Below are positions 1 to 64,000 of a stretch of DNA of 64,000 bases, in pieces; the stretch's first letter is position 1, and the number at the start of each line of letters is the position of its first letter. The position numbers and the translations under genes are program-made. The notes under the pieces are model-generated. The model was not told where the DNA came from and made no database searches. It saw nothing but the letters and a program-made list of their open reading frames with translations. Location of the stretch: IMG/VR virus record IMGVR_UViG_3300012931_000667, positions 1 through 64,000 of that record; one strand, written 5' to 3'. This stretch comes from a virus.

Positions 1-743
1 AATGATGAATCTTGTGGTCTTTTTACACCTGATATATCTTCTATCATTTTCATTTTTTCTATTTTTTTATTAGGACTAATAGAAGTAGCATACTTCCATA
101 TTGATTTTCTTTTTTGACCTATGTTATAAACTCCATAGGCATTATTAATAATAAGTATACTTATTTTCTTAGCTATAGTATTTACAGGTTCACGAGAAGA
201 ATAAGCATCAGTAAATGCTACATCTCTATGCCATTCTTTAGGACTAAAAGCACATCGAATTATTAAGTATTGATTTTCATTTAATTGTCTTACTATACCC
301 TCTCCAGCTAATTTACTCCATCCATACCTATTAACAGGAAATACATCATCATCTTCACTATAATTTCCATAATTACCTTTATAAATATATTCAGTAGAAA
401 TATATACAATTTTTTTAATATATCCTATAGCTACAAATTCTGATAGATATCCTGTACCTATAATATTAGTATTTATTGTATTACACACTATATCACTATC
501 ATCAATCATAAAGTTTTTTAATACATATTCAGGATGATGATGCTCTATTTTATTTTGATTTATTAATGCGGCACAATGAATACATACATCATAAGGTATT
601 TTACAATGAGATACTAGATACCTATTAACAGACTCTAAATTAGTAATATCTAATTCATCATGAGTAGGGCAATCAGCATCAGGAAACAATACATGTAACT
701 CTGATCCTAATTGTCCTGATGCTCCTACTATTAATATTCTCAT
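1..743 (-). CDS. dTDP-4-dehydrorhamnose reductase (RmlD/RfbD)-like SDR, runs off the window edge
   Basis: Translated by hand (not in the ORF track): MRILIVGASGQLG nucleotide-binding motif, HCAA, YISTEY, YGWSK catalytic motif and RPQDSS near the C-terminus. Its ATG overlaps the TGA of the upstream gene. Confidence 0.8.
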   Translation of the reverse strand, partial: MRILIVGASGQLGSELHVLFPDADCPTHDELDITNLESVNRYLVSHCKIPYDVCIHCAALINQNKIEHHHPEYVLKNFMIDDSDIVCNTINTNIIGTGYLSEFVAIGYIKKIVYISTEYIYKGNYGNYSEDDDVFPVNRYGWSKLAGEGIVRQLNENQYLIIRCAFSPKEWHRDVAFTDAYSSREPVNTIAKKISILIINNAYGVYNIGQKRKSIWKYATSISPNKKIEKMKMIEDISGVKRPQDSS

Positions 744-3181
744 TTTAGATTATCCTTATTCTGAATAGCACTTAATACTGTTTTAGCTTCATAGTTAATA
801 TCTTCTTCGGTTAATCCATGCCATAATCCAATCCATAGCATATTGGTCATTATTTTATTAGTCATATCTAAATCATAATAAATACAATCTTTAATTTGAT
901 TAGAACAAGGTTGTGCTAATATATTTCCAGCAAATAATAATCTAGTTCCTATACCTTTACTATCAAGTTCTTTAATTACCTTTTGTCTATCTACAGTATC
1001 AGGTAATAATAATGGGTATCCAAAATAAGAAGGATCATAAGTAGAATAATAATTAGCTTTATCATCATGGTTACTAAAGAAAAATAATGAGTATTCTTCA
1101 AGTACTTCTTGTAGTAAACTAAAATTTCTTTTTCTAATGTCAATATATGCATCAAGTTTATCTAATTGAGAGTAAAGTAAAGCCGCACTAGGATTAGTCA
1201 TTTTTAAGTTATACCCAAAATGATTGTATACAAACTTATGATCAAATCCTACAGGTAATTGTCCATCAAGCCCAGGTTCATAAGTATGATCAAATCTATA
1301 TCCACATTGGTTATCTTGACCAGGGGAACAATTACATTCTTTTCCCCAATCACGCAATGATTGTACAATTTTATTAATTAATGGATCATCAGTAGCTATA
1401 GCCCCACCTTCACCAGAATTATGAACAGACATTCCACTTCCTGTCATAAAATTTTCATATCCAGCAACACTAATATCATATACAAACCCATTTATACAAT
1501 CAATTTCTTCTATTTTAGTTATTTTTGCTTGAGTCATATCCCCATAAAGTCTTTTTAAAGTATGATTACCTCTAAAACCTTTTGAATCTAAAATACTTTT
1601 ATTAGAATAAGATATTTTATAATTTTTTTTACAATTAGATATATACTCTTTCTTTGTTCCCTTATTAAATACTTTTTTTATTTCTGATTCTTCATTCCAT
1701 AAAGGTTGAATTCCTAAAGATAAAAGTAAATAAAATATTCCTGTAGCTAATTCTTTACTAATTGTTTTTGCTTCTTTATAAATAGTATCTTTACAAATAA
1801 AATTATTCAATTTATGTATTGTACCATCCCCACAATAGTACCCATTTAAAAACTCTTTTTTTATTTCTTTAGTAGAATTAAATATAAAAGAAGGTACTTT
1901 TTTATTAATAGCACCTCTGCCACAATACTTTAATAAAAATTCATATAATGCTTTATTAGAAGCAACCATATTTATTCCATTTTCAGTTTCTTTTTTATTA
2001 AAAATAGAGAATTTAAAATCTCCAAAATCTTTTATAGCATTATTAATCTTATTTAACCAATCACTTTCTTTTTTATGTAAAGATAAAATTATATTATAAT
2101 TTCCTGATTTTTTATTTTTATTAAAACTTCCTTCTGCAACAAATAACCCTAGAAACCAAGAAAATTCTTTAGTAATATCTATATTTTTGATATAGGACTC
2201 CCAATTTCCTTTTTTATATAATTTAATATCTATATCTTTTTTTTCAGGTAATAAAGGAATATTTTTTGGTAGTAAAATATAATCCCCTTTTTTAAAATTA
2301 GAAGTTTCTTTACCTTTAATTTCATCATTTTCTAAATAATACAAATTATGAGATGAAGTTACTGTTACATTTCTTCCTGTTTGTACTGTTATTTTATATA
2401 ATTTTTCTTTACATTCATGTTTAATTACTCCTGTAATAGGTTGATAAGATAATTTACCATCACTATTAAATACAATTGCTTCACTATTTTCATATAAACT
2501 ATTATATTCTACATAATCTCCAATCTTTACAATTTTTAATTCATTTTTATTTCTAATATAGATGTATTCATCATAAGGTAAACTTGTAACATGGTGAGCA
2601 GGATAAAAAGAATAAGTGGAAACTTGACCAAAAGTTCCTACTTTTTCTCTCATATATTTTGCTCCCAATGCATCACAACAATCTTCTATTAAAAACAAAT
2701 CATATTTTTCACATACACTTAGTACTTCATTAACATTAAAAGGAATTCCTAATGTATGTGCTAAGAAGATACCCTTAACATTATCATTAATATCACATGC
2801 TCGCTTTAATTGTTCAATATTAATTCCTAACTTTGAGTCTACATCACAAAAAATAGGAATGCATCCTGATTGAATAATAGGGCTAATAGTTGTAGGAAAT
2901 CCACAAGCTACAGTAATTACTTTATCTCCCTTATTAAGTCTCCATTTTTCATGCATTAATGGAGAAGTAAAAGCCATAAAAGCAAGTAGATTAGCTGAAC
3001 TTCCACTATTACATAATGATATATATTTTAATCCTAGATAATTACTTAATTTATCCTCTGTCATTTTTACATATTTTCCTCCACATACTTCACCTGACAT
3101 AATAGCATCAATCATTGTTATTTTGTCTTTATCAGTTAATACCATTCCACTATTTTGTATATACTTTCTTTTTTGTTCCAT
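740..3181 (-). CDS. rfbH: RfbH/E1-type DegT-family PMP-dependent NDP-4-keto-6-deoxyglucose 3-dehydratase, intein-containing
   Basis: NSGSSANLLA, GFPTT, AHTLG, IEDCCDALG. SFYPAHH has His in place of the usual PLP lysine. Cys cluster CNCSPGQDNQC, DHKFVY, GYNLK, TRLLFAGN. Extein is about 424 aa. Confidence 0.85.
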   Translation of the reverse strand: MEQKRKYIQNSGMVLTDKDKITMIDAIMSGEVCGGKYVKMTEDKLSNYLGLKYISLCNSGSSANLLAFMAFTSPLMHEKWRLNKGDKVITVACGFPTTISPIIQSGCIPIFCDVDSKLGINIEQLKRACDINDNVKGIFLAHTLGIPFNVNEVLSVCEKYDLFLIEDCCDALGAKYMREKVGTFGQVSTYSFYPAHHVTSLPYDEYIYIRNKNELKIVKIGDYVEYNSLYENSEAIVFNSDGKLSYQPITGVIKHECKEKLYKITVQTGRNVTVTSSHNLYYLENDEIKGKETSNFKKGDYILLPKNIPLLPEKKDIDIKLYKKGNWESYIKNIDITKEFSWFLGLFVAEGSFNKNKKSGNYNIILSLHKKESDWLNKINNAIKDFGDFKFSIFNKKETENGINMVASNKALYEFLLKYCGRGAINKKVPSFIFNSTKEIKKEFLNGYYCGDGTIHKLNNFICKDTIYKEAKTISKELATGIFYLLLSLGIQPLWNEESEIKKVFNKGTKKEYISNCKKNYKISYSNKSILDSKGFRGNHTLKRLYGDMTQAKITKIEEIDCINGFVYDISVAGYENFMTGSGMSVHNSGEGGAIATDDPLINKIVQSLRDWGKECNCSPGQDNQCGYRFDHTYEPGLDGQLPVGFDHKFVYNHFGYNLKMTNPSAALLYSQLDKLDAYIDIRKRNFSLLQEVLEEYSLFFFSNHDDKANYYSTYDPSYFGYPLLLPDTVDRQKVIKELDSKGIGTRLLFAGNILAQPCSNQIKDCIYYDLDMTNKIMTNMLWIGLWHGLTEEDINYEAKTVLSAIQNKDNLK
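1418..2584 (-). mobile_element. Intein (389 aa) with LAGLIDADG endonuclease in the rfbH-like gene
   Basis: Starts SLPYDEYI, block B VTSSHNL, LAGLIDADG motifs FLGLFVAEGS and FLNGYYCGDG, ends VYDISV...VHN followed by Ser. Splicing restores PAHHVT-SGEGG. Confidence 0.9.
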
Positions 3182-3663
3182 TATAGGTTTCCTTGATCAT
3201 CTTCATCAAAAGCATCTTCAAATTCATCATAATCATCATCATTACCTTCTGCATAACTAGTATCCACATATTCAGAAAAGTTTGTATCTAATATCTTAAA
3301 ATAAAAAATACCATTATTAAACTCATACTCTATTTTTTGTCCACATTTTACATCAAAAATTAATCCAGCACTTTTAATATAGTCATCTATACTTTCAATA
3401 TACTCTTTTTTCTATAATTCTTTAGAAACAAGTCCTAATACACCAGCATCAACAGGATATCTATCATGTTGTGTTCCTGAATATTCTCCATCCCCATAAG
3501 ATGTATTTGATACAATAAAAAATCCATCATTAACTATAAATTCACCATCACTATATCCATGTGTATCTCCCCATATTTTATCATAGATATCATCATCCAT
3601 TATATAACAAATATCACCAAAGTAAATTGTAGTATCATGATCAATAGTTAATATTTTACGCAT
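3181..3663 (-). pseudogene. Hypothetical protein with acidic tail, interrupted by one in-frame TAG (3412-3414)
   Basis: The frame stays open for 76 more codons after the TAG and ends at a TAA overlapping the next ATG (TAATG). Confidence 0.7.
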
Positions 3664-3678
3664 TATTTTCCTTCCTTT

Positions 3679-4796
3679 CTAATTTAAATAAAACCCAATA
3701 CCTTTTGTATTTTTTCCAGAATAAAAAGTAATACCAAATAAACACCCATGATAAAATCTATTAATTTTTCCAAAATTAGAATTTTGATCATACTGTACCC
3801 ATAAAGGATGTAACATTAATTTATGAAAAAAATCTATATCAACAAATAAAGGAAAATCAGTAATATCTTCATTTTTAAATAATTCTATATTAAAATTATC
3901 AAAAAAATCTTCTAATTTTTGAAGGGATTTTTGTAATGTTAATATAACTTCTGAATTTGTATCCTCTTTTTTTAATTCTAATAAATCATTCTTTAAAATA
4001 TTAACATTATCAAAAAACATTATTTTCCTTCCTTTAATAAGTCTACCTCATATAGAAAACCTTTTCCTACAGGAGTACCTAACCATTGTATTATAGTTGC
4101 TACTATTTTAAGTTCATGTTCAGATAAGTATTTTTCTGGTATATTAGGATTCCCTAATTTACCATAATCAACAGAAGAACCATAGACAAGTAAGTCCCAA
4201 AAGTTTTTATTTTGTTTTATATATTTATTAAATATTTCATTTAACTTACATTCATCAGCATTATAAGGATCATCAGGATTTAATCTATGTGATCTATACC
4301 CTACAATTTTTTTATTCATGATGCTTCCTTAATTCCTTATAGTAATAAATAATTATAATTAATTATCTTTTTTATTTATATAATGTTCATCACATAAACA
4401 TTGTACCCATGAAGTATCTCTTACTGATCCTAACTTTCCACATACCTCACAAGTAATAGATGATAATGTTTCTGCATAGTAAATAGCAGAGTTAATAGCA
4501 CTAACTATTCTATCTACTCTGGAATCATCAGCATTAGTATTAAATTGATAACTAATATAAAAATGTAATGTACCAAATTTTTCTTTAACTTGATCAACAA
4601 TAATTCCATCAGGAATTATATCTCTATTCCTTTCTAATATATATTGCAATACCATACAAAGAGCATATATTAATTGATACCATCCATCACCACATTCAAA
4701 TCCAAAAGCTAAACATGATTCTCGTGGAGATTTATTTCTATTTCTAAATAATTCAGAAAAATCAGTACATAATTTTTTATCTAATTCTTCAGTCAT
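3679..4796 (-). CDS. Three small hypothetical phage proteins (3679-4020, 4020-4319, 4359-4796)
   Basis: Tightly packed ORFs with RBS-like sequences. The last carries the GFECGDGW...QVKEKFG...CEVCG pattern common in phage hypotheticals. Confidence 0.6.
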
Positions 4797-4797
4797 A

Positions 4798-5925
4798 TTA
4801 TTTCTCCTTACTAACCTTTGTCATAAGTTCAATAATAGTTTTATTACTAATATCATTAAAGGCATCTTTAAATGATACATATTTATTATCAGCTAAACTA
4901 AATTGTAATGATGGATACACACAATTCTTCATATTCCATATAGCCATTTCTTTTCTATTAATAAAACTATCCCTTAAAGATAGATAATCTGTAAAGTCAC
5001 ATGCTAATTTATTAATAACTTTATTATAACTATCTTTTATTTCTAATATAATTTCCTTAAATTCTGGAAAATAATTTAGAAATTCATCTAGTTCACCTAA
5101 TTTAATTAAATCTATAGCTCTAGATACTGATACCCCACCTTCCCCTTTTAGATGGTGTACAGCTACATAAGCAGGAGACTTGATCTTTACTCGATTAAAA
5201 TTACCATCTACAGCTACATATCCTTCTTCACTAAAAGGAAGTATAAAAGCCGCATTAATACAATCCTCTAATGAATGTAATGGATATTGATTAGGAATAG
5301 GAAATAATTCTGCTAATTTATGATTACCTATGTATTCTTCTTGATAAGTAATATTATTTCTAACACCAATAAAAGTTATATCAATTTCATTATGAGGAAC
5401 TACTACTTTATTGTATGGTGAAGTAAGCTCAAACATATAGGTATTATCAATAGTGAATACTTGATACCAATTTTCTCTTTTTATATATTTATCAAATGCT
5501 ACTAATGCTAATTCTCCAAAACTATGGTAAGGCATAGCATCACCGAATGATTCTATTTCAGCATCATAAGCATCAATAGTACCATTAGTAGCAATATTCC
5601 AACCATCATAATAATATAATTTAATTAATGATCCATCTATTTTAGTTAATACCCTAGTAGTAGACCAATCCAATTCTGGACAATAAGACTCACCATAATT
5701 CCCGAATTTATTATAAGGGTAGCAAACTACTCTCCATGTATCTACTTCAAGTATAATCCCTCTACACTCTCTTACTAGAGGATTACTAAAATCTGAAGCT
5801 ATTTGATTATACTTAAATAATCGTAATTTACCTTTTTCTTTAATATCAATACAATATGGTTTTTCTGATAGTAATTCTGCATAGTTATTAGGATGATCTA
5901 ATAGGAATTGTTGTAATTGTAACAT
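4798..5925 (-). CDS. RNA ligase, T4 Rnl1-like
   Basis: ECRGIILE, motif I KIDGS, FELTSP, EEGYV, RVKIKS. Confidence 0.85.
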   Translation of the reverse strand: MLQLQQFLLDHPNNYAELLSEKPYCIDIKEKGKLRLFKYNQIASDFSNPLVRECRGIILEVDTWRVVCYPYNKFGNYGESYCPELDWSTTRVLTKIDGSLIKLYYYDGWNIATNGTIDAYDAEIESFGDAMPYHSFGELALVAFDKYIKRENWYQVFTIDNTYMFELTSPYNKVVVPHNEIDITFIGVRNNITYQEEYIGNHKLAELFPIPNQYPLHSLEDCINAAFILPFSEEGYVAVDGNFNRVKIKSPAYVAVHHLKGEGGVSVSRAIDLIKLGELDEFLNYFPEFKEIILEIKDSYNKVINKLACDFTDYLSLRDSFINRKEMAIWNMKNCVYPSLQFSLADNKYVSFKDAFNDISNKTIIELMTKVSKEK

Positions 5926-6202
5926 TGTAGAAACCTCTTTTATAGAGTTTTTATTACTCTTTTTTGCACACTACTTATATACAGGTTATTAAAACCTATA
6001 TTATTATGATTAAAATAATATTTAATACCTTTTCTTATACTATCCATATCTTTCTTATCTAATATTGATAAATAAATTTTTTTAGCTTCATTCATACACC
6101 ATCCTACTAATTCATAATTACTATTAAAAACAATAGTAGTACTATCAGGATGATCATGTAAAGTACTTATTAATGCTCCTATTATTTTCTTTTCAGTAAG
6201 CA

Positions 6203-6838
6203 TTAAAAATCCTTATGCTTAATCTTAGTTATAATTCTCTCACCTTTTCTATTAAATATATCTACAATAGGAGTTACTACTACTCCTTCAGCTAAGAAAT
6301 TACCAAATACAGATTTTAATGTTTTAGATTTTATCATTTCTACCCAATCAAGTAGTGTAGCTTCTCCAATAATCTTAACAGTATCAATACCTAGTTTATA
6401 AGCTAAATCTACAACATCAAATCTTTTTAATAACCATCCATCAATTACTACATCAAATAGTATAAATGACTGTCCATCAGGGATATAGTTTCCACCACCT
6501 TTTTGTATTTTAGCTCCATAGCCTTCACCATATAATGTTACTTTAGCAGTAGAAAAAATTTTATCCATTTGATCAACATTAAACATAGAATGTAGTTTAT
6601 CTATAAGAAATTGTGGAGTATTAGCATCATTAGTTTTACCATTGAATAGTAATGCTTTAGTTTCCCCATCATAACTAACACGAATATTTGTTCCATCTAT
6701 TTTTTCAGTCCCTAACCATAAATTATTTTCTAAATACTTATATTCTTCTTGAGCATAATCACCTATAATTATTCTCTTATTTTCATCACGCTTATAGATA
6801 GAATTAATCTTCATATATTGACCATTGAATTGATACAT
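6203..6838 (-). CDS. RNA ligase, Rnl2-like nucleotidyltransferase domain
   Basis: Motif I TEKIDGTN, LYGEGYG, FDV, AEGVV, terminal KIKHKDF. Confidence 0.8.
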   Translation of the reverse strand: MYQFNGQYMKINSIYKRDENKRIIIGDYAQEEYKYLENNLWLGTEKIDGTNIRVSYDGETKALLFNGKTNDANTPQFLIDKLHSMFNVDQMDKIFSTAKVTLYGEGYGAKIQKGGGNYIPDGQSFILFDVVIDGWLLKRFDVVDLAYKLGIDTVKIIGEATLLDWVEMIKSKTLKSVFGNFLAEGVVVTPIVDIFNRKGERIITKIKHKDF

Positions 6839-6863
6839 TTTAGTACTCCTTATTATCTTCTAT

Positions 6864-7529
6864 TTAAATTTGTACTATAGTTATTTTACCAGATTCCCCT
6901 TCCCAATATTTTAGAAAAGAACCTGTATCAATATCTGTAACACATCCAAATTTAACAGGATTTTTAACAATAGTATGTCCAGCATAAACAATATTTATAT
7001 CTGAAATAAAATGATTATAACTTTTATCTCTTTCCCATAGTATGTATTCTTTTATATTTTGATAATAAGGATTATCAATTTTAATAGCTTCTTTTAATGT
7101 ATCAACAGTATTAAATTTAGGACACAAAGAATGTAAAATTAATACTTTACCTATATTAATAATTAATGGTAATTGTTCTAATAGTATCCCATATTCTTCT
7201 ATATATCTTTTATCTATTTCATTACACCACTGACCACCATTACTAAAATGCCAATATTTATCACTAGATTTATAATACCAACATTGTAAAAACATATCTT
7301 CATGATTTCCCATAACGGGGTGAAACCAAGGCTTTTTAATATATTCTAATGATTTATTAGATTCTGGTCCTCTATCAGCTAGATCACCTACACAAAATAG
7401 TCTATCTTTAGTAATATCAAAATTAATTTTTGCTAATTCTTCTTCAAGATCAGAGTAACAACCATGAATATCTCCACATACAAAATCTTTACCTATATTG
7501 TTTATAGGGTACTCAATAAATCCATTCAT
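6864..7529 (-). CDS. Metallophosphoesterase (lambda-phosphatase/PrpA-like)
   Basis: GDIHG, GDLADRG, GNHE, GHT, IDTG motifs. Confidence 0.9.
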   Translation of the reverse strand: MNGFIEYPINNIGKDFVCGDIHGCYSDLEEELAKINFDITKDRLFCVGDLADRGPESNKSLEYIKKPWFHPVMGNHEDMFLQCWYYKSSDKYWHFSNGGQWCNEIDKRYIEEYGILLEQLPLIINIGKVLILHSLCPKFNTVDTLKEAIKIDNPYYQNIKEYILWERDKSYNHFISDINIVYAGHTIVKNPVKFGCVTDIDTGSFLKYWEGESGKITIVQI

Positions 7530-7727
7530 TATTTTACCTCATTAACTATTAATAATTTTTCTATATCTGTATTTCCATCATAGCCACACTGTGAACAAAT
7601 CCCTGATATTACATTAATAGCATAGTTTTCTAAACCACATTTAGGACAATGAGTTAAAAATAATTTATTATTTTTACCAATAAAACCAAATTTAGGATTC
7701 ATTATTGTTCCTTAAATAATTTTAATA

Positions 7728-7756
7728 ACAGTATCATACTATCAGTGTATTGTCAA
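7728..7756 (-). promoter_or_regulatory. Sigma70-type promoter
   Basis: TTGACA-N17-TACTGT with extended TG, intergenic, just after a terminator. Confidence 0.65.
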
Positions 7757-7760
7757 TAAT

Positions 7761-7807
7761 AAAAGTAAAAACCCTCTAGAATGGGAGGTAATCATTGTAG
7801 AGGGTTT
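7761..7807 (-). terminator. Intrinsic terminator downstream of recA
   Basis: AAACCCTCTA...TAGAGGGTTT stem followed on the minus strand by a T-rich tract. Confidence 0.7.
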
Positions 7808-7839
7808 AGACATTTTTTACATTATTATTAAATTATTTA

Positions 7840-10188
7840 TTACATAAGATTTTTAACTTTATTGTATAATTCTTGATATTGATCTTTATCTAAATTTTGT
7901 ATCCATTTAATAGAATTATCAGCACCTTGCCCTACTTTTTCTTCACCATAAGTATACCAAGCACCTTTCTTATCTATTACTCCTTTATCTACAGCTAAAG
8001 AAAGTAAATCAGCATATTTGTTTATACCTTTACCAAATTCAAGTAAGAACTCTCGTTTACGGAAAGGAGGAGCTAACTTATTTTTAACAATTTTTATTTT
8101 TATTTTATTAGCAGTAGCATCATCATCATCATTTTTTCCACCACCTATAGTTTCAATTTTACGCACATCTAATCTTTGTGAAGAATAAAATTTTAATGCA
8201 TTTCCGCCACTTGTAACTTCTGGTGATCCAAACATAACACCAATTTTACAGTTATGAGTTAAATATTGTTCTACTGTAAATAAACTATCATTTTCTACTT
8301 CAATATCTATAGCATCAATTACAATGTTTTCTAATTCTTTTATTTCTGTAAATCTATTACTAGATATTAAATTAATGTATTTAGTATCTTCCATATATTT
8401 TAAAAATTCAATCATAGCAATTCTATCAAAATTTAATTTTTTATATAAACACATATTAAACTTTTTATAATCATAAAAATCAGTTATATTTTTATTTAAT
8501 TTTTTCATATCTTGAACTATAAGATATCCTAGAGAATAAGGTACAACATCATATTTACCTCTAGCATTAATATTTTTAATAAAACTTTCTGATATCTTTT
8601 GCTTCGTTGGTTCAGCAAATCCTATATCTTTACTAAATTTAACAGCATCACAACCACTAATATATAAGTAGTTACCTCTTATATCAGAAAAAATTCCTAA
8701 ATAATAAAGGATATTACTTATTTGTATTAAACTATCTTTATTTTCATTTGTAAAAATAAATTGACTTCCATTATTTTTTGGAGTATAAAAATGATGAGTA
8801 TCAAAAAAACAACCCCTGATGAAAGATATAATTACTGATTTTCTTGATTCATAAATTAATTTAGGAACATCCTTAAATTTTCCATATCTTTTTAATCCTA
8901 ATGCTTTAAAAAAATCTAAATATATTTTTCCATTCAAATTAATATGCCTATACTCTTTATGAATTGAAACTTCTGGAAATAATTTTTTAGTATATTCTTG
9001 TATTAAATTAAATCTTTCTTCATTTTTTTCTGACCATATAATACCATAAGTAGATTTATTATCAAAATCTAACATTGACCCATCAGAATAGTATGTTCCC
9101 ATAATAAATGCTAAATCTTCATTTAATACTGTAGGTAATTGTTTTATTCTACATTCTTTAGGTAAATTATTAATAATATTTTTAATAATATCTTCTAAAT
9201 TAAAGTATGGAACATTATTAGAAATAGCATTTGAATTAATAATAGGTTGAATTAACCAATCTTTAACTTTAATATCTTTAGCTAATTTTACTTCATAACC
9301 ATTATTAGAAATTACTGGTTGTTTATGATTTTCACTTATTTTAAAATCAGGTCTATATTTTGATTTTATTTTAATTCCATCAATTTTTCCAGAATTGTAG
9401 ATATCTAATACTTTTTTATCATATATAAAGCTATTTTTTTTAATATCTCCAAAATATGATAACTTACCATCAATTAAACACATCATACTTTTATCTACAC
9501 ATCTTAATTGATTGATAAAAATTAATGTAGTTTTTGTTTTAGATAATTTAGCAGTTAATTTTCGTAATGCTTGACTCATTAGCCTTGCCTGGAGGCCTAT
9601 GTGGGAGTCGCCCATGTCGCCTTCGATTTCAGCTTGTGGAGTTAAAGCCGCTACAGAATCTATAACAATAATATTAACAACACCAGAGTCAATTAAATCT
9701 TCAGTAATACCTAATGCTTGTTCACCACTATCAGGTTGTGATATCCATAGTGAATCAATATCTACCCCTAAATTTTTAGCATAGATAGGGTCTAATGCAT
9801 GTTCAGCATCAACAAAGGCCGCTATTCCTCCTCTACGTTGAATAGCCGCAACAGCATGTAAAGCTACAGTAGTTTTTCCAGAACTTTCAGGACCATAGAT
9901 TTCAATAACTCTTCCTTGACCGAAACCACCACCTAAAATATCATCAAGTCCTAATATGTCTGTACTTTCCATAGGGAACTTTTGAATATTAGTCCCATCT
10001 AAACATACTAAAGAATTTTTACCATATTTTTTTTCAATACCCTCAATGGATTTAGATAGTATCTCTAATTTAGCTTTTTTATCAGCAGGGACTTCTTTTT
10101 TTTCTTCAACTTTCTCTTTAGCTTTTTTTACTTTACCCTTATTTTCTTCTTCTAAAACAATAGTACTTATCTCTACACCATCACTCAA
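7840..10188 (-). CDS. recA: RecA recombinase, intein-containing
   Basis: [65 protein letters not shown]. Extein is about 365 aa. Confidence 0.97.
8251..9501 (-). mobile_element. Intein (417 aa) with LAGLIDADG-like domain in recA
   Basis: Starts CVDKSM after FINQLR, block B ISENHKQ, motif [10 protein letters not shown], ends LTHN followed by Cys (CKIGVMFG). Confidence 0.9.
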
Positions 10189-10203
10189 TCTGTAACTCCT
10201 TTA

Positions 10204-10518
10204 TTATGTATCAAAATTATAATAAACAAATAAACCTAAAGATTCATAAAATTTAACAAGTCTTTTTACATCTACCCCATATTCTTTTGAAACCGCATAT
10301 ATTATAATTTTTAATGTAGGATACTGTTTACTAATTATTGCTACTGCACTTGTAAGTAAACTACGAGCAAATCCTTGTCCACGATATTTAGGGTCTACAT
10401 AAAGATTATGAATTTCAACACAATCATATTCAATACCATTCTTATCTTCTTCAGTACAGAAATCCCAATAGACATATCCTTTATGTGTTTCAATTAATCC
10501 ACCTGATATAGTTAACAT
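10204..10518 (-). CDS. GNAT-family acetyltransferase
   Basis: LYVDPKYRGQGFARSLL acetyl-CoA motif, FYESLG. Confidence 0.8.
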   Translation of the reverse strand: MLTISGGLIETHKGYVYWDFCTEEDKNGIEYDCVEIHNLYVDPKYRGQGFARSLLTSAVAIISKQYPTLKIIIYAVSKEYGVDVKRLVKFYESLGLFVYYNFDT

Positions 10519-10523
10519 TATTT

Positions 10524-13176
10524 TTACTCACTATCATCAAAATCAAAATATGAATTTAAATCTCTCATACAACTATCAAATTTTTCAATATTATAATCAT
10601 TATCAATTCTAATTACATCCATATTATTTTTATCTTTTACTATTGTTGCATATGGTCCTAATATTATATAAATATCTCTTAATATTTCATGTGCTTTTTG
10701 TAATGTATTAATTTCAGTTATTAGTTTTTCTATATTACTGAACTCCATCATTTTTATCCTTAATCACTCTTAATACTATATCCATTTTCTTTTAACATTT
10801 TCTTAAACATCTTTCTACCCACATTAAAATCTTTATTTACTTTTCTTACTTCAGTAACCAAATATTTTTCTACTTCTTCATTATCAATAAAATTTTGATA
10901 ATCATTATTAGAATCATAGATATCTACTCCCATATATCTAACTTTTTCATTATTACCATCTGTATGATAATCAAAAGTAAACAAACTATAATTTTCACTT
11001 TTATAGTCAATATCATTAAAATACTTTTCATTTAAATTCTTAATTGCTTCTACTATTAAAATATTCATACTAATTACTCCTTAAATTAATTTTAATATTC
11101 TTCAAATGGTTTTACACTATTTTTTCTTGATAAATAAGTAACTTTATAATAAGAATCAGGTAAACTAAACATTCCTCCACCATATAAGCCAATACTAAAA
11201 GTAACAAAGTAATTATTAATATTATTTACTAGTTCTTGTTTTCTTTTTTCTTTTCTTTCATTTGCATCATTTACTTCTTTTTCTGTATAATGTCCACCTA
11301 ATTGCCCTATAGAATGTTCTTCATAATCAAATATAGTATTTAATTTATATCTAATACTCCCATCTATAGTTACTAAATCAAATTCTTTATATTTACCATC
11401 TACTTCTACCTTTTCACCATTTAACTGTTCTACAATATACCTACAATTTTGTTTTTCTATCTCTCTCCTACCACCATAGCATCCTACATCTACATGATAA
11501 GTACAATATGTTTTTATATAAAATGGATTACATCTATACATATAATTACTAAATAGTTTTTCTATAGTATAAACAGTAGCATGTTCTTTAATTTTTGTAA
11601 AGTCATAGTCTTGATCAATAGTATACCCTGATTGTTTACCATCTTTATTATAGTAAGGAGTAGTAATATCAGTTTGTTCTAGTTCATCATGATAATATAC
11701 TTTTGACATTCCTCTAGGTACAATATAAAATTGTTTTCCTAATAGAAATGGAAAGTCTTCATATGTATATATTTTATGTAGGGTAAACCCATTACAAGTT
11801 TCTTTAGTAAAACCATAGTACCAATGTGAACCTACTTTTGTCGTTGCTCTATATAGTAAGTAGTTATTTCTAGATAAATAATAAAAATTATCTTGGTCAA
11901 TAGAGGCTATAGGATTTTGACCATCACCATTGATAATGATATCATATGATCTACCACCATCACCTTTGCATACAAATATACCTACTTCATTTCCTTTATT
12001 TAATTCAGAATTCAATATTGACAATACTTCTTCATTATTCATTTTTTGTATCCCATTCTATATAACCATATCCAAAATGGAAATTAGTATACATCCTATT
12101 AAAAAAATCATTTTCACTTTCAGTTAAAGCTTGTACCCTATGAGCAAACCATATATAACTTAGTATATCATGAAAAAATTCTACTGATAATATATTATGT
12201 TTTTCTTTAAATCTATTAATAGGAAATCCTATAATTTCTAAATCCTTTAATATCACCTTATAGTTTTCTTCAGTATACTCATATTCTTTTAACATGATAT
12301 CCCTTCTTATTAATCAATATGAATACAAATATTTCCATTTCTCATACTATAGCCAAAGCATAAATTACCATCATCACAAATTAATGCTAAATAATTATTA
12401 GGTAAATCTAAACTATTTTTAATTATCTTGTATGAATGTGTACCATACCCTACACCAGTACTTTCGTAGACTATATCAAAATCATCAATAATTAATTTTT
12501 TATTTTCTATAAACCATTCAGTAGCTATTTTGTATGTTTCTTTTAACCATTTATAAGTTTCATTATTTATTTTACATTTATCCATTTCATCCTTTGTATA
12601 TGCCCATGAAGAATATACAGGATGTAAATCTAGTAGTGGTTGATCCATATTATTCCTCCTCTTCTTCTATTTCAACATAATCATCTATAGATTCATAGGT
12701 ATATACTAACTTATCAATCATTATTAATGGTTGTGCTAAATAGTATCCTTCTGGAATAAAAGTATCATCAACTTTTTTATTATAATGATGATATCTATCA
12801 TTTAATGGTCCACCTACACAATGAAGAATACCACTAATAGTATCTAACTGTTCTTTATATTCATCCATTATTAATTCTAATTTTCTAATCATTAATTGTT
12901 GTTCTATAATTAATTTATCTTTTTCATTCATTCTTTTTTACCTTTTATATCAGGTTCAGCATGACATAACTCATCAGGCCAATGTAAACTTTTTTTTAAG
13001 TAATTTCCTGCTAAAGCGGCATCTTTACATTGTTCTACTGTTTTACCATAAGTAGTAATATGTTGTTGTCCTGATTTTGGATCATAACCAAAGATAACAA
13101 TTTCATCATAATTACTTTTTTCTGAAATTTCTTTTGCTAAACTAATAGGGATATCCATCATAAATATTTTTTCCAT
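10524..13176 (-). CDS. Cluster of seven hypothetical phage proteins
   Basis: Abutting or overlapping ORFs with RBS; no motifs recognised. Confidence 0.55.
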
Positions 13177-13267
13177 TCATTATTGATAGCTTCCATAACA
13201 AATTCACCTAATGCATCTTGTAAATCTTCAGGTTTATACTCACTTTTAATATATTGTATCATTCCCC
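13158..13267 (-). pseudogene. 3' half of a small gene split by the tnpB element
   Basis: Encodes (W)GMIQYIKSEYKPEDLQDALGEFVMEAINNEWKKYL*. Joins in frame to MMVDIRG at 14584-14605. Confidence 0.6.
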
Positions 13268-13279
13268 ATCATTCCTTTT

Positions 13280-14485
13280 TTATAGAAAACTACTTTCTAA
13301 AATTAGGTCTTTTTCGGTAGAGGAATGATAACTTCCTCTAGTTAGAATATTTAAAGCCGCATTATAATCTGCATCTGCTTCAAATCCACAACTTTTACAT
13401 TGGTATTTCTCTCCTTGACGGTTTGATTTATCAACTTCACCACAATTTGAACAAATTTGACTTGTATAAGCTGGATTTACTTTTATCAATTGAAAACCTT
13501 TCTCTTGACTTCGTATCTCCAGCAAGTCTAAAACTTGGTTATAAGCAAAATATTGTTGTATATTTAATTGTTTTCTACTCAATTTAGATTTATATCTAAG
13601 TAATTTTAAATCTTCACATACTATTTTCTGTACATCATCATATTCATTTAGAAATAAATTAATATTCCTATTTATTGAATCCTTCTTATACTTTAAATAC
13701 TGACTATAATTTTTACTTCCTCGTACTTTATTAGAAAGTTTATTATAAATACTTTCCATTTCTTTACCATAATAGTCTTCATTTGAAGAGGATATCAATT
13801 TTTTATATCCTAAGTCAATACCTATAATTGGACCAACAGATTTTTTTATAGTATCCTCTTTTTCAAACATAAAAATAAATTCAAATTGTCCATTACAATT
13901 CTTTTTTAAAAATACTGTTTTTCTTCTATTCCAATCTTTGTATTTATTATATTGCTTATGATATTTAATGGGTAGATTTATTTGTATAGCTCGATGTTTA
14001 TTCTCATAAAAATAAGGTAATTTTAATCCTACAAATTCATTAAATTCTTTAGAATCAGTACTAAAATTAAATTGACGTTCATCTATAGGAATAGTAATAT
14101 TTTTTAATTGTATTTTAATTCTTTTCATATAGTTTATATTTAGTTCACTAAATTTTTTATTAGTAAATTGACTATGAATTCCTTTTTTAATAAAAATAGC
14201 ATACAATTTTTGATATTTCTTAAATGTTCTGTTTTTAGTATATTTTAAATTACTTCTTATTATTTCAGAAGCTTGTTTATATAATATTGATTTATAGTGA
14301 GAATGACTCAATCTAATTGTAGGTAATTCTTTACAGGATAATAATTTTTTAAAAGGTAAATTACCATTAAGAATTAATTTAATATATTCAGTTAAATCAC
14401 TATTATAATCAGTATATAGTTTTTCAAGTAAAGCTAACTTTTGAGTATTACTAAATTTAAGTGTTACTTTACTTGACCTTACCAT
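13280..14485 (-). CDS. tnpB: TnpB RNA-guided endonuclease
   Basis: RuvC-I IGIDLG, RuvC-II VCEDL, VNPAYTSQICSNC...CKSC zinc finger, RuvC-III DADYNAALNI. Confidence 0.93.
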   Translation of the reverse strand: MVRSSKVTLKFSNTQKLALLEKLYTDYNSDLTEYIKLILNGNLPFKKLLSCKELPTIRLSHSHYKSILYKQASEIIRSNLKYTKNRTFKKYQKLYAIFIKKGIHSQFTNKKFSELNINYMKRIKIQLKNITIPIDERQFNFSTDSKEFNEFVGLKLPYFYENKHRAIQINLPIKYHKQYNKYKDWNRRKTVFLKKNCNGQFEFIFMFEKEDTIKKSVGPIIGIDLGYKKLISSSNEDYYGKEMESIYNKLSNKVRGSKNYSQYLKYKKDSINRNINLFLNEYDDVQKIVCEDLKLLRYKSKLSRKQLNIQQYFAYNQVLDLLEIRSQEKGFQLIKVNPAYTSQICSNCGEVDKSNRQGEKYQCKSCGFEADADYNAALNILTRGSYHSSTEKDLILESSFL

Positions 14486-14504
14486 ATCCTTAAATCCTTA
14501 TTAC

Positions 14505-14514
14505 TATATAGTTA
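14505..14514 (-). promoter_or_regulatory. TAACTATWTA putative phage promoter upstream of tnpB
   Basis: TAACTATATA about 20 nt before the tnpB ATG; the same motif recurs upstream of many genes. Confidence 0.5.
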
Positions 14515-14667
14515 AAAACTTTTATATTAACCCTTTTTTCTATACTTTACTATTTTTTACTATAAAATCAATAAACTATCTGTATCCTCTAATATCTACC
14601 ATCATTTAATTATTATTATCATAATATAAAATATTTTAGTATTTCACTCTTGATTTTAGTGTCCATA

Positions 14668-15369
14668 CTACCATCCTATTTCTTTAGAAATTGTAGGAGT
14701 CATACCGCCAAAGGATTGAAATCTAACCATAAAATAATCTGATAATTCTTTAGTAATGAATATTTCATCACCAGCAGGAGAAAACCTATAATAATATGCT
14801 AATTGATAATGATTCATACTATCAATTTTAGTTTTTAGTTCATTAATTCTTTCTATAGTCATTATATATACCATTTATCATAATTTAATTCTTCAATTTT
14901 ATTTTGAAGACCTAGATTGTTTATAAATTCTTGAATACCTTTAGGATTCCTATCAAAATCCCAAAAATTACCTTCAAAAATACATTTACCATCTTTACAT
15001 ATTCTCATCATTTCACATTTGGAATCATAAATTATATCAATCATTTTAATATTTCTCTTTCTTGATCTCTATAGTAACAGGTTTATCAGATTCAAAAATA
15101 ACTTTACCATCTACTATTACTTTTGATAATTCTCTTTCTTTATACATACTAATAACATCAGTAAATAAATAATTATTAAAATCAGTAATTAAGTAAGGAG
15201 TACCTTTACCTTCAAAATAACCAACACAAAATACTTCTTTTCTTTCAAAAAGATTTGCATATTGACTACTAACATCAACTCTAGGTGCTAATCCTTGTGA
15301 TAAATATTTATAAATTTCAGGATGACAGTTAAGATAATTCTTAATATTTACAGTTTCAACTTCTTTCAT
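14668..15369 (-). CDS. Three small hypothetical proteins (14668-14874, 14862-15044, 15046-15369)
   Basis: Packed ORFs downstream of a sigma70-type promoter. Confidence 0.55.
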
Positions 15370-15399
15370 AGTATACCCCTTTTATTTCTAATAAAAAAT

Positions 15400-15427
15400 A
15401 TTATACATAAATTACTAATTTTGTCAA
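15400..15427 (-). promoter_or_regulatory. Sigma70-type promoter immediately after the GIY-YIG gene
   Basis: TTGACA-N16-TATAAT. Confidence 0.7.
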
Positions 15428-15430
15428 TAG

Positions 15431-16213
15431 TTATCCTTCATAATACATCCAATGAAATCCACCAGCTTTATTTATTTCTCCTCTACAACAAGCTCCAATA
15501 CTTGTTCTATTAACTTTTGTTATTTTTGAAGCTTCATGTATAGATTCATAAACAATATTAGTTTCAATATATAAAACTTTTTTTGAGTTCACATTCAAGT
15601 TCCCTCTTTTACCATACATATGATTTTTTTCACCTAATTGTGCTATAGACATTTTATCTTTATGTTCTTTAGTAAATTTTTTACCTTTTCTTAATATACT
15701 CATTTTTGTTTTTGTTTCTTCTGAAGCTTTTTTTCCTAATTTTGTTTTTCTCATTTTTTCTTTAGATTTTTCAGTATGACTTCTTCCTAACCATATTTTA
15801 TTTCCTTTTTTAATTCTTCTTAAATTGTCTTTAACTTTTTCTGATCTTGGTTTCCCTAATTTTGATAAACTTATTTTTAATTTTGCTTCTTCAGTTAAAC
15901 CTCCATTAGTACCTCCTTCTTTCATATTGTACCCATATTCTTTATTTAGTGTCTTATAGAAACTAATGTAGAAACATTCCAAAATATTTAGAATTAATTG
16001 ATCTTTTCTATTTATGTTTGATAATATCTCAAATTTAAAATTATCTTTTCCATAAGTAATCCAAGATTTTTGTAGATGTTTATTATAATGCTTATTATTA
16101 TTTAATAATTTTTTATGATCTTTCCATCTATTATCAATATTTATGCTTTGACCTATATACTTTTTATTATTAATTAAATTAGTAATACAGTAAATCCCAA
16201 TAATTTTTTCCAT
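15431..16213 (-). CDS. Free-standing GIY-YIG homing endonuclease with NUMOD3 repeats and C-terminal HTH
   Basis: GIYCITNLINNKKYIGQS, GYN, repeated H(S/T)EETKxK(M/I)S-type units, C-terminal ESIHEASK...CCRG...AGGFHW. Confidence 0.9.
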   Translation of the reverse strand: MEKIIGIYCITNLINNKKYIGQSINIDNRWKDHKKLLNNNKHYNKHLQKSWITYGKDNFKFEILSNINRKDQLILNILECFYISFYKTLNKEYGYNMKEGGTNGGLTEEAKLKISLSKLGKPRSEKVKDNLRRIKKGNKIWLGRSHTEKSKEKMRKTKLGKKASEETKTKMSILRKGKKFTKEHKDKMSIAQLGEKNHMYGKRGNLNVNSKKVLYIETNIVYESIHEASKITKVNRTSIGACCRGEINKAGGFHWMYYEG

Positions 16214-16324
16214 TATTTTTCCCTTTTAAGTGGTTCCCGCCACTAATACAAATAGTTAAAAAATTAAAAGAGTTAGCTTAAAATTATTAATTTCGAGCAA
16301 CAGGCGGGAACCTGCTGTCCTCTT
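16214..16324 (-). ncRNA. Structured endonuclease-leader RNA, copy 1 (three-way junction plus kissing hairpin)
   Basis: P1 AAGAG/CTCTT, GAC, P2 AGCAGG-TTCCCG-CCTGTT, P3 GCT..AGC, TAA, T-tract, TAACTATTTG, P4 AGTGG-CGGGAA-CCACT, AAAGGG RBS. Homologous to copies 2 and 3. Confidence 0.8.
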
Positions 16325-16329
16325 CTAAT

Positions 16330-18942
16330 TTATAAAGTTTTATCAATATTATTAAAGGAAATTCCCTCCATTCCTAAAAATCCTGCTACTAATCTTTTAG
16401 TTACTAGTTGTCTTTTATGAATAAAAGAACTTAAAATTAAATCCCCTAGTTCATTTTCTTGTATTGCTAATAATCTTTTCATTTTTGTTTGTCTTTTACA
16501 AATTACATTAAAATTTTTATTTTCATACATGTCAATACCATAAATTAGTAATAAATAATCTTTTCCTCTTACTTTAAGAGAAGGCTGTATCATATATCCA
16601 TTTTGAGCATATTGCCTTTGTACTAATGGTTTAAATACAAAACCTTCACCACCATTTTCAGTATACTCTATCCATGAACTAATACAATTATTTATTGATT
16701 TAGGATCATTAAGATTTACATGAATAGACTCTACACATTTAAACTTATCATTTTCAATTGATCGAATGTATCCTAATTTTTCAATGTTGTCAAGTTCTTT
16801 CCCTAATATCCAATCATACTTATTACCAACTTTATCCCCTAATGCTAATATATTAAATACTCTGCAATATGGTTCTTCTTCTGCAATATAATTCTGTAAT
16901 GACTGCATATATTTATCTACATTAATTAATCCATTAACATCTTTTTTAATTGTTCTATCTATAGTAGCACATTCTCCTATACCTTGGAACTTATTTCTAA
17001 TTAACCATTTTCCTTTTAATGACCATGGCATCATTTCAGTATCAAGTATAGTAACGTCATATTCTAATTGATCTACTATTGAATCATAGAATTCTTGATC
17101 CATACTATCATCATCAAAAAATTTATTACCATTACGAGTATTAATATAAATCAATTTATCCATATTAAAATCTTTAGCTATATCTAATGATTTAAATAGT
17201 AATATATGTGCTCGACTACCCATGTACTTCTTTTCTGCTACAAGTTCAGTTATTCCCCTTGATCTATAATAATCAAAAACTGTAGTAGGGTATTCTAGAT
17301 AATCATTATGATCCTTACTAAAGTCTACAGGAGGAACAGTAGGAGCAATATAAAATATATTAGCACTATTAGTAAGGAATGCTCGATTAGAGTATCCATT
17401 AGAAATCTCTTTACCCTCTATGATATAATCACTAACAGGTAAATATATTTGAGAATGAAAACTAGATGTTTTATAACTAAAAGGTAACTTTCTATTAGGA
17501 TCAGAATTAGCAATTACAGCTAATATAGATGGAGTATCATAATAAGGTACTCCACATCCAGGCATATTTGCTCCATCAAGAATCCAACTATGAATAATAC
17601 TTTCTTTTTTATCTTCTGCTAGTTCAATTCCAGCATAACTAATTTCATATTTATTTTTTTCAAAATAACTACTAACTTCACTTTTGAATTGATCCCATGT
17701 AAACTCTATTTTATGCCCTTTATCCCTATAACCATTATTTCCTTGAATCTTTCCACTATCAAATAATTTTGAATTGTAATCATAATTAGGAGTAGTTAAT
17801 ATTATTACTTTAGGATTAATTACATTTATAATAAAATCCATTAATTGTTTTCTTTCATGGTCATCAAAATGCTCTATGATTTCAGATAACAATACAATAT
17901 CTATAGATTGTGGTAGTATTGATACATTAGGATATAGTAAATTCATTTGATAAAAATGAATATGCTTAAATTTATCTAATCCTCTTCCTGCTTTTTCTGA
18001 TGCATCATAAGCATAGATATCAAAAGGAATATTTTCATCTTTTAATTTATCATTTATCATTACTGATAATCTACCATTAGCACAACCATAATCAATAATA
18101 TTTAAATGTTCTGTTACTACTTGTTTTTCTTTTTGCATTAAACTGTAGTACATTACTACCTGATCACTAATCCATTTATGTCGTAATTGATGTAATGTAG
18201 TAAAATCAATATATAGTTGTTCCTTTACTACCTCTTGATCATCATCAATATCAATTACTGATTCTATAAATTTTTTCTCTAATGACTTATTACTTCTGCA
18301 TAATGTACGAATAATATTTTTAGTATAACTATTATCACTTTCTAACCATTGACACATTTTGATATACTTATCTATTTGTTCATCAGAAATAGGAAACATA
18401 TTATAATTAAAAGTAGAGTATAAACAAATCATAAATACTTTCTGTAATGCTACCTGTAATGTACTTTTAATGGTTAGATGTAATCCATAAGCTACATCAA
18501 AATTATCATATGTTTTAAATACATTAAAACCTAATGAACTAAAGACATTATGAATATCTCCAAAATCACATAAAAATGGTCCTATATCAAAACATATATA
18601 CCTTTCTCTAATGGATTCATCTTTAAGAACTGTACCCTTATTCATAAAATTAATAATTTCATCTTTATAATTATTAGTAAAAGCAGAACGTAAACACTCA
18701 TAGATTGAATTTAAAAAATATGGAGTAACCCCATATAACTGATATGAATTATATACTTCTTCATTTCTTTCTTTTAGTGTAGGAAGTAATTCAGTGAAAC
18801 TTAAATTAGAAGTAATACTATACACATTTCCTAAGTATTCTCCTCTTATTTTATTTTTATCATAAATTGATCCTGGCTTTTTGCATAAAAGGTATGAGAA
18901 TATTGAATCATTTTCCTCACCAGAATAAATATTAAAAAACAT
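16330..18942 (-). CDS. Fusion of Hen1 RNA 2'-O-methyltransferase and Pnkp-type RNA ligase domain
   Basis: Hen1 N-domain FSYLLCKKP. MTase motifs IIDYGCANG, EIIEH, TTPNYDYN, RDKGHKIEFTWDQF. Ligase motifs YIAPTVPP, EKKYMGSRA, GEGFVFKP, LKVRGKDYLLLIYG. Confidence 0.85.
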   Translation of the reverse strand: MFFNIYSGEENDSIFSYLLCKKPGSIYDKNKIRGEYLGNVYSITSNLSFTELLPTLKERNEEVYNSYQLYGVTPYFLNSIYECLRSAFTNNYKDEIINFMNKGTVLKDESIRERYICFDIGPFLCDFGDIHNVFSSLGFNVFKTYDNFDVAYGLHLTIKSTLQVALQKVFMICLYSTFNYNMFPISDEQIDKYIKMCQWLESDNSYTKNIIRTLCRSNKSLEKKFIESVIDIDDDQEVVKEQLYIDFTTLHQLRHKWISDQVVMYYSLMQKEKQVVTEHLNIIDYGCANGRLSVMINDKLKDENIPFDIYAYDASEKAGRGLDKFKHIHFYQMNLLYPNVSILPQSIDIVLLSEIIEHFDDHERKQLMDFIINVINPKVIILTTPNYDYNSKLFDSGKIQGNNGYRDKGHKIEFTWDQFKSEVSSYFEKNKYEISYAGIELAEDKKESIIHSWILDGANMPGCGVPYYDTPSILAVIANSDPNRKLPFSYKTSSFHSQIYLPVSDYIIEGKEISNGYSNRAFLTNSANIFYIAPTVPPVDFSKDHNDYLEYPTTVFDYYRSRGITELVAEKKYMGSRAHILLFKSLDIAKDFNMDKLIYINTRNGNKFFDDDSMDQEFYDSIVDQLEYDVTILDTEMMPWSLKGKWLIRNKFQGIGECATIDRTIKKDVNGLINVDKYMQSLQNYIAEEEPYCRVFNILALGDKVGNKYDWILGKELDNIEKLGYIRSIENDKFKCVESIHVNLNDPKSINNCISSWIEYTENGGEGFVFKPLVQRQYAQNGYMIQPSLKVRGKDYLLLIYGIDMYENKNFNVICKRQTKMKRLLAIQENELGDLILSSFIHKRQLVTKRLVAGFLGMEGISFNNIDKTL

Positions 18943-18955
18943 ATGTTACCTACCT

Positions 18956-19399
18956 TTAATTTAAGTATGATAATGGAAATCTTGATATAATAGAATATAG
19001 ATTAGGAGTTACATAATCTTTAGCTTCTTCCATAGTAACATACATAAAATTATCAACTTCTGGACTATTACTATTATCAATAAGGGAATTACATTTTAAA
19101 CTAGATGTAGAAAGTAACCAATTAGAACTATTGTTAGGATTCCAAAATTTTAATTCATATAAAACTAAGAATTTACCCCTAGTATAAGAATGAATACCTA
19201 AAAAATTAATAGAAGAATCATATATATGTCTATTAATATTTGTTTCTTCATATAATTCTCGTGAAGCACATTCTAAATAACTTTCATTATCTTCTTTTAT
19301 ACCTTTTGGGATATCCCACCTAGAAGGATTAGAATTAGTTACATGACAAATTAAGAATTTTTTGGTATCGTGTACTAAAGTTCCACATGTATAGATCAT
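18956..19399 (-). CDS. Nudix hydrolase
   Basis: WDIPKG...ESYLECASRELYEET Nudix box. Confidence 0.85.
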   Translation of the reverse strand: MIYTCGTLVHDTKKFLICHVTNSNPSRWDIPKGIKEDNESYLECASRELYEETNINRHIYDSSINFLGIHSYTRGKFLVLYELKFWNPNNSSNWLLSTSSLKCNSLIDNSNSPEVDNFMYVTMEEAKDYVTPNLYSIISRFPLSYLN

Positions 19400-19450
19400 A
19401 ATACCTTCTTTATTAAAAATATTTATTGAATTGTATCAGAAATAATTAGT

Positions 19451-20002
19451 CTAGTCTAGTCCATAGGTTTTGATCTTATTAGCAATACCATATTTTATAC
19501 AATCTTTAGCTGTAAAATATTTTTCCTCATATTTTAATTTTATATCTAACATTGATTTAGGTATTCTAGTTTCTTTTTCATATATTGATTTCATAGAGTT
19601 ATTAAATTTAATAGCATAGTCAAGATCATCTTCACTATCACCAAGTTTAGGATCATCATTAGAAGTTCCATGACAAGAATGTATTAAAAATAATGATGAT
19701 GGTGATACATATCTATTTTCTCCTGCTAGATAAAGTAATGTACTAGCAGAACAACAATACCCATTTATGTATGTATTTACTGTTATAGGACAAGTTTTAA
19801 TATAGTCATAAGCTCCACATGGATCACCACCTAGTGAGTCTATCACTATATTTATTTCATCAAAATCTCTCATAGCAATTATTTCCATCATATATAATTG
19901 TAAATGATAAAAGGATACTCTATCTAATTCATCATAGAAAAAGATAGTATTATCTTTTTTATATACTGATATTAGTTCTTCTTTTGATGATCGATCAGCC
20001 AT
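19451..20002 (-). CDS. ClpP-like serine protease
   Basis: IDSLGG, GYCCSASTLLYLAG (catalytic Ser), FLIH, FTAKDCIKYGIA. Confidence 0.8.
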   Translation of the reverse strand: MADRSSKEELISVYKKDNTIFFYDELDRVSFYHLQLYMMEIIAMRDFDEINIVIDSLGGDPCGAYDYIKTCPITVNTYINGYCCSASTLLYLAGENRYVSPSSLFLIHSCHGTSNDDPKLGDSEDDLDYAIKFNNSMKSIYEKETRIPKSMLDIKLKYEEKYFTAKDCIKYGIANKIKTYGLD

Positions 20003-20013
20003 AACAATAATAG

Positions 20014-23000
20014 TTAATCAAATTTAATTTCTGATAACTTTATATTTTTCATTTGTTCATCCCTATATTCTTTTGTACAATTTTGACTATAAGTAGGAAT
20101 CTCTAGGTTTAATCTTAATATTTTATTTTGATATTCTTTTGTTTCTTCTAATAGTATACCTTGTAAGTATTCTTTTAATTTTTCTTTAGCAAAATTAATA
20201 TTAAAAGTATATATACTTAAACTATCTATAGACCAACTATACACTCCTTTTTGAATAATATCTAACTGATTTATTGGCAATCGTTTACTACCATTAATAA
20301 TATAATTTTTTTCAGTTTTCTTAACATCTAACTTTTCTATAAAATAATGATAATCATGTTTTTCATAAGGATAATATAAATTAACACAATAAATATAATT
20401 TTCTTCCATTAGATTTTCCTTTATATAGAGTAATTATGAAAAATATTTCTTCTTACCCATCGTTTAAATTCTTTATAATCATAATATAATGTTTTTATTG
20501 TAAATCTTTTTTTAATAATAAGATTCCATATGTTATCTTGTTCACTTCTACATTTTTTCTTACTTATAATTTGATATGTATTTATCCATTGATTTCTACT
20601 TCCCCAAGGAACAACAAAAGAATATTCTTCATGTTCTATTTTAACAGTAGGATCATTTACATTATTTTCATAAATTAAATTGTCATATTCTATAGAAACA
20701 TGAGTAATATCAGGACTTCTTATTAATCTGTCAATAACTTTTTTTGTTATTGTATTATCCCCTAATGGGAAATATAATAATTTATCTAAATCTTCTATTG
20801 AAATAATGAATTTATTAACAATTAAATTTTGTGATAATATATAACTATCAACATATTCTTTTGAAAAACAATTATATAGTATCCAATATTCCTTATCTAA
20901 AAACCAACAAAGACTTCTAATATTTTCAATAGGAATAATTATACTTTCACAATTTTCTAATATTAATTTTACTTTAATTATCTTTTTTGTAATATACATT
21001 ATTTACTATCCTTTTGTGGTTTAATAATTCCCCATTCTGTACCATTATAATTAAAATCAATCAATAATTTTTGTGATGTAGCATTAATTTCTATATGTTT
21101 AACTTCAATTTCTTTACCATTAATTTTTGATTCATCCATTATAGTACCATCATTTCTTATAGCCCCACAATAACAATTGCGTAAATCTTGTTTACATCTA
21201 TTATAAACAATAAAATTACAATTAGGACATTTATAAGCAGTAACAGTCATACTCATATACTTTCCCCTATACCAAAATCTTTATACATCTTATGTAATGG
21301 ACATAAATTAGGATTACAGTTTCCTTCTACATCTTCTTCATTACTTCTATGATTACAGTATACTAACACAGGATCAATTTTATCACCATCATCAGGTTCA
21401 AATTGACCAATAAAATATTCACAATCTTGTCCAAAATAAGTAAAACGTTTATAGCTACCTACTAATTTACCATCATCACTATCAAAATAATGTGCCCACA
21501 TAATTTCTTTATTATTCTTTAAGTAGTTCATTGTATAATCCCAAGAAGAATCATCAAAATCATATTGATAATTTGAATCAAAGTTTGATCCATACCTATG
21601 AGTATGATATATCATTGTGTACTTTTTCATATATTATTTACCTTAATTCATAAATAGTATTTAATGTTTCACACTTATTATTAGTAAAATCAATATTTAA
21701 TATTTTAGAAGATTCTAAATGATGACCACTTTCTATTCGAGGATGCCTTACACAAGTTCCTACTAACATACAAAAATCAGTAATATGCATTATGTCCCAG
21801 TCTTTAATTACAGCTATCGGTTTTTGTACATATTCTTGAACAATCTCACCAGTAGTACTATTAATTATTTTAAACCATTTAATTTCTATTAATTTTTTAA
21901 GGTTATCAATATAGTGTTCTCTAAATTCGATATCATTCATATTTTCTTGAATTACTGAATTCATAGCACTATTAAATCTTATTAATATACAATTATCATA
22001 CATTATATTTACTCCTTATCATCATCAAAATATTTATCAAAATCTTTCCAATCAAATCCAAATTTATTAGCCATATTTTCAATATCAACTTTAGCATCTT
22101 TAGCATTATTTATTATAGTTTCTTTATAACCTTTATTACTAAAAATTGATTGAAACAATGTATTTGCTCCTAGTATAAAGATTTCATATAGTAGGTTATG
22201 TACTCCATCTTCACCATCTTTATATGTAGACTTCTTTATACCAAATTCATATTTACTCTGCATTTCCTTAAACCATATTCCATAGTCTGTAGCTTCTTTT
22301 GGGTATAATTTACATCCTTCTTCAGCTTGCCTATATACATACCAAAAATTAGATAGAAAATTTTGTAAATCAGTTTCAATTTCTTGTTTATTCATTTAAA
22401 TCCAACCTAATTGTTTTGATGCATAGTACATAATGTACAATCCACCAAAGAAAGGAAGTATTTTTAGTAGAAATATATTATAAAATTTAGAAGCTCTAAT
22501 AAAAAAATTTTGAGCAACAAAGTAACAACCTACAATAAAAAGTGCTGATGCCATATTCATATAATCCTCCTATAAAGTATTAAGGCTTAAATTCATCATC
22601 AGATATTTCATCCAATACCCACATTAAAGCTTCTTGTACTCCTTGTTCATAAGTCATAGAAGGATATTTACTTTCTTCTGTTTCTAAATTTAATAAGATA
22701 TCATTAATATCTTTTTCTGTTTTCATACTATAACTCCTTCATTGCTAATTGGTAATCTTTAAAGTACTGACTACCTTTTTCATCATAACACATTGTACAT
22801 ACATATCCAAAATCGATTATGACCTTTAGTGTAGGTTCTTTTTTACTATTACATATTTTACAAGGAGTATTCCTATTATCATTATTAATGAATACTCCCA
22901 TTTTACTTTGTCCTTTTATTTCTGTATTTCTCCATATAGATTTTTCTGTTTATATCAATTTTACTAATTTCAATAACTACTAGTAATCCTAAAACTACAA

Positions 23001-26000
23001 TAGGACTCTCATATTTATCATGAAAATGTTTTATTGTCAAGCCTAATCCAAGTTCATGTCTATTCTTCCCCCACTTTAACCCAAAGCCTAATATAGGGAA
23101 AATTACAGCATTATCACTATAGGTTTCTATATATTTATTTTTCATTTAGTAGTATCCCTAATAAATCAAATCTTATTGCACTTCTAAATGAAGGAATTTC
23201 TTGTTGATTATTAATATAATTATCCATAACAAATTTATGGAACAAATCACAAAAAGTTTTATGATCATCAACAAACTTTTGAGTTAAAGTAATCCCTTCT
23301 AGTATTACTTCAATTCCCATTAACCCTATTGAAAGAAATTGATCTTTAGACAATGACACAATATAGTTTAAACAATCTTCTATTTGCTCACTATTTATAT
23401 AATTACCTATTTTTTTAATTATATCCCATGCTTCATCAGATATATTATCATAAGTATGCATTAATTATTTTCCTTTCTTGTTAACACTTTTAATATATTA
23501 TCAACTTTTTTATCTATCTGTACATTACTTCCCATAGGCCAATATTCTTTTAGTAATAGGGATATTGTAAGTTTTAAGTCATTCTCATCAATAATGATCA
23601 TTTTTCTTCTACTTCTTCTTCTAACACTTCTATAGTAATCTTTATTCTTCTACCCTTATAGTTATTTTCAATAAAATTATCAATATTATCATCATCTATA
23701 TAAAGTCCTTTATCTACATCTGACCAATTACCATATGGATTTCTTCTTACTAATCCATCTAAAGTAGTACTACCAAATTTATAAATAATACTCATTTAGG
23801 ATAATCCTCCTATCCTATTAATTCTACCCAACAATTCTTTTTACCATTCCATTCACCATCTAATGATGCATCTGCCCAACTATACAAATTTTTCATTGCA
23901 TCATCAAAGTTTTCTATTTCACTACCATCATCATTTGATGAAGTAGCAATAATATTAAAATCATCAATAAGAAATTGAATATCTTCATTTAATTTATTAG
24001 GATCAAAAACACTTAGTTTATCAATTAGTACTTTAGCTAATTGTTGAACTGTTATTTCATGGTTTTTGCATTGTTTCCATTCAATACTAATATCTAATTT
24101 TCTAACCCATTGTGCCATTTTATTTACTCCTTTACTTCTTCATAATTAAAGTTTTCATTACCATATTCACCTAGATACCATACTTTATTTAATTCTTTTA
24201 CCTTACTTTCAGCTTCTTTTAAATTATATAAAGTTGCATCTTTTTTATTTATATAACCTCCATTTGTTCTTTCCCATTCACCTTCTTGATAATACCTTTT
24301 ATCCCAACCAATTTCATCACAAGTATCTTTATATATTCTATACTTTTTCATTTACCTTCTCCTTATCTCTTAATTAAATATTCTAATTCTACTATTAATG
24401 CTTCATTTCTTTCATATGCTGTAGAATGATGATTAGGATACCTAGTATACAGATTAGGAGAATAAATTATATTATTCATCATACCATAAATTCCCCACCA
24501 ATACTGTATATCAGGATATCTCTTATTATACTCTGGATCACCATTTACAAATCCATATTTTTTAAGTATATTATCAATATAATCATAAATAGGTGTAGAC
24601 CATTCTTTTAGTCCATCATAAAAACCTTGATGCGAAGCTGTAGATCGTAAACTATAGCAAATTGATAATAGCCCTTGTACATCTTTTATAGCATTATTAG
24701 AAACATTTACTATTTTCTTTGTTTCGTTAGTATCATACATATAACTCATTTAAATATTTCCTTTCCTAATATCACTTTCATTTTTTTCATAATCCATTTA
24801 TTTTTCACATCTTCTAGATATTTATCATAATCATTACCCATTTTTATATAAAAATAATATTCAATACTACTACTGATTTCAGTTAAATAACTATCAGGTA
24901 ACTCTAGTATTAACTCAAATCTTAATCCTTTTCTATATCCATGAAAGTTATCACCATCATAAATAGATATATTTGCTATCAATTTATCATCATAAATATA
25001 GTTTATACTTATACAATTATTATCAAAAGTAGACCAGGTATCAATAATAGTATAATCTATGGGAGATTCCCAATCATAGATATCCTCTTCATGCTTTTTC
25101 TCAAGTATTATAGCATTATTATTTTTTAGTAATTCTACTATTGTGCTAATGTTATTCCAATTATTAGAATCCTTGTATTGAATAGGAGCAAAAGTAAGCA
25201 TTTTTTTCAGAGTAAGAATGTCAATCTTTTTATCTTCCATATAATTTCCCCTTATTTATTTCTATTAATTTCTACAGCACAATCATTACCACCAAAATAA
25301 GAATAAAACACCTGCTTATTATTAATAGAAACTGTCACTCTGCCACCATCATAAAAAAATCCTAAATAATTTATTTTATCTGGTAAATTAATACTTTTTT
25401 CTTCATTATAACAATCATCTTTCCAATTATTAAAAATTAGTTTACTATTCCCATTTTCTTCTTCATTAACTTTTTCCCATGATATAGAGTTTTCATTATG
25501 AATTATTTTATATATATCCCATTTTTTATGCATGGTGTCTCTATATTGTTTAGCACCTTCTAATGAAAATGTAGAAGCATACATAAAAGTAGTATCAGAA
25601 GGATATCCACCTGATGTCTCATCAATACGAATAAAATAATTAGTAGCAGAATCTTTTAATATATACTTATCTTCCATATTATTTTTCTCCTTTACCAAAT
25701 ATGTTCAGAAAATAAACAAGGATGCCAATTTTCTTTTACTATTTCTATTCCTTTTATTTTTGTGTAATTTTCATTCCATTTTTGTTCTGAACATTGATTA
25801 TAATTGAAAGCTTCATAGTATGCTTCTTCTCTAGTTAAAAACTGTAGACTATCATTAATAAACCCTTGTATACAATCTATATGTAATTTTTGTACTACTT
25901 CCCATTCTACACCAGCTTTTCTGTATAGGTCTATTAAATTCTTAAAACAAGCTGAATGATTATTTCCTACAAAAACTCTACTATCTACTAATTTAATTGC

Positions 26001-27833
26001 GGCTGATACTATCATATAAAATTACTTTTTCATTATCAGGAGCATATTGTTTTTTTTCTTCTTCTGTCCAATCAAACTTAATCATTTATTTCTTCTCCTT
26101 TTTTACAATTTCAATCTTATTAATAACAGATATGTCATAAACATCATAAAAGGTATTATCCTTACCCCACCACCAAGCAGTAGCTTTTTCATCTGCTAAA
26201 TACTCTGATTTTGCTTTAATAAAAATTGAACTAATAAAATCTTGTGTGTCATGTCTATAAAAAGATACCTTATACTCATATCCAAAAATTCTATGGTAAA
26301 TTAACTTAAAAAACTGTGTAGGATGCTTTGTATATTTCTTAATCTCATTCTTTATAATTATATATTTATAATTTACTTCTTTTCTTTCTACAGCATACAC
26401 AAACCATAACCATTTAAATACATACTGTCCTCTATCAGGACTCCATGACATACATGGCATATAATGAGGAAAGATATAGAATTTGCCATTAGGGTAAAAC
26501 CTAAATTTAATTTCATTATTACCAGGACGATTATCAAATTTAATCTTCATGTTCTTCCTCTTTTAAGGTAGTCAATAGTAAATTACAAGCTTCATCATCA
26601 GTAAGAACTAATTGATTATATTCTTTCATATCTTCAAAAGGTACAGGTTCTCTTATTTTTTTAATTAATTTCATTGCTTTGTTTCTATTCATCTATTTTC
26701 CTTTGACTACTATTACATTATGGGTATAATCATAAATAACATCTATTACCTCTGTAGCAGGAGTATAACCCATGAATACTTTTTCTCCTATATGAGGAAT
26801 ATATGAAGGATTTTCTATTACTCTTGCTTTTCTAGTATCACTATCAATAGGAAGGGATAATAAAACATCTATATCATCATAGTATACATCAAGTAAAATC
26901 ATTGTCATTTGATACTCCTTAATCATCACTCATTTGAACACAATTACAATTAGGACAAGCAAGTAAAGCTACTCTATGTTCTCCCCCATGATAGCTACTA
27001 TTATCTACTAAAAAAGTTCCATTAATATGTATAAATTTTTTCTTATGATCCTGCATATTACTAATTTTTAAAGCTAATACATTATCATCTTTTTCTTCCC
27101 AATCATGAACATAAAAATAATGGCAAACAGGACAAGTAGTCATATATTTCTCCTATATTTTCTTTAATTCTACATACTTCTTTAGTACTTCTACTATATT
27201 TTTAGGATTACTAAAACCAGCTTGAACCATTTCCAATGATATTGATTCAAATTTCTTTATTTGCTTATATTGAATTAATGAAGCTTTTAATGCAGGAAGA
27301 AAGTCTATGTAGTCTTCTTCTTTTCCAGTATACATCATTATAGGTCGAATATCCATCATTTTGTCAAGAGGATTATTAGTAGTTACCATAGATAAATCAA
27401 TTCCCATTTTTTCAGCTTTTGATCTACGTCTACCCTCTTGCATAGCCTTTTTTTGTGCTTCAGATACTATCCTCCCCTTTCGCTTATCAGCTTTAGGAAG
27501 AGTAGGAGCATTAGGCATAGTAATTGTTTGAATTATAGATTCAGTATGGTATTCTAATACAGATACTTTGGGCTTATTTTTGCTTCCTTTAGGTCTTAAC
27601 ATTTAATTCTCCTTATGTACTGTCATTAGTATATACTTAGGACCATCATGACTATGATCAGCAAAGAAAGCATAAGCTTTTCTATTACCAATATCATTTT
27701 CCATTTTTGCCATTTGTCGTAGTCCTGATGGATATGAAGCACAAAGTAGTTTAGGGTATAGATTTCTTTTTTTAGCATCAGTAAGAAAGGAATAAAGTAC
27801 ATCAATGTTGTTAGTAAAAATCATACCATTCAT
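20014..27833 (-). CDS. Long array of more than 20 small hypothetical proteins (accessory/early region)
   Basis: Dense co-oriented ORFs with RBS downstream of the promoter at 27865-27893. Includes Cys-rich zinc-ribbon-like ORFs (20999-21256, 26919-27143) and a basic protein with an AT-hook-like RPKGSKNKPK start (27153-27602). Confidence 0.6.
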
Positions 27834-27864
27834 TTAAATCTTCTCCCTCTCATTTTGTTATATC

Positions 27865-27893
27865 ATAGTACACTACGACTAATAATATGTCAA
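27865..27893 (-). promoter_or_regulatory. Sigma70-type promoter
   Basis: TTGACA-N17-TACTAT. Confidence 0.7.
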
Positions 27894-28121
27894 TATATAA
27901 ATAAAAGTATTTTGATTATATTAAATGGAGATTTTAGATTTATACATTGTATATTTAATCAAATAGTCTTGTTTGATAAACACCAGGGGATACCTCTTGA
28001 AGTTTAGTACCTGGCATTTTAGATAACCTATCTTTTTCAATTTCAAATTCTTGTTCTGTTAATCGTCTACCATTAACAATATATACCTTATTAACATTAG
28101 TATTTTGTACTGTATCACTCA

Positions 28122-28685
28122 TTATAATTTACCCTCTTTATAAAGATTTTCACTAAGTATACTTTGTAGTCTATAATAAGACATTAAAAAAATTAAATCA
28201 TAGTTAGTTTCATAATCAATAATGTTTTTCATTTCTTCCAATGTCATTAATATAGATTCAGATTTTTCCTCATAAATAGTACCATCTCCAGTAGGTTTAC
28301 CAATATCATAAGAGGTAAGACCTAAAATATATAAATTACATCTTATATTACTATTCTTCCATATAGGTAATTCTTTTTCTTTTATATACCATTCTAAATC
28401 AAAGTCATAAATACCACTTTCTTCTTGAATTTCTCGCATCAACCCATCTTCTATACTTTCATTTTCCTCCACCATTCCTGATAATAAGGTAAAATATTTT
28501 TTAACTTCATTATCTTTACAAAAATAAGGAGGACATAATTCAGAACGTACTATAATTTTATTCTCATTTATAAGATAAGGTAATACTATTACTTCTGAAC
28601 CTTCATTTAAAATTTCATAGGGATATTGTATAGGAGAAATAATTGAAAGAAACTTTCCTTTCCATAGTTGTTTAAATGGTATCAT
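28122..28685 (-). CDS. Nudix hydrolase
   Basis: SGMVEENESIEDGLMREIQEESG Nudix box. Confidence 0.85.
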   Translation of the reverse strand: MIPFKQLWKGKFLSIISPIQYPYEILNEGSEVIVLPYLINENKIIVRSELCPPYFCKDNEVKKYFTLLSGMVEENESIEDGLMREIQEESGIYDFDLEWYIKEKELPIWKNSNIRCNLYILGLTSYDIGKPTGDGTIYEEKSESILMTLEEMKNIIDYETNYDLIFLMSYYRLQSILSENLYKEGKL

Positions 28686-28711
28686 TCTATTTCTCCTAAT
28701 TAAATAGTTAT

Positions 28712-29746
28712 TTATACATAAAATTGTAATATTTCTTCAATAAATTTTTCTTCCCAATAAGGAATTCTAATTAAGTTAATATTATTATTTTTACAATATT
28801 CATTTTTAGTACTATCCCTTTTTTTAATGAGAATAAGATTTTCTTCCCATCCAAATAAATTAATAGCTTCATAGTGCTGTCTACCATCAAATTCTATTAA
28901 ATACTTTAACTTAACTTTTTCTTTATCTTCAAAAATAGCAAAATCAAAGAATAAGGAATAAACATATTTACAATCCTTAATTTTATATTCCTTAATATAA
29001 AAAATATCATTTTTATTTAGATATTGGGTTATTAAAGTTGCTCCTTTTGATTCTTTTCTATTACTAGTACAAATAGAGCATCCAGAATTAAGAATTACCC
29101 TTGTTTTTATACTTGTATACCACTCATGACCACATTCTTTATTTTTCCACCATGCTTTTTTATCAGTTTTAGGATAAATTCTTTTAGGATCAAGACCTAA
29201 TTTATTATTTTTTTCATAATCCCATTCTAATAATAATTCTGGATACTTAAAATATAGAGATTTTTCAATATTATTACAAATAGAATTAGATTTACCAATT
29301 TGTATCATTCCACAATCATAACATTGATGTAACTGTATTTTCTTATTCCTTAGTCTTCCACTTAAAATTTCAAATTCTTTTCCACAATCACATCTAACAA
29401 GATAAATACATTCCTGTCTTTTAGAATCAACTCCTATTTTTTTTAAAACTAATAATTTATCAAATTTCTGTCCAACTAAATCTTTTTGATATGCTTTACC
29501 CATATTTATATAACTACATTTTTTACAACCTTCTCCTAATAAATCTTTAGAAACACTATGCCAGAAATTTCCATGTAAAAAACAAGTGTATTCTACTAAA
29601 GTTTTAGTAGTATTATATGTTTCATTAAATAATCCTATAACTCCTTTTTCATTTTTATATCTTCCAGTTAAAATAATAGGATTTTCTTTATTTTTCCAAA
29701 TTTCATTATGTCTAAAAATAATTTCTTGTTCTGTTAATTTTCTCAT
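28712..29746 (-). CDS. Putative free-standing endonuclease: zinc-ribbon repeats plus C-terminal Vsr/PD-(D/E)XK-like nuclease
   Basis: Multiple CxxC, RCDCG, YPELLLEWDYEKN...CGHEW, and FDFAI...IEFDGRQH...RDxxKNEYC...LIRIPYW. Confidence 0.7.
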   Translation of the reverse strand: MRKLTEQEIIFRHNEIWKNKENPIILTGRYKNEKGVIGLFNETYNTTKTLVEYTCFLHGNFWHSVSKDLLGEGCKKCSYINMGKAYQKDLVGQKFDKLLVLKKIGVDSKRQECIYLVRCDCGKEFEILSGRLRNKKIQLHQCYDCGMIQIGKSNSICNNIEKSLYFKYPELLLEWDYEKNNKLGLDPKRIYPKTDKKAWWKNKECGHEWYTSIKTRVILNSGCSICTSNRKESKGATLITQYLNKNDIFYIKEYKIKDCKYVYSLFFDFAIFEDKEKVKLKYLIEFDGRQHYEAINLFGWEENLILIKKRDSTKNEYCKNNNINLIRIPYWEEKFIEEILQFYV

Positions 29747-29764
29747 AATAAATTAAAATGGTTA

Positions 29765-30642
29765 TTACCCTATTTTTTCAGCAAAATTTAAATCTATACT
29801 CATTCTCATACTTACTGAAGGTATTAATTGTAATGAATATGTATAATTAGGAGGAAATATAAAATATGATATTTCTGCTCCTGTAGTTCCTGTAGAAAAT
29901 TGACCAGGATTTGTACCATAATTTATTAGTCTATCTCTCATTAATGTTTGATATCCAGAAGTACTAATAGTATTTCCTGTATAGAATTTTGATCTAAAAG
30001 TATAACCATTAGTATTATATCTATTATAATTTATAGGATTGACTATTGTTCCTGAAACAGTTATTACAGGTCTCTCTTTTAATAAATATTGTACTTGACC
30101 TTGAGTTTCTATTACAACCCAAGCTAACATTACACAATCATTAATAGAAACTAATAAATTTAATTCAGTACCTTGAGTAGCTTGTAATGAAATAAATCCA
30201 TAATATCCATTATTTCTAAAAAATTCATCTGGTGATTCAAAAATAGGCATATTAGATTTAATATCAATAGGGATATCATCAAAAGCTCCCATTATTTATT
30301 ACCTCTTAAATATACTGTAACAGTACCAGAACTTGATATACTACTAAATTTCATTAAATTACAAGGTATAATTTTTGTACTAATACTAAAGTTAATACCT
30401 GAAAAAACTAATGGTCCAATGTGGATATATTCAAAGTGAATACCAGAAATAGTGTTAGTTACATCATTTATATATTTTTGTGAATTATTACTTAATTGAA
30501 TCTGATAAATAGGATTACCACTTATTACAGTTTGTATTGATATAGAAGAGAAATTACCACTTACTCCTAGTATTTTAGTTCCACTAGGAGTAAGAGTAAA
30601 TTGATAATTAGAACCTAAATACTCATCATAGAGTATAGACAT
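29765..30642 (-). CDS. Two hypothetical proteins (29765-30292, 30292-30642), possibly virion-associated
   Basis: S/T/G-rich, beta-strand-like composition; preceded by TAACTATTTA. Confidence 0.45.
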
Positions 30643-30672
30643 ATATAAATAGTTACTCTTTATAAATAAATA

Positions 30673-31167
30673 TCACTTTTTTACTTTTTTTATTTTTGAC
30701 CATCTATCATTTTCTTTTTTAATATAAAAAGTAAAATTAGTATAAGGTAAAGAAAAGAAATCTTCTTCTATCTTTTTTCCATTTTCATCTTCATCAGAAT
30801 ATTTAGTTGGTTTTTTTATTATTTCACCTTTTGTTAATATTTCCTTCATGTCAATTGTAGCTAATGATGAGAAATCATGATTAAACATAATAAAAATACT
30901 AGACATACTTTCATGTTTTCTATAAGGAATATGAATAGTATCCCAACATTCTTTTTTCCATTTAGGTTCATCCCATACGAATTTTACTTCTACTTCAACT
31001 AAAATTTTATTTCCATTGGGATCAATAGAATAAAAATCACCTTTTTTATATAATTCTTTGTCTGACAATACTGATTTATATCCTAATTGATTAAGAAACT
31101 TAATAGCTTCAATTTTTGATATTTTATCTGATTGATTATAAGTCTCTCGTGAAAATGTTTTATTCAT
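30673..31167 (-). CDS. Putative PD-(D/E)XK nuclease-fold protein
   Basis: GDFY...LVEVEVK pattern. Confidence 0.4.
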   Translation of the reverse strand: MNKTFSRETYNQSDKISKIEAIKFLNQLGYKSVLSDKELYKKGDFYSIDPNGNKILVEVEVKFVWDEPKWKKECWDTIHIPYRKHESMSSIFIMFNHDFSSLATIDMKEILTKGEIIKKPTKYSDEDENGKKIEEDFFSLPYTNFTFYIKKENDRWSKIKKVKK

Positions 31168-31168
31168 A

Positions 31169-34100
31169 TTAATCTATAGCTTTAAATTGTCTACGAGGGA
31201 ACTCCCAATTTCTACGAGTAATATTCCATCCACTTATCTTTGTATAAAAGCCAACAACACGAGTTAAATAATCAGTAATTTCTTTTCCACAAATGGGACA
31301 TATCTTTTGTTTACCAAAAGAACTATGACCATCTACACATTCACTATATACAGAATTCAAAGCAAAAAGTTCACATCCAGATTTAATAGCATAATCTATT
31401 ATTTTTTTATTTTGAGTAGTAGTAGTTTTTTCTCCTAAATTAAAGAAACAAATAGAACCACCTGTATATAATTTTTGATATTTACCATCTATTTCCATTC
31501 TTTCCCATATTGATTTATCTTCCCATAAAGGAATAAATTGATTAGAATATAATTCATAAGGTACACAACTTTCACCATAAATTAATTTATCAATTTGTGT
31601 TAATCTTATCGCCATAGTTTCACCAGGAACTTGTTCTATATTAAATGGTGTTTTTAATTCATTAGTCCAATAAGAAGCTTTATCATTAAGAAGTTTTAAT
31701 GATTCCTCAATTAAATCTTTATTAAAATCACCAAATTTTTTAAGCATTGTTTCTTTTGTTTCAGTTAATCCAATAATACCATAAGTAGAAAACATTTTTT
31801 TTAATTGAATCCAACCTAAAGTCATTAATGGTTGCATTCCTTTATCAATAGTATCTTGTAACATCTTTCTATGAGAATAAAGTATTTTAGTAGCATCATC
31901 TATTCTTTCTGATAATATTTTAAAAAATGAATCATAATCAGTAGCTTCAAGAGCTATACGATTAAAATTAATTAATACTACTCTATGAGAACCTAAACTA
32001 ATAGCACTCCCACCAAAAGAATTTGATAGTCCTCCTAAATTAAACATATCAGCATCACTTAATAATCGACAATTATGTGTTATTACTCCATTAGGTAAAG
32101 TAAAATAAGGTTCTTCTTTATTTCTCATTTCAAAACAATATACACTTTCTTTATTATATTCTTTTATTTCTTCAATAGAGTTTATTTTAAAATAAATATT
32201 TCCATTTCTAAAAATATATACATTTTCTTGTTTTCTTTTTGATTTTCTATCATACCACCTAATAGAATAAGATGGATAATTTCTATTATAGAAATTATCT
32301 CTAATAAATACTTTTTCATTTGTTCTATCTACACAATCAATACAAGAAACTTTACCTAATGAAGTTAATAAAGTTTCCATATTAGAAATTAATTTTTTAG
32401 AAGAAGAATAAATTCTATTAGAGTTTCCACCATCTGTTAAATATAATCCTTTTAGGATACCCTTTCTAAAGTCTTTAGATTCTAGTAGACATTCAAGATT
32501 TAATTCTTTTTCATAAGAATAATTACCATATACCCAATATTTTATAAAATTATATAAATTAATATCATGAATACAAACATTATAACAATTATTTTTTAAT
32601 TCATTTTTATAAATATTTTTATTAATCCCCAATTGTTTAAGAGCAATTTCAAATATAGGAATTAACTCTTTATCTTTTTTAAGATTTAAAGAAAAACAAA
32701 TAATAGTTCCATTATTATCCTTATTTTTATAAGAACTTCCATCTCCTAAATAAGAACCTATTAAAATTCCTTGTTCATAAGTTAAAATACTTTTTTTATT
32801 ATATCTACCAGGAGTAGACTCATTTAATAGATTATTATTAAATAGTAAGTAATCATCCTCTGTTAATTCACATACTTTTTTATCTTTTTCTAATGTTAGA
32901 AAAATATGGTCTTCAGTTACAATCATTTCTTTTTTATTAGATGTGATAATTTTATACATTTTCTTATTTTCTCTATTAACTTTTATAGGATTTCCAAATA
33001 ACCAATTTCCATTATGAAAAATTCTTAAATTTATTCCATTTTTAGGCATTTCATATACTTCTTTTAATTTTTTTTCTTCTACTCCATTAGTACTATAAAT
33101 TAATACTTTTGTATCTTCATCAAAACAGCAAGAACTTATTTTATTACCTTCAGAAACATAAGTATGATATCTATAAACATCATGTTTACAATACTCTTTT
33201 TCAAAATCTTTATCTACTACATCAATTACACCATTAATATTTTTACGAGAAAGGTTAACTGTTGATACAGGAAAAGTATAAGGCTTTCCATTAGATAGAG
33301 GATCACCTTTATCAAAAAAATCCATATATAATTTTTCAAGATAAATAATATATTCAATAATGTAATTAATGTCTATTTTTTCAAAATACCAACCCATATT
33401 ATCTTTAGCTAATAAATTTTTAAGTTTTTCTCTATCAAATAAAGAGATATTGGTAAAAGGACTTTCAATATTATTTCTTGACATAGGATTATTAACACTA
33501 TGTACAAAAGTTTGATAGCAATTAATAATATATTTTTGTAATTCTTTAGATTCTTGTAATTGTTCTAAAGTAACTTTTTCTCGATAATAAAGAACATGGC
33601 AAATATCAAAAAAGAAAGTACCTATAGCGATAGCCCCTGCTAATTGAGAAGACATTTGATGAATAATTTCTTTTAAAGAATCAATATAACTAGAAACTCT
33701 ATGAGGAGGATTAGATTTTAATTGCCCAAAAGGAACCCCTTGAATAACAATTTTTGATGCATCAAAAGCCCAACAATAAGGTAATAATAGTTTACCACTA
33801 TCATGAATAGCTAAAGACATATCATACATTTCACCAGTTAATTTTTTAGCTTCTTTTTTACCATATAAATCTTTAATTTTTCTATATAAAGCTCTATACC
33901 CTACCATTTTATATAAAGGAATTGATGATTCATATTGTAATCCAGCTAATGTTTTTCCACTTTTATTAGCATTAGTATCTAAAGAAGTATCTGCTAAATT
34001 ACTATTTGTTAATAACTCAATATTATTTATAAAGTCAAAATTATCTTTACTTAACCCATGCATTTTTAATATTTTTTCTGTAATATCATCATTCACAATT

Positions 34101-34180
34101 CCATACTTTTTATATAAAGAATAATTTAAAGTATTCTTTACTCTTTTAACTGAAGCATTAATACCAGAGTCTTCAAACAT
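31169..34180 (-). CDS. nrdD: Anaerobic (class III) ribonucleotide reductase, intein-containing
   Basis: IHD, PYC, SPFTNISLFD, YTFPV, SSC|CRL, EQVPGE, YSNQF, GGSI, C-terminal Zn motif and glycyl-radical loop TRVVGF. Likely start is MFEDS at 34180 with an RBS. Confidence 0.92.
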   Translation of the reverse strand: MFEDSGINASVKRVKNTLNYSLYKKYGIVNDDITEKILKMHGLSKDNFDFINNIELLTNSNLADTSLDTNANKSGKTLAGLQYESSIPLYKMVGYRALYRKIKDLYGKKEAKKLTGEMYDMSLAIHDSGKLLLPYCWAFDASKIVIQGVPFGQLKSNPPHRVSSYIDSLKEIIHQMSSQLAGAIAIGTFFFDICHVLYYREKVTLEQLQESKELQKYIINCYQTFVHSVNNPMSRNNIESPFTNISLFDREKLKNLLAKDNMGWYFEKIDINYIIEYIIYLEKLYMDFFDKGDPLSNGKPYTFPVSTVNLSRKNINGVIDVVDKDFEKEYCKHDVYRYHTYVSEGNKISSCCFDEDTKVLIYSTNGVEEKKLKEVYEMPKNGINLRIFHNGNWLFGNPIKVNRENKKMYKIITSNKKEMIVTEDHIFLTLEKDKKVCELTEDDYLLFNNNLLNESTPGRYNKKSILTYEQGILIGSYLGDGSSYKNKDNNGTIICFSLNLKKDKELIPIFEIALKQLGINKNIYKNELKNNCYNVCIHDINLYNFIKYWVYGNYSYEKELNLECLLESKDFRKGILKGLYLTDGGNSNRIYSSSKKLISNMETLLTSLGKVSCIDCVDRTNEKVFIRDNFYNRNYPSYSIRWYDRKSKRKQENVYIFRNGNIYFKINSIEEIKEYNKESVYCFEMRNKEEPYFTLPNGVITHNCRLLSDADMFNLGGLSNSFGGSAISLGSHRVVLINFNRIALEATDYDSFFKILSERIDDATKILYSHRKMLQDTIDKGMQPLMTLGWIQLKKMFSTYGIIGLTETKETMLKKFGDFNKDLIEESLKLLNDKASYWTNELKTPFNIEQVPGETMAIRLTQIDKLIYGESCVPYELYSNQFIPLWEDKSIWERMEIDGKYQKLYTGGSICFFNLGEKTTTTQNKKIIDYAIKSGCELFALNSVYSECVDGHSSFGKQKICPICGKEITDYLTRVVGFYTKISGWNITRRNWEFPRRQFKAID
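32072..33127 (-). mobile_element. Intein (352 aa) with LAGLIDADG endonuclease in nrdD
   Basis: Starts CFDEDTKV, block B VTEDHIF, motifs LIGSYLGDGS and ILKGLYLTDGG, ends ITHN followed by Cys. Confidence 0.92.
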
Positions 34181-34181
34181 A

Positions 34182-34745
34182 CTATTCGTTTTCTCCCTTG
34201 AATGTATAATAGTTATCAATCGATATTTGATTAAAATTAGAATCATATAACTTTTGATTTTTAGATGCAAAAATTAATTGATTATTTACTTTACCCATAC
34301 TATTATCTTTTAATTCCTCTATATATTTTCCACATTTATAAAATTGTGCTCCATATATTCCCATATCCATAACTTCATTAATTAAATATCCAGTATAAAT
34401 ACATATATCAAACTTTTTATTACTAAAATTAATGTTTAATAAACTTTTTATAAAATTTCTATTATCAATAAATAAAGGATCACCACCTTCAAATACTATT
34501 TTATTTGTATGTTGTTTGTTACATTCCCTTTCTAAAGCAAACCAAAAATCATAATAATCATAATCTTGATCATTTAAATCAATAATTATATCTTTACTTT
34601 GTTCACAACTATAATTATAATTTTGAAATTCTTTATTATGACAATTTTTACAATTATGCTCACATCCTAATGTATAAACTACAACAGCATTGTCTTGTGA
34701 AGGATAATCTTGCCAAGAAACAGAAAAGGGATAAACTACTTTCAT
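34182..34745 (-). CDS. nrdG: Anaerobic RNR activating enzyme (radical SAM)
   Basis: GCEHNCKNCHN (CxxxCxxC), GGDPL, IYTGY, SKNQ; adjacent to nrdD. Start reassigned to MKVVYPF. Confidence 0.88.
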   Translation of the reverse strand: MKVVYPFSVSWQDYPSQDNAVVVYTLGCEHNCKNCHNKEFQNYNYSCEQSKDIIIDLNDQDYDYYDFWFALERECNKQHTNKIVFEGGDPLFIDNRNFIKSLLNINFSNKKFDICIYTGYLINEVMDMGIYGAQFYKCGKYIEELKDNSMGKVNNQLIFASKNQKLYDSNFNQISIDNYYTFKGENE

Positions 34746-34968
34746 TCTATTATTGGTTTCCCATCTATATCTTGTAGTATTAATGCATTGATACAAAAAT
34801 TAGTATAAACATCATTACCTATATAAGCTAATGGAAATTTCTGATTTTCTTTAAATTCTATTTTTTGTAATAGTCCTGATTCATAATAATTTGGCTACTT
34901 GTTAATATTTTGTATGATACTTTTTTACCTATAAAAGATTCTAATTTCTTTAATTCTTCTTCAAACAT
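34742..34968 (-). pseudogene. Small gene apparently split by a frameshift
   Basis: MFEEELKKLESF... starts with an RBS. A second frame (NYYESGLLQKIEF...PIIE*) ends overlapping the nrdG ATG. Confidence 0.45.
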
Positions 34969-34988
34969 AATATTCCTTTTTATTATTT

Positions 34989-35017
34989 AGTGTATCAGAT
35001 AATAGTAGTAATGTCAA
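34989..35017 (-). promoter_or_regulatory. Sigma70-type promoter for the nrdG-nrdD unit
   Basis: TTGACA-N17-TACACT with extended TG. Confidence 0.7.
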
Positions 35018-37096
35018 CTAACTGTTAACTATTAAATTAAATTTACTGCTTATTTCCTCTAATGCTGATTTATATCCACCTTTATCATTTTTAATAATTT
35101 CTTTTTCCTCATTATATACAAAATCCGCATTGTCTGTAGCAAAAGAATCTGCTAAAGCAATACTAGCTACTACAGCATCAGATAAGTCTTTACCAAAATA
35201 TCCACATTGAGAAGTTTCCCAATTTTCATTTAGTAAATCAATCCATTCCCCTTGAACATGGTCTACTTTAAATTTTCCTGATTTAGGTGTTTTACTATTA
35301 ACTAAAGATTTTAAATTATTTTTCATTACTAAGTTTTTACCCATTTTAACTCTTCCAGTTTGTAAGTAAGATACAAAAGACATGTAAGGTTCAGGTGAAC
35401 GATCTACAGAGAAGTCTATAACATCAATATCATGTCTAATTAATGATTGTTTAGCTGAAGAGGATTGATATTGATCAAAACTAACTTTTTTAATATTAAT
35501 ATTCCCATATTTTACTAAATCTAATATTAAAAATTTAAATGCATCTAGGTTTATATCCTCTTTAGTTCTATAAATAGCTAATGAAAAATCTACAATATAT
35601 ACTTTTTCATTTTTTAGATTACGTTCTATATGTGACATAGCAAAAGCCGCCATATCATGTTTTTCTGCTAAGTCTATTGATATAAATCTTTCAATTTTAG
35701 GATTACGATAGAAATCATAGTGATTCCCTTGACCTGAATAAATAAAGAATTTTTTCTTTACTATATCCCATAGTAATCCTTCAGGAGGTAATGATACAGG
35801 AGCATGTTCATACATATAAAAATTCTTTAATGATAGTGTAAACATGCTCTCTATTAAATCTATATTTGATATGAATTTAGCATCTGTTCCTGATGGTCTA
35901 CCACCATAATCTTTTATTACTTTTGATAATCCATCAATAGCTAATTGTTTTATATCAATAGGAAAATCTAATACTTCTTCATTTTTGTATAAATCAGAAT
36001 TTAATGATTCTTCTTTATCTATTATTCTAGGTGCTTTAGAAGAATTACCTAAATAAACTGAAAAAGTTTCTCCAGTTTTCTCCCAGATTGGAAACAAATT
36101 GGGTTGTAATCCCCATTTACTTCCCATTAACCTTAATACACTAGGATCTTTTATACTATCATAATAAATATATCTATCTACAGGATTATTTAAATCATTA
36201 GGAGAACTATCTATTATTGTTCTAGCTAAATAATGATTACTAAACCTAGAATAAACACGCCCTTTAGCATCAGTTAATAACCTCATAGCAGTTTCAGATT
36301 TCATTCCTTTTTCTTGCATAAAGGCTAACTCTACTAAAGCACAATTAATCATATTTAATCCTAACATATTAGAAGGTTCACTAATAACATGAAAGTGTAA
36401 ATCACCTACTCTAAATATAGCATTACCTTGTGTAGCAGTTGTATAATATATTGTATCTAAGTCTTCTTTTACTTTTCTTAATAATTGATCTTCTTTTGTA
36501 CATCTATAAAATTTAGTACTAGTACTCATAGTATTCATTAATGGTTTAATTGTTAAATCTATTGCCATATCTTGTGTTAATGATACTACTCCAGTAACAA
36601 TATAAGTAGCGGCAGAAAGTTTAAAAAATTGTTTATAATCTCGTAGATAGTAAACTATAGTAGATACATATAATAATATTAATGAACATAACAAACTTTT
36701 TCCTGTACCAATAGGATAATATAAAGCTAAATTTCTATATAAAGAGTTAGGATTAAAAAAATCTAAGAATGCTTTTTTAATATGTGGATATAAACTATCA
36801 GCAGTTGGACCTATCCAATAATCAGTTAGGAACTCTTCTGGTGACGGAGGTTTACGAGTATAATTAACTTTCCACATATTATTAATGTAATCAGCTTTTT
36901 TATCATCACATACTTTTTCATCTAATAATATTATTTTAAAAGCTTCATTTAAACTTTCAATTTCTGATTTTGAAAATATTTCAGACTTTAATATACCCTT
37001 TAAATAATCTTTCTCTTTAGAATCCTCAAAATTAGGATGATTTAATACATCCTTTTCCATATCAATTAAATTTTTAAATTCTCTAGTATCCATCAC
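35018..37096 (-). CDS. Terminase large subunit
   Basis: Walker A PIGTGKS, IDSSP, RNase H-like nuclease motifs ISIDLA..D, SFDQYQS, VDH...KDLSDAV. Confidence 0.75.
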   Translation of the reverse strand: MMDTREFKNLIDMEKDVLNHPNFEDSKEKDYLKGILKSEIFSKSEIESLNEAFKIILLDEKVCDDKKADYINNMWKVNYTRKPPSPEEFLTDYWIGPTADSLYPHIKKAFLDFFNPNSLYRNLALYYPIGTGKSLLCSLILLYVSTIVYYLRDYKQFFKLSAATYIVTGVVSLTQDMAIDLTIKPLMNTMSTSTKFYRCTKEDQLLRKVKEDLDTIYYTTATQGNAIFRVGDLHFHVISEPSNMLGLNMINCALVELAFMQEKGMKSETAMRLLTDAKGRVYSRFSNHYLARTIIDSSPNDLNNPVDRYIYYDSIKDPSVLRLMGSKWGLQPNLFPIWEKTGETFSVYLGNSSKAPRIIDKEESLNSDLYKNEEVLDFPIDIKQLAIDGLSKVIKDYGGRPSGTDAKFISNIDLIESMFTLSLKNFYMYEHAPVSLPPEGLLWDIVKKKFFIYSGQGNHYDFYRNPKIERFISIDLAEKHDMAAFAMSHIERNLKNEKVYIVDFSLAIYRTKEDINLDAFKFLILDLVKYGNINIKKVSFDQYQSSSAKQSLIRHDIDVIDFSVDRSPEPYMSFVSYLQTGRVKMGKNLVMKNNLKSLVNSKTPKSGKFKVDHVQGEWIDLLNENWETSQCGYFGKDLSDAVVASIALADSFATDNADFVYNEEKEIIKNDKGGYKSALEEISSKFNLIVNS

Positions 37097-37158
37097 TATC
37101 CTTATAAATTAAAAATACTACTACTTAAATAGTAGAATTAATAATTATTTTATTACTA

Positions 37159-37752
37159 TTAAAAATGTCCTTGCATAACTACAAAATAATCATCCATTTT
37201 ATCAGCTTCAAATTCACCATTTATTTGATTATCACTTATTAGTCTTGCCCAATCAAAATAACCTTCACCATTAACTTTTTCTAATTGTTTCTTTAAATCA
37301 GGAAAAAAGTTATCTGCATATTCCTCTACCCATGTTTCAGGATAATTATTACCATAATTACCTATTAACCAATTATCTCTTTTAGCATCATACACTTCTA
37401 CATTATCAATATAGTCATTAATATTAGTTCCTGAACCAGCATTTTCAATAATAAACCCTGCTTTAATACCAAATTCATCATCAGCAAAAACTTTATCAAT
37501 AATTTTTTTATCTAATAGTCCTTTTTTATCAGTAAGAATATCTTTCCAATTAATATTACCAGGGGATTCTATACCCTCTACCCATATATCATCAATCCAT
37601 ATTTCTCCTACATCAATTTGTTGTTTACGAATATCTTCCCATGCAGAATCAAAAATAGCATCTAAATCATTAGAATTCTTTTCATCTACATATTGAGTAG
37701 ATGAACCTATAGAAGATACATACATTACTACTATTTTCTTTTTACTTGACAT
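37159..37752 (-). CDS. Acidic protein with ArdA-like C-terminus
   Basis: D/E-rich; EEYADN...GYFDWARLISD resembles the ArdA YFDYExxxRD motif. Confidence 0.4.
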   Translation of the reverse strand: MSSKKKIVVMYVSSIGSSTQYVDEKNSNDLDAIFDSAWEDIRKQQIDVGEIWIDDIWVEGIESPGNINWKDILTDKKGLLDKKIIDKVFADDEFGIKAGFIIENAGSGTNINDYIDNVEVYDAKRDNWLIGNYGNNYPETWVEEYADNFFPDLKKQLEKVNGEGYFDWARLISDNQINGEFEADKMDDYFVVMQGHF

Positions 37753-37768
37753 TAATATAAACTCCTAC

Positions 37769-38092
37769 TTACTTAGCAAAATTAGGACTACGATTAGTAA
37801 TAAACCTCTTTAATTCATCAATTGTAGGTATTTTCCAATCTTTATTATATTGAGATTTAATGTAATCTTCAGCATCTTTTTTTACTTCTAATGGATTAGT
37901 TACCCCATCAAAAAATCCATTATTTTCAGCTTGAACCATTAATGGATTAATCATTTTAGATACCTCTTCTACAGACATGCATTGTCCAGTTTCTTTATTA
38001 ATAAGATGCTTAGGATCATCTTGTTCTAATAGATAATTAATACCTTTTTTAATCTTATAATTTTCAATATAGTACTCTTTTGTTGTTTCCAT
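37769..38092 (-). CDS. Hypothetical protein
   Basis: ORF with RBS and upstream TAACTATTTA. Confidence 0.55.
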   Translation of the reverse strand: METTKEYYIENYKIKKGINYLLEQDDPKHLINKETGQCMSVEEVSKMINPLMVQAENNGFFDGVTNPLEVKKDAEDYIKSQYNKDWKIPTIDELKRFITNRSPNFAK

Positions 38093-38135
38093 AAAATATC
38101 CTACTTAAATAGTTAAAAAAATATAAAAAGAAAGA

Positions 38136-38945
38136 TTATTTATAGTTTCTAATAATAATTTCAGATTCCTTTTGATTACTTTTTATAGAAGAATTTCTCA
38201 TACCATAGGTAACTTCTATTTTATTAATATAAAAATTAGAGTATAAATCTCTAATATAATTAGAATCATCATAAGATAAACACCATTTATGATTACAATT
38301 TTTTAAATTTTCATATAAGGTAATATGATTAAAATTATTTTGTAATATCCCTTTTTTTCCATATAATTTCTTTACTGAATAATATGGTGGATCAATATAA
38401 ATAAAAGTATTATTATTAGTATTATAAAGAAATTTACTATAATCATCATTATTAATTTCTACATTTTTTAATAAAGAAGATGCAAATTTTAATCTTTCAA
38501 TACTAGAAATTGTAAATCTTTTTTCATATGATTCTTGAGAATACCCTCCTGCTTCTAATATGCCAGAAAAAGTAATTCTATTTAATATAAAAAACAATGT
38601 TGCAATTTCTAAATCATTAGTTGAAATAGAAATTTTATTAATAATATAATTATATAAGTCTTTACCATTAGTATACTTATTTTTTAATTCATAGACATTA
38701 TTATATAATTGATCATAATTTTCCTTTAATTGTTTCCAAAATATAAATAAATATGAATATAAATCATTTACAATAATTTTTGATGGTTTATACTGTTGTA
38801 GAACATATAATAAAGAAGAAGCTCCCCCTAGAAAAGGTTCTATATATTCATCAAAATTATCTGGAAAATAAGGTACTATATACTTTAATAATTTTGATTT
38901 TCCACCTGGATATCTAAGAGGACTTTTTATATATTTTGTCAACAT
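38136..38945 (-). CDS. DNA adenine methyltransferase (Dam/D12 class)
   Basis: KSPLRYPGGKS, EPFLGG, IVND, IDPPY. Confidence 0.92.
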   Translation of the reverse strand: MLTKYIKSPLRYPGGKSKLLKYIVPYFPDNFDEYIEPFLGGASSLLYVLQQYKPSKIIVNDLYSYLFIFWKQLKENYDQLYNNVYELKNKYTNGKDLYNYIINKISISTNDLEIATLFFILNRITFSGILEAGGYSQESYEKRFTISSIERLKFASSLLKNVEINNDDYSKFLYNTNNNTFIYIDPPYYSVKKLYGKKGILQNNFNHITLYENLKNCNHKWCLSYDDSNYIRDLYSNFYINKIEVTYGMRNSSIKSNQKESEIIIRNYK

Positions 38946-39480
38946 ACACTACCTTTTTCTTTCCTTTTAAGTAATCTAATTTTGGTTCTTCAAATATAAT
39001 ATTCTTTATTTGACAGGGGGGATATATTCTAGCAGTTTTTTCATCACTTTTAATAGTACAAAAAAATACCCAAGAATCTAGTTTTTCTAAAATTGGGTCA
39101 TGTCGTGGATAATTTTGAAAAACCCAAGATATACCATATTTTTCTCCTTGTCCAGCAGATTGAGATTTTACAGCATAACCAATAGTATCTATATATAAGT
39201 CAGAATCAAAACTTTTGCCATACTGATTATATATAGTAAAATCAGGTTCTTCTATAGTAGTAAACTTTCTTTTAAGAATATTATATACTGCTACTTCTCC
39301 TAACTTTGATATATAATGATCAAATTTAATTTTATTTATATTATTTTGATTTGTATCAGAATAATTAGTTGTTTTTACAACTTCTTTAGCAAAATCATAA
39401 CATTTAATTCTATCTTCTTCAGAAAGAGAATAAAGAATAGGTAATTTCCAAGAAAGTAACATATTATTAATATCTTCCAT
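38914..39480 (-). CDS. Hypothetical protein, possible PD-(D/E)XK nuclease fold
   Basis: KLGEVAV...DSDL...AVKSQ pattern; overlaps the start of the methyltransferase. Confidence 0.35.
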   Translation of the reverse strand: MEDINNMLLSWKLPILYSLSEEDRIKCYDFAKEVVKTTNYSDTNQNNINKIKFDHYISKLGEVAVYNILKRKFTTIEEPDFTIYNQYGKSFDSDLYIDTIGYAVKSQSAGQGEKYGISWVFQNYPRHDPILEKLDSWVFFCTIKSDEKTARIYPPCQIKNIIFEEPKLDYLKGKKKVVYVDKIYKKSS

Positions 39481-39509
39481 ACTTTATTAATTCCTTACTA
39501 TTTTATAAA

Positions 39510-39540
39510 TAAAGAGCACTTTTTATATAAGTGCTCTTTA
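39510..39540. terminator. Hairpin terminator
   Basis: TAAAGAGCACTT / AAGTGCTCTTTA perfect 12-bp inverted repeat with T-rich flanks. Confidence 0.7.
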
Positions 39541-39572
39541 TTATTTTTTAAATGTATTTTTACTTAATTCTA

Positions 39573-40928
39573 TTAGTATTCAGCACCACAATAAATACAT
39601 ACCTTAGCAGCATTAGGAATTTCCTCTCCGCACTTATCATCTCCGCAAGTAGCCATATCATCAGTATTCCATATAATTTCTTGATTCTCTACATCAATTT
39701 TTTTGATTAGTGCTAACTCTTCTGGTTTATTCTTAATTAATTCTAATCCGGGCCATAGTGTAATCATTGTATCAGTAATATCAGTAGCTTTTAATGATTC
39801 TACTTCTTTCTTAGGAACTTTCTTAACAGGCTTCTCTTCCTTTACTTCTTTTTCAGGTTCAGTAGGAAGATCATCACCTTCAGGACTATCACTCATTTCC
39901 TCTTTGTTTTGTTTAGTTGTAGGTGAACTAGAACCCATGAAATTACTAGTCTCTTTATCCTTTTTTTCTTGTTCCCATAACTCTTTTTCTACTGCTTTTA
40001 ATTCTACTAATTGTTCATATACATTAGAACCATAAGCTTTATCAACATCTTTAATATATGTTCCTAGTTTCTTTAATATAATACCAGCAGGAGTAGGTTT
40101 AGAAACAAAAGGAACATTTTCTAATGAATATCGTTCATAAGCTTTTTCTTCATCAGTTATTTCACCTTCTACAATAACAGAATAGTAATCTTTCTTATCT
40201 TTTTCTGACCATCGAGTAATAGCTGTTTTTTCTTCTTTCCAGTAAATTGAAGAATTTGTTTGATCATCTGGACGAGTTTTTTCATCATAACGACGAATTA
40301 CTAAATCTACATATTCAAAATGATCACCAATCTCTGTACACTTCTTATCAAAGATAGATGAATAAAGAGAACTATGAATTCCATTCTCATAATATACTTT
40401 ACCATCTTTTTCAGTAGTACACCATGATAGTAATTTAGAATGTTTGTTTTCTTTGCACCAATCATCCATACGATCAATACAATTAATTAATACTACTGAT
40501 TTAGGATCAAAACCATTTTTAATGGCTGTTTGTTGGTTATTAGTAAGCCATCGAATTAGTAATGGATCACCATCATGATCATATTCAGGACCACCTTTTT
40601 TATTATTAAGTTCTTTATTCCACTTATATTTAGCAACAGTTTTCTTTAGATTCCACATAGGCCAATCATTATCTTCTGTATTCCAGATTAATGTAAACCA
40701 AGTATTATCATCAGCTTTAATTAATGATCGTTTAATTTGTAATGGATCAGTAGGATTCTTTCTAGTTTCTACTGATTCTCCTAATAGTCTTACAACTACA
40801 CATTTATTTTGTCCAATATCAACAAATTCATATTTAGGCATTTCAAAAGAACCAAAACCACCTTTTTCATCTAATGCCTTTTTTCTTGCATCTTGAGCCG
40901 CCTTAAACCTTTCTTCTCTTGTACTCAT
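39573..40928 (-). CDS. Putative single-stranded DNA-binding protein (gp32-like) with acidic linker and C-terminal zinc ribbon
   Basis: VVRLLG N-terminal pattern, D/E/P-rich linker, terminal Cys pairs, replication context. Start reassigned to MSTREE with an AAGGAG RBS. Confidence 0.4.
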   Translation of the reverse strand: MSTREERFKAAQDARKKALDEKGGFGSFEMPKYEFVDIGQNKCVVVRLLGESVETRKNPTDPLQIKRSLIKADDNTWFTLIWNTEDNDWPMWNLKKTVAKYKWNKELNNKKGGPEYDHDGDPLLIRWLTNNQQTAIKNGFDPKSVVLINCIDRMDDWCKENKHSKLLSWCTTEKDGKVYYENGIHSSLYSSIFDKKCTEIGDHFEYVDLVIRRYDEKTRPDDQTNSSIYWKEEKTAITRWSEKDKKDYYSVIVEGEITDEEKAYERYSLENVPFVSKPTPAGIILKKLGTYIKDVDKAYGSNVYEQLVELKAVEKELWEQEKKDKETSNFMGSSSPTTKQNKEEMSDSPEGDDLPTEPEKEVKEEKPVKKVPKKEVESLKATDITDTMITLWPGLELIKNKPEELALIKKIDVENQEIIWNTDDMATCGDDKCGEEIPNAAKVCIYCGAEY

Positions 40929-40991
40929 ACTTTCTCCTTTTTTTGTGCTATGCACTACTTTATTTTTTGCTCTATGAGCATTAATACATAG

Positions 40992-41557
40992 TTAAAATAT
41001 AAAATTAATTACATTCTTATAATCATTAGATTGATAAATAATTTGACCTTCATTATTGTAAACCAAAAAGTAATACCCTTTAGACATATCATATTGATAG
41101 TAATCAGATAAACAAGCATTTTCTTCTAAAGAAACATCAATAATATAAACCATTATACTATGTTTCTTACAATCAGTTAAAAACTCATTAAAACTTTTAC
41201 TAATTTCTTGTCCAACACTCCAAATAACTAATGTATAATCATTTTTAAATGTTGTAGGATCAAAAGTTTCTGATGTTAAATACTTCATGGTAATTCTTCT
41301 TTATCCCCTTCTTTATTAATATCTTCAATTTCATTCTGACCTTTAAGCATATCACCAAGAATAATAGATAAATAGTCTATAACAGAATAACTTAGTTCTT
41401 TAACAGGAATTTCATTATGAAAAGATTTATAATCCTTTCTAAAAAATCCCATTTTTAATATAGACTCTCCATCATCACTTGATTTTAATTCCAATATAAT
41501 TCTCTGCATACTAGGATGTTCTAGAATTACAGAAAATTGTTGTAATCCTTCATTCAA
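40992..41557 (-). CDS. Two hypothetical proteins (40992-41288, 41285-41557)
   Basis: Overlapping ORFs. Confidence 0.5.
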
Positions 41558-41573
41558 GATAAGTACCTTCCTT

Positions 41574-42851
41574 CTAAATAAAATTTCTACTTATAATTTC
41601 AACAGTAGGCTTTAATTCATTATGTACATTATAGGTTTCTAATTCTTCACTAATTTGATATCCATCAACACCATTAGTATTTTGTAAATCAATTTTAATA
41701 GCATTTACTGATAAATCGTTATCTACTAAGTATAAATTTTGACTAGCACGAGAATTATACATTAAATCATTTGAGTATGCATTACCTCCACATAAAGATG
41801 ATGATCGATAACTAAAATCAGTTAAACAAGCAGAATGATAATGCCCATAAAAAACACCATGGATAGAAATTCCTTCATATAAATACTTAGTTATTATTTG
41901 TGCTATAGACTTATCAATGGTTAATTGAGATTTAAAGTTATGTCCATGTAGTAGTAATGCATTGTAACCATTTTCCATTTTTACTATAGATTGCAAATTA
42001 TTCTTAGGTTTAATAAACTTAAAATTTGGGTATTTACCACTAAGCATTAAGTTTATATTATTACAAATTAAGTAATCCCAATTTTCAGAACTTAATATAT
42101 CTGTTGACTCCATCTCTTCATTAATTCTAGACTCATTACCAACACAAAAAGTAAAATATACTTTATATTTTTGTAATAATTCTAGTATTACTTGTTCTAA
42201 TAGTACTGTTGCTAATAAGGAAGCCCTAACTAAAGAAGAATTTTGTGCTAATTTTTCTGATAACCTTCTTTGAGAATTTACAAGATCGCCACTACACAAA
42301 ATGTATACAGTAGAACAGTTATAAAAGTCAAGAAGTTTTATAGACTCTGTAACATATTTTTTTAATCTTTTTGAAGCAATATTAAAATCATAACCATTAC
42401 CAAAACTTTCTTCAGGATATATTAATTCATTTAAATGTAAATCTGATAAATGTATGATACCAATTTTACCACCACTATTTATATTTGTGATATCTCTAAT
42501 TTTTATTTTAGGTAATTCAATTTTTTTAAGTAAGGATACATACTCACTATAAGTACTTTCTAGTATATTATATAATCTATAACTTTCTCTATTTTCTTTT
42601 CGTACTACATTATTTATATCTTGTAACTTTGTTTTTTGTGCATCAAGTTTTACAAAGGATTCTTCTGAAAAATCTAATTGTTCATTATTTCTTATTAATT
42701 CTTCATATGCTCTTCTTACTATTCTTTTATAAGATTCTAATGAATAATTACTATTAGTTTCATTAACACAAATTTCATATAAATCATAAATTACTTTTTT
42801 ATCAAAATTGTTTTCTCTAAGTTTTTGTTTTATCCAACTATAACAATTCAT
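41574..42851 (-). CDS. Calcineurin-like metallophosphoesterase/nuclease with N-terminal coiled coil
   Basis: HLSDLH, GDL, GNE, HGH, GHYH. Confidence 0.75.
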   Translation of the reverse strand: MNCYSWIKQKLRENNFDKKVIYDLYEICVNETNSNYSLESYKRIVRRAYEELIRNNEQLDFSEESFVKLDAQKTKLQDINNVVRKENRESYRLYNILESTYSEYVSLLKKIELPKIKIRDITNINSGGKIGIIHLSDLHLNELIYPEESFGNGYDFNIASKRLKKYVTESIKLLDFYNCSTVYILCSGDLVNSQRRLSEKLAQNSSLVRASLLATVLLEQVILELLQKYKVYFTFCVGNESRINEEMESTDILSSENWDYLICNNINLMLSGKYPNFKFIKPKNNLQSIVKMENGYNALLLHGHNFKSQLTIDKSIAQIITKYLYEGISIHGVFYGHYHSACLTDFSYRSSSLCGGNAYSNDLMYNSRASQNLYLVDNDLSVNAIKIDLQNTNGVDGYQISEELETYNVHNELKPTVEIISRNFI

Positions 42852-42861
42852 AAATAAATAG

Positions 42862-43836
42862 TTATCCTCTTTCTTTTTGTATTCCTTCTAGCATTGAATC
42901 TAATAAATCCATATTACTTTCTTTATACTTTATTCTAGAATCCATTAATCCTATTAAATTTAATGACTCATAAATTATTCTTAATTTATCCTCTTTGTAA
43001 TAACACTTTATTTCATTAGACCTTAAATCAATTTCACCTAGTTCTACGACAGTAACAAGATTCCAATTTAATTGTAATTTACCTATTTCTTTTTTAAATT
43101 TAGCTTTCCATCCTAAATCTAAATAAGAAATATTATTAATATTAAATATTAATTGATCCATAGTTGAAAATTGATCAATTAATTTTAAGAATAGCTGTTG
43201 AGGTAAAGTAGGAATAGCCCCTATAATATTATCTGAAACATCACCATAAAAGCATTTATTAAAACAGATATTAGAGTAGGTAGGCTTATAATTAAATACC
43301 TCTTCAAATTTATCTATATCATATATTAATTTATCTTGTAAATAGAGTTGATCAACATTTGTGTTTATTCCTCTAAACCAATCTTGATCCCCACTAATAA
43401 GAAGAACATTCTTATCTTTATTTTGGGCGTAATCAATTATATATGAAACATAGTCATCAGCTTCAAGAAATTTTTGTCTGTATATGAAGCTATTATTTCT
43501 ATAAAAATGTAGTATTAGTTCTAAATTATCTAATGATTTATAAAACCATTCTGGTTGTTCTGCTCTAGTTTTTTTATAGTTTTCATCTAATGATTTTCTA
43601 TATTTTTGTATAGAAGATTTAGCATTATCAAAAAGCCAATATATTATTAACTCATCATTATTTTCAGCATATTTTTTAATATAGGAATCCATCATCTTAA
43701 AGAACATTAATATTCCTTCAAGATGGTATTCCTCTTTACCTTTTTTCACTATTTGTTGACACTCATTTCCATAAGTGGAATGAAACATCATATTATAAAC
43801 ATCAACAATAAATATATTATACTTTTTTTCAATCAT
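42862..43836 (-). CDS. 5'-3' exonuclease / flap endonuclease (T4 RNase H-like)
   Basis: IVDVYN, YKKTR, EADD, SGDQD, GDVSDNI. Confidence 0.85.
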   Translation of the reverse strand: MIEKKYNIFIVDVYNMMFHSTYGNECQQIVKKGKEEYHLEGILMFFKMMDSYIKKYAENNDELIIYWLFDNAKSSIQKYRKSLDENYKKTRAEQPEWFYKSLDNLELILHFYRNNSFIYRQKFLEADDYVSYIIDYAQNKDKNVLLISGDQDWFRGINTNVDQLYLQDKLIYDIDKFEEVFNYKPTYSNICFNKCFYGDVSDNIIGAIPTLPQQLFLKLIDQFSTMDQLIFNINNISYLDLGWKAKFKKEIGKLQLNWNLVTVVELGEIDLRSNEIKCYYKEDKLRIIYESLNLIGLMDSRIKYKESNMDLLDSMLEGIQKERG

Positions 43837-44186
43837 AAATATCTAATTGTTCCTTAGTTATTATTTCATTTCCACAAACAGTACAAATATACTTATATTT
43901 AGGAGGATAGGTGCATAATACATAATTACTTCTTACTAATTCCCCACCATAATCACAAACTACTTTATCCTTATATTCTGGATATTCTATTTTTACTTTA
44001 ATTGTTTTCATTCTGTTATATGCTCTTTTAAGAAATCATACACAAAATGTCTAAATGATAAATCAGTGTCTAGTTGATTTGAAAAAGATTCATATGAATC
44101 AAAACCCATAAGCTCCATAGGATCATTATTTTTAATTAAATACTTATTAAAATTATTCCATAAATCTGTAAACATAAAAATTATTT

Positions 44187-44223
44187 ATACATCATAGGTA
44201 GGTATTAATTACCTATGATGTAT
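44187..44223. terminator. 14-bp perfect hairpin downstream of 44237-44800
   Basis: ATACATCATAGGTA-N9-TACCTATGATGTAT. Confidence 0.55.
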
Positions 44224-44236
44224 TTATTCCTTCCTT

Positions 44237-44800
44237 TTATCCTAAAACCTTTTTGAATTCATAAGCTTCAAAGAATACCTTTGACATAGATTCAGCATCC
44301 TTTTCTAGTTTCTCTAGAAAAGTAGCAGTTGGAATGTGATGAGTCTTAAATCGTAGTTTAAACTTTAGTAATTTATTTGTCTCTAAATCAAGAACATCAA
44401 ATTCATTAAATCTATGATGAGCACGAATAATTTGATACTTTTGTACCTTAGTAGTATGTACAAGCTTTAATGCATCCTTAACAGATAGTCCATTCTTAAT
44501 TTCATTCTCCATTTCATCAGGAGTATAAGGAACTACTTTTACTTGAGTAATAGTAGGATAAAAGTATTGTAACTTTTCCTTAATTACTCTAATTTGAGTA
44601 TGCTTATCAGCAGTAGGATCAACATCTACACTAAAACCATCAATACTTTTACCTTCTTTGATGATTTCAATATAGATTTTACCATTATCAGGAGACAGTG
44701 AACTTTTAAGTGTTAGTGGACACTTAGAAAAGAAATTATTCAGCGAAGGCATAAAATCCGCTAGATAATCCTTTAAAGAAACTTGTGCAGTTGTAACCAT
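44237..44800 (-). CDS. Hypothetical protein
   Basis: ORF with AAGGAG RBS. Confidence 0.6.
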   Translation of the reverse strand: MVTTAQVSLKDYLADFMPSLNNFFSKCPLTLKSSLSPDNGKIYIEIIKEGKSIDGFSVDVDPTADKHTQIRVIKEKLQYFYPTITQVKVVPYTPDEMENEIKNGLSVKDALKLVHTTKVQKYQIIRAHHRFNEFDVLDLETNKLLKFKLRFKTHHIPTATFLEKLEKDAESMSKVFFEAYEFKKVLG

Positions 44801-44837
44801 TTCAGTACTCCTTATAAAAAATATTTTTTAGCCAATA

Positions 44838-45905
44838 TTATTTATTGACTAGTTTACTAGAATAAAGGTATTCATTATAAATCCTATTTATAACAACACA
44901 AAAAATATTTAGATCACTATTTTCATAAATTGTAATTGTATCTTCTGGTTTCCATGAAAAAATTTTTAAGGCAGATACAATTAAATCAATATTAAAAGAA
45001 AACTCTATTTCTCCAAAGAAAGAATCCATGTCTAATTCACAATTTTTGTTATTAACTTCTATTTTAACTTTAGTATCCTTTATAGTAAGAGAAGCTTTAT
45101 TGTTAACTTCTTTAGCATAAAACCTTAGATAGTCAAGTTTAGAAATAAAATTTATAACATTAACAGTAAAGTAATTAGAACTAAATAATTTTTTTTGTAA
45201 AGAAGTAAATTTTTCTTCAAATAAAGGAAGTACAGATACCTTATCCACAGTAGCATAAATAATATCTATATTAGAGCTAGATACATAAATAGAGTTTTCT
45301 TGTCGAGAAATATTAATAGGATAATTAGTATACTTTAATAAATCAATTAATCCACAAGGTAAAATTAATTCTTCTATTGGATTATCAAATATAAAGTCAT
45401 TAATATAGATACGATACATTGAAGAACTAAATATCTTATTATTTTTTATAAAGGTAAACTTTGCTTGATTATTTTTATCTTCTGCATTAGTAAATCTATT
45501 TGCTACTACTAATTGATTATATTGATCTTTATTCTCAATACAATAATTATATTCACTTTTATTATTAAATAATTCCTTTAAAGATTCATACATATATGAT
45601 TGACTACTATCACTATTAAAAATTCCATGTATATTAGTATCTGTATTATACTTATTATTAGAATCAATCTCTACTTTTGATGAGTAGGGAATTAAATGTA
45701 ATAAGTCTGCTTTATTTAAAGTCAATACTACATCATTTTTAATTTCTTGTTCTGTTGCTTCTAAATTAATATTAATTCTAATAAACTTATTATCATCATT
45801 AATATATAATGCTTTTTCAACAATTGATATTAAACATGTTGGTGTTTCTTTACCAATAGATAATAATGAATCAAAACTCTTTAATGATGTTAAATCTAAA
45901 ATCAT
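44838..45905 (-). CDS. Putative DNA sliding clamp (DnaN/beta-clamp-like)
   Basis: 355 aa; SSSMYRI (cf. ATDxHRL) and FSFNIDLIVSALK (cf. FNxxYLxDAL); replication context. Confidence 0.5.
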   Translation of the reverse strand: MILDLTSLKSFDSLLSIGKETPTCLISIVEKALYINDDNKFIRININLEATEQEIKNDVVLTLNKADLLHLIPYSSKVEIDSNNKYNTDTNIHGIFNSDSSQSYMYESLKELFNNKSEYNYCIENKDQYNQLVVANRFTNAEDKNNQAKFTFIKNNKIFSSSMYRIYINDFIFDNPIEELILPCGLIDLLKYTNYPINISRQENSIYVSSSNIDIIYATVDKVSVLPLFEEKFTSLQKKLFSSNYFTVNVINFISKLDYLRFYAKEVNNKASLTIKDTKVKIEVNNKNCELDMDSFFGEIEFSFNIDLIVSALKIFSWKPEDTITIYENSDLNIFCVVINRIYNEYLYSSKLVNK

Positions 45906-45954
45906 AGTAATCCTTTTTAGTTAATAACTATTTTTAATATAGTAGGATAGTATC

Positions 45955-46392
45955 ATGGATCAAAACGTTTGTCAAGATAGTACATTAGAAAAATTAGAAT
46001 CTATTAAAGAAAATTTAATATTCATTGTTTGTCGTCCTTATAAAGAAAATTACTATTATTATTCAATCAATAATGTTGATAACTACAAAGTAATTGATAA
46101 ATATGAATTAAAAAAAATAATTTCATTTCTAGATGCTAAAGATATCAATCAACTAGAAGTAATAGTTACAAGATTTAAAGCATTTGTTTATATTCATGAA
46201 AAAAATATCATAAAAGAATTAGTATTAAATGAAGATGAAGCTATAGAGCAAATATTAAAAGATGAAATAATAATTAGTACTATGAAAAAAGAAGCTAATA
46301 AAAAAGATACAACAAATAAGTATGAAGATATACTAAATTCAATTAAAAAGAAATTGAAGCACACAAAAACTATTATTAAGAAATTTAATTAG
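45955..46392 (+). CDS. Hypothetical protein
   Basis: Lone plus-strand ORF with RBS and an upstream TAACTATTTT motif at 45925. Confidence 0.55.
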   Translation: MDQNVCQDSTLEKLESIKENLIFIVCRPYKENYYYYSINNVDNYKVIDKYELKKIISFLDAKDINQLEVIVTRFKAFVYIHEKNIIKELVLNEDEAIEQILKDEIIISTMKKEANKKDTTNKYEDILNSIKKKLKHTKTIIKKFN

Positions 46393-46789
46393 TTAATCTT
46401 ATTTTATTAAATTCAATAAACTTGGTATTCTCTAATTTTTTTGTACTACTTTTTTTCTTTGTTTTCCTTTTTAGGGGAACAACAAAATCATAACTAAATG
46501 GAATAATATTACATTTATATAAATTTGATGTTCCTTCTCTGTAGGTCTTACTTATCCATCCATATAGTTCTAAACGTTTTAATGATCTAAAAACAGTTGA
46601 TCTAGAAACAAAGGTATCATTAACAATAGTAGATATCCTAGGAAAAGAGTATGAACTTAATCCTTGACGTATTTTTAAGTATGTATAAATGCGAATATCA
46701 TTTAGATTTAATCTTCTATCTTGAATAAGAGAAATAGGAATAGCACCAGTTTCTATAGAATTAATTATGCTTCCTTTTTTATCCACCAT
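46385..46789 (-). CDS. Winged-HTH protein (replication initiator-like)
   Basis: DIRIYTYL...SFPRISTIVNDTFVSRSTVFRSLKRLELYGWI...SNLY. Confidence 0.75.
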   Translation of the reverse strand: MVDKKGSIINSIETGAIPISLIQDRRLNLNDIRIYTYLKIRQGLSSYSFPRISTIVNDTFVSRSTVFRSLKRLELYGWISKTYREGTSNLYKCNIIPFSYDFVVPLKRKTKKKSSTKKLENTKFIEFNKIRLTN

Positions 46790-46824
46790 GATTATTTACC
46801 TACTTCTATTTTGTTTCAATTAGT

Positions 46825-47175
46825 ATATTAGTCATAAATAGTACTTTATGTCAAGTAGGGTCAATGAGTGTCAAAACAGTGAAAAAGTGTCAGTAGTGAC
46901 ACCCATAATAATTACATTAAGGAAGATTTCAATCACTTCGTTCTTGAAATCCAAATCATTGAAAGGAAATCTAGTTACTAATTGTATGTTCAGTCGCTTC
47001 GCTCCTTCACATACAATTAGTAACTATCACAATTTCGCTTCGCTCAATTGCTCATATTATAATTTGATTAATACTAAATTAATTATATAATATTTAATTT
47101 TAATTTAATATAAATAATGAAAAGGAATATTAAAGAGGAGGACTACTTGACAAAGAATCTACTTCATGTTATTAG
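46825..47175. other. Putative replication origin at the divergent strand switch
   Basis: GTCAA repeats phased at 10 bp, three hairpins with a shared loop motif, an almost pure A/T tract, and flanking divergent TTGACA promoters (46825-46854 minus, 47147-47175 plus). Confidence 0.6.
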
Positions 47176-47221
47176 TAATCTCTAATTATAATTGAAATAT
47201 AATAAAAAAAGGAATATTCTA

Positions 47222-48556
47222 TTGATAATCCCATCAAAGTTTTCAAATTTAGATTTAAGTGATCCTATTTATAGTTATGCTTTAGATCAATTAGTAAATA
47301 CTAATAATAATCTAAATATAATAGGTTCAGCAGGAACAGGAAAAAGTATATTATTATCTCTTGCTTATGATATGTTAAAAAATCAAGGAAAAAATGTAGT
47401 AGTAGTTTGTCCTACTGGAATTGCTTCTTTTAATTTACAAAAAAAAGGTATTCCTGCTGTAACAATTCATAGCTTTTTTAAACTTCCTCCTGCTTCAGTA
47501 TATAGTTCTGGAATGATTCATATTAATAATAATTTGTATGAATTAATGAATAATATAGATGTATTAATTATAGATGAAGTTTCATTTATGAATTGTTCAT
47601 TATTAGATTTTATACATGAATTACTATTAAACTATAGGTCAAAACAAGAACAAAATATTCCTAGAATGATTCTTTTTGGAGATCCTTTACAATTAGAGTC
47701 TCCAATGGATAAGAAAGATAAAGCAGTAATGAAATATTTTGATGAATTATATGAAGGAAAAATTAATTATTTTAATGCTAACTCTTTTAGAGACTATGGA
47801 TACAAAGTAATTCAACTAACTAAGATATTTAGACAGTCTAATGAAGTATATCAAAGTATTTTTAATCGTGTACGTCAAGGTACACAAACTAATGAGGATT
47901 TAATAATACTAAATGAGCAAGTAATAAGTGAAGAAGAATATTTTAAAAGAAATGAAATGTATTTATATCTCTCCCCTACTAATGCTGGTGCAGATTTAGT
48001 AAATAAAAGTTACTATGATATTCTTGAAGGTAGACCAAGAATGTATGAAACATATATTCATGGTGATGTTGATTTAAGTAAAAAGAAGAATATTCATGAA
48101 AGAATTTACTTAAAAAAAGATTGTCAAGTTATGTGTTTATTTAATGCTCCTGATGGATCATATGTAAATGGAACTTTAGCTAAAGTAACAAAATTAAATG
48201 ATGATGATGTAGAAGCCATAAAAGAAAATGGTGAAATTATTACTATTGGTAGGCATCAACTACAAGATTACAAGTATGATTATAATGAAATTACAAAACA
48301 AATTACATTAAATAAATGTGGAGATATTGATACATTAGGATGTACATTAGGATTTAGCTTGACCTACCATAAAACACAATCTATGAGTTTAGATACCTAT
48401 TATATAGACTTAGCGAAAGGAATGTTTGCTAATGGAATGTTATATGTAGCAATTAGCAGAGCTGTTGATTTTACTAAAGTAGGATTATCTAGACCTTTAG
48501 CACATCAGGATGTAATTGTGTCAAATGAAGCACTTGAATTTTTAGGTACTATCTAA
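47222..48556 (+). CDS. PIF1/RecD-like SF1B helicase
   Basis: GSAGTGKS, CPTG, TIHSFF, IIDEVS, GDPLQL, IFRQ, YVNG, HKTQS, YVAISR. Probable TTG start at 47222. Confidence 0.9.
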   Translation: MIIPSKFSNLDLSDPIYSYALDQLVNTNNNLNIIGSAGTGKSILLSLAYDMLKNQGKNVVVVCPTGIASFNLQKKGIPAVTIHSFFKLPPASVYSSGMIHINNNLYELMNNIDVLIIDEVSFMNCSLLDFIHELLLNYRSKQEQNIPRMILFGDPLQLESPMDKKDKAVMKYFDELYEGKINYFNANSFRDYGYKVIQLTKIFRQSNEVYQSIFNRVRQGTQTNEDLIILNEQVISEEEYFKRNEMYLYLSPTNAGADLVNKSYYDILEGRPRMYETYIHGDVDLSKKKNIHERIYLKKDCQVMCLFNAPDGSYVNGTLAKVTKLNDDDVEAIKENGEIITIGRHQLQDYKYDYNEITKQITLNKCGDIDTLGCTLGFSLTYHKTQSMSLDTYYIDLAKGMFANGMLYVAISRAVDFTKVGLSRPLAHQDVIVSNEALEFLGTI

Positions 48557-48559
48557 ATT

Positions 48560-48672
48560 AAGAGGACAGTAGGTTGACGCCTATTGCTAAAATTATTCCA
48601 GTTTTAGCTAACTCTTTTATTTTTTTTAACTATATAAAATAAAGTTGCGTCAACAACTTAAAAGGAAAAATT
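48560..48672 (+). ncRNA. Structured endonuclease-leader RNA, copy 2
   Basis: P1 AAGAG/CTCTT, GAC, P2 AGTAGG-TTGACG-CCTATT, P3 GCTAAAATT/AGTTTTAGC, TAA, T-tract, TAACTATATA, P4 AAGTTG-CGTCAA-CAACTT, AAAGG RBS. Confidence 0.8.
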
Positions 48673-49524
48673 ATGGAAGAAAAAGTATTGTTACTTGAAG
48701 ATCGTAGATTTTATGTTTATATTTATCTAGACCCTAGAAAACCTGGAAATTACAACTATGGTGAATACCATTTTGATTTTGAACCTTTTTATGTTGGTAA
48801 AGGAAGTGGATATAGAGCTTGGAGTCATTTGCAATCTTATATGTTAAAAGAAACTGGAAATTTAAGAATTAATAAATTTAGAAAAATTATTAATAATGGA
48901 TATAAAATAGAACCTATAATAATTAAAACTAATATTTTAGAAAAAGAATCTTTTTATTATGAAAAATTATTAATTAAATTGATAGGAAGATATGATAAAA
49001 ATAAAGGACCATTAGTTAATCAAACAGATGGTGGAGAGGGTACTTGTGGAACTATTTTTTCTAAAGAAGCTATAGAAAAAATGAGACAAGCTAATTTAGG
49101 TAGAAGATATTCCAATGAAATTAATAAGAAAAAAGGAAGAAAAGGAAGATTAGTTTCAGAGGAAACTAAAGAAAAACATAAACAATATAAAGTTTCTGAA
49201 GAAGTAAAGAGAAAACAATCTAAAAATAAAGAAGGAAATAAAAATCCTAGATTTGGAAAACCAGCAATGAATAGAGTTAAAGTTATTTATGTAAATGAGA
49301 ATAAAGAATTTAATTCTTTATTAGAAGCTGGAGAGTACACTAATAGGTGTTCAAGTGATATTCACAAATGTTGTTCTGGAAAAGTAAAATCAATAGGAAG
49401 AAATAGTGGAAATAAATTTTATTTTATGTATGTATCAACTTATATTAGTTTATCTAATGAAGAAAAAAAACAATTATTATCTAATTTTGATTTAACACAA
49501 CAATTTATCTTAAACCATATATAA
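48673..49524 (+). CDS. Free-standing GIY-YIG-superfamily endonuclease (YVY...FYVGKG type) with NUMOD3/HTH
   Basis: FYVYIYLDPRK...PFYVGKG..R, E...LI, LVNQTDGGEG, SEETKEK units, C-terminal HTH. Confidence 0.8.
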   Translation: MEEKVLLLEDRRFYVYIYLDPRKPGNYNYGEYHFDFEPFYVGKGSGYRAWSHLQSYMLKETGNLRINKFRKIINNGYKIEPIIIKTNILEKESFYYEKLLIKLIGRYDKNKGPLVNQTDGGEGTCGTIFSKEAIEKMRQANLGRRYSNEINKKKGRKGRLVSEETKEKHKQYKVSEEVKRKQSKNKEGNKNPRFGKPAMNRVKVIYVNENKEFNSLLEAGEYTNRCSSDIHKCCSGKVKSIGRNSGNKFYFMYVSTYISLSNEEKKQLLSNFDLTQQFILNHI

Positions 49525-49576
49525 TAATTACCTAAATAAAAATTTTAATTATAAAATATAAGGAGAATAAATAATA

Positions 49577-50149
49577 ATGCATTTTAACGATTATCAGCGA
49601 GAGGCTAGGAAGACTGCAATCTATCCTAAAGAATATAAAATAGTTTATCCTTCATTTGGATTGATGGATGAGTTTACTGAATTTGTAGAAAAAGAAGAAG
49701 ATAGATTTATTAATCATGTTAAAGATATTGAAATTGTAAAAGAAATATTCGATACTTTTTGGTATATTTCTAATTTAATATCTGATATTTATGAAAATAA
49801 AAATTGGAATTATAACTTATATAATGTATTTCCTGATAGTGAAATTGATATTAAAGAATATATAATAGAGAATACTTCAGATATTGACAAATGGGATAAT
49901 CATACTATTTTTAGAAAGATAGGACAAATACAAGGTAAAATAAAAAAGTTATTAAGAAAAGATTATACTGAACTTTCTACAGAAACAATAAATTTTATTA
50001 TTAATAATATTAAATATATAGGTTACTACTTAATTGATAAAGCTAATATATATGGATATGAAATAGAGGATGGATTACAATTGAATATTGATAAGCTTAA
50101 AGATAGACAGGAACGTGGAGTATTAAAAGGGAATGGCGATAATAGATAA
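49577..50149 (+). CDS. MazG-like NTP pyrophosphohydrolase
   Basis: YQREARKTAIYP, KEIFDTFWY, NIDKLKDRQERGVLKGNGDNR. Confidence 0.8.
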   Translation: MHFNDYQREARKTAIYPKEYKIVYPSFGLMDEFTEFVEKEEDRFINHVKDIEIVKEIFDTFWYISNLISDIYENKNWNYNLYNVFPDSEIDIKEYIIENTSDIDKWDNHTIFRKIGQIQGKIKKLLRKDYTELSTETINFIINNIKYIGYYLIDKANIYGYEIEDGLQLNIDKLKDRQERGVLKGNGDNR

Positions 50150-50160
50150 AGGAGACAACT

Positions 50161-50939
50161 ATGGCTACTAATGGAAACAAAGTTATTACAGTTTATGATT
50201 TAATTGAATATCTTAAGTTACTACCTAATTATAAATTATATATAAATACTACTGGTAGTGATAATATGAATGACTGGTATAATTTAGAGGAGTTTGATCT
50301 TATTACTAAAATTGCTACTATTAAAACTCTGATAAATACAGTAGAACAAAGTAGTAATGATGAAAATTATGTTGTTATTAGTTTGGAAGGCTAAAGATGA
50401 ATACTAATAAACTAACTACAGATAATAATGATCCTGAATTAAGAGTTACTGAACCTGATGGACAATATAAAAAGTATTTAGTATTAAGTGATGAGGAAAG
50501 GTCTAAAGGATTTATTCAACCAGTTAGAAGAAGTTATGTACATAAAATTTGTGGTGGATTAACCACAATGGGAAAAGAATTAAGTGAAACCTATGCTAAA
50601 AACCCTAATTTCTATTCAGGAACTTATTGTTGTTCTTGTGGTACTCATTTTCCATTAAAAGATACTGATGGTAACTATAATTTTTATTGGGACGATGATG
50701 GTACAGGGGTAGGTGAAACCACTACAGAAAAAGAAAGAGAGTATAGTAAAGTAGTAACTAGAGTAGCATTAGAACAAAATAATAGTGAAGCATTATTACA
50801 ATTACAAAGAAGAAATAGTGTTTATAAAAAATTATTATCCTCTATTGATGACTATTCATCAAGACTTTATGTTAAATTTGATAATAGTGATCAAGTAATT
50901 ATGCAAGCAATAGGTAAATTAAATTCTTTATTGAAATAA
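50161..50939 (+). CDS. Two hypothetical proteins (50161-50394; 50397-50939 with a His/Cys metal-binding pattern)
   Basis: ORFs; HKICG...YCCSCGTHF in the second. Confidence 0.55.
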
Positions 50940-50951
50940 AAGAGGTATATT

Positions 50952-51590
50952 ATGAATCTTTCTATTCCTACTAATGAACTAGAAAAACTATTTACTATTT
51001 TTAATGAACATTATTATCAATCAAAACTTGATAAAACAATGATTGTTATTCAATCTATAGGTAAAAAACCTTGCTATGGATTTTTTACCGTAGGAAAAAT
51101 GTGGAAGGATTCTACAGATAAAGAATTTCATGAAATAACTATTGGTGCAGAGTATCTTAATAGGAATGTCTATGGAATTTGTGTTACACTATTACATGAA
51201 ATGGTACATGCAATAAATAGTCAATTAGGAATTGTAGATACTTCTGCTAATTATAAATATCATAATAAAAAGTTTCGTGAACAAGCAGAATTAGTAGGAC
51301 TTGTTTGTAAACATGATACTAAATTTGGATGGGGCATAACAGAGCCTTCAGAAGAATTTATGAAATATATTGATACATTAACTATAAATAAAGATTGTTT
51401 CAATATTTTTAGACAAAAGGTAGTAGCATTAAAAGTAGCTAATAATAATAAATTATATAATTATGTTTGTAATTGTGGTGAACAAATTAAAAGTAAATTA
51501 GAATTAGATGAATTAAGTATTACTTGTAATAATTGTGGTACTAATTTTAAATTTATGGAAATTAAAAGAGGAAGGAAAAGAAAAGTATGA
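50952..51590 (+). CDS. SprT-like zinc metalloprotease
   Basis: TLLHEMVH, YHNKKF, C-terminal CxC...CxxC. Confidence 0.8.
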   Translation: MNLSIPTNELEKLFTIFNEHYYQSKLDKTMIVIQSIGKKPCYGFFTVGKMWKDSTDKEFHEITIGAEYLNRNVYGICVTLLHEMVHAINSQLGIVDTSANYKYHNKKFREQAELVGLVCKHDTKFGWGITEPSEEFMKYIDTLTINKDCFNIFRQKVVALKVANNNKLYNYVCNCGEQIKSKLELDELSITCNNCGTNFKFMEIKRGRKRKV

Positions 51591-51772
51591 AAGTAAAACT
51601 TTATGCTCAAACTAGGTATGTTGGTAGTAAGGATAGTATAGTAATTGATGTAGATGATGATGATTGGAATAATCTGAATGATAATGAAAAAAATCAGTAT
51701 ATGCAAGATGAATATGAAAGTAGCAATTTAGTTGAATGGGGATGGGAAGAAGTTTAGTTAAAGGAATTTAAT

Positions 51773-52156
51773 TTGAGTACTATTATTGTTAATAAATTAC
51801 CTATGAAGTATAATACTCCATTAAGTAATAAAAATAAGGAATATTATAATCATTCATTAATTGATGCTGTACAAAAGTATGCTACTGATGTAGGTTATAT
51901 ATTAAATTATAATGAATTTAGAAAAGATAATTATAAATATGAAACAGAAGATGTAATAGCTCAAATGGGAACTAATGTATACATCTCATTAGATAAAGAT
52001 ATAGAATTTTTAAGTTCTATCATAAATGAAAAATATGATTATATATCCTCATTAGGATGCTCATTTTTATATGTATGGCCTAGAATGGAAGTTAATCATC
52101 ACTCTAATGGGAATATTCAAGTTAAAGATATTTATGGATTAGAATTACTTATTTAA
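51773..52156 (+). CDS. Hypothetical protein
   Basis: TTG start with AAGGA RBS. Confidence 0.5.
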   Translation: MSTIIVNKLPMKYNTPLSNKNKEYYNHSLIDAVQKYATDVGYILNYNEFRKDNYKYETEDVIAQMGTNVYISLDKDIEFLSSIINEKYDYISSLGCSFLYVWPRMEVNHHSNGNIQVKDIYGLELLI

Positions 52157-52171
52157 TAATAGGAAAAAGCT

Positions 52172-52516
52172 ATGTATAAGTTTAAAGGTAAATCTATAGA
52201 AAAAAATGAATATATCTATGGTTCACTTCTTACTATAAATGATAAATATTATATTTATCCTCATGATTATGGAGATTTATCTGATATTGATTTTGGATAT
52301 GCTTTTGAAGAAGTATATAAAGATTCTGTAGTACCATTAGTAGGATTCGATAGTGATAATAATGAAGTATACCCTGGTGATTATCTTCATAAAGAATCTT
52401 ATGATAGTTGGGTAATTCAAAATAATTTTAAAATTGAAATTAAGAATAGTATGAATATAAATAGTAGTAATCACTTATTTATTGATGTAGAAGATTTAAA
52501 ATATAGGAAAAAGTAA
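52172..52516 (+). CDS. YopX-family protein
   Basis: YKFKGK...YIYGSL...GFDSDNNEVYPGD. Confidence 0.65.
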   Translation: MYKFKGKSIEKNEYIYGSLLTINDKYYIYPHDYGDLSDIDFGYAFEEVYKDSVVPLVGFDSDNNEVYPGDYLHKESYDSWVIQNNFKIEIKNSMNINSSNHLFIDVEDLKYRKK

Positions 52517-52518
52517 GT

Positions 52519-53106
52519 ATGAATAAACTGGTAATTGGAATTGATATGGATAATACTATAAATGATTTTACTAATCAATTTTTAGTATATGCAACAAATT
52601 TAGGGTATAAAATTGATGTAAGTAAGGCTAAAAGAATATGGGGTTTAGAAGAATCTATTATAGGATATTCTAAAGAAGACCAATCTGCAATTATGAATAG
52701 TATTATGGAAATTGATGATTATTGGACTACAATGAAGGCTATTCCTTATGCTATAGAATATGTAAACTGGTTAGCAGTTAGGGAAGATTGTTATATTGTT
52801 ACTTCTCCTTGGAGAAATGAAGATAAATTTTATGATACTAAAATACAATGGGTAGAAGAGAAATTACCATTACTAAAAAATAAAATAATATTTTCTCATG
52901 ATAAATGGAGTTTAGATTTAGATGTAATCATTGATGATAAACCTAAAACACTAGAAAAATGTAATGATGTAGGGATAATAACTATAGGAGTAGACTATCC
53001 ATATAATAGTAATGTTGATGTAGAATACCGAATGAAGGTCTGGTATAACCTTCCTTGTTATATAAAACAAATAAGACATACACTATCTTATAAAAATAAT
53101 TTATAA
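52519..53106 (+). CDS. 5'(3')-deoxyribonucleotidase (HAD family)
   Basis: IDMDNTI, VTSP, K..W, IIDDKP. Confidence 0.85.
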   Translation: MNKLVIGIDMDNTINDFTNQFLVYATNLGYKIDVSKAKRIWGLEESIIGYSKEDQSAIMNSIMEIDDYWTTMKAIPYAIEYVNWLAVREDCYIVTSPWRNEDKFYDTKIQWVEEKLPLLKNKIIFSHDKWSLDLDVIIDDKPKTLEKCNDVGIITIGVDYPYNSNVDVEYRMKVWYNLPCYIKQIRHTLSYKNNL

Positions 53107-53119
53107 TAGAGGTTTATTT

Positions 53120-53869
53120 ATGTATGATGCTATTAGTATTAGGTTTAAAGAATATGAATCAGTATCTAGACAATTTCTAATTAATAAACTTCCAGTAATA
53201 GTTAGAATAGATGGTAAAGCGTTCCATACATGGACTAGAAATTTAAATAGTCCTTTTGATTCTGATTTAATGGAGGCAATGAATAAAACTACTGAAATAA
53301 TATGTAAAGAAATGCAAGGATTCAAATGTGCTTATGTACAATCTGATGAAATATCAATTGTACTTTCAGATATTAGTCATAATGTAAATACTCAAGCATG
53401 GTTTAATAATAATAGAGATAAAATAATTAGTATTAGTTCTTCTTTAGCTTCTGCTAATTTTAATTCTATTGTGACTAACTATCCTCATTTAAAACATGAA
53501 GCAATAGATAGACATGGATTAGCTTATTTTGATTCTCGTGCTTTTAATTTACCTTTACATGAAGTAGAAAATTACTTAATTTGGAGATACAAAGATTGTG
53601 TGCGTAATAGTTTATTTTCAGTAGCACAATTTAATTTTTCTCATAAAGAATTAATGAATAAGAATCAATCTGATGTTCATGAAATGTTGCATACAAAAGG
53701 AATCAATTGGGCAACTGATTTTAGTTCATGGGAAAAGAATGGTAGATTTTTTTGGAAACCACATGAAGAAGAAAATAGTGGGTATGCATGGTTAAAAGAA
53801 ACACCGGACTTTACAGATATTGATTTTAGACAAACAATAGTAAATTTAATACAAGGAGATATTTGGTAA
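53120..53869 (+). CDS. tRNA(His) guanylyltransferase Thg1-like 3'-5' polymerase
   Basis: RIDGKAFH, YVQSDEIS, FDSR, YLIWR, GINW. Confidence 0.9.
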   Translation: MYDAISIRFKEYESVSRQFLINKLPVIVRIDGKAFHTWTRNLNSPFDSDLMEAMNKTTEIICKEMQGFKCAYVQSDEISIVLSDISHNVNTQAWFNNNRDKIISISSSLASANFNSIVTNYPHLKHEAIDRHGLAYFDSRAFNLPLHEVENYLIWRYKDCVRNSLFSVAQFNFSHKELMNKNQSDVHEMLHTKGINWATDFSSWEKNGRFFWKPHEEENSGYAWLKETPDFTDIDFRQTIVNLIQGDIW

Positions 53870-54525
53870 TGATTTCTATTAATAAACCAGAAAAATTTAT
53901 AAATAAATTAATTGTTTTAGAAGGTGAGGATCATTCAACTAAAACAACAATTGGTAATCAACTTAATTATATATTAAATGATCATGGTATTAATTCTATA
54001 TATACATTTCAACCAGGAGGAAATTGGGATAAAGAGTTAGCTCCACAATTTAGAGCTTATTGCAAAGATAAAAAATATAATTTTGATGATTTAACAATAT
54101 TATTTCTATTTTTAGCTGATAGGTCTGAACATACTAAAAAATTAATTATTCCATCATTAGATGAAGGTAAAACAGTAATTTGTGATCGATATTGGTTTAG
54201 TACAATAGCTTTTCAATTTTGGGGAAATGAATTATTATTTAAGTATACTATGAATGAAGATTTTGCTTATTGGATGAATAGACTTGCTTCTCATTATTGT
54301 ACTCCTGATTATTCATTATTAATTAATAGAGAACAATCAGAAATACAAAAAGTAAAAAATGATGTTAATGATATCTATGAAACTAAGGATAGTTCATTTA
54401 AGAAAAGAGTACATGATGGATACCAACAATTAGTTAATGATGGATTATTAAATAAAGTAAATATTATAGAAAATGATATAGAGGGTACTGTACAAAAAGT
54501 TATTAATTTTATTGAGGAAAAATAA
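53863..54525 (+). CDS. tmk: Thymidylate kinase
   Basis: LEGEDHSTKTT P-loop, LFLADR, ICDRY. Confidence 0.85.
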   Translation: MVMISINKPEKFINKLIVLEGEDHSTKTTIGNQLNYILNDHGINSIYTFQPGGNWDKELAPQFRAYCKDKKYNFDDLTILFLFLADRSEHTKKLIIPSLDEGKTVICDRYWFSTIAFQFWGNELLFKYTMNEDFAYWMNRLASHYCTPDYSLLINREQSEIQKVKNDVNDIYETKDSSFKKRVHDGYQQLVNDGLLNKVNIIENDIEGTVQKVINFIEEK

Positions 54526-54527
54526 TA

Positions 54528-55109
54528 ATGCTATCTAATCAAGAATTATATGAATTAACAACTTCAAATAATAATTGGCAAGAGAATTCTATTACGGATA
54601 CTCAATGGAAACTAGTAACTATAAATGGTCAGAATATATTAGTGTTTCCTCCTACACAAAGTACATTAGATTGGAAACAGAATTTTGATTTTTTTATTGT
54701 ACCTTATAAAAATATGACAAAAAAATGGTATGCTCATAGAGGATTTTTATTAAAGTATAAATCAGTAAATGATAATATTTTAAATGCAGTAAAAGGACTT
54801 GACAATTTAACCATTACTGGATATTCTCAAGGTGCGGCATTAGCAGTATTAGCACATGAGGATATACACTATAATTATCTTAATTTAAATATTAATTCTA
54901 TAGTATTTGGTTGTCCTAAAGTAGTAACTTGGAATGCTCCTAGTGTGCGATGGTCTACTTTTGTAAGATATAAAAATGGTAATGATATAGTAACTCATGT
55001 TCCTCCTAGTATTTTTGGATTTAAATATGTAGGTACTGAAATTAAGGTAGGAGTAAAAAGATTTTTTCTAAGTATAAGGGATCATGCTAATTATTCAGGG
55101 AATATTTAA
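54528..55109 (+). CDS. Class 3 lipase-like alpha/beta hydrolase
   Basis: AHRGF, TGYSQGAALA (GxSxG), FGCPKV, DIVTHVP, terminal DH. Confidence 0.85.
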   Translation: MLSNQELYELTTSNNNWQENSITDTQWKLVTINGQNILVFPPTQSTLDWKQNFDFFIVPYKNMTKKWYAHRGFLLKYKSVNDNILNAVKGLDNLTITGYSQGAALAVLAHEDIHYNYLNLNINSIVFGCPKVVTWNAPSVRWSTFVRYKNGNDIVTHVPPSIFGFKYVGTEIKVGVKRFFLSIRDHANYSGNI

Positions 55110-55342
55110 TGGAACAACAAAACTTTGATTATAGAATATGTTTTCATAAAATGATTCATAATGAAGAATATTATGAAATACATAAAGTATACTATAAAAA
55201 AGATGGAACGATAGATAGAATAATTGATGCTCATCCTATTATAGGGAAAACTATTAGCGATATGAATACTGCATTAGGCATGATGTTATGGGCGGATAAA
55301 AAACCCATTATAGATTATAGTACTAAAAAGGAGATAGAATAA
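55109..55342 (+). CDS. Hypothetical protein
   Basis: Short ORF coupled to the lipase gene. Confidence 0.55.
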   Translation: MEQQNFDYRICFHKMIHNEEYYEIHKVYYKKDGTIDRIIDAHPIIGKTISDMNTALGMMLWADKKPIIDYSTKKEIE

Positions 55343-55345
55343 TTT

Positions 55346-55465
55346 ATAGGGACAGCAAGGCGCTAACCTTGTTGCTAAGGTAATTCCAGCTTTAGCTAAC
55401 CTATTTTTTAATATTTTTAACTATTTAAAAATAGAAGTCTTTAGCGAGACTTAAAAGGAAAAATT
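55346..55465 (+). ncRNA. Structured endonuclease-leader RNA, copy 3
   Basis: P1 ATAGG/CCTAT, GAC, P2 AGCAAGG-CGCTAA-CCTTGTT, P3 GCTAAGG/CTTTAGC, TAA, T-tract, TAACTATTTA, P4 AAGTCT-TTAGCG-AGACTT, AAAGG RBS. Confidence 0.8.
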
Positions 55466-56416
55466 ATGGAAAATAGATTTCAAGAGGCATTTAGTAAATT
55501 ACCATCAGTTGATTTAGAGCATCAAATTCATTTGAATAGGTATATTAAATTTATTAGTAGCAGACTAGAAAGAAAATTTGAATATAAAAAAGGTTTGTGT
55601 AAACATCATGTACATCCTGTTTCTTTTGGAGCAAATAAAGGTTTTAAAGAAAAATGGAACATAATTGTACTAACAGAAAGAGAACATTTTATTGCTCATT
55701 TAATTCTATATAAATGCTATGGTGGAAAAATGACAAGAGCCTTTTTTATGATGAATAATGGAAAGAATATTTTAAGTGGTAATTATAGTAATTTAAATTC
55801 TAAACAATATGAAAAATTAAGAAAAGAGTATACAGAAAAAATAAGTGGAAAAGGTAATCCTATGTATGGTAAAGAAATGAAGGAAATAAATAAAAAATTA
55901 AGAAAAATTCTTTGGACAGGTAAAAATAATCCTATGTATAATTCAAAAAGATATAAAAATAAAAATCCTTTCTATGGTGAACATCATACTGAAGAAACTA
56001 AGATTAAATTAAAAAAAATAGATAAAACAAAAATAATGAAAAAAGTTATATTATTAAATACTAAAAAAATATTTAATAGTATAACAGAAGCTAGTAAGAT
56101 AACTAATATAAGTGCTAGTTCCATAATAGGTTGTTGTTCACATAATCCAAAAATTACTTGTACTCATTATGGATATGAAAATTATTATTGGTTATATATA
56201 GAAGAGTATGACCCTAATTTTGATTATAGCTATTTATTAGATTCTAAAAAAATTATTTGTATAGAAAAAAATGAAATATTTAATAGTGTAAAAGAATGTT
56301 CATTAAAAATGAATATTTCTGAAACATATTTATCATTATGTTGTAATAATAAAGTAGATTCTGCAAAAGGATATCATTTTATGAAGTATAATGCATATAA
56401 AGGAAAAAATGATTAA
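55466..56416 (+). CDS. Free-standing HNH homing endonuclease (Mob-like) with NUMOD and two HTH repeats
   Basis: KHHVHPVSFG...NIIVLTEREHFIAH, NPMYG/NPFYG, HTEETK, two FNS..E(A/C)S...CC repeats. Confidence 0.85.
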   Translation: MENRFQEAFSKLPSVDLEHQIHLNRYIKFISSRLERKFEYKKGLCKHHVHPVSFGANKGFKEKWNIIVLTEREHFIAHLILYKCYGGKMTRAFFMMNNGKNILSGNYSNLNSKQYEKLRKEYTEKISGKGNPMYGKEMKEINKKLRKILWTGKNNPMYNSKRYKNKNPFYGEHHTEETKIKLKKIDKTKIMKKVILLNTKKIFNSITEASKITNISASSIIGCCSHNPKITCTHYGYENYYWLYIEEYDPNFDYSYLLDSKKIICIEKNEIFNSVKECSLKMNISETYLSLCCNNKVDSAKGYHFMKYNAYKGKND

Positions 56417-58220
56417 TTGTTATTGTAATATGAATACTGGTACTTTTAATTTTAAATTTTCTGAAGATATTCAATATTTTTCTGATATAATTATTTTATT
56501 AAGAGAAAATTATCATTGTACTTATAATAAGGTTATTCATGAATGGTTTACACAAAAAGCATTAGTAGCTCAATCTATTATTTTAGATTTAAAAGCATAT
56601 GATGATGTGTTTATTAGTAAAGAAGATGAAGAACTTATTGAGAATATGATATATCCAAAAGATTTTTCTTATAAAAACATAAAAAAACAAATTAATAATG
56701 AATGGTTAAAAAAATTTCCATGCATAATTGGAAAATCACCTTTTGAGAATTATCAAATGGATACTATCAGATTTTCTTTAAATAGAAATAGAGCTATAAT
56801 ATCTTTAGCACCAGGAACAGGTAAAAGTTATATTATGGAAGCAATTATATCCTCTTTAAAGGATATAGGTAATAAAAAAATATTATGGGTTAATAGATTA
56901 GAAGGACAAACAACTCAATATTACAAAATATTAAAATTTCTTTCTGATTTTTATAATGAAGAAGATGTAAGTATTGTAGAAACTAATAATAGAGAAATAG
57001 AAGACTACTTTAATAAAAAAGTTATTATTACTAACTATACATCATTAAGATTATCAAATGAATATTATTATCATATTAAAAATAAAAAACATAAAAAAGG
57101 AAGTAAGCCAGGAAAAGATTATATTGATTTTAGCAAATGGGGTAAACCAGAGGATTTAATATTAATTCTTGATGAAACACAATCTATATGTAACTATTCA
57201 TCTTTGCAATCTCAAGTAATACAATTTCATAAAAATTATTTTGATACTAGGTATTTAATGTCAGGAAGTATTGGATATAAAATTTTGGATTATTTTGCAT
57301 TATGTAAAGTATTAATTCCAGAATCTGTTCCTTATTCTTTTTCAGAATTTAGAGACTATCTATCAGTTAGAGGTACTTATGGTAAAGAATTAATTCCTGA
57401 ACGAGTGAAAAAGTTTAAAGAAAAAGTAATTGATAAAATACAAATTAGTTATGGTGAAGAAGTACTAGATTTAAAACCATTTATTGAAGAAGAAGTATTT
57501 ATAGATATGTCACCTAAAATGAGAAAAATGTATAAAGATTTTGTTGATGATAAAGTGAATGTAATTGAACATAAAAAAGATAGTGTTAATATTAGTACTA
57601 TAGAAGCAAATTTTGGATCATTACTATTATTTACTTCTGATCCTATACTACTAAACTTTCCTAATTGGAAATTTACTGAAAATCCTAAAATTGATTATTT
57701 AAAATCAATGCTAGAAAGATATATTGATGATGAGGGTAGAAAAGTAGTAGTATGGTCTAATCATCCTATGGTTATTAATGAATTAGGAAAAGTATTTAAT
57801 AAATATGACCCTATAATTATACATGGTGATGAAAGTACTTCAGTTAAAAGAAAAATGAGAGATAAATTAATACAAGATTTTAGAACTAATAATAATAAGC
57901 ATCTACTTATATGTTCATATGTACTTAACTCTTCTATTGATTTATATGAAGCTACTAGAGAAGTATATTGGGATAATATTACAGATAATGATAAACGTGA
58001 TCAATCTAAAAAAAGATTATGGAGATTGGGACAATTAGAATCTGTTAAATCTCATTATTTCCTCTTTGATAAATCAATAGATATATATTGTTATTATGAA
58101 ATACTATGTAGAAAAAATAAAGTTAGAAATTTATTAATGGAAAAAAACAAACTATCATTAGAAGATTATGCTACAGTATTTAATGCTAAAGCTCAATATT
58201 ATTGGAAAGATACTGATTGA
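56409..58220 (+). CDS. SF2 (SNF2-like) helicase
   Basis: PGTGKS, LDETQ, MSG, ENPK, VVVWS, IHG, QSKKRLWRLGQ. Start reassigned to 56409. Confidence 0.8.
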   Translation: MINCYCNMNTGTFNFKFSEDIQYFSDIIILLRENYHCTYNKVIHEWFTQKALVAQSIILDLKAYDDVFISKEDEELIENMIYPKDFSYKNIKKQINNEWLKKFPCIIGKSPFENYQMDTIRFSLNRNRAIISLAPGTGKSYIMEAIISSLKDIGNKKILWVNRLEGQTTQYYKILKFLSDFYNEEDVSIVETNNREIEDYFNKKVIITNYTSLRLSNEYYYHIKNKKHKKGSKPGKDYIDFSKWGKPEDLILILDETQSICNYSSLQSQVIQFHKNYFDTRYLMSGSIGYKILDYFALCKVLIPESVPYSFSEFRDYLSVRGTYGKELIPERVKKFKEKVIDKIQISYGEEVLDLKPFIEEEVFIDMSPKMRKMYKDFVDDKVNVIEHKKDSVNISTIEANFGSLLLFTSDPILLNFPNWKFTENPKIDYLKSMLERYIDDEGRKVVVWSNHPMVINELGKVFNKYDPIIIHGDESTSVKRKMRDKLIQDFRTNNNKHLLICSYVLNSSIDLYEATREVYWDNITDNDKRDQSKKRLWRLGQLESVKSHYFLFDKSIDIYCYYEILCRKNKVRNLLMEKNKLSLEDYATVFNAKAQYYWKDTD

Positions 58221-58245
58221 CATTAATCATAAATTTTGATAGAGT
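58217..58245 (+). promoter_or_regulatory. Sigma70-type promoter
   Basis: TTGACA-N17-TAGAGT with extended TG. Confidence 0.65.
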
Positions 58246-58270
58246 ATCAAGAAAATAAGTAGGTAAAATA

Positions 58271-58700
58271 ATGTATATTACAGTAAATTATTTAAATAAA
58301 AAAGAGTTAGGGATTAATCAGACAGAATTCCAATTATCAGATATTGACACTGATGTCAAGGTTTATGTAAATGGAAAAGATTTTGATTTAGGTGAATACA
58401 AAAGTTATTGATCAACTAACTTTATCTGATATTAAAGATATTATTTGTGATAAGGATTATACTGCTAGTGATTTGGATTTAGACATTGAAGATGAAGATG
58501 AAATCATTTATGAATATTTTGATAATAAAGATTTATATGATATTATTTCTGATCGCTTTGATGATACTGATGTTTATCATTATATTGAAAAAAGGTTAAG
58601 TAAAGATAAAAAAATTGATATTACTAATTTTATTAGTGAAAATGTAATAGTAAATCAACTAAGATTATTAGGGTATGAAATTAAAAAGGAAAATAATTAA
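58271..58700 (+). pseudogene. Acidic hypothetical gene probably split by a +1 frameshift near 58400
   Basis: ORF 58271-58411 has a promoter and RBS; it overlaps the RBS-less ORF 58392-58700. Confidence 0.45.
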
Positions 58701-58900
58701 TGGATTTACCGATAGAAGTTATGGATATTCTTAAAAAATACTCAAGGTATCCTAATAGTGGATATATTAATCCTTATTTTCTTTCAGATATTTCAAATTT
58801 ACTGAAAACGTATTATCAATTATCAGATGATACTGTTGATACATGGATTTATAATATATTTGGTAGATAATATTTAATTATAAAAAAAGGAAAATAAAGA

Positions 58901-59269
58901 ATGTTGGAAATTAATCAAGAAGAGAAACAGATAGTAGAACTATTACGAGCATTATCATCAGAATCAGAAGAAAGAATATATAACATCCTACTAGCATTAA
59001 TGAAATATGCATTAATGCAAACTACTGATGGTAAACAGATTACTATCCCTATGTTTGGAGATTTTTTTATCAAGTATAAGGGGGATATAGTAGTTAATGA
59101 TAAGTTAGAAGCTGATTTAGATTGCTACTTCACTCCTTCTACATTATTAAAAAGATCAATAGGACAATACAAAGATGTAGAAAAAGGTAAATTAGCTATG
59201 CAAGATATGGATATTATAAAATATCATAAGTTAAATATTGAACGAATAATAAGAAGCAAAGTAGATTAA
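58901..59269 (+). CDS. HU/IHF-like DNA-binding protein
   Basis: ITIPMFGDFFI and FTPSTLLKRSI match the HU-family IxxFGxF and FxPSxxLK patterns. Confidence 0.55.
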   Translation: MLEINQEEKQIVELLRALSSESEERIYNILLALMKYALMQTTDGKQITIPMFGDFFIKYKGDIVVNDKLEADLDCYFTPSTLLKRSIGQYKDVEKGKLAMQDMDIIKYHKLNIERIIRSKVD

Positions 59270-59280
59270 GGATACATATA

Positions 59281-60048
59281 TTGAATACTGATGATACTAT
59301 ACTATGGTTTCCTCATTACAAGCCATGTACAAAATGTCAATCAGGGTTTATTATAAATGAAGGAAAAGCAACTAAATGTGAATGTAAAATAATGTATGAT
59401 ACTGAATTATTATTTATTAATGATTTAATTGATAGTAACCTACTACAAGTATTCTCTTCCGAAGCTCAATATACCTTTTTAAAAGAGTATACTATAGATT
59501 CATATAGAGGAATTGATAATAATAAAAATAAGGATAAAATAAATAAGTATATATCTAAATTTAATGATAAGTATAATAGTGTCAATCTATTTTTTAGTGG
59601 TGAACCAGGAACACAAAAAACTACACTAGCAAAATATATATTATGCTCATTATTAAGACAAAAAAAGAATGGGTATTACATAATTGCTAATGATTTATTT
59701 AATACATTAACTAACTCTGAAAGAAATGAAGAAGCTAGAGAAAAATTAAAAGAATTAATCACTAAGGATATATTAATAATTGATGAATTTGATGAAAGCA
59801 AAATTACATTATATAACTCTGATTGGAAACAAAAATTTATATTACCTTTTTTAAAGATAAGGTTAGAAACTGTAAGGAAAGCAACTATATTTATTTCAAA
59901 TAAACTACCTACTGAATTAGGAGAAAAATTTGATGGTGCTATTCAAGATTTAATAGTGAGAGAAACATCAGGTTCAGTATTAATTTTTAATGATAATTAT
60001 GCTAAATATAAAGATAATATAAAAATAAGTAGCATTTGGGACGATTAA
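59281..60048 (+). CDS. DnaC/IstB-like AAA+ helicase loader
   Basis: N-terminal CxxC...CxC, GEPGTQKT, LIIDEFD, TIFISN; adjacent to dnaB. Confidence 0.8.
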   Translation: MNTDDTILWFPHYKPCTKCQSGFIINEGKATKCECKIMYDTELLFINDLIDSNLLQVFSSEAQYTFLKEYTIDSYRGIDNNKNKDKINKYISKFNDKYNSVNLFFSGEPGTQKTTLAKYILCSLLRQKKNGYYIIANDLFNTLTNSERNEEAREKLKELITKDILIIDEFDESKITLYNSDWKQKFILPFLKIRLETVRKATIFISNKLPTELGEKFDGAIQDLIVRETSGSVLIFNDNYAKYKDNIKISSIWDD

Positions 60049-60064
60049 CTAATAAAGGTAATTA

Positions 60065-61462
60065 ATGTCTACTAATAATATCAATATCACTATAACAGAA
60101 AAACAATTACTTCATGCTTTGTATGATAATCTAAAATTATTAGATACCCTTAGTATAGATGAATTCATTACTGATGTAGCTAATGAATTTTATGGTGTGT
60201 TCATTAAACTATATGATTTAAAGTTAGAAGTAATTCCTGAACATATATTAAAATATAAATCAGAATTTATTAAGATAGAAACATTAACTGCTATTATTGA
60301 TACAAAGTATCAGTTAGATAGTATTGATCAATATGTTAAAGAAATAAAAGAGTATAGTCTATATAAAAATCTAGAAGAAAAGGTATTAAAAGATACTTTA
60401 TATGAACTAGGTAAAAAGAATACTACTAATAGGTTAGAAATTCTTACTAATTGCTATCAACAGTTTGGTAATACACTACAAAAATTAAAATCTGATAATA
60501 ATGAGGAAAAGGAGTACTTAACATTTGAAAATTTAATATCTGATCATAAGGAAGTAATAACTGAACGTAGTAAGATTATAAAACAAACTACTGGATGTCC
60601 TAATTTTGATCTTTTACTTCCACAGATTGTTCCTGGATTAGTAATAATTGCTGGTTATAGTGGAAGTTGTAAAAGTACATTATTAATGTATTTAGAACGT
60701 CAAAGAGTAATAAAAAGATTAAATTGTATAGCAATTAATACTGAAATGGCTAAAACAGCATATAATGATTCTTTATTTCCTTCATTTTTAAAAGTAAATT
60801 ATTATGATATGCTAGGAATTAATAAAAAAGAAGATATAGATTATGATTATATATTAAGTAGAATGAATGAAATAGAAAATAAATATAGTGGAAAAAGTAA
60901 TTATCTATATTTAAATAAGTATGATGCTTCAATTGATGATTTAGAAAAATTTGCTATTTTTGCTAGAGAGTTTATGAATTTAGATAAAAGTAAAACTTTG
61001 TTTTGTTTCATAGATTTATTATCAATGATAAAAGATTTTAATCTAAGTAAAAGTGGATTTAATAAAGCAGATTCTATTGAATTAGGGGTTAATCGTTTAA
61101 ATGAATTTTGTTTGAAAAATAATGTATTAACTATAGGAACATTACAATTAAAACGTAAGGATGATACAAAAAGAATTGAAAGATTAGATCAAATTGAAAA
61201 TTATAGATGTAATGCTTCTGATATAAAGTCATCAGGTTCTTGGGAAGAAAGAGCACGAATAGTTATGTCTGTATTCAATCCTTGGTCAATTGTGCATCGT
61301 AATCCTACTTCACAAGTTATTAGAGATTCAATTGATCCTATTATTGATGTAGATATTAATAAAGACAATTATTTTTCTCAATCTGGTAAAAGAATACAAT
61401 ACCTTTATCAAGAAAATTATAAAACTTTTATACCTTATTATAATAATGAAGAAAATAAATAG
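60065..61462 (+). CDS. dnaB: DnaB-like replicative helicase
   Basis: AGYSGSCKS, NTEM, FIDLLSMI, LQLKR, DIKSSGSWEERA. Confidence 0.8.
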   Translation: MSTNNINITITEKQLLHALYDNLKLLDTLSIDEFITDVANEFYGVFIKLYDLKLEVIPEHILKYKSEFIKIETLTAIIDTKYQLDSIDQYVKEIKEYSLYKNLEEKVLKDTLYELGKKNTTNRLEILTNCYQQFGNTLQKLKSDNNEEKEYLTFENLISDHKEVITERSKIIKQTTGCPNFDLLLPQIVPGLVIIAGYSGSCKSTLLMYLERQRVIKRLNCIAINTEMAKTAYNDSLFPSFLKVNYYDMLGINKKEDIDYDYILSRMNEIENKYSGKSNYLYLNKYDASIDDLEKFAIFAREFMNLDKSKTLFCFIDLLSMIKDFNLSKSGFNKADSIELGVNRLNEFCLKNNVLTIGTLQLKRKDDTKRIERLDQIENYRCNASDIKSSGSWEERARIVMSVFNPWSIVHRNPTSQVIRDSIDPIIDVDINKDNYFSQSGKRIQYLYQENYKTFIPYYNNEENK

Positions 61463-61464
61463 TT

Positions 61465-62400
61465 ATGATTATAGGTATTTATAAAATAAGTAACAAAGTT
61501 AATGGAAAGGTTTATATTGGACAATCTTGGAATATTGAAAAAAGATTTAAAGAACATAGAAAAAGAGAACTTAATAATCATTTAAAAAATGCTTTTAATA
61601 AATATGAAATTGAAAATTTTTCTTTTGAAATAATAATGACCTTTAAAAATGGTCCCTTTACTCAAAAATATTTAGATAAATTTGAAGATTATTACATTAA
61701 ATTTTATGATTCAATGAATAGTAAAAAAGGATATAATAAACGTGAAGGAGGAAGTAATGGAAAGATGTCTAAAGAGTCAAAAATTAAAATAGGTAATGCT
61801 AGTAGAGGTGAAAAAAATGCTAATTATGGAAAAAAATTTTCTAAAGAAACCTTATTTAAAATGAGAATAGCTAAATTAGGAATTAAACAATCTGAAGAAC
61901 TTAAAATAAAAAGAGGAATATATAAAAAAGGAAAAGATAATCCTCACTATGGCATTATTCGTTCTGATGAAACAAAATATAAAATAAAAATTAGTAGAAA
62001 TAAAATGGCTGTTGTCTGTATAGAGACTAAAGAAAAATTTGATTCTGTAACAGAAGCTAGTAAAAAATATAAAATAGATAAAAAATCAATATTAAATGTT
62101 TGTAGAAATATTATCAATTATAATACTGCTGGTGGCTTTCATTGGATGTTTTTAAGTGATTATGATGAAAATAAAATTTATAATTTTAGAAAAAACAAAA
62201 CAAATGAAATTAAGGTAATAAATATAGATACTATGGAAATTTTTGATTCAATTACAAAAGCCGCTAAAAAATATAATTTATCTATTTCTAATATTCATTC
62301 TTGTTGTAATAAAAAACAAAAAACTGCTGGTGGTTATCAATGGATGTACTATATTGAATATTTAAAATTAGGACTTGACAAGAAAAGTATAATATGTTAG
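61465..62400 (+). CDS. Free-standing GIY-YIG homing endonuclease with NUMOD3 and two HTH repeats
   Basis: GIYKISNKVNGKVYIGQS, GYN, two FDS.T.A.K...AGG.(H/Q)W repeats. Confidence 0.9.
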   Translation: MIIGIYKISNKVNGKVYIGQSWNIEKRFKEHRKRELNNHLKNAFNKYEIENFSFEIIMTFKNGPFTQKYLDKFEDYYIKFYDSMNSKKGYNKREGGSNGKMSKESKIKIGNASRGEKNANYGKKFSKETLFKMRIAKLGIKQSEELKIKRGIYKKGKDNPHYGIIRSDETKYKIKISRNKMAVVCIETKEKFDSVTEASKKYKIDKKSILNVCRNIINYNTAGGFHWMFLSDYDENKIYNFRKNKTNEIKVINIDTMEIFDSITKAAKKYNLSISNIHSCCNKKQKTAGGYQWMYYIEYLKLGLDKKSIIC

Positions 62401-62403
62401 AAT
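62375..62403 (+). promoter_or_regulatory. Sigma70-type promoter within the 3' end of the endonuclease gene
   Basis: TTGACA-N17-TAGAAT with extended TG. Confidence 0.7.
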
Positions 62404-62424
62404 CTTATATTCATATAATATAAA

Positions 62425-62493
62425 AAAAGATTACAATACTTATATCAATCTGATTTCAAAACTTTTGTTCCTTATGTAGAAATTAATACTTAG
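62425..62493 (+). pseudogene. Displaced duplicate of the dnaB 3' end
   Basis: Encodes KRLQYLYQSDFKTFVPYVEINT*, versus the DnaB C-terminus KRIQYLYQENYKTFIPYYNNEENK*. Confidence 0.85.
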
Positions 62494-62505
62494 GAGGGTT
62501 ATTAA

Positions 62506-64000
62506 ATGGATCAATATTTTAAACTACCTCCATTTACTATGTCTGAAATACTATTTCATGACCCTCCTCAATATGATATTATGACTCCTATTAAACTAAC
62601 AAATGAAGAAATAGTTGATCATTTAGAAAAAGAAAATAAATTATTAAGAAAATCAATAGAGAATTTAAAACAATATTATGGTGTAGAATATTTAGAAGCA
62701 GTAAGAGAATTAGAAACATATTTAATTTATTCTAGAATAGAAGTAAAAGAGGAAAAAGATGGATCAAACAATTAAATTACCTGAAGATATTCATATTGAA
62801 ACTGTAGAATTAGTGGGGGTAGATTCTTTAGGAAGAAAACATGCTATAACTTGTGATATTGCTTTAGAAGATAATAAAGGGTATATAAATTATTATAATC
62901 TTCAGGGACAACTTACCACCAATAAAGATTATTTAATTGATGGGCTAGTTACCCATTATAAATGTGCTACTTGTGGTAGTACTTATCCTAAAGAGGAAAG
63001 TAGATACTATACAAATAAAATTTGTAGGAAATGTAGAGATATAGAAGAAAAAAATAAAGAGATTGATAAATATAATAGTTTAGAGATAGAAGAAAATCCA
63101 GAGTTTCCTATTGTAGATTACATAACTAATAAATATTTCTTTAATTATGAAGATTTAATTGATCAATTAATTGAAAATACAAATTTTTATACTATGAGCT
63201 ACTTAGGAATTGATGAGTATTTATCTAATTTACACTTTGTTACTGCAAAACCTATGGAAGCTCCTACTATTGATTTAATTGAACTATTAGATGAAAGGGA
63301 TGATTATTTTAATGATAATGATGATTTATCAAATTTATTAGGGCATACTGATGATGGAGAAAATATAAATAATTTAAATATTTTAGTACAAGAGTCTTTA
63401 TCTCAAATGTGGAAAAATGGTAGTAAGGTATATACACCTACTAATAAAAGATTTGATATTAAAAAATTAATAAAAATTAGTGATTTAAAAGAAGTGAAAG
63501 AATAATCTATGGAAAAGCAAAAGTTATTAAAGAATATTTATATTGCTAAAGATTTTAATAGTATTGTTATAGGCTTAATTTTAGCAAGAGACAAAGATAT
63601 AGCTAAAGTCTTTTTTGATGGCAAGTATCCTTCTAAAGTAAATTCAATAGAAGAAATAGACATTGAAGATATAGATAAAAAAATACCAGGACAATTATAT
63701 TTTAATATTATAGAAACAGAAGAGTTATCTATTAATTATAAGGACAAGGTAAGAGTAACTATTCAAAGATAAAGGAGATTACTATGGATAATAAAAAAGA
63801 AGAAATTAATGTAGTTTCTAGATTTAAAATAAAAGTTGGTGCTACAGAATTAGAACTAAGTAAGGATGATGCTGAAGCACTATATAATGCACTATTTATT
63901 GCATTAGGAAAGAGTCTACCTACTACAATTAATATCCCTTACATTATTAAAGAAATTCCTTATTGGGAACCTTATAAATATAAGTGGAATAATGAACAAC
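62506..64000 (+). CDS. Four hypothetical proteins (62506-62775, 62759-63505, 63509-63772, 63784 to beyond the window)
   Basis: Packed ORFs; 62759-63505 has CxxC...CxxC. Confidence 0.55.

Follow-up and report, generated by a model that had tools for sequence, protein, structure and literature searches.

It is well established that TnpB-only elements exist and have a role in transposon retention. To our knowledge, however, TnpB-only elements in virulent phage genomes, where they would home between co-infecting phages, have hardly been documented. The closest described systems are the IS607-family TnpB proteins (CboTnpB/IStron, bioRxiv 10.1101/2023.11.20.567912; ISFba1, PMC11061315), a serine-transposase-linked clade that resembles the protein analyzed here in size (approximately 390 to 400 aa) and in the placement of the RuvC D/E/D residues (D194/E290/D371 in ISFba1). 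IS607-family elements also share with this locus the lack of inverted terminal repeats and target duplication, a guide taken from the right flank, and a right-end terminus that is similar but not identical to the transposon-adjacent motif (TAM). In ISDra2, of the IS200/IS605 family (PMC10097598), an RNA-guided RuvC nuclease uses an omegaRNA lying over the tnpB 3' end, with a pseudoknot adjacent to the guide and a TAM located 5' of the left end, all of which have a found or predicted counterpart here; it differs in its Y1 transposase partner, longer scaffold (116 nt, four stems), and TAM (TTGAT). Homing endonucleases of lytic phages, whether free-standing or carried by introns (T4 Seg/Mob; reviewed in PMC13565253, with "transposon non-restorative homing"), are alike in the outcome that we propose: a co-infecting relative's allele without the element is cut, and spread follows by recombinational repair. 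These enzymes recognize their target by protein, whereas recognition by RNA plus a short motif is proposed here. GIY-YIG homing-endonuclease genes adjoin the element in the same phage.

The DNA analyzed (the window) comprises the first 64,000 nucleotides of IMG/VR record IMGVR_UViG_3300012931_000667, from an uncultured wetland phage. Positions 13268 to 14583 of its minus strand hold a tnpB-only element of 1,316 bp, made up of a left end of 98 nt, a tnpB gene of 401 codons, and a right end that finishes 12 nt past the stop codon. The features of the locus are as follows:

14619-14666, minus strand: what is left of the N-terminal part of the interrupted gene (MDTKIKSEILKYFIL*), out of frame with the MMVD piece
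14584-14605, minus strand: 5' piece of the interrupted gene (ATGATG...AGAGGAT, MMVDIRG), from the window sequence and the alignment to the metagenomic protein P0122
14584-14590, minus strand: predicted TAM, AGAGGAT, at the end of the 5' gene piece
14486-14583, minus strand: left end, 98 nt, from the window sequence
14508-14518, minus strand: T-tract plus TAACTAT, promoter-like, from a motif search
14503-14512, minus strand: palindrome ACTATATAGT in the left end, overlapping the T-tract/TAACTAT motif
14487-14491, minus strand: AAGGA ribosome-binding site in the left end
13280-14485, minus strand: tnpB, 401 aa, intact RuvC/zinc-finger nuclease, RNA-guided by family (Pfam, NCBIfam, and structure)
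13318-13340, minus strand: hairpin 1 (TAGAGGA agttatcat TCCTCTA), within the tnpB 3' end, with covariation
13325-13329, minus strand: hairpin-1 loop bases ATCAT, predicted to pair with the tail
13283-13299, minus strand: hairpin 2 (TAGAAA gtagt TTTCTA), overlapping the tnpB stop codon, present in the minimum-free-energy fold
13268-13275, minus strand: right-end tail GGAATGAT, closing with ATGAT, the five bases that complement the hairpin-1 loop
13248-13267, minus strand: predicted guide template GGGGAATGATACAATATATT, 20 nt of right flank immediately 3' of the right end
13158-13267, minus strand: 3' piece of the interrupted gene (..WGMIQYIKSEYKPEDLQDALGEF...KKYL*), matched by P0122

On the minus strand, the left flank (...GATATTAGAGGAT) reaches 14584 and is followed by ACAG, while the right end (...GGAATGAT) reaches 13268 and is followed by GGGGAATGATACAATAT. 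Because GAT is common to both junctions, the breakpoint can be moved by up to 3 bp; this GAT is the only identity between the junctions, which show no target-site duplication, and no significant terminal inverted repeats were found in the element. Removal of 13268-14583 restores the open frame MMVDIRGWGMIQYIKSEY...KKYL*, the empty site that the initial annotation had reconstructed, proposing that homologues should contain the joined IRGWG junction. The 34-aa downstream open reading frame, used alone as query against 1.84 billion proteins, retrieved P0122, a metagenomic protein of 78 aa (from a JGI contig of 3,887 bp) whose residues 43-75 are 76% identical to the 3' piece (E 1.4e-8). P0122 is contiguous across the predicted IRG|WGMIQY joint, where it carries VRAWGMIQY (...MMVDVRAWGMIQYIKSE..., against MMVDIRGWGMIQYIKSE in the reconstructed counterpart), and aligns to the rejoined gene without gaps at the joint, with 36 of 51 residues identical (MMVD(V/I)R(A/G)WGMIQYIKSE), so both the empty site and its junction were borne out. 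This comparison, made at the protein level, confirms the insertion point and indicates that P0122 is the uninterrupted allele of the host gene in a relative; P0122-like DNA would be expected to read ...(N)GNNT|GGGGNATGAT... at the joint, with no extra bases. Two other junctions, a right end at ...ACAATAT (13251), prompted by the similarity of loci L048 and L053, and an IS607-style GG-core junction giving MMVDIRG-MIQY, were dropped because P0122 keeps WG at the joint. Searches of IMG/VR with P0122 gave no match, nor did metagenome scans with P0122 peptide patterns and with a 27-nt right-flank pattern. As for close relatives of the phage, an IMG/VR search with its 870-aa Hen1-ligase gave no match, and the 82-aa neighbor protein retrieved only L003, a distant, nonsyntenic, high-GC locus.

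The TnpB protein matches the TNB domain (Pfam PF07282, E 7.6e-21, 74.5 bits, cut-off 26.3), and its score with the NCBIfam model guided_TnpB (87.7 bits) falls below the curated cut-off of 100, which we read as a sign of a divergent clade. The three RuvC acidic residues already recognized in the initial annotation (D224, E291, and D373) are invariant among 32 homologues, as are the four cysteines of the C4 zinc finger (C345/C348/C363/C366); with the RuvC triad intact, the protein does not resemble the nuclease-dead TnpB regulators of the TldR type. In the AlphaFold2 model (pLDDT 88.3), the protein is predicted to have the full-length TnpB/Cas12f fold (WED-REC-RuvC-TNB), and Foldseek matched it to AsCas12f (9e-17), the ISFba1 IS607 TnpB (8iaz, 1e-12), and the ISDra2 TnpB (2e-11), at TM-scores near 0.5; at the sequence level, the alignment with ISDra2 TnpB covers the C-terminal half only. 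No CRISPR array, such as would accompany a Cas12f or type V CRISPR system, was found between 10000 and 18000.

The right end has several features of a guide RNA scaffold. Hairpin 1, noted earlier as overlapping the tnpB 3' end, shows compensatory double changes at four of its seven pairs in 28 loci, with a score reached by none of 500 shuffles, and its stem was recovered independently by RNAalifold, which found no other conserved stem in the last 200 nt. The covariation of the right-end hairpins includes G-U pairs, and the sequence of hairpin 2 differs across the family. Of 48 loci, 37 have a complement of the hairpin-1 loop downstream, whereas mismatched loop/tail combinations give 15.8% (Fisher 1e-18); the pairs include ATAGT/ACTAT, ACAGT/ACTGT, ATTGT/ACAAT, ATAAT/ATTAT, ATAGA/TCTAT, and ATAGC/GCTAT. 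The ATCAT/ATGAT pair of this element occurs in no other locus compared, which indicates that the pairing was maintained in this lineage. The first complementary tail lies 20 to 50 nt after hairpin 1, and it is directly past this tail that the similarity between paralogous copies ceases; the right-end border at 13268 falls where the family-wide evidence places the border between scaffold and guide. In ISDra2 TnpB, positions -5 to -3 beside the guide form such a pseudoknot, a conserved feature of Cas12 guide RNAs (PMC10097598). The 5-nt tail and the hairpin-1 loop very probably form a guide-adjacent pseudoknot here as well, within a predicted structured RNA that overlaps the tnpB 3' end and ends at the right end of the transposon. 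No Rfam family, RAGATH-18 included, matched the right end of this element or of 11 related loci, in contrast to the RNA of ISFba1 TnpB, which is RAGATH-18 derived (PMC11061315).

Additional damage to the host gene lies upstream of the insertion. An in-frame TAA (14606-14608), corresponding to Q33 of P0122, lies immediately upstream of the MMVD piece, and the N-terminal remnant matches residues 3-14 of P0122 (8 of 12 identical, tblastn) in frame +2, the rest of the gene being in frame +3; about 38 nt are absent relative to P0122. The stop codon of the gene overlaps the start of the next one. The best explanation is that the element has entered a small and dispensable phage gene at its W codon, and the upstream lesions mean that the insertion may be old and fixed. 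There is only one copy of the element in the record (77.9 kb available, CheckV completeness 39%), and no transposase was detected in the element or in the whole record, including in searches for IS607-type serine TnpA, so the label "tnpB-only" given in the initial annotation holds for these 77.9 kb. It could be argued from the single copy, the missing TnpA, and the extra TAA and frameshift, which fit a long stay in a dead gene, that the element is an immobile relic whose TnpB and omegaRNA have no target left, its reading frame being intact because too little time has elapsed or because it has another use. We consider this unlikely, though it is the most serious competitor of an active nuclease: the 401-aa frame keeps every catalytic residue, the lineage-specific compensatory ATCAT/ATGAT pair argues for ongoing selection on the RNA, and a relative does have an uninterrupted allele.

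The affiliation of the element can be approached through its relatives. An IS607 transposase is encoded directly upstream of tnpB in locus L032 (NCBIfam NF033518, 152 bits, cut-off 110), and homologues of this TnpA precede tnpB in 15 of 80 loci (tblastn), which identifies the TnpB clade as being of the IS607 type (serine transposase) and not of the IS200/IS605 type. A phage-rich, IS607-associated clade is the best explanation of these data. It includes the tnpB genes of two GenBank phages, Nitratidesulfovibrio phage SRB7757 (Desulfovibrio phage 7757, 40.6% identity) and the huge phage LR756500.1 (45.5%), aligned over 97 to 98% of the length, with different ends, hosts, and targets in records where they are unannotated; in SRB7757 the loop/tail pairing is not obvious. 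The clade qualifies as IS607, and this copy is non-autonomous, without TnpA. It also lacks, unlike CboTnpB/IStron, a group I intron, given that an Rfam scan of 12500-15500 (E <= 1) gave no match and the left end has a length of just 98 nt. Further differences concern the G-rich signatures of IS607: where IS607-family elements end in GG, with a GG core and a G-rich TAM, the ends in this clade are ..GAT, ..TAT, and ..TGT (..ATGAT here; ..CTAT, ..CTGT, and ..TTAT in relatives), and the flank AGAGGAT, G-rich only in part, differs from TGGG, AGGAG, and GAGGG. Insertion 3' of a short motif with no duplication of the target, the hairpins of the right end, and a slightly better score with IS200_TnpB than with IS607_TnpB (47 versus 33.6 bits, each well short of its cut-off) would also be compatible with an IS200/IS605-type element moved as single-stranded DNA by a Y1 (HUH) TnpA, with a pentanucleotide TAM recognized through subterminal hairpins. 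This is very improbable, since the transposases directly upstream in relatives are serine transposases of the IS607 type, no Y1 transposase (PF01797) was found in the 77.9-kb record, and the right-end hairpins behave like RNA, with covariation that includes G-U pairs and a pseudoknot.

The last two or three nucleotides of the left flank and of the tail coincide, as a shared crossover core would predict, here (GAT) and in L007 and L050 (TAT), L027 (TAT), L034 (TGT), and L047 and L051 (AT), but not in L011 and L067/L068; the TGGG and TCGG of the Clostridium botulinum IS607 element are a comparable case (bioRxiv 10.1101/2023.11.20.567912). The TAM is read from one junction plus this family trend. 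Comparison with about 50 related phage loci yielded the clade type, the pseudoknot tail, and the flank/tail identity, and on this basis a guide of GGGGAAUGAUACAAUAU... and a TAM ending in GGAT (about AGGAT) are well-founded predictions. The 16-mer guide occurs once in the 77.9-kb record, and its exact matches in IMG/VR (13 contigs, none with GGAT in front) look like chance. The guide begins with 10 nt that duplicate the tail (GGAATGAT twice, at a spacing of 10 nt). In the minimum-free-energy fold these can pair with hairpin 1, which might interfere with scaffold folding. Either AATGAT copy could pair with the hairpin-1 loop, and a scaffold/guide border at the second one (ending at 13258), with ACAAUAUAUUAAAAGUGAGU as guide, is hardly credible: P0122 sets the DNA boundary at 13268, family paralogues lose similarity at the first complementary tail, and a guide from 13257 would match the element-bearing genome itself beside the same ..TGAT motif.

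The left end contains, as described in the initial annotation, ATAG(T/A)AAA repeats at 10-bp spacing: three copies at 14536, 14546, and 14556 on the minus strand, detected by Tandem Repeats Finder as an array at 14534-14563 (period 10, 3.0 copies), with one inverted copy in the right end (13282-13289). The proposal that the element carries a motif of the phage was upheld in part. A T-tract plus TAACTAT is found 25 to 50 nt upstream of about eight gene starts, including those of three homing-endonuclease genes and tnpB, but TAACTATATA shows no phage-wide enrichment: the exact 10-mer is present at two places in the window, and allowing one mismatch raises the count to 46, where 49.9 are expected. 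The 7-mer TAACTAT itself occurs 45 times in the window, about as estimated from base composition.

The comparisons at sequence level demonstrate the insertion point, the intact nuclease gene, and conserved RNA features of the right end. On balance, we regard the locus as probably a non-autonomous tnpB-only insertion sequence of an IS607-associated clade with RNA-guided cutting of element-less alleles. The T-tract/TAACTAT of the left end would drive transcription of tnpB, and the 3' part of the transcript (hairpin 1, hairpin 2, and the loop-pairing tail) would provide the omegaRNA scaffold, with the next 16 to 20 nt of flanking phage DNA (GGGGAAUGAUACAAUAU...) as guide. The ribonucleoprotein would then cut element-less copies of the gene, in which a GGAT-ending motif (AGAGGAT here) abuts the guide match. 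Where a related phage that has the uninterrupted gene infects the same cell, repair of the break would draw on the element-bearing genome and copy the element (homing), or the competitor would be eliminated; homing against related phages can reasonably be inferred. True transposition would need an IS607-type TnpA in trans.

The element is a well-defined yet fairly ordinary case of a known class, a useful example and no surprise. Its value is that a phage copy offers a full, checkable list of parts: a TAM candidate, a guide, a scaffold with a covarying pseudoknot, a promoter-like motif, and an empty-site homologue. More speculatively, and with considerable doubt on our part, the whole clade could be an essentially phage-borne offshoot of IS607, its crossover cores being AT/GT in place of GG and its omegaRNA a compact one that Rfam lacks, serving in lytic phages as an RNA-guided nuclease for homing or competitor exclusion in the niche of protein homing endonucleases. 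On this reading, the copy of the scaffold tail within the guide (GGAATGAT twice) may be the mark of how new targets are acquired or a gate on scaffold folding. The rules of the clade (pairing between the tail and the hairpin loop, a left flank that ends as the tail does, and ends other than GG) make guide annotation simple and are applicable to hundreds of phage tnpB loci missed by current RNA libraries.

The 1316-bp element (minus strand, 13268-14583) lies between a left flank reading ...AGAGGAT, with its terminus at 14584, and the sequence GGGGAATGATACAATAT, which follows a right end terminating in ...GGAATGAT at 13268. Its deletion fuses ATGATGGTAGATATTAGAGGAT with GGGGAATGATA... in frame to give MMVDIRGWGMIQYIKSEY...KKYL*, and the statements of the initial annotation on the sequence of the element all held when rechecked against the window. 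That annotation had named a homologue carrying the joined sequence as the decisive test of its reconstructed empty site. With the downstream 34-aa ORF (13158-13262) as sole query, a search of 1.84 billion representative proteins matched the query itself and P0122, a hypothetical 78-aa protein from a 3.9-kb JGI metagenomic contig (76% identity over the query). Directly upstream of the match, P0122 reads ...NNQMMVDVRAWGMIQYIKSE, while the upstream fragment of the window, MMVDIRG, is 1.3 kb distant and was outside the query. P0122 aligns with the virtual empty site without gaps across the joint (36 of 51 residues identical); the homologue thus exists, and the insertion is real and was reconstructed correctly. 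Since this alignment is ungapped, two other junctions are excluded, an alternative right end at ...ACAATAT (13251) and a GG-core joint, either of which would lose WG or disrupt the frame relative to P0122.

The interrupted gene, which has no Pfam or PHROG assignment, carries further lesions upstream of the insertion (window 14606-14666, minus strand) when aligned with P0122. There is a TAA at the position of P0122 Q33, one codon ahead of MMVD, about 38 nt are absent, and the first ~13 codons (MDTKIKSEILKYF), which begin at 14666 right after the stop of the upstream gene, are out of frame. Therefore, precise excision would give back an ORF of at most 44 aa and not the 78-aa protein.

The window derives from a 77.9-kb IMG/VR virus record (CheckV completeness, 39%; G+C content, 25%) contained in wetland metagenome runs. 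The genes beside the element on the minus strand are those expected of a large lytic phage, and the features discussed here are as follows.

13280-14485, minus strand, tnpB
15431-16213, minus strand, GIY-YIG/NUMOD3 homing endonuclease
16330-18942, minus strand, methyltransferase-Pnkp-ligase fusion
28 nt ahead of the tnpB start, in the left end, T-tract plus TAACTAT
16258 (-), 48627 (+), 55418 (+), 38115 (-), 28710 (-) and 14514 (-), T-tract/TAACTAT sites

The fusion protein (870 aa) combines methyltransferase domains at about residues 280-390 with a Pnkp-type ligase domain at 522-847 (Pfam E value, 1e-56) and looks like an RNA-repair enzyme; a peptide-pattern search found no close IMG/VR relative.

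The protein encoded by the element is indeed a TnpB, with a Pfam TNB domain (E value, 7.6e-21), 511 homologues at E ≤ 1e-10 and invariant D224/E291/D373, the three RuvC acidic residues already noted in the initial annotation, together with four invariant zinc-finger cysteines. The AlphaFold2 model is confident (pLDDT, 88.3), and its top structural matches are Cas12f, ISFba1 (an IS607 TnpB), Fanzor2 and ISDra2 TnpB. The protein scores 87.7 bits against the NCBIfam guided_TnpB profile (cut-off, 100) and belongs to a divergent clade, with at least 524 relatives in IMG/VR. Because an IS607-type transposase is found immediately upstream of tnpB in 15 of 80 fetched loci (tblastn census with the TnpA of locus L032 as query), the clade is IS607-associated; the transposase is a Pfam Resolvase, and that of L032 reaches 152 bits against the NCBIfam IS607 transposase profile (cut-off, 110). 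Most copies in the clade are tnpB-only, as was claimed for the window copy, whose record contains a single copy of the element and neither a serine nor a Y1 transposase. No group I intron was found at the element, nor was a CRISPR array found. The element itself is non-autonomous, and the IS607-associated TnpB clade to which it belongs is common among phage contigs.

Among the matches listed, IMG/VR contigs contain many full-length relatives with more than 35% identity, and those from prokaryotes (one genome per species) comprise two MAG contigs with full-length relatives (Treponema and Bacilli) and others matching the C-terminal domain only. The clade is also present in GenBank phages, in a 462-kb huge phage and in Nitratidesulfovibrio phage SRB7757, and this distribution suggests that it is mainly phage-borne. 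Four diverged tnpB copies in IMG/VR phage contigs (L007, L011, L013 and L050; 87-89% identical) have a TGA at one shared codon (L007:3610-3624), where some relatives have W (DADWN). When L007 is read with code 4, its tnpB forms a complete ORF of 392 aa in which this is the only TGA, and the four copies point to TGA=W recoding in these phages rather than to pseudogenes. In some relatives, the place of the transposase immediately upstream of tnpB is taken by a 50-aa ORF (L027:2349-2498; also L029 and L034). The L027 ORF has weak, sub-threshold, ribbon-helix-helix-like matches (RepB-RCR_reg, E value 0.0018; DUF6290, 0.015), and this type is possibly an Arc-like regulator, similar to those newly reported with IS605 elements.

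A common plan emerged when 3' ends were compared across about 50 distinct loci: a hairpin lies within the final tnpB codons, which encode R-G-x-Y-x-x-S, and after it come an A-rich linker, a further hairpin whose sequence varies, and a short tail. The stem of hairpin 1, the predicted omegaRNA scaffold stem, occurs as TAGAGG/CCTCTA, TTTGGG/CCCAAA, TATGGG/CCCATA and GAGGGG/CCCCTT; double changes affect four of its seven pairs, a covariation score reached by 0 of 500 shuffles, and RNAalifold recovered the same stem independently. The tail terminates in five bases that match, as their reverse complement, five bases in the loop of hairpin 1; 37 of 48 loci show this complementarity, compared with 15.8% for loops paired with mismatched downstream regions (Fisher, 1e-18; the loci are related and the trials not independent). 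Six different loop/tail pairs occur, and non-majority loops alone have a complementary tail in 19 of 28 (related) loci versus 15.3% in the control (2e-9). In diverged copies of one element in different contexts (L007/L011/L050, L027/L029/L032/L034, L020/L021/L052 and L047/L051), similarity ceases directly past the tail. The loop in the window, ATCAT, is found in no other locus of the set, and the first ATGAT complementary to it terminates at 13268, the boundary derived from P0122. Pseudoknots next to the guide are characteristic of the guide RNAs of TnpB and Cas12. The one in ISDra2 pairs positions -5 to -3 with -103 to -105 (PMC10097598). Rfam has no family, RAGATH-18 with its link to IS607 included, that matches the right end of this element or of 11 related loci.

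The tail octamer is repeated exactly 10 nt downstream, within the guide region (GGAATGAT GG GGAATGAT; 13258-13275, minus strand). The second copy belongs to the native coding sequence (it encodes WGMI, which P0122 has as well), and a rough estimate from base composition makes such a repeat unlikely by chance (on the order of 1e-4). Tail-like repeats also open the flank in L052 (GACTGT|GACTAT) and in L013 and L050 (CTAT|CTAT). In the minimum-free-energy fold, the 5' part of the guide pairs with hairpin 1. A 16-nt exact match to the predicted guide (L094:716-731, minus strand) lies in a tail-fibre-like ORF of >453 aa on a 99.5-kb phage contig, where it encodes ATRAWGMIQY (RAWGMIQY is identical in P0122) and is preceded by GCTT, not GGAT; the match is either coincidental or due to a short module that the two have in common.

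The last two or three bases of left flank and tail are equal in the window (GAT/GAT), L007 and L050 (TAT/TAT), L027 (TAT/TAT), L034 (TGT/TGT), and L047 and L051 (AT/AT), but differ in L011 and L067/L068. Matching termini would be expected for a serine transposase with a shared 2-bp crossover core, which in this clade would be AT or GT, as opposed to the GG of described IS607 elements. Given this pattern and the shared-core logic, the initially proposed TAM of about AGGAT is a fair prediction. Self/non-self discrimination would then depend on positions further 5' (AGGAT versus ATGAT), in parallel to the C. botulinum IS607 element (TGGG versus TCGG). Three kinds of evidence agree on the predicted guide and TAM, namely the junction in the homologue, the boundaries seen in paralogous copies and the register of the pseudoknot.

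The left end (98 nt) has three ATAG(T/A)AAA repeats, at the spacing of exactly 10 bp first described, and one inverted copy lies in the right end; they could be vestigial transposase-binding sites. The 10-mer TAACTATATA, initially regarded as a phage motif, did not hold up, with two exact copies and no enrichment of one-mismatch copies. The TAACTAT 7-mer by itself is not enriched either. The T-tract/TAACTAT arrangement precedes about eight genes, at 25-50 nt from several starts, among them tnpB and the homing-endonuclease genes at 16258 (-), 48627 (+) and 55418 (+), and is a candidate phage promoter box. Relatives in other phages have different promoter-like boxes in their left ends, and the element seems, from these motifs, to be adapted to the transcription signals of its resident phage. 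The chief value of the element lies in being a clean, assayable example and in the clade-wide annotation rules that it revealed.

What the first reader, a model, noticed from the sequence alone, without database searches (positions are those of the whole stretch)
15431..16324. Kissing-loop leader RNA, copy 1, on a classical GIY-YIG endonuclease
Seen (minus strand): the element starts 5 nt after the Hen1-ligase stop. P2 loop TTCCCG (16305-16310) is the exact complement of P4 loop CGGGAA (16234-16239). The GAC and TAA junction strands, T-tract, TAACTAT motif and RBS are arranged as in copies 2 and 3. See the copy 2 entry for the system-level interpretation.
Basis: seen in the sequence. Interest (0 to 1): 0.8.

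Follow-up and report, generated by a model that had tools for sequence, protein, structure and literature searches.

The report
Kissing-loop leader RNA of homing endonucleases
The gap before this phage's selfish DNA-cutting gene encodes a real, strongly covarying folded RNA, absent from Rfam and found in many uncultured phages, whose loops pair with each other next to the ribosome landing site and so most likely hold back synthesis of the nuclease.

Summary
Observation confirmed at the stated coordinates. On the minus strand, 16324-16214 holds a three-way junction: P1, GAC, P2, P3, UAA, P1'. It is followed by a U tract, TAACTAT, hairpin P4, the SD and the ATG of a GIY-YIG/NUMOD3 endonuclease. 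Loop L2 (TTCCCG) is the exact complement of loop L4 (CGGGAA).

The contig holds four such leaders, each with its own L2/L4 code. Relatives bring this to eight distinct codes, all fully complementary.

A covariance model of the junction finds 34 distinct copies in unrelated phage contigs: 96.5% of cells paired against 63.7% when shuffled, and 15 of 18 pairs changed on both sides. Rfam 15 has no match, and I found no paper describing it.

Across the family L2 always has a partner: the P4 loop, itself (a palindrome), or the SD of the adjacent nuclease gene, in cis or on a divergent gene. L3 usually pairs with the SD or start codon.

Best reading (inferred, not shown): a cassette-borne translational throttle, analogous to the RBS-masking hairpins of T-even endonuclease genes but a different structure.

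Earlier reports of this scan describe what appears to be the same family on other DNA (at least eight notes). Function, transcript ends and the role of the invariant junction remain untested.

The parts
16330..16332 (-). Stop codon (TAA) of the upstream 870-aa methyltransferase/PNKP-type ligase ORF; the leader starts 5 nt downstream
16320..16324 (-). P1 5' strand AAGAG; its last G forms the G-C closing pair that is invariant in the family
   Evidence: pair 6-84 is G-C in 34/34
16317..16319 (-). Junction strand J1/2, GAC; unchanged in every aligned copy
16299..16316 (-). P2 hairpin. First pair A-U, second pair a conserved G.U wobble. The 6-nt loop L2 TTCCCG lies at 16310-16305
   Evidence: G.U in 31/34; A.C in contig copy 4
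16276..16298 (-). P3 hairpin (GCT...AGC base, AU-only loop). In relatives the L3 loop pairs with the SD or start codon; in this copy there is only an AU-only 8-9 nt match to codons 3-5
16273..16275 (-). Junction strand J3/1, TAA
16268..16272 (-). P1 3' strand CTCTT, which runs on into the U tract
16252..16267 (-). U tract plus TAACTAT. This promoter-like motif is also found upstream of unrelated genes of the contig; as a promoter it is a candidate only
16229..16244 (-). P4 hairpin AGTGG / CCACT. Its 6-nt loop L4 CGGGAA (16239-16234) is the exact complement of L2
16211..16227 (-). Translation initiation region: SD AAAAGGG (16227-16221) and ATG (16213-16211). It starts 1-2 nt after P4 and is not paired in the nested fold
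15431..16213 (-). Free-standing homing endonuclease gene, 260 aa, GIY-YIG + NUMOD3
15400..15427 (-). Perfect sigma-70-type promoter (TTGACA-16-TATAAT, 12/12) immediately after the endonuclease stop, pointing at the next ORF. It marks the 3' end of the cassette and argues against an intron
48559..48675 (+). Copy 2 of the leader (L2 TTGACG / L4 CGTCAA), in front of a LEM-3-like GIY-YIG gene at 48673-49524
55345..55468 (+). Copy 3 of the leader (L2 CGCTAA / L4 TTAGCG), in front of a NUMOD1/NUMOD3 nuclease gene at 55466-56416

Best explanation
The 111-nt gap is a cis-acting structured mRNA leader that belongs to the endonuclease cassette. It folds into a compact three-way junction: P1-GAC-P2-P3-UAA-P1'. 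Loop L2 forms a 6-bp loop-loop (kissing) helix with hairpin P4, which ends 1-2 nt before the Shine-Dalgarno sequence. This contact pulls the initiation region against the junction. In relatives the second loop, L3, pairs directly with the SD or start codon there.

On transcripts that read through from the upstream gene, I infer that this tertiary fold hinders 30S binding and keeps the GIY-YIG nuclease at a low level. Transcripts that might start at the TAACTAT motif, 7 nt before P4, would lack the junction and escape. That would give a temporal gate like the one known for I-TevI, segB and mobE.

Shown: the fold, its covariation, the copy-specific L2/L4 complementarity, and the association with mobile nuclease genes. 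Inferred: repression, its relief, and transcript ends.
For: Fold of the junction:
- 34 distinct copies are 96.5% paired against 63.7% in shuffles.
- 15 of 18 pairs change on both sides.
- Covariation score is 0.816 against 0.186, and slid controls reach at most 0.144.

P4:
- 5 of 5 pairs change on both sides and 100% of cells are paired.

L2/L4:
- The loops are fully complementary in 9 copies with 8 different sequences.
- Pairing is orthogonal between copies.

The loops target the initiation region:
- In cis copies the longest loop-to-own-downstream match averages 5.74 nt, against 4.57 for other copies' regions (0 of 2000 permutations reach it).
- L3 matches the SD or AUG over 8, 8, 6 and 9 nt in L006a, L006b, L225 and L254.
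- In 13 of the 15 copies that lie next to a divergent nuclease gene, L2 repeats 6-12 nt of the complement of that gene's SD region (mean 7.27 vs 4.72; 0 of 5000).

Partner genes and context:
- The partner genes are GIY-YIG, LEM-3-like GIY-YIG, HNH, DUF7487 and, once, TnpB.
- No sigma-70-like promoter or terminator lies inside the leader, so read-through from the upstream gene is expected.
- WACTAT is the most enriched non-RBS 7-mer upstream of genes in the contig (8 of 43 regions against 1.28 expected).

Precedent:
- RBS-masking RNA structures bypassed by an internal late promoter control I-TevI/II/III, segB and Aeh1 mobE (PMC2988022).
Against: - In this copy the SD itself is not base-paired in any predicted nested fold. 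P4 lies upstream of it, so occlusion would have to be steric.
- The L3-to-TIR match of copy 1 is AU-only and not specific.
- Whole-leader folding energy is only modestly better than shuffles (z = -1.6).
- There are no RNA data for this phage, so neither transcript starts nor repression is shown.
- Simple RBS masking does not explain the near-invariant junction nucleotides (GAC, UAA, the G.U pair). They hint at an additional partner or a tertiary role.
- TAACTAT as a promoter rests on few independent sites: 4 of the 7 TTTAACTAT sites are the leaders themselves.
Confidence: 0.55

Rival explanations
1. Regulated switch. The invariant junction (G-C, GAC, A-U, G.U, GCU/AGC, UAA) is a binding pocket for a small molecule, or a site for a widely conserved protein or the ribosome. 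Binding decides whether the loops can capture P4 and the initiation region. The element would then be a sensor rather than a constitutive throttle.
For: Junction nucleotides stay fixed while every stem turns over, across contigs of 25-50% GC and in copies found by the model rather than by my scan pattern. The second P2 pair is G.U in 31 of 34 copies and is replaced by the isosteric A.C in contig copy 4. In T4-like relatives TATAAATA lies 4-6 nt before P1, so the junction may be present on every late transcript. That leaves no promoter bypass.
Against: Only 6 unpaired junction nucleotides are available. There is no match to any riboswitch or protein-binding leader in Rfam, even at E<=5. No candidate ligand or protein is suggested by gene context. 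Part of the conservation was imposed by my scan patterns.
Confidence: 0.15
2. RNA processing or stability element. The junction is a self-cleaving motif, or a target or shield for host RNases. It would separate the nuclease message from the upstream gene's mRNA or protect its 5' end; the kissing contact would stabilise the active or protective fold.
For: The element starts 5 nt after the upstream stop codon in copy 1, and similarly close in copies 2 and 3. In T4-like relatives a late-promoter-like TATAAATA would put P1 at the very 5' end of a transcript. The core is small, highly conserved and a three-way junction, and mobile cassettes benefit from insulation.
Against: There is no similarity to hammerhead, twister, twister-sister, pistol, hatchet, HDV or other Rfam ribozymes. 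A processing role does not explain why loops are complementary to SD or start regions.
Confidence: 0.12
3. Translational activator or standby platform. The folded junction plus kissing contact keeps the U tract and SD single-stranded and presents them to the ribosome (S1), raising rather than lowering nuclease synthesis.
For: The SD of copy 1 is unpaired in the predicted folds. A long U tract precedes P4. P1' plus the U tract (CUCUUUU) could otherwise pair with AAAAGGG, so forming P1 would free the SD (read from the sequence).
Against: In most relatives a loop pairs directly with the SD or AUG, which is the signature of masking. The P1'/SD alternative pairing is not conserved outside this contig.
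Confidence: 0.08
4. The complementary loops act between molecules, or at the DNA level: as an antisense-type regulator of another RNA, as a dimerisation signal, or as a recombination or recognition site of the cassette.
For: In 13 of the 15 relatives with a divergent nuclease gene, L2 is complementary over at least 6 nt to the SD of a gene on the opposite strand. That can only work in trans. In all copies whose L3 masks the SD, L2 is a 4-8 nt palindrome, as in dimerisation loops.
Against: In this contig each L2 has its own partner L4 on the same RNA, 70-80 nt away, and does not match the other copies. G.U pairs and strand-specific conservation point to RNA rather than duplex DNA.
Confidence: 0.05

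Closest known systems
RBS-sequestering leader hairpins of T-even homing endonuclease genes (I-TevI, I-TevII, I-TevIII, segB; Aeh1 mobE), reviewed in PMC2988022
   Same: An RNA structure in the leader of a phage homing endonuclease gene that acts on the translation initiation region. The gene is embedded in a read-through transcription unit, and a promoter-like motif lies between the inhibitory upstream part and the SD.
   Different: The T-even structures are simple, gene-specific local hairpins that pair the SD itself. Here a conserved three-way junction with fixed junction nucleotides is shared by unrelated nuclease families and unrelated phages. In this copy the SD is not paired; the contact is a loop-loop helix to an adaptor hairpin. 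The model R1 finds no copy in T4, KARL-1 or KVP40.
Fully complementary kissing hairpins (ColE1 RNA I/RNA II loops, HIV TAR-TAR* model complex) and antisense control by loop-loop contact (CopA/CopT); cited from my own knowledge
   Same: Two hairpins whose whole 6-7 nt loops are Watson-Crick complementary, and a contact placed just upstream of an SD.
   Different: Those pairs are encoded on opposite strands and act in trans. Here both loops sit on one mRNA, 55-80 nt apart, and one of them is held by a three-way junction. Physical formation was not tested.
seg43(25) of Aeromonas phage 25 (PMC2988022)
   Same: A stable hairpin lies immediately upstream of the SD of a free-standing endonuclease gene without pairing the SD.
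   Different: No junction or kissing partner has been described there, and its regulatory effect is likewise unknown.
Type I toxin-antitoxin and antisense RNA loci (e.g. par of pAD1, hok/sok); cited from my own knowledge
   Same: In the divergent relatives a short DNA repeat makes a structured RNA's loop complementary to the SD of an adjacent gene for a potentially harmful protein.
   Different: This applies to relatives, not to the window's copies, which are cis leaders. No toxin-type peptide is involved, and transcripts have not been mapped.

Membership tests
Uncatalogued three-way-junction leader family of phage nuclease cassettes (defined here by model R1) | P1-GAC-P2-P3-UAA-P1' junction with covarying helices | tested here: met
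   Copy 1 scores 71 bits, E 1e-16 to 1e-17.
Uncatalogued three-way-junction leader family of phage nuclease cassettes (defined here by model R1) | Lies directly beside the start of a mobile nuclease gene | tested here: met
   A GIY-YIG/NUMOD3 ORF starts 53 nt after P1'.
Uncatalogued three-way-junction leader family of phage nuclease cassettes (defined here by model R1) | Loop L2 has a base-pairing partner (P4 loop, itself, or an SD) | tested here: met
   TTCCCG / CGGGAA, -7.8 kcal/mol, specific to this copy.
T-even type RBS-sequestering hairpin with internal late promoter | SD paired inside a local hairpin | tested here: not met
   The SD at 16227-16221 is unpaired in the MFE and centroid folds. 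P4 ends before it.
T-even type RBS-sequestering hairpin with internal late promoter | Promoter located inside the inhibitory structure, so that late transcripts lack its 5' half | tested here: inconclusive
   TAACTAT lies between the junction and P4 and is enriched upstream of genes. No transcript data exist and there is no sigma-70 match.
Any Rfam 15 family (riboswitches, ribozymes, leaders, sRNAs) | Covariance-model match | tested here: not met
   No hit at gathering score in the window. No hit at E<=5 on the three leaders. None on the element in 11 relatives' loci.
Group I intron carrying the endonuclease ORF | Intron core flanking the ORF and a split host gene | tested here: not met
   No Intron_gpI hit in the window. 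The upstream ORF ends in a stop. A 12/12 sigma-70 promoter and a separate ORF follow the nuclease gene.
Kissing-loop complex | Two hairpin loops that are Watson-Crick complementary, with covariation between them | tested here: met
   8 different codes in 9 copies, all perfect over the whole loop.
Kissing-loop complex | Physical loop-loop helix in the folded RNA | not testable with these tools
   Needs chemical probing, native gels or NMR.
Intrinsic terminator / attenuator | GC-rich hairpin followed by a U run | tested here: not met
   No terminator-like site in any of the three leader regions.

The most novel reading that the evidence does not exclude
The junction is a portable, programmable regulatory RNA scaffold that travels with selfish nuclease genes (GIY-YIG, HNH, DUF7487, TnpB). 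Its invariant core would recruit or sense a universal partner, or have catalytic or tertiary activity. Its two loops would be freely re-addressed: to an adaptor hairpin (a private kissing code, as here), to itself (dimerisation), to the SD in cis, or to the SD of a divergent gene in trans. That would make it a previously unrecognised class of RNA 'antidote' for homing endonucleases, working in both cis and trans.
Probability: 0.3. Interest if true: 0.85.

Novelty: new variant of a known kind. Interest (0 to 1): 0.68.

Why it matters
Homing endonucleases must be expressed enough to spread but not enough to harm the phage. Until now their control has been described gene by gene in T-even phages.

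Here one conserved RNA architecture is shared by unrelated nuclease families in unrelated, mostly uncultured phages. This suggests that the regulatory leader is itself part of the mobile unit.

The copy-specific 6-7 nt loop codes form a natural set of orthogonal RNA-RNA contacts: four in one genome and eight in all. That makes the loop-loop hypothesis directly testable by swap and compensatory mutants, and it may be useful as a design principle for insulated translational control.

The invariant junction (GAC, UAA, G.U) is unexplained and could hide a ligand, protein or catalytic function.

Tried and rejected
- **Rfam:** nothing on the element at gathering score on the window, nor in E-value mode on the leaders and on relatives' loci.
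- **Literature:** five full-text searches found no description of this motif. They yielded only the T-even hairpin paradigm (PMC2988022). PMC10690425 mentions homing endonucleases only in its reference list.
- **Named phages:** model R1 found no copy in T4, Acinetobacter KARL-1, Bacillus G, KoopaTroopa, SPO1, Twort or KVP40.
- **RNA evidence:** no RNA holder listed. Only wetland metagenome DNA runs hold the stretch.
- **Empty-site comparison:** a scan for relatives of the upstream methyltransferase-ligase found none, so the cassette boundary could not be confirmed that way.
- **MAFFT alignments** (A1, A5) misplace stems with variable loops. They were replaced by model-guided alignments (A4, A7).
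- **Group I intron, intrinsic terminator, and a sigma-70 promoter inside the leader** were considered and rejected.
- **DNA inverted duplication of P2 as the origin of P4** was rejected, because in several copies only the loop bases are complementary.
- **P1'/U-tract pairing with the SD as a general switch** was rejected, because it is not conserved outside this contig.
- **blastn of relatives' loci against named phages** hit only the nuclease coding regions.

Full report
**1. What is in the sequence.**

The window is the first 64 kb of a 77.9-kb IMG/VR viral contig (CheckV 39% complete, 25% GC). DNA runs from wetland metagenomes hold it.

On the minus strand an 870-aa ORF (methyltransferase plus PNKP-type ligase domain) ends at 16330. 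A 260-aa GIY-YIG/NUMOD3 ORF starts at 16213.

- P1 AAGAG (16324-16320) and GAC.
- P2 with loop TTCCCG (16310-16305).
- P3 (GCT...AGC), TAA, and P1' CTCTT.
- A U tract, then TAACTAT (16258-16252).
- P4 AGTGG/CCACT with loop CGGGAA (16239-16234).
- SD AAAAGGG, then the ATG.

Immediately after the nuclease stop lies a perfect TTGACA-16-TATAAT promoter (15427-15400) facing the next ORF. The nuclease gene is therefore free-standing, not intron-borne. No group I intron model matches anywhere in the window.

**2. The copies.**

Two more copies lie at 48559-48675 and 55345-55468. They precede a LEM-3-like GIY-YIG gene and a NUMOD1/NUMOD3 nuclease gene.

A fourth copy lies outside the window at contig 75478-75594.

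With filters off, the junction model finds nothing else in the contig; the next best hit is 12 bits at E 0.8.

Each copy has its own loop pair:
- TTCCCG/CGGGAA
- TTGACG/CGTCAA
- CGCTAA/TTAGCG
- CTACTAA/TTAGTAG

Loop duplex energies are -5.4 to -7.8 kcal/mol for a copy's own pair. For foreign pairs among the six codes tested they are no better than -3.2, and within this contig no better than -2.6.

**3. The family.**

I scanned IMG/VR for GGACAG...TTGCT...AGCTAAC and for a GAT/ATC variant. I then built a covariance model of the junction alone (R1). Together these gave 34 distinct copies.

Counts on the model-guided alignment:
- 96.5% of cells are paired, against 63.7% in shuffles.
- 15 of 18 pairs change on both sides.
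- The covariation score is 0.816, against 0.186 in shuffles and at most 0.144 when partners are slid.

Fixed positions:
- The G-C pair closing P1.
- GAC.
- The first two P2 pairs: A-U, then G.U (31 of 34 copies; A.C in contig copy 4; U.U in two copies).
- The base of P3: G-C, then C-G or A-U, then U-A.
- UAA (UUA in a few copies).

Part of this conservation was imposed by my scan patterns. It also holds in copies recovered only by the model from whole phage records.

Of the 80 listed pattern hits scored, three were true members, all on MAG contigs. The element therefore appears to be mainly phage-borne.

It is absent from Rfam 15, even at permissive thresholds. It is also absent from seven model phages tested. 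I found no paper describing it.

Earlier reports of this scan describe what appears to be the same family on other DNA, in at least eight notes. These are AI notes, not independent evidence, but my results agree with them.

**4. The kissing contact.**

A full-leader model (R2) recovered nine kissing-type copies:
- The four of this contig.
- L006a, L006b and L036 from IMG/VR.
- L225 and L254 from MAG contigs.

P4 is 100% paired, and all five of its pairs change on both sides.

There are eight distinct L2/L4 codes, each complementary over the entire 6-7 nt loop. Besides the four listed in section 2 they are:
- TTAGTGG/CCACTAA
- TTACCG/CGGTAA
- CTGGTA/TACCAG
- TTTCCAC/GTGGAAA

In copy 1 the Watson-Crick run extends to 10 nt, and the MFE fold prefers that long-range duplex. 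In copy 3, L036, copy 4 and L006a it is limited to the loops. Loop-loop pairing is therefore the common denominator.

**5. What the loops do elsewhere.**

Three further modes of loop pairing appear in the family.

- **L3 masks the initiation region.** In many cis copies L3 is complementary to the SD or the start codon. The matches are 9 nt in L018; 8 nt in L140, L112 and L049; 7 nt in L048, L032 and L024; and 7 nt beside the SD in L232.
- **L2 is a palindrome in those copies.** In the 11 such copies tabulated it reads TGGCCA, TAGCTA, TGATCA, TTGCAA, TGCGCA, GGCC or AGCT. L232 also has TAGCTA.
- **L2 matches the SD of a divergent nuclease gene.** In 15 copies from T4-like contigs the nuclease gene lies on the opposite strand. 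Its ATG is 22-34 nt from the 5' end of P1. In 13 of these copies L2 repeats 6-12 nt of the sequence just upstream, which is the complement of that gene's SD. The mean match is 7.27 nt against 4.72, and 0 of 5000 permutations reach it.

Kissing-type relatives also show the L3-to-initiation-region match: 8, 8, 6 and 9 nt in L006a, L006b, L225 and L254. In the window's own copies this match is weak: 5 nt, or AU-only in copy 1.

The partner genes are GIY-YIG, LEM-3-like GIY-YIG, HNH, DUF7487, zinc-ribbon proteins and, once, TnpB.

**6. Mechanism.**

The common theme is a scaffold whose loops are addressed to a translation initiation region. The best-supported reading for copy 1 is a translational throttle that works through tertiary structure. 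L2.L4 kissing docks the SD-proximal hairpin on the junction, perhaps assisted by weak L3 contacts.

The closest known system is the RBS-sequestering hairpin of I-TevI/II/III, segB and mobE. There a late promoter inside the structure yields translatable transcripts (PMC2988022).

A comparable bypass is possible here:
- WACTAT is the most enriched non-RBS 7-mer upstream of genes in the contig (8 of 43 upstream regions against 1.28 expected).
- T-tract plus TAACTAT occurs before unrelated genes.
- It sits 7-11 nt before P4 in all four leaders.

This rests on few independent sites and no transcript data. No sigma-70-type promoter or terminator lies inside the leaders, so read-through from the upstream gene is expected.

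The steps from 'fold' to 'repression' and 'relief' are inferences.

**7. What remains unexplained.**

- Simple masking does not account for the near-invariance of the small junction, including an isosteric G.U to A.C replacement.
- In T4-like relatives TATAAATA lies 4-6 nt before P1 on the junction strand. Its reverse complement lies just past P1'.
- In one such genome TATAAATA in sense orientation precedes 25 of 192 ORFs, against 11 for the reverse orientation.
- Either both strands are transcribed across the element or these motifs extend P1. I could not decide between the two.

These points keep three alternatives open: a sensor, a processing element, or action in trans.

**8. Verdict.**

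This is a member of a widespread, uncatalogued RNA family associated with selfish nuclease genes.

Its likely role, limiting nuclease translation, is of a known kind. Three things are new: the conserved junction, the private kissing codes, and the cis/trans versatility.

Noticed in passing
L064, L066, L068, L069 (one 204-kb contig); L063, L067; L047, L027, L007, L023, L022, L080, L120: In T4-like relatives the junction lies back-to-back with a nuclease gene on the opposite strand. L2 is a 6-12 nt direct repeat of the complement of that gene's SD, which suggests trans (antisense-like) action. TATAAATA flanks the element on both strands.
   Followed up: partly
L018, L004, L140, L048, L049, L032, L024, L112, L124, L114, L031:4622-4677, L232: Whenever L3 pairs with the SD, loop L2 is a 4-8 nt palindrome (TGGCCA, TAGCTA, TGATCA, TTGCAA, TGCGCA ...), like a dimerisation loop. 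Two copies in one contig (L031) carry different palindromes.
   Followed up: partly
window 15400-15427 (-): A perfect TTGACA-16-TATAAT promoter lies directly after the endonuclease stop. The cassette seems to supply the promoter of the next gene, as described for some T4 seg/mob genes.
   Followed up: partly
window 13280-14485 (-), motif at 14508-14517: A TnpB-like ORF (Cas12f1-like TNB domain, E 8e-21) is preceded by the same T-tract plus TAACTAT motif but has no three-way junction. In a Bacteroidales MAG contig (L232) a junction leader does head a TnpB gene.
   Followed up: partly
window 740-3181, 7840-10188, 31169-34270 (all -): The DegT-type aminotransferase, RecA and anaerobic ribonucleotide reductase ORFs each carry LAGLIDADG_3 hits. 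DegT and NrdD also carry intein splicing domains. The contig is unusually rich in selfish elements.
   Followed up: no
window 61465-62400 (+): A fifth free-standing GIY-YIG/NUMOD3 gene starts 3 nt after the DnaB-like ORF and has no leader. Not every nuclease gene of this phage carries the element.
   Followed up: no
window 40930-41000 (-): T-tract plus TAACTAT is followed by two small hairpins with the same ATA loop (TGCTC-ATA-GAGCA, GTGC-ATA-GCAC) before an SD. This may be another structured leader.
   Followed up: no
contig 75478-75594 (L057:11478-11594) and L006:5432-5552: Contig copy 4 and a copy in an unrelated 8.8-kb contig share the same kissing code (CTACTAA/TTAGTAG) and the same P4. 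Their P1 and P3 and their nuclease genes differ, which hints at recombination between leader modules and nuclease ORFs.
   Followed up: no
L007:2440-2594 (-) and identical loci L033, L051, L056: Downstream of one junction copy lies a sequence with a tRNA-like T arm (GGTTCGATTCC) instead of a nuclease SD.
   Followed up: no
L059 (G002:62630-65688): Group I intron matches (Rfam RF00028, 56.6 and 50 bits) lie within 1.5 kb of a junction copy in a 179-kb phage contig.
   Followed up: no

Follow-up and report, generated by a model that had tools for sequence, protein, structure and literature searches.

The window analyzed here, a 64,000-nt stretch of DNA comprising positions 1-64,000 of IMGVR_UViG_3300012931_000667, the 77.9-kb record of an uncultured wetland phage, holds three leaders of ~116-123 nt, each of which exactly bridges the interval between an upstream stop codon and the ATG of an endonuclease gene (Table 1). 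All three share the order P1 (5 bp), GA, P2 hairpin, P3 hairpin, (C)UAA, the 3' strand of P1 (P1'), a spacer containing TTTTTAACTAT (the TAACTAT box), P4 hairpin, AAAAGG and ATG. The loops of P2 and P4 (L2 and L4) are exact reverse complements within each copy and differ between copies (TTCCCG/CGGGAA in copy 1, TTGACG/CGTCAA in copy 2 and CGCTAA/TTAGCG in copy 3), as a sequence-only reading of the locus had claimed. That reading also gave the order of elements correctly for all three copies, whereas its P2/P3 borders had to be redrawn and the T-tract that it listed as a shared feature is missing from T4-type members. P2 comprises 7-8 bp, starting at the C of GAC and ending at the G previously assigned to P3, and the corrected P3 stem of copy 2 is CUAAAA/UUUUAG. 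BLAST of the leader against the whole record recovered a fourth copy beyond the window, with covarying P1 (AAAGG/CCUUU) and P3 (AUUGAA/UUCAAU) stems and 7-nt loops (CTACTAA/TTAGTAG). The whole stretch is present in two wetland-metagenome DNA sequencing runs, and no RNA run was found to contain it.

Domain and family matches confirmed that the genes behind the three window copies encode a classical GIY-YIG enzyme, a second GIY-YIG enzyme, described earlier as divergent and now placed as LEM-3-like, and an HNH-type enzyme, the last of which matched phrog_655 (7.6e-27) and phrog_12434 (HNH endonuclease). Copy 1 adjoins the stop codon (16330-16332) of an 870-aa methyltransferase and PNKP-ligase protein, and two more endonuclease-like ORFs of the record have no leader in front. 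Across the wider family described below, 51 of 53 downstream ORFs are of nuclease or homing-endonuclease types, including GIY-YIG, HNH, EndoVII-like and DUF559/MTES-type families with NUMOD modules, so the proposal that the leader is a portable module fronting several unrelated endonuclease families extends well beyond this record. The leader sits directly upstream of the homing-endonuclease ORF, in the path of read-through from the preceding gene: among the 34 members that have a co-directional upstream ORF, the stop codon of that ORF lies ≤15 nt from P1 in 28, and some members are placed after tRNA genes.

Table 1. Positions of the leader copies, their elements and the downstream genes (window coordinates unless stated otherwise).
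Feature	Position	Strand	Remarks
Copy 2, whole leader	48557..48672	+	PIF1/Dda-like helicase gene stop to endonuclease ATG; model R1 101.4 bits, E 1.3e-17
Copy 2, P1 5' strand AAGAG	48560..48564	+	Pairs with 48612-48616 (CTCTT); covaries family-wide; reproduced by MFE fold
Copy 2, J1/2 junction GA	48565..48566	+	Invariant across family
Copy 2, P2 hairpin CAGUAGG/L2 UUGACG/CCUAUUG	48567..48586; L2 48574-48579	+	G.U at pair 3
Copy 2, P3 hairpin CUAAAA/L3 UUAUUCCAG/UUUUAG	48587..48607; L3 48593-48601	+
Copy 2, J3/1 junction CUAA	48608..48611	+	Conserved, including in matches found by covariance model alone
Copy 2, P1 3' strand CUCUU	48612..48616	+
Copy 2, unpaired spacer	48617..48641	+	Promoter-like box TAACTAT 48627-48633, ending 8 nt 5' of P4
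Copy 2, P4 hairpin AAGUUG/L4 CGUCAA/CAACUU	48642..48659; L4 48648-48653	+	L4 exact reverse complement of L2
Copy 2, conserved A-rich tail AAAAGGAAAAAUU	48660..48675	+	Shine-Dalgarno AAGGA 48662-48666; ATG 48673-48675
Copy 2, L3 target UGGAA(GAA), start-codon region	48674-48681	+	Complementary to L3
Copy 2, downstream gene	48673..49524	+	283-aa LEM-3-like GIY-YIG homing endonuclease; PF22945, 6.7e-11; phrog_314, homing endonuclease
Copy 1, whole leader	16214..16329	-	Model R1 93.6 bits
Copy 1, P1	16324-16320 with 16272-16268	-
Copy 1, L2 UUCCCG	16310-16305	-
Copy 1, box TAACTAT	16258-16252	-
Copy 1, P4	16244-16229	-
Copy 1, L4 CGGGAA	16239-16234	-
Copy 1, downstream gene	15431..16213	-	260-aa classical GIY-YIG + NUMOD3 endonuclease
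Copy 3, whole leader	55343..55465	+	Model R1 76.7 bits
Copy 3, P1	55346-55350 with 55400-55404	+
Copy 3, P2	55353-55374	+
Copy 3, L2 CGCUAA	55361-55366	+
Copy 3, P3	55375-55395	+
Copy 3, box	55418-55424	+
Copy 3, P4	55435-55452	+
Copy 3, L4 UUAGCG	55441-55446	+
Copy 3, downstream gene	55466..56416	+	316-aa HNH-type homing endonuclease, NUMOD1 + NUMOD3
Copy 4, whole leader	~75,477-75,591 of record (L004:1450-1564)		Outside window
Copy 4, downstream gene			Endonuclease-VII-like ORF; outside window

IMG/VR, GTDB genomes and metagenome contigs were searched with a pattern based on P2 and the junction, and the matches were sorted with a parser; a first, looser pattern yielded mostly chance matches and was dropped in favor of a tighter one. 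Membership was decided on P1 pairing and the P3 stem only, with the kiss between L2 and L4 disregarded, and this rule left 65 distinct sequences. An exact 6-7 nt complement of L2 lies shortly downstream, inside a hairpin, in 57 of the 65, compared with a single sequence in which the control, a direct repeat of L2, reaches 6-7 nt; because membership was blind to the kiss, its recurrence cannot be attributed to chance, and the loop complementarity first seen in three copies is retained in further homologues. Chance pattern matches in G+C-rich coding DNA are without the loop complement. A covariance model, R1, recovered all copies together with four matches outside the pattern (L160, L208:4378, L126:10982 and L132:7473), in which the inner P2 pairs varied and the kiss was still kept. 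Together, the pattern and the covariance model identified more than 60 distinct members among contigs of other phages and of metagenomes. The three-way junction stands alone, with no P4, at a few loci (L196, L248 and L315), which may be decayed or variant forms.

In the 66-sequence model alignment, standard pairs occupy 95.5% of pair cells relative to 67.7% after shuffling, and sliding the partners by one to three columns drops the paired cells to 33-47%. Changes on both sides were found for 23 of the 28 pairs, with P1 covarying family-wide. All six pairs of the kissing helix change on both sides as well, and they are paired in 91.8% of cells, the shortfall being mostly a register shift in 7-nt loops; 42 different loop codes occur among 60 members. 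These values support what had been proposed from three copies, namely that the leader is a genuine structured RNA whose helices covary and whose loops make a predicted contact of 6-7 bp. P2 is paired in 96.5% of cells, and its third pair is never Watson-Crick, being G.U in 53 of the 66 sequences and otherwise A.C or U.U. Thermodynamic z-scores of the MFE folds are weak (-1.7 to -2.5, with +0.7 for copy 4), as is explained by the A/U-rich composition of the RNA and by pseudoknots that the folding program cannot score.

A second long-range complementarity, which the sequence-only reading did not contain, links the P3 loop to the initiation region of the gene behind it, at the Shine-Dalgarno sequence or the start codon. 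Over 57 non-redundant members the longest Watson-Crick match between P3 loop and initiation region averages 6.3 nt in cis compared with 4.9 nt in trans, the corresponding duplex energies are -7.6 and -5.3 kcal/mol, and the cis value was not attained in any of 50,000 permutations (p < 2e-5). Matches of ≥6 nt (n=33) cover the AUG in 18 cases and the Shine-Dalgarno region in 12, as exemplified by the loop/target pairs UUCUCCAA/UUGGAGAA (L125), UUUUCAUCGA/UCGAUGAA (L130) and CAGAUUCA/UGAAUCUG (L153). In copy 2 the contact of UUAUUCCA with UGGAAGAA pairs seven of eight positions with one A.G mismatch, and the close relatives L216 and L251 form a perfect 8-bp UUCUUCCA/UGGAAGAA duplex. The contact is thus modest in copy 2, and it is modest in the other copies of the record as well: 5 bp in copies 3 and 4, and a 9-bp match at codons 3-5 in copy 1. 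The same cis/trans comparison applied to the spacer and the initiation region gave no specific pairing (p = 0.2), which indicates that the method discriminates; pairing of the U-rich spacer with the A-rich initiation region, a feature of the MFE folds, was accordingly rejected as compositional.

Because the P3 loop is complementary to the Shine-Dalgarno or AUG region, the leader is best read as a translational lock, and we infer that the two contacts form in vivo and repress translation. The upstream three-way junction of P1, P2 and P3 would fold first on a read-through transcript, the P2 loop would then dock on the P4 loop through the 6-7 bp kiss, and the kiss would set the P3 loop onto the Shine-Dalgarno sequence or start codon, which lies 12-20 nt 3' of P4. 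With the P3 loop held on the initiation region, the 30S subunit would be unable to bind. The leader might alternatively act at the level of DNA, for instance as an inverted repeat that serves recombination, homing or the shuffling of cassettes; its association with mobile genes and its repetition within a genome, in which it resembles PeSL cassettes (PMC4122927), would suit such a role. The G.U, A.C and U.U positions are, however, strand-specific, the compensatory changes conserve pairing rather than sequence, each P3 loop follows the Shine-Dalgarno or AUG region of the gene it precedes, and the leader always takes the orientation of that gene. Given that the G.U pairs and the constant co-orientation with the downstream gene show an RNA structure on the sense strand, a DNA-level element is disfavored and appears extremely improbable.

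Some of the conservation goes beyond what the translational lock would call for. Approximately 20 nearly invariant nucleotides are grouped around the junction (GGAC...CUAAC) and P2, and P1 is bordered by GA(C) and (C)UAA in 66 of 66 aligned sequences, which fits the sequence signature of UAA/GAN, a known RNA tertiary motif with opposed 5'-UAA-3' and 5'-GAN-3' strands beside a helix. The search pattern fixed P2 and the junction, and their conservation is therefore partly imposed; it placed no such constraint on P1, P3, P4 or the kiss. The consensus after P4 is UAAAAGGnAAAA in 60 members, with A at position 4 in 59 of them. A simple antisense lock would not need a junction and a P2 stem sequence so strongly conserved, nor the UAAAAGGnAAAA tail, and two further readings are kept alive since a plain lock leaves the invariant junction and the tail unexplained.

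One of these readings is an RNA processing or stability module, built on an RNase III or RNase E site or a new self-cleaving ribozyme, in which cleavage would free the endonuclease message from the upstream mRNA and P4 would protect the new 5' end. The cut would fall in the coaxial stack of P2, kiss and P4 (~18-24 bp) or at the conserved junction, and such a module would give a role to the nearly invariant nucleotides around the junction and P2, to the non-Watson-Crick third pair of P2 and to the position of P4 at the predicted 5' end of a short transcript (see below). No Rfam ribozyme family matches, however, the conservation is in part a product of the search pattern, and the copy-specific match of the P3 loop to the Shine-Dalgarno or AUG region is left unaccounted for; we therefore rate a processing module as rather unlikely. 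In the other reading the leader would be a platform to which a conserved factor binds, with the kiss merely fixing geometry; the factor could be S1 or a ribosomal protein, a translational repressor of the phage, or the 30S subunit using the leader as a standby site. The conserved GGAC...CUAAC junction, P2 sequence and UAAAAGGnAAAA tail, set among helices that otherwise vary freely, are consistent with such a platform, and because the cargo nucleases are unrelated any protein partner would have to be shared by all of them. Against this stand the lack of a co-occurring candidate partner gene, the spread of members over phage lineages with three promoter types, and the P3-loop pairing, which already accounts for repression without a protein; a platform is thus quite unlikely.

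The spacer between the two halves of the leader contains, as suggested earlier, a promoter-like box at a similar distance from P4 while the box sequence itself depends on the phage lineage. TAACTAT is found in 28 members, in 26 of them 7-13 nt 5' of P4 with outliers at 2 and 5 nt; TACTAAT/TACTATT is found in 10 members at 4-8 nt; and TATAAATA, the T4 late-promoter consensus, in 11 members at -1 to 5 nt. The T4 late-promoter consensus is used ahead of endonuclease genes (PMC2988022). In the present record the T-rich TTTAACTAT occurs at seven sites, each just 5' of and co-oriented with a gene: four lie in leaders, a fifth stands before an IS605-type transposase gene, and the last two stand before other genes, one of this pair heading a gene run that ends in a weak terminase-like ORF. 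The count of TAACTAT-like sites in the window is not above chance, and it is their placement alone that is informative. We infer from this placement that the box is a promoter, in which case the usual promoter geometry would put the transcription start at the foot of P4.

A candidate box near P4 is recognizable in 50 of 60 members, 10 having none, and some spacers are just 1-9 nt long. As about one-sixth of members are without a box and some spacers are this short, not every member can be bypassed through a promoter. For the majority, a phage promoter in the unpaired spacer would initiate short transcripts that keep P4, perhaps as a protective 5' hairpin, and that would be translatable for want of the three-way junction. 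We thus favor, with moderate confidence, a cis-acting leader that keeps a free-standing homing-endonuclease gene from being translated on read-through transcripts and is bypassed by an internal promoter.

Retention of P4 and its loop on the predicted short transcript also fits a trans-acting, antitoxin-like antisense mechanism, in which the junction of the upstream transcript would kiss the P4 of separate endonuclease mRNAs, and private codes would let the copies of a genome work independently. Antisense RNAs such as CopA/CopT and RNA I/RNA II first recognize their targets by 6-7 nt GC-rich loop kisses, and no two of the four copies in this record have the same code. Code differences within records nevertheless match chance expectation: ~1.5% of random member pairs share a code, and the absence of identical codes among nine within-record pairs compares with ~0.14 expected, so the suggestion that distinct codes prevent cross-talk gains nothing from them. 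The two halves are, moreover, always adjacent in cis, and the terminated upstream RNA that the sequence-only reading had supposed to act in trans finds no counterpart, there being no terminator-like site after P1' or anywhere in 48300-49700. An intrinsic terminator consists of a G+C-rich stem directly followed by a U run; P1 with the T-tract was considered as such a terminator and rejected, given that P1 is a 5-bp, A/U-rich stem, that no terminator-like site was found and that T4-type members have no T-tract. A trans-acting antisense is consequently very unlikely. Taken more broadly as an addressable RNA device, whether a trans-acting junction RNA whose private codes would give independent natural switches within one genome, a new ribozyme at the conserved junction, or a processing site cut by an RNase in the kissing stack, the leader retains a small chance of being more than a passive lock.

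The individual parts of the proposed lock resemble several characterized systems. ColE1 RNA I/RNA II, R1 CopA/CopT, HIV-1 DIS and TAR-TAR* form loop-loop kissing complexes, and the leader similarly presents two 6-7 nt loops with full Watson-Crick complementarity; here, in contrast, the loops lie in cis on one mRNA, ~75 nt apart and flanking a promoter-like box, and their sequence differs in nearly every copy. Structures that sequester the RBS and embed a late or middle promoter are established for I-TevI, I-TevII, I-TevIII, segB and Aeh1 mobE (PMC2988022). Like these T-even leaders, the present one stands directly 5' of a homing-endonuclease ORF and has an initiation region with complementarity to the upstream leader on read-through transcripts (p < 2e-5 here, for predicted pairing). 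A promoter inside the T-even elements generates a shorter transcript without the inhibitory part (PMC2988022), a role that the candidate box might have in the present leader. The T-even leaders are, however, simple local hairpins that enclose the RBS and form no common sequence family (PMC2988022), whereas the present leader combines a three-way junction with a distant hairpin, a covarying kiss and a second loop-to-RBS contact, and has one fold that is common to several nuclease families and phage lineages. Among type I toxin genes, hok (with its fbi/tac elements) and H. pylori aapA1 (PMC6733600) have mRNAs for potentially harmful proteins that are locked by long-range intramolecular pairing until a shorter or processed form arises, much as is proposed for the leader. 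In the toxin mRNAs release involves processing at the 3' end together with an antisense RNA made separately, while in the leader the shorter form would come from the putative internal promoter and no antisense gene was seen. PeSL elements, short repeated promoter and stem-loop cassettes of T4-like phages, share with the leader a repeated phage-promoter/stem-loop design beside variable or mobile genes, probably aiding modular shuffling (PMC2839356, PMC4122927). PeSL elements differ in being described as units of a terminator and an early promoter in hyperplastic regions, and they are not reported to have a three-way junction, loop-loop covariation, RBS pairing or an endonuclease link (PMC2839356, PMC4122927).

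The regulatory logic is thus already known from I-TevI, I-TevII, I-TevIII, segB and mobE, and what is new is the RNA family and its architecture. Consistent with the earlier impression that the leader belongs to no known family, Rfam 15, whose families include hammerhead, twister, pistol, hatchet, preQ1-II and RAGATH motifs, gave no match over the window at gathering thresholds, the best sub-threshold scores being noise at 18-20 bits relative to thresholds of 47-80. No description was found by full-text literature searches or in two large motif catalogues, where an unnamed entry in the supplementary tables is possible. No selfish genes are commoner in large phages than those of homing endonucleases, yet the means by which these are restrained from harming their carrier are known only from a handful of T-even cases, where every gene has an ad hoc hairpin to itself. 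If the cis-acting lock is correct, a conserved, portable RNA module would restrain endonucleases from four or more nuclease superfamilies in many lineages of uncultured phages. The leader would add a well-supported new class to the structured-RNA catalogue, with unusually clean comparative evidence for a predicted cis kissing loop combined with a seemingly programmable anti-RBS loop; it would also offer a handle for predicting phage promoters and timing, and its mutually distinct natural loop codes might be reused as orthogonal RNA switches.

No cultured carrier emerged among the phages scanned with model R1. T4 and Aeromonas phage 25 gave no match, Aeh1 gave one 19.7-bit match (E 0.7), and Geobacillus virus E3, Campylobacter phages CP220 and NCTC12673 and Tenacibaculum phage PTm1 gave nothing, while the positive controls, five virus records (G001-G005), were all matched. 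BLAST of the region against cultured phages returned no match, and the PolA gene found distant matches alone, at ~29% identity, in Rhizobium and Agrobacterium phages.

The leader is present a fourth time on the same virus record, beyond the window and immediately 3′ of a gene for a family-A DNA polymerase, where it heads an ORF encoding a 256-aa endonuclease-VII-like protein and carries the loop pair CTACTAA/TTAGTAG. In the T4-type members, whose box reads TATAAATA, the leader and its endonuclease are flanked by tRNA genes (contig loci L131, L132 and L135), a placement shared with T4 segB, which likewise lies between tRNA genes.

Across all leader members the 14 nt 3′ of P4 form a conserved A-rich tail, UAAAAGGnAAAA, which is retained even where the real Shine-Dalgarno (GGAG) sits 15-20 nt farther downstream. 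A triplex or A-minor strand is one candidate role for this tail, and an S1 site another. Three-way junctions lacking P4 occur at three loci, one of which is adjoined by a tRNA gene; in the L248 junction the P3 loop is still complementary, over 9 nt, to the downstream Shine-Dalgarno.

Feature coordinates (window positions unless a record or locus is named)
Feature	Position	Strand	Remark
Fourth leader copy and cargo	G000:C1 ~75477-76362 (= L004:1450-2335)		beyond window, same virus record
A-rich tail, copy 2	48660-48672
A-rich tail, copy 3	55453-55465
A-rich tail, copy 1	16228-16214	-
Three-way junction without P4	L196:~2780
Three-way junction without P4	L248
Three-way junction without P4	L315:559-663
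HNH endonuclease ORF	55466-56416		cargo of copy 3
SNF2/ResIII-type helicase gene	56391-58220		downstream of HNH ORF
Transposase-like ORF, 401 aa	13280-14485	-	phrog_506
Endonuclease-like ORF	28712-29746	-	no leader
GIY-YIG endonuclease-like ORF	61465-62400	+	no leader
870-aa protein	16330-18942	-	methyltransferase and PNKP-type ligase/adenylyltransferase domains

Two endonuclease-like ORFs in the window have no leader; the GIY-YIG ORF, 36% identical to the copy 1 cargo, starts 2 nt past the stop codon of the preceding gene. The end of the copy 3 HNH ORF and the beginning of the helicase gene share 26 nt. The 870-aa phage protein is apparently an RNA-repair enzyme of the Pnkp/Hen1 style in fused form. 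A T-rich TTTAACTAT box, as in the leaders, lies at 14508-14516 upstream of the transposase-like ORF, which we take to be of IS605/TnpB type; both the three-way junction and P4 are absent at this box.

Follow-up and report, generated by a model that had tools for sequence, protein, structure and literature searches.

An uncatalogued leader RNA with a three-way junction and two loop pairings in front of phage homing endonuclease genes

Introduction

Free-standing homing endonucleases must be expressed in a way that spares the phage carrying them, and the solution known so far is a simple RBS hairpin in T-even phages. The leaders of I-TevI, I-TevII, I-TevIII, segB (T4) and mobE (Aeh1) possess such an RBS-sequestering hairpin, with an embedded late or middle promoter (PMC2988022). 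The locus described here raises the question of what a leader with several hairpins and complementary loops does in front of an HNH endonuclease gene. The stretch of DNA that was analysed (the window) comprises 64,000 nucleotides, positions 1 to 64,000 of IMG/VR record IMGVR_UViG_3300012931_000667, and is part of a 77.9-kb viral contig with 25% GC, from a wetland metagenome and estimated to be 39% complete. A preliminary description of the sequence had proposed a kissing-loop leader RNA at this site, the third copy of its kind. Here we give an account of its structure, its relatives and its possible role.

Materials and methods

Copies of the leader were located over the 77.9-kb contig with nhmmer and a covariance model. 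Relatives in other contigs were collected with a pattern that covered the 5' domain only (GGACARYAGG, L2, CCTRYTG, P3 and CTAAC) and required nothing downstream; an initial collection pattern (TAACTAT plus CTTAAAAGG) had given chance matches only. From the matches listed, high-GC chance matches were removed before 53 strict members were defined. Conservation of P2 and of the junction is fixed by the search pattern, and the shuffle statistics are inflated by relatedness among the members.

Locus and cargo gene

The leader (55343-55468) takes up the space from a 77-aa ORF, whose stop codon is at 55340-55342, to a 316-aa ORF, which opens with its ATG at 55466. The product of the latter matches PHROG 655 at 7.6e-27 and PHROG 12434 and carries the Pfam domains NUMOD1 and NUMOD3, and its tblastn matches are annotated HNH homing endonucleases. 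The assignment of an HNH cargo to this copy and of GIY-YIG cargos to copies 1 and 2, made in the preliminary description, is thus borne out by PHROG, Pfam and tblastn. Downstream, an SF2 helicase gene starts at 56391 and overlaps the 3' end of the endonuclease gene (to 56416) by 26 nt, so that the start region of the neighbouring helicase is supplied by the endonuclease cassette; some T4 seg and mob genes have been described as doing likewise. A group I intron with a homing endonuclease ORF was rejected, since the upstream ORF stops at 55342 and the downstream gene is a separate helicase; the Rfam search gave no Intron_gpI match in the window.

The contig contains four copies of the leader, three of them inside the window, and each stands directly before a homing endonuclease gene (two GIY-YIG, one Mob-like HNH, one endonuclease VII-like). 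All four share the order P1-GA-P2-P3-CUAA-P1', a T-rich TAACTAT linker, P4, UAAAAGGAAAAA and ATG. A further GIY-YIG gene at 61465-62400 (+), which matches PHROG 314 at 3.6e-38, adjoins the ORF before it (61462) without any copy of the leader; the clamp proposed below is therefore not common to all endonuclease cassettes of this phage.

Table 1. Coordinates of the copy 3 leader and its cargo gene, of the sister copies, and of genes with TAACTAT close to the start codon. Positions refer to the window unless marked as genome.
Feature	Position	Strand	Remarks
P1 5' arm, ATAGG	55346..55350	+	3 nt past stop of upstream 77-aa ORF; P1 covaries in family
J1/2, GA of three-way junction	55351..55352	+	invariant across the four copies of this genome
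P2 hairpin: CAGCAAGG 55353-55360, L2 CGCTAA 55361-55366, CCTTGTTG 55367-55374	55353..55374	+	third pair is a G.U wobble
P3 hairpin: CTAAGGT, L3 AATTCCA 55382-55388, GCTTTAG	55375..55395	+	P3 pairs covary in family
J3/1, conserved CTAA	55396..55399	+	shared by the four copies of this genome
P1 3' arm, CCTAT	55400..55404	+	sequence and covariation
T-rich linker with TAACTAT (55418-55424), candidate phage promoter element	55405..55434	+	P4 begins 10 nt later
P4 hairpin: AAGTC 55435-55439, loop TTTAGCGA, GACTT 55448-55452; L4 TTAGCG 55441-55446	55435..55452	+	
A-rich tract: SD AAAGGA 55454-55459, ATG 55466-55468	55453..55468	+	motif UAAAAGGNAAAA after P4 recurs in family
Cargo gene, 316-aa Mob-like HNH homing endonuclease with NUMOD1 and NUMOD3	55466..56416	+	
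Leader copy 3, L2/L4 CGCTAA/TTAGCG	55343-55468	+	before HNH gene
Sister copy (copy 1), L2 TTCCCG / L4 CGGGAA	16211..16336	-	before GIY-YIG gene 16213-15431
Sister copy (copy 2), L2 TTGACG / L4 CGTCAA	48557..48675	+	before GIY-YIG gene 48673-49524
Fourth copy, outside window, CTACTAA/TTAGTAG	genome 75476-75594	+	endonuclease VII-like cargo
Gene with TAACTAT 6-8 nt before start	19451-20002	-	
Gene with TAACTAT 6-8 nt before start	30292-30642	-	
Gene with TAACTAT 6-8 nt before start	41574-42851	-	
Gene with TAACTAT 6-8 nt before start	genome 65235-65639	+	
Gene with TAACTAT 6-8 nt before start	genome 70909-71283	+	

Structure of the leader

The preliminary description had read P1 as ATAGG/CCTAT, P2 as lengthened by one pair and the two loops as CGCTAA and TTAGCG. 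The P1 arms pair as described, P2 has 8 bp compared with 7 in the other copies, and both loop sequences and their coordinates are exact to the base (Table 1). The P4 loop is 8 nt long and contains TTAGCG, the exact complement of L2, with a computed L2:L4 duplex of -7.5 kcal/mol. The complementarity is exactly 6 nt because the flanks (G..C around L2, T..A around L4) add no pairing; the Watson-Crick match is indeed limited to the six loop bases, compared by alignment with lengths of 8 and 10 nt for the 48.5-kb and 16.3-kb copies, respectively.

With the family covariance model, copy 3 scores 101.5 bits (E 6e-16), with the P1-GA-P2-P3-CUAA-P1' layout present. The MFE fold recovers P2, P3 and P4 and closes the junction with a different outer helix, and P1 thus rests on sequence and covariation. 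One base, G55374, has two possible partners, C55353 in P2 or C55396 in P3. The SD is unpaired in the predicted fold and lies outside any predicted local helix. The GA of J1/2 is fixed by the search pattern in relatives, and its conservation can therefore not be claimed beyond the four copies of this genome. Two further helices, an A-tract/U-tract pairing and a pairing of P1' with the segment before P4, were rejected as not conserved.

Relatives in other contigs

The 5'-domain pattern matched 21 stretches in IMG/VR; more than 117 matches in metagenome contigs were listed, and a few others in MAG contigs. The relatives found in this way in viral and metagenome contigs number more than 100. An exact complement of L2 of at least 6 nt, at most 130 nt downstream, was present in 48/53 strict members, compared with 2.5% when L2 was swapped between members, which excludes a chance origin of the L2/L4 match. 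With a looser filter the complement was found in 57 of 65 members, and in all 57 it forms the 6-8-nt loop of a 4-10-bp hairpin. The 53 strict members carry 40 distinct L2 sequences. That these 40 versions each have their exact complement as a downstream hairpin loop, while the surrounding stems covary independently, supports the earlier claim of true loop-loop pairing instead of a long inverted repeat.

Covariation was assessed on 59 model-aligned members, in which 93.3% of cells are paired (69.3% after shuffling) and both sides vary in 22 of the 25 pairs. The alignment has a covariation score of 0.606, compared with 0.184 for shuffled alignments and at most 0.147 for slid registers. Four of the five P1 pairs and all eight P3 pairs change on both sides, and P4 covaries strongly. 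Covariation thus shows the structure and the L2:L4 pairing, and the L3 pairing described below is likewise shown by covariation.

Where inspected, the downstream ORFs of relatives encode GIY-YIG, HNH or zinc-finger/NUMOD proteins. Some relatives depart from the common plan. Five have the junction only, without an L4 partner (L104, L110, L118, L143 and the second copy in L151); in L110 a loop AAAUCUCU stands opposite GGAGAUUU at the SD, as read by eye, and L118 and L143 are remnant-like, with no ORF behind. The contigs L046 (1501-1635, minus strand) and L050 (G002/G003, a phage of about 160 kb) provide a divergent variant, with another junction and P2 sequence, the same architecture and a kiss of its own (TTAGTAC/GTACTAA), and a sister element that has the junction and lacks P4. 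The family is therefore wider than the search pattern.

No catalogued counterpart was found. Rfam gave no match in the window at the gathering threshold, only chance-level matches (E 0.85-10) for 55300-55500 at E<10, and tRNAs only on 18 related loci. A blastn search of the region and one related leader against cultured phages gave no match, and model R2 had none in T4, Aeromonas phages 25 and 65, Acinetobacter phage 133 or the 349-kb Vibrio phage 2.275.O. A protein search with the GIY-YIG cargo returned four loci, of which the one searched with the model (L033) scored at chance level (E 0.05). Literature searches found no published description of the leader family.

Pairing of the P3 loop with the translation start

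A second long-range contact joins L3 to the region of the start codon. In copy 3, UUCCA of L3 (55384-55388) pairs with UGGAA over the AUG (55467-55471) at -5.2 kcal/mol, a short pairing compared with many relatives. The same 5 bp occur in the 48.5-kb copy and 4 bp in the fourth copy; duplex calculation found no L3:TIR pairing in the 16.3-kb copy. Across 51 members the best duplex of L3 with its own TIR has a mean of -6.06 kcal/mol, compared with -3.10 kcal/mol for shuffled L3 (z -13.9), -4.02 kcal/mol when L3 is permuted among members (z -10.9), -3.56 kcal/mol for reversed L3 and -1.5 kcal/mol for L3 on coding sequence. The targets are the SD, or the AUG plus codons 2-3; examples are UUCUCC/GGAGAA, UCUUCCA/UGGAAGA over the AUG, and UAAUCAU/AUGAUUA. 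P4 ends 4 nt ahead of the SD tract in this phage and is 20-30 nt upstream in relatives with long L3:SD pairings. The interpretation of the leader as a loop-loop pairing, supported as it is, was thus incomplete: it covered neither the L3 pairing nor the promoter-like TAACTAT linker nor the large family.

Linker motif and proposed mechanism

Three short motifs recur in the linker between the junction and P4, namely TAACTAT (31 members), TATAAATA (9) and ACTAAT (6), where 0.36, 0.07 and 0.1 are expected by chance. TAACTAT stands 7-10 nt before P4 in 26 of its 31 members (range 7-15, mode 8), and TATAAATA stands 1-5 nt before it (mode 4) in 8/9, the ninth having a tRNA gene inserted in a linker of 98 nt. 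TATAAATA corresponds to the T4-type late-promoter consensus. T4 late transcripts start about 6 nt after this sequence, and at that distance the start would fall at the foot of P4.

Among the non-SD heptamer groups of the present genome, TAACTAT alone is enriched upstream of ORFs, lying at most 70 nt upstream of 17/106 ORFs against 2.3 expected (7.3-fold). Its distribution and spacing are promoter-like. The genes preceded by the motif, among them an exonuclease, a NUDIX protein, a prohead protease and an RNA ligase, are of mixed classes, and TAACTAT can therefore not be called a late promoter. Five genes have it 6-8 nt before the start codon with no SD between (Table 1), which suggests leaderless mRNAs from a phage-specific promoter-like element; leaderless messages with an equal distance from motif to start would be expected to show this spacing. 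A 401-aa ORF at 13280-14485 (-) has TTTTTAACTAT at 14508-14514, 22 nt before its start. A scan of the leader for sigma-70 promoters and intrinsic terminators found neither, and TAACTAT is not a sigma-70 consensus. P1 plus the U-run was considered as a terminator and dropped, as no terminator is predicted in the leader; the U-run is confined to the TAACTAT group of members.

These elements can be combined in the following model. The stretch of about 120 nt from 55346 to 55468 would be transcribed as part of an mRNA, and its 5' half would fold into the three-way junction, which may clamp the translation start of the endonuclease in cis. L2 would kiss the loop of P4, the hairpin that ends just ahead of the SD tract, and L3 would cover the start-codon region or, in many relatives, the SD. 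On read-through transcripts from upstream genes both contacts could form and initiation would be blocked, which would keep the nuclease low. A phage-type promoter between the junction and P4 (TAACTAT here) may give transcripts that begin at the foot of P4; these would be without the clamp, hence translatable, and P4 as a 5'-terminal hairpin could also stabilise the message. Production of the RNA, translational repression, timing, promoter activity of TAACTAT and a start near P4 are all inferred in the absence of expression data. We consider a cis clamp that represses translation and is bypassed by an internal promoter probable, without regarding it as secure. The bypass is in any case not universal, because 10/57 members have a short linker without a recognisable motif.

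The same ten members, with linkers too short or too plain for a promoter, would fit a different account, in which the leader is a constant throttle that dampens all transcripts, TAACTAT is merely part of the RNA, and ribosomes finishing the upstream ORF melt P1 and loosen the clamp. The upstream stop codon lies 3-12 nt before the leader in all four copies of this genome, as such translational coupling would have it, and some T4 homing endonuclease genes use coupling too (PMC2988022). A throttle of this kind does not explain why the linker motif switches with the type of phage while promoter-like spacing is kept, or why TAACTAT also precedes 13 unrelated genes in this genome, and no ribosome would reach the many members that come after a tRNA gene. 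We regard it as unlikely, yet still to be reckoned with.

Specificity of the loop pairs

Within the bypassed cis clamp that we favour, the variability of L2 and L4 bears on whether each leader governs its own gene alone. In the 4x4 matrix of L2:L4 energies for the four copies, the cognate duplex is the most stable in every row and column (cognate -7.3 to -13.8 kcal/mol, non-cognate -5.0 kcal/mol or weaker). Control by each junction of only its own P4, a prediction of the preliminary description, fits these duplex energies, for which there are no regulation data. One may speculate, at rather long odds, that the L2/L4 hexamers form a private address code that prevents cross-regulation between cassettes of the same or of co-infecting phages, in cis and possibly in trans, and that the P2 wobble marks the place at which the clamp is set, be it by a metal ion or by a factor of phage or host. 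If true, the address code would be a natural set of dozens of orthogonal RNA-RNA switches.

In a reading with action in trans, the junction would come free, perhaps as the 3' end of the upstream message, and would find its own endonuclease mRNA by the L2/L4 code, which would differ between cassettes so that cross-talk is avoided. The codes are all different within a genome (4/4 here, 4/4 in G002 and 2/2 in G001), cognate duplexes exceed non-cognate ones in stability by 2.3 kcal/mol or more, and 2-5 compensated L2/L4 changes separate close relatives that share a cargo, with an L2 divergence of 0.255 per site compared with 0.124 elsewhere (only 9 pairs). With 40 L2 types among 53 members, however, all-different sets are expected by chance, and selection for different codes within a genome can therefore not be demonstrated. 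Moreover, L2 and L4 are always near neighbours in cis, the scan predicts no terminator behind P1', and there is no evidence of a separate small RNA, so that a regulator acting in trans appears improbable.

CopA/CopT of plasmid R1 and RNAI/RNAII of ColE1 are antisense kissing regulators that act in trans from the opposite strand. They resemble the present leader in a short loop-loop contact that comes first, in the specificity of the loop sequence and in a block of translation or priming; here, by contrast, both partners lie on one strand and in one transcript.

The third pair of P2 and possible ligand recognition

The third pair of P2 is G.U in 49 of 57 members and A.C in the remaining 8, and in none is it Watson-Crick. 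The search pattern permitted four combinations at this wobble, and non-members show all four, which suggests that the wobble geometry is recognised by something. A junction that binds a protein or a small ligand and so decides on closure of the clamp would account for this, with P2, the GA and CUAA strands and the wobble as the candidate site, since G.U and the isosteric A.C point to recognition of a shape and not merely of a pair. No Rfam riboswitch matched even at E<10, though, no mutually exclusive alternative helix was seen, conserved positions are few, and the divergent member L046 has a different junction. We give a sensor only slight credence.

The purine riboswitch has an L2-L3 kiss in a three-way junction, and the guanidine-IV (mepA) riboswitch has a kiss between two hairpins. 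As is proposed for the present leader, a three-way junction or a loop-loop kiss in cis governs the downstream gene. The kissing sequence of the leader is variable (40 versions) where theirs is conserved, no ligand pocket or terminator is evident, and the hairpin reached by the kiss lies about 70 nt from the junction, beyond the candidate promoter.

The tract after P4, tRNA clusters and processing

An A-rich motif, UAAAAGGNAAAA or UAAAAAUUAAAAU, is conserved after P4 (55453-55465 and relatives), even where a separate AGGAG SD follows further downstream; it could be an S1 site, an RNase E site or a tertiary contact. Other members lie inside phage tRNA clusters (L073, L079, L097, L101, L181 and L196), with TATAAATA or a similar AT-rich linker, and their junction often begins 0-2 nt past a tRNA 3' end. 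In L190 (3303-3500) and in the MAG contig L226 a complete tRNA gene is located within the leader, between junction/TATAAATA and P4, and the complement TTGCTG/CAGCAA is preserved despite this insertion of about 105 nt. The arrangement of T4 segB is like that of the tRNA-cluster members, yet T4 itself is without the leader.

The conserved A/U-rich tract and the heavy processing of transcripts from tRNA clusters could also indicate that the endonuclease message is separated from the upstream one by an RNA processing or stability element or by a self-cleaving ribozyme, and RNase E processing has been reported near T4 segB, segG and Aeh1 mobE (PMC2988022). Such an element would leave the tracking of SD or AUG by L3 unexplained, and no known ribozyme core and no Rfam match are present; we think it very improbable. 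Hammerhead, pistol and twister-type ribozymes were rejected, none of their conserved cores being present. Finally, a feature of the DNA, be it an inverted repeat for recombination or a target site of a protein or nuclease, can be practically discarded: L2 and L4 do make up a formal inverted repeat, and the element moves together with mobile genes, but at the DNA level the conserved G.U and A.C pairs have no complementarity, the element is always oriented like the downstream gene, the complementarity falls exactly within two hairpin loops, and L3 tracks translation signals.

Comparison with T-even leaders

A cis clamp bypassed from within would agree with the T-even leaders in several respects. 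In both cases the element is directly upstream of a phage homing endonuclease gene, and RNA pairing covers, or is proposed to cover, the start on long transcripts, presumably so that a risky nuclease is kept low or late. Transcripts that start at an internal promoter and lack the inhibitory 5' part belong to the regulation documented for the T-even leaders (PMC2988022); here they are inferred from the distribution of the linker motif, its replacement by TATAAATA and its spacing. In the T-even phages, however, a single local hairpin holds the SD, whereas here the SD is outside any hairpin, and a three-way junction spans the candidate promoter with two long-range contacts, the kiss with P4 and the pairing with AUG or SD. 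No homology to the T4-type or Aeh1-type leaders is seen, model R2 being without a match in T4 and four other cultured large phages, and the T4 segB leader is only 41 nt long. The seg43(25) leader of Aeromonas phage 25 has a stable hairpin just upstream of the RBS that does not cover it, and its role was left open (PMC2988022). Like P4, that hairpin ends right before the unsequestered RBS of a seg-type gene; there is no model match in phage 25, though, and no junction or kissing partner is known there.

Conclusions

The leader in front of the HNH endonuclease gene belongs to an uncatalogued RNA family, and we interpret it as a new structural variant of the T4 I-TevI-type regulatory principle, with the function inferred and not demonstrated. 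It is a portable control module found with unrelated nuclease families (GIY-YIG, HNH and endonuclease VII-like) in phages of 25-50% GC, and it keeps one architecture while its promoter-like motif follows the type of phage. Its copies number more than 100, its naturally validated kissing pairs about 40; it ranks among the best covariation-supported pseudoknotted RNAs outside Rfam and is a ready source of orthogonal loop-loop pairs for RNA engineering. The timing of selfish-gene expression by phages can also be put to a direct test with it.
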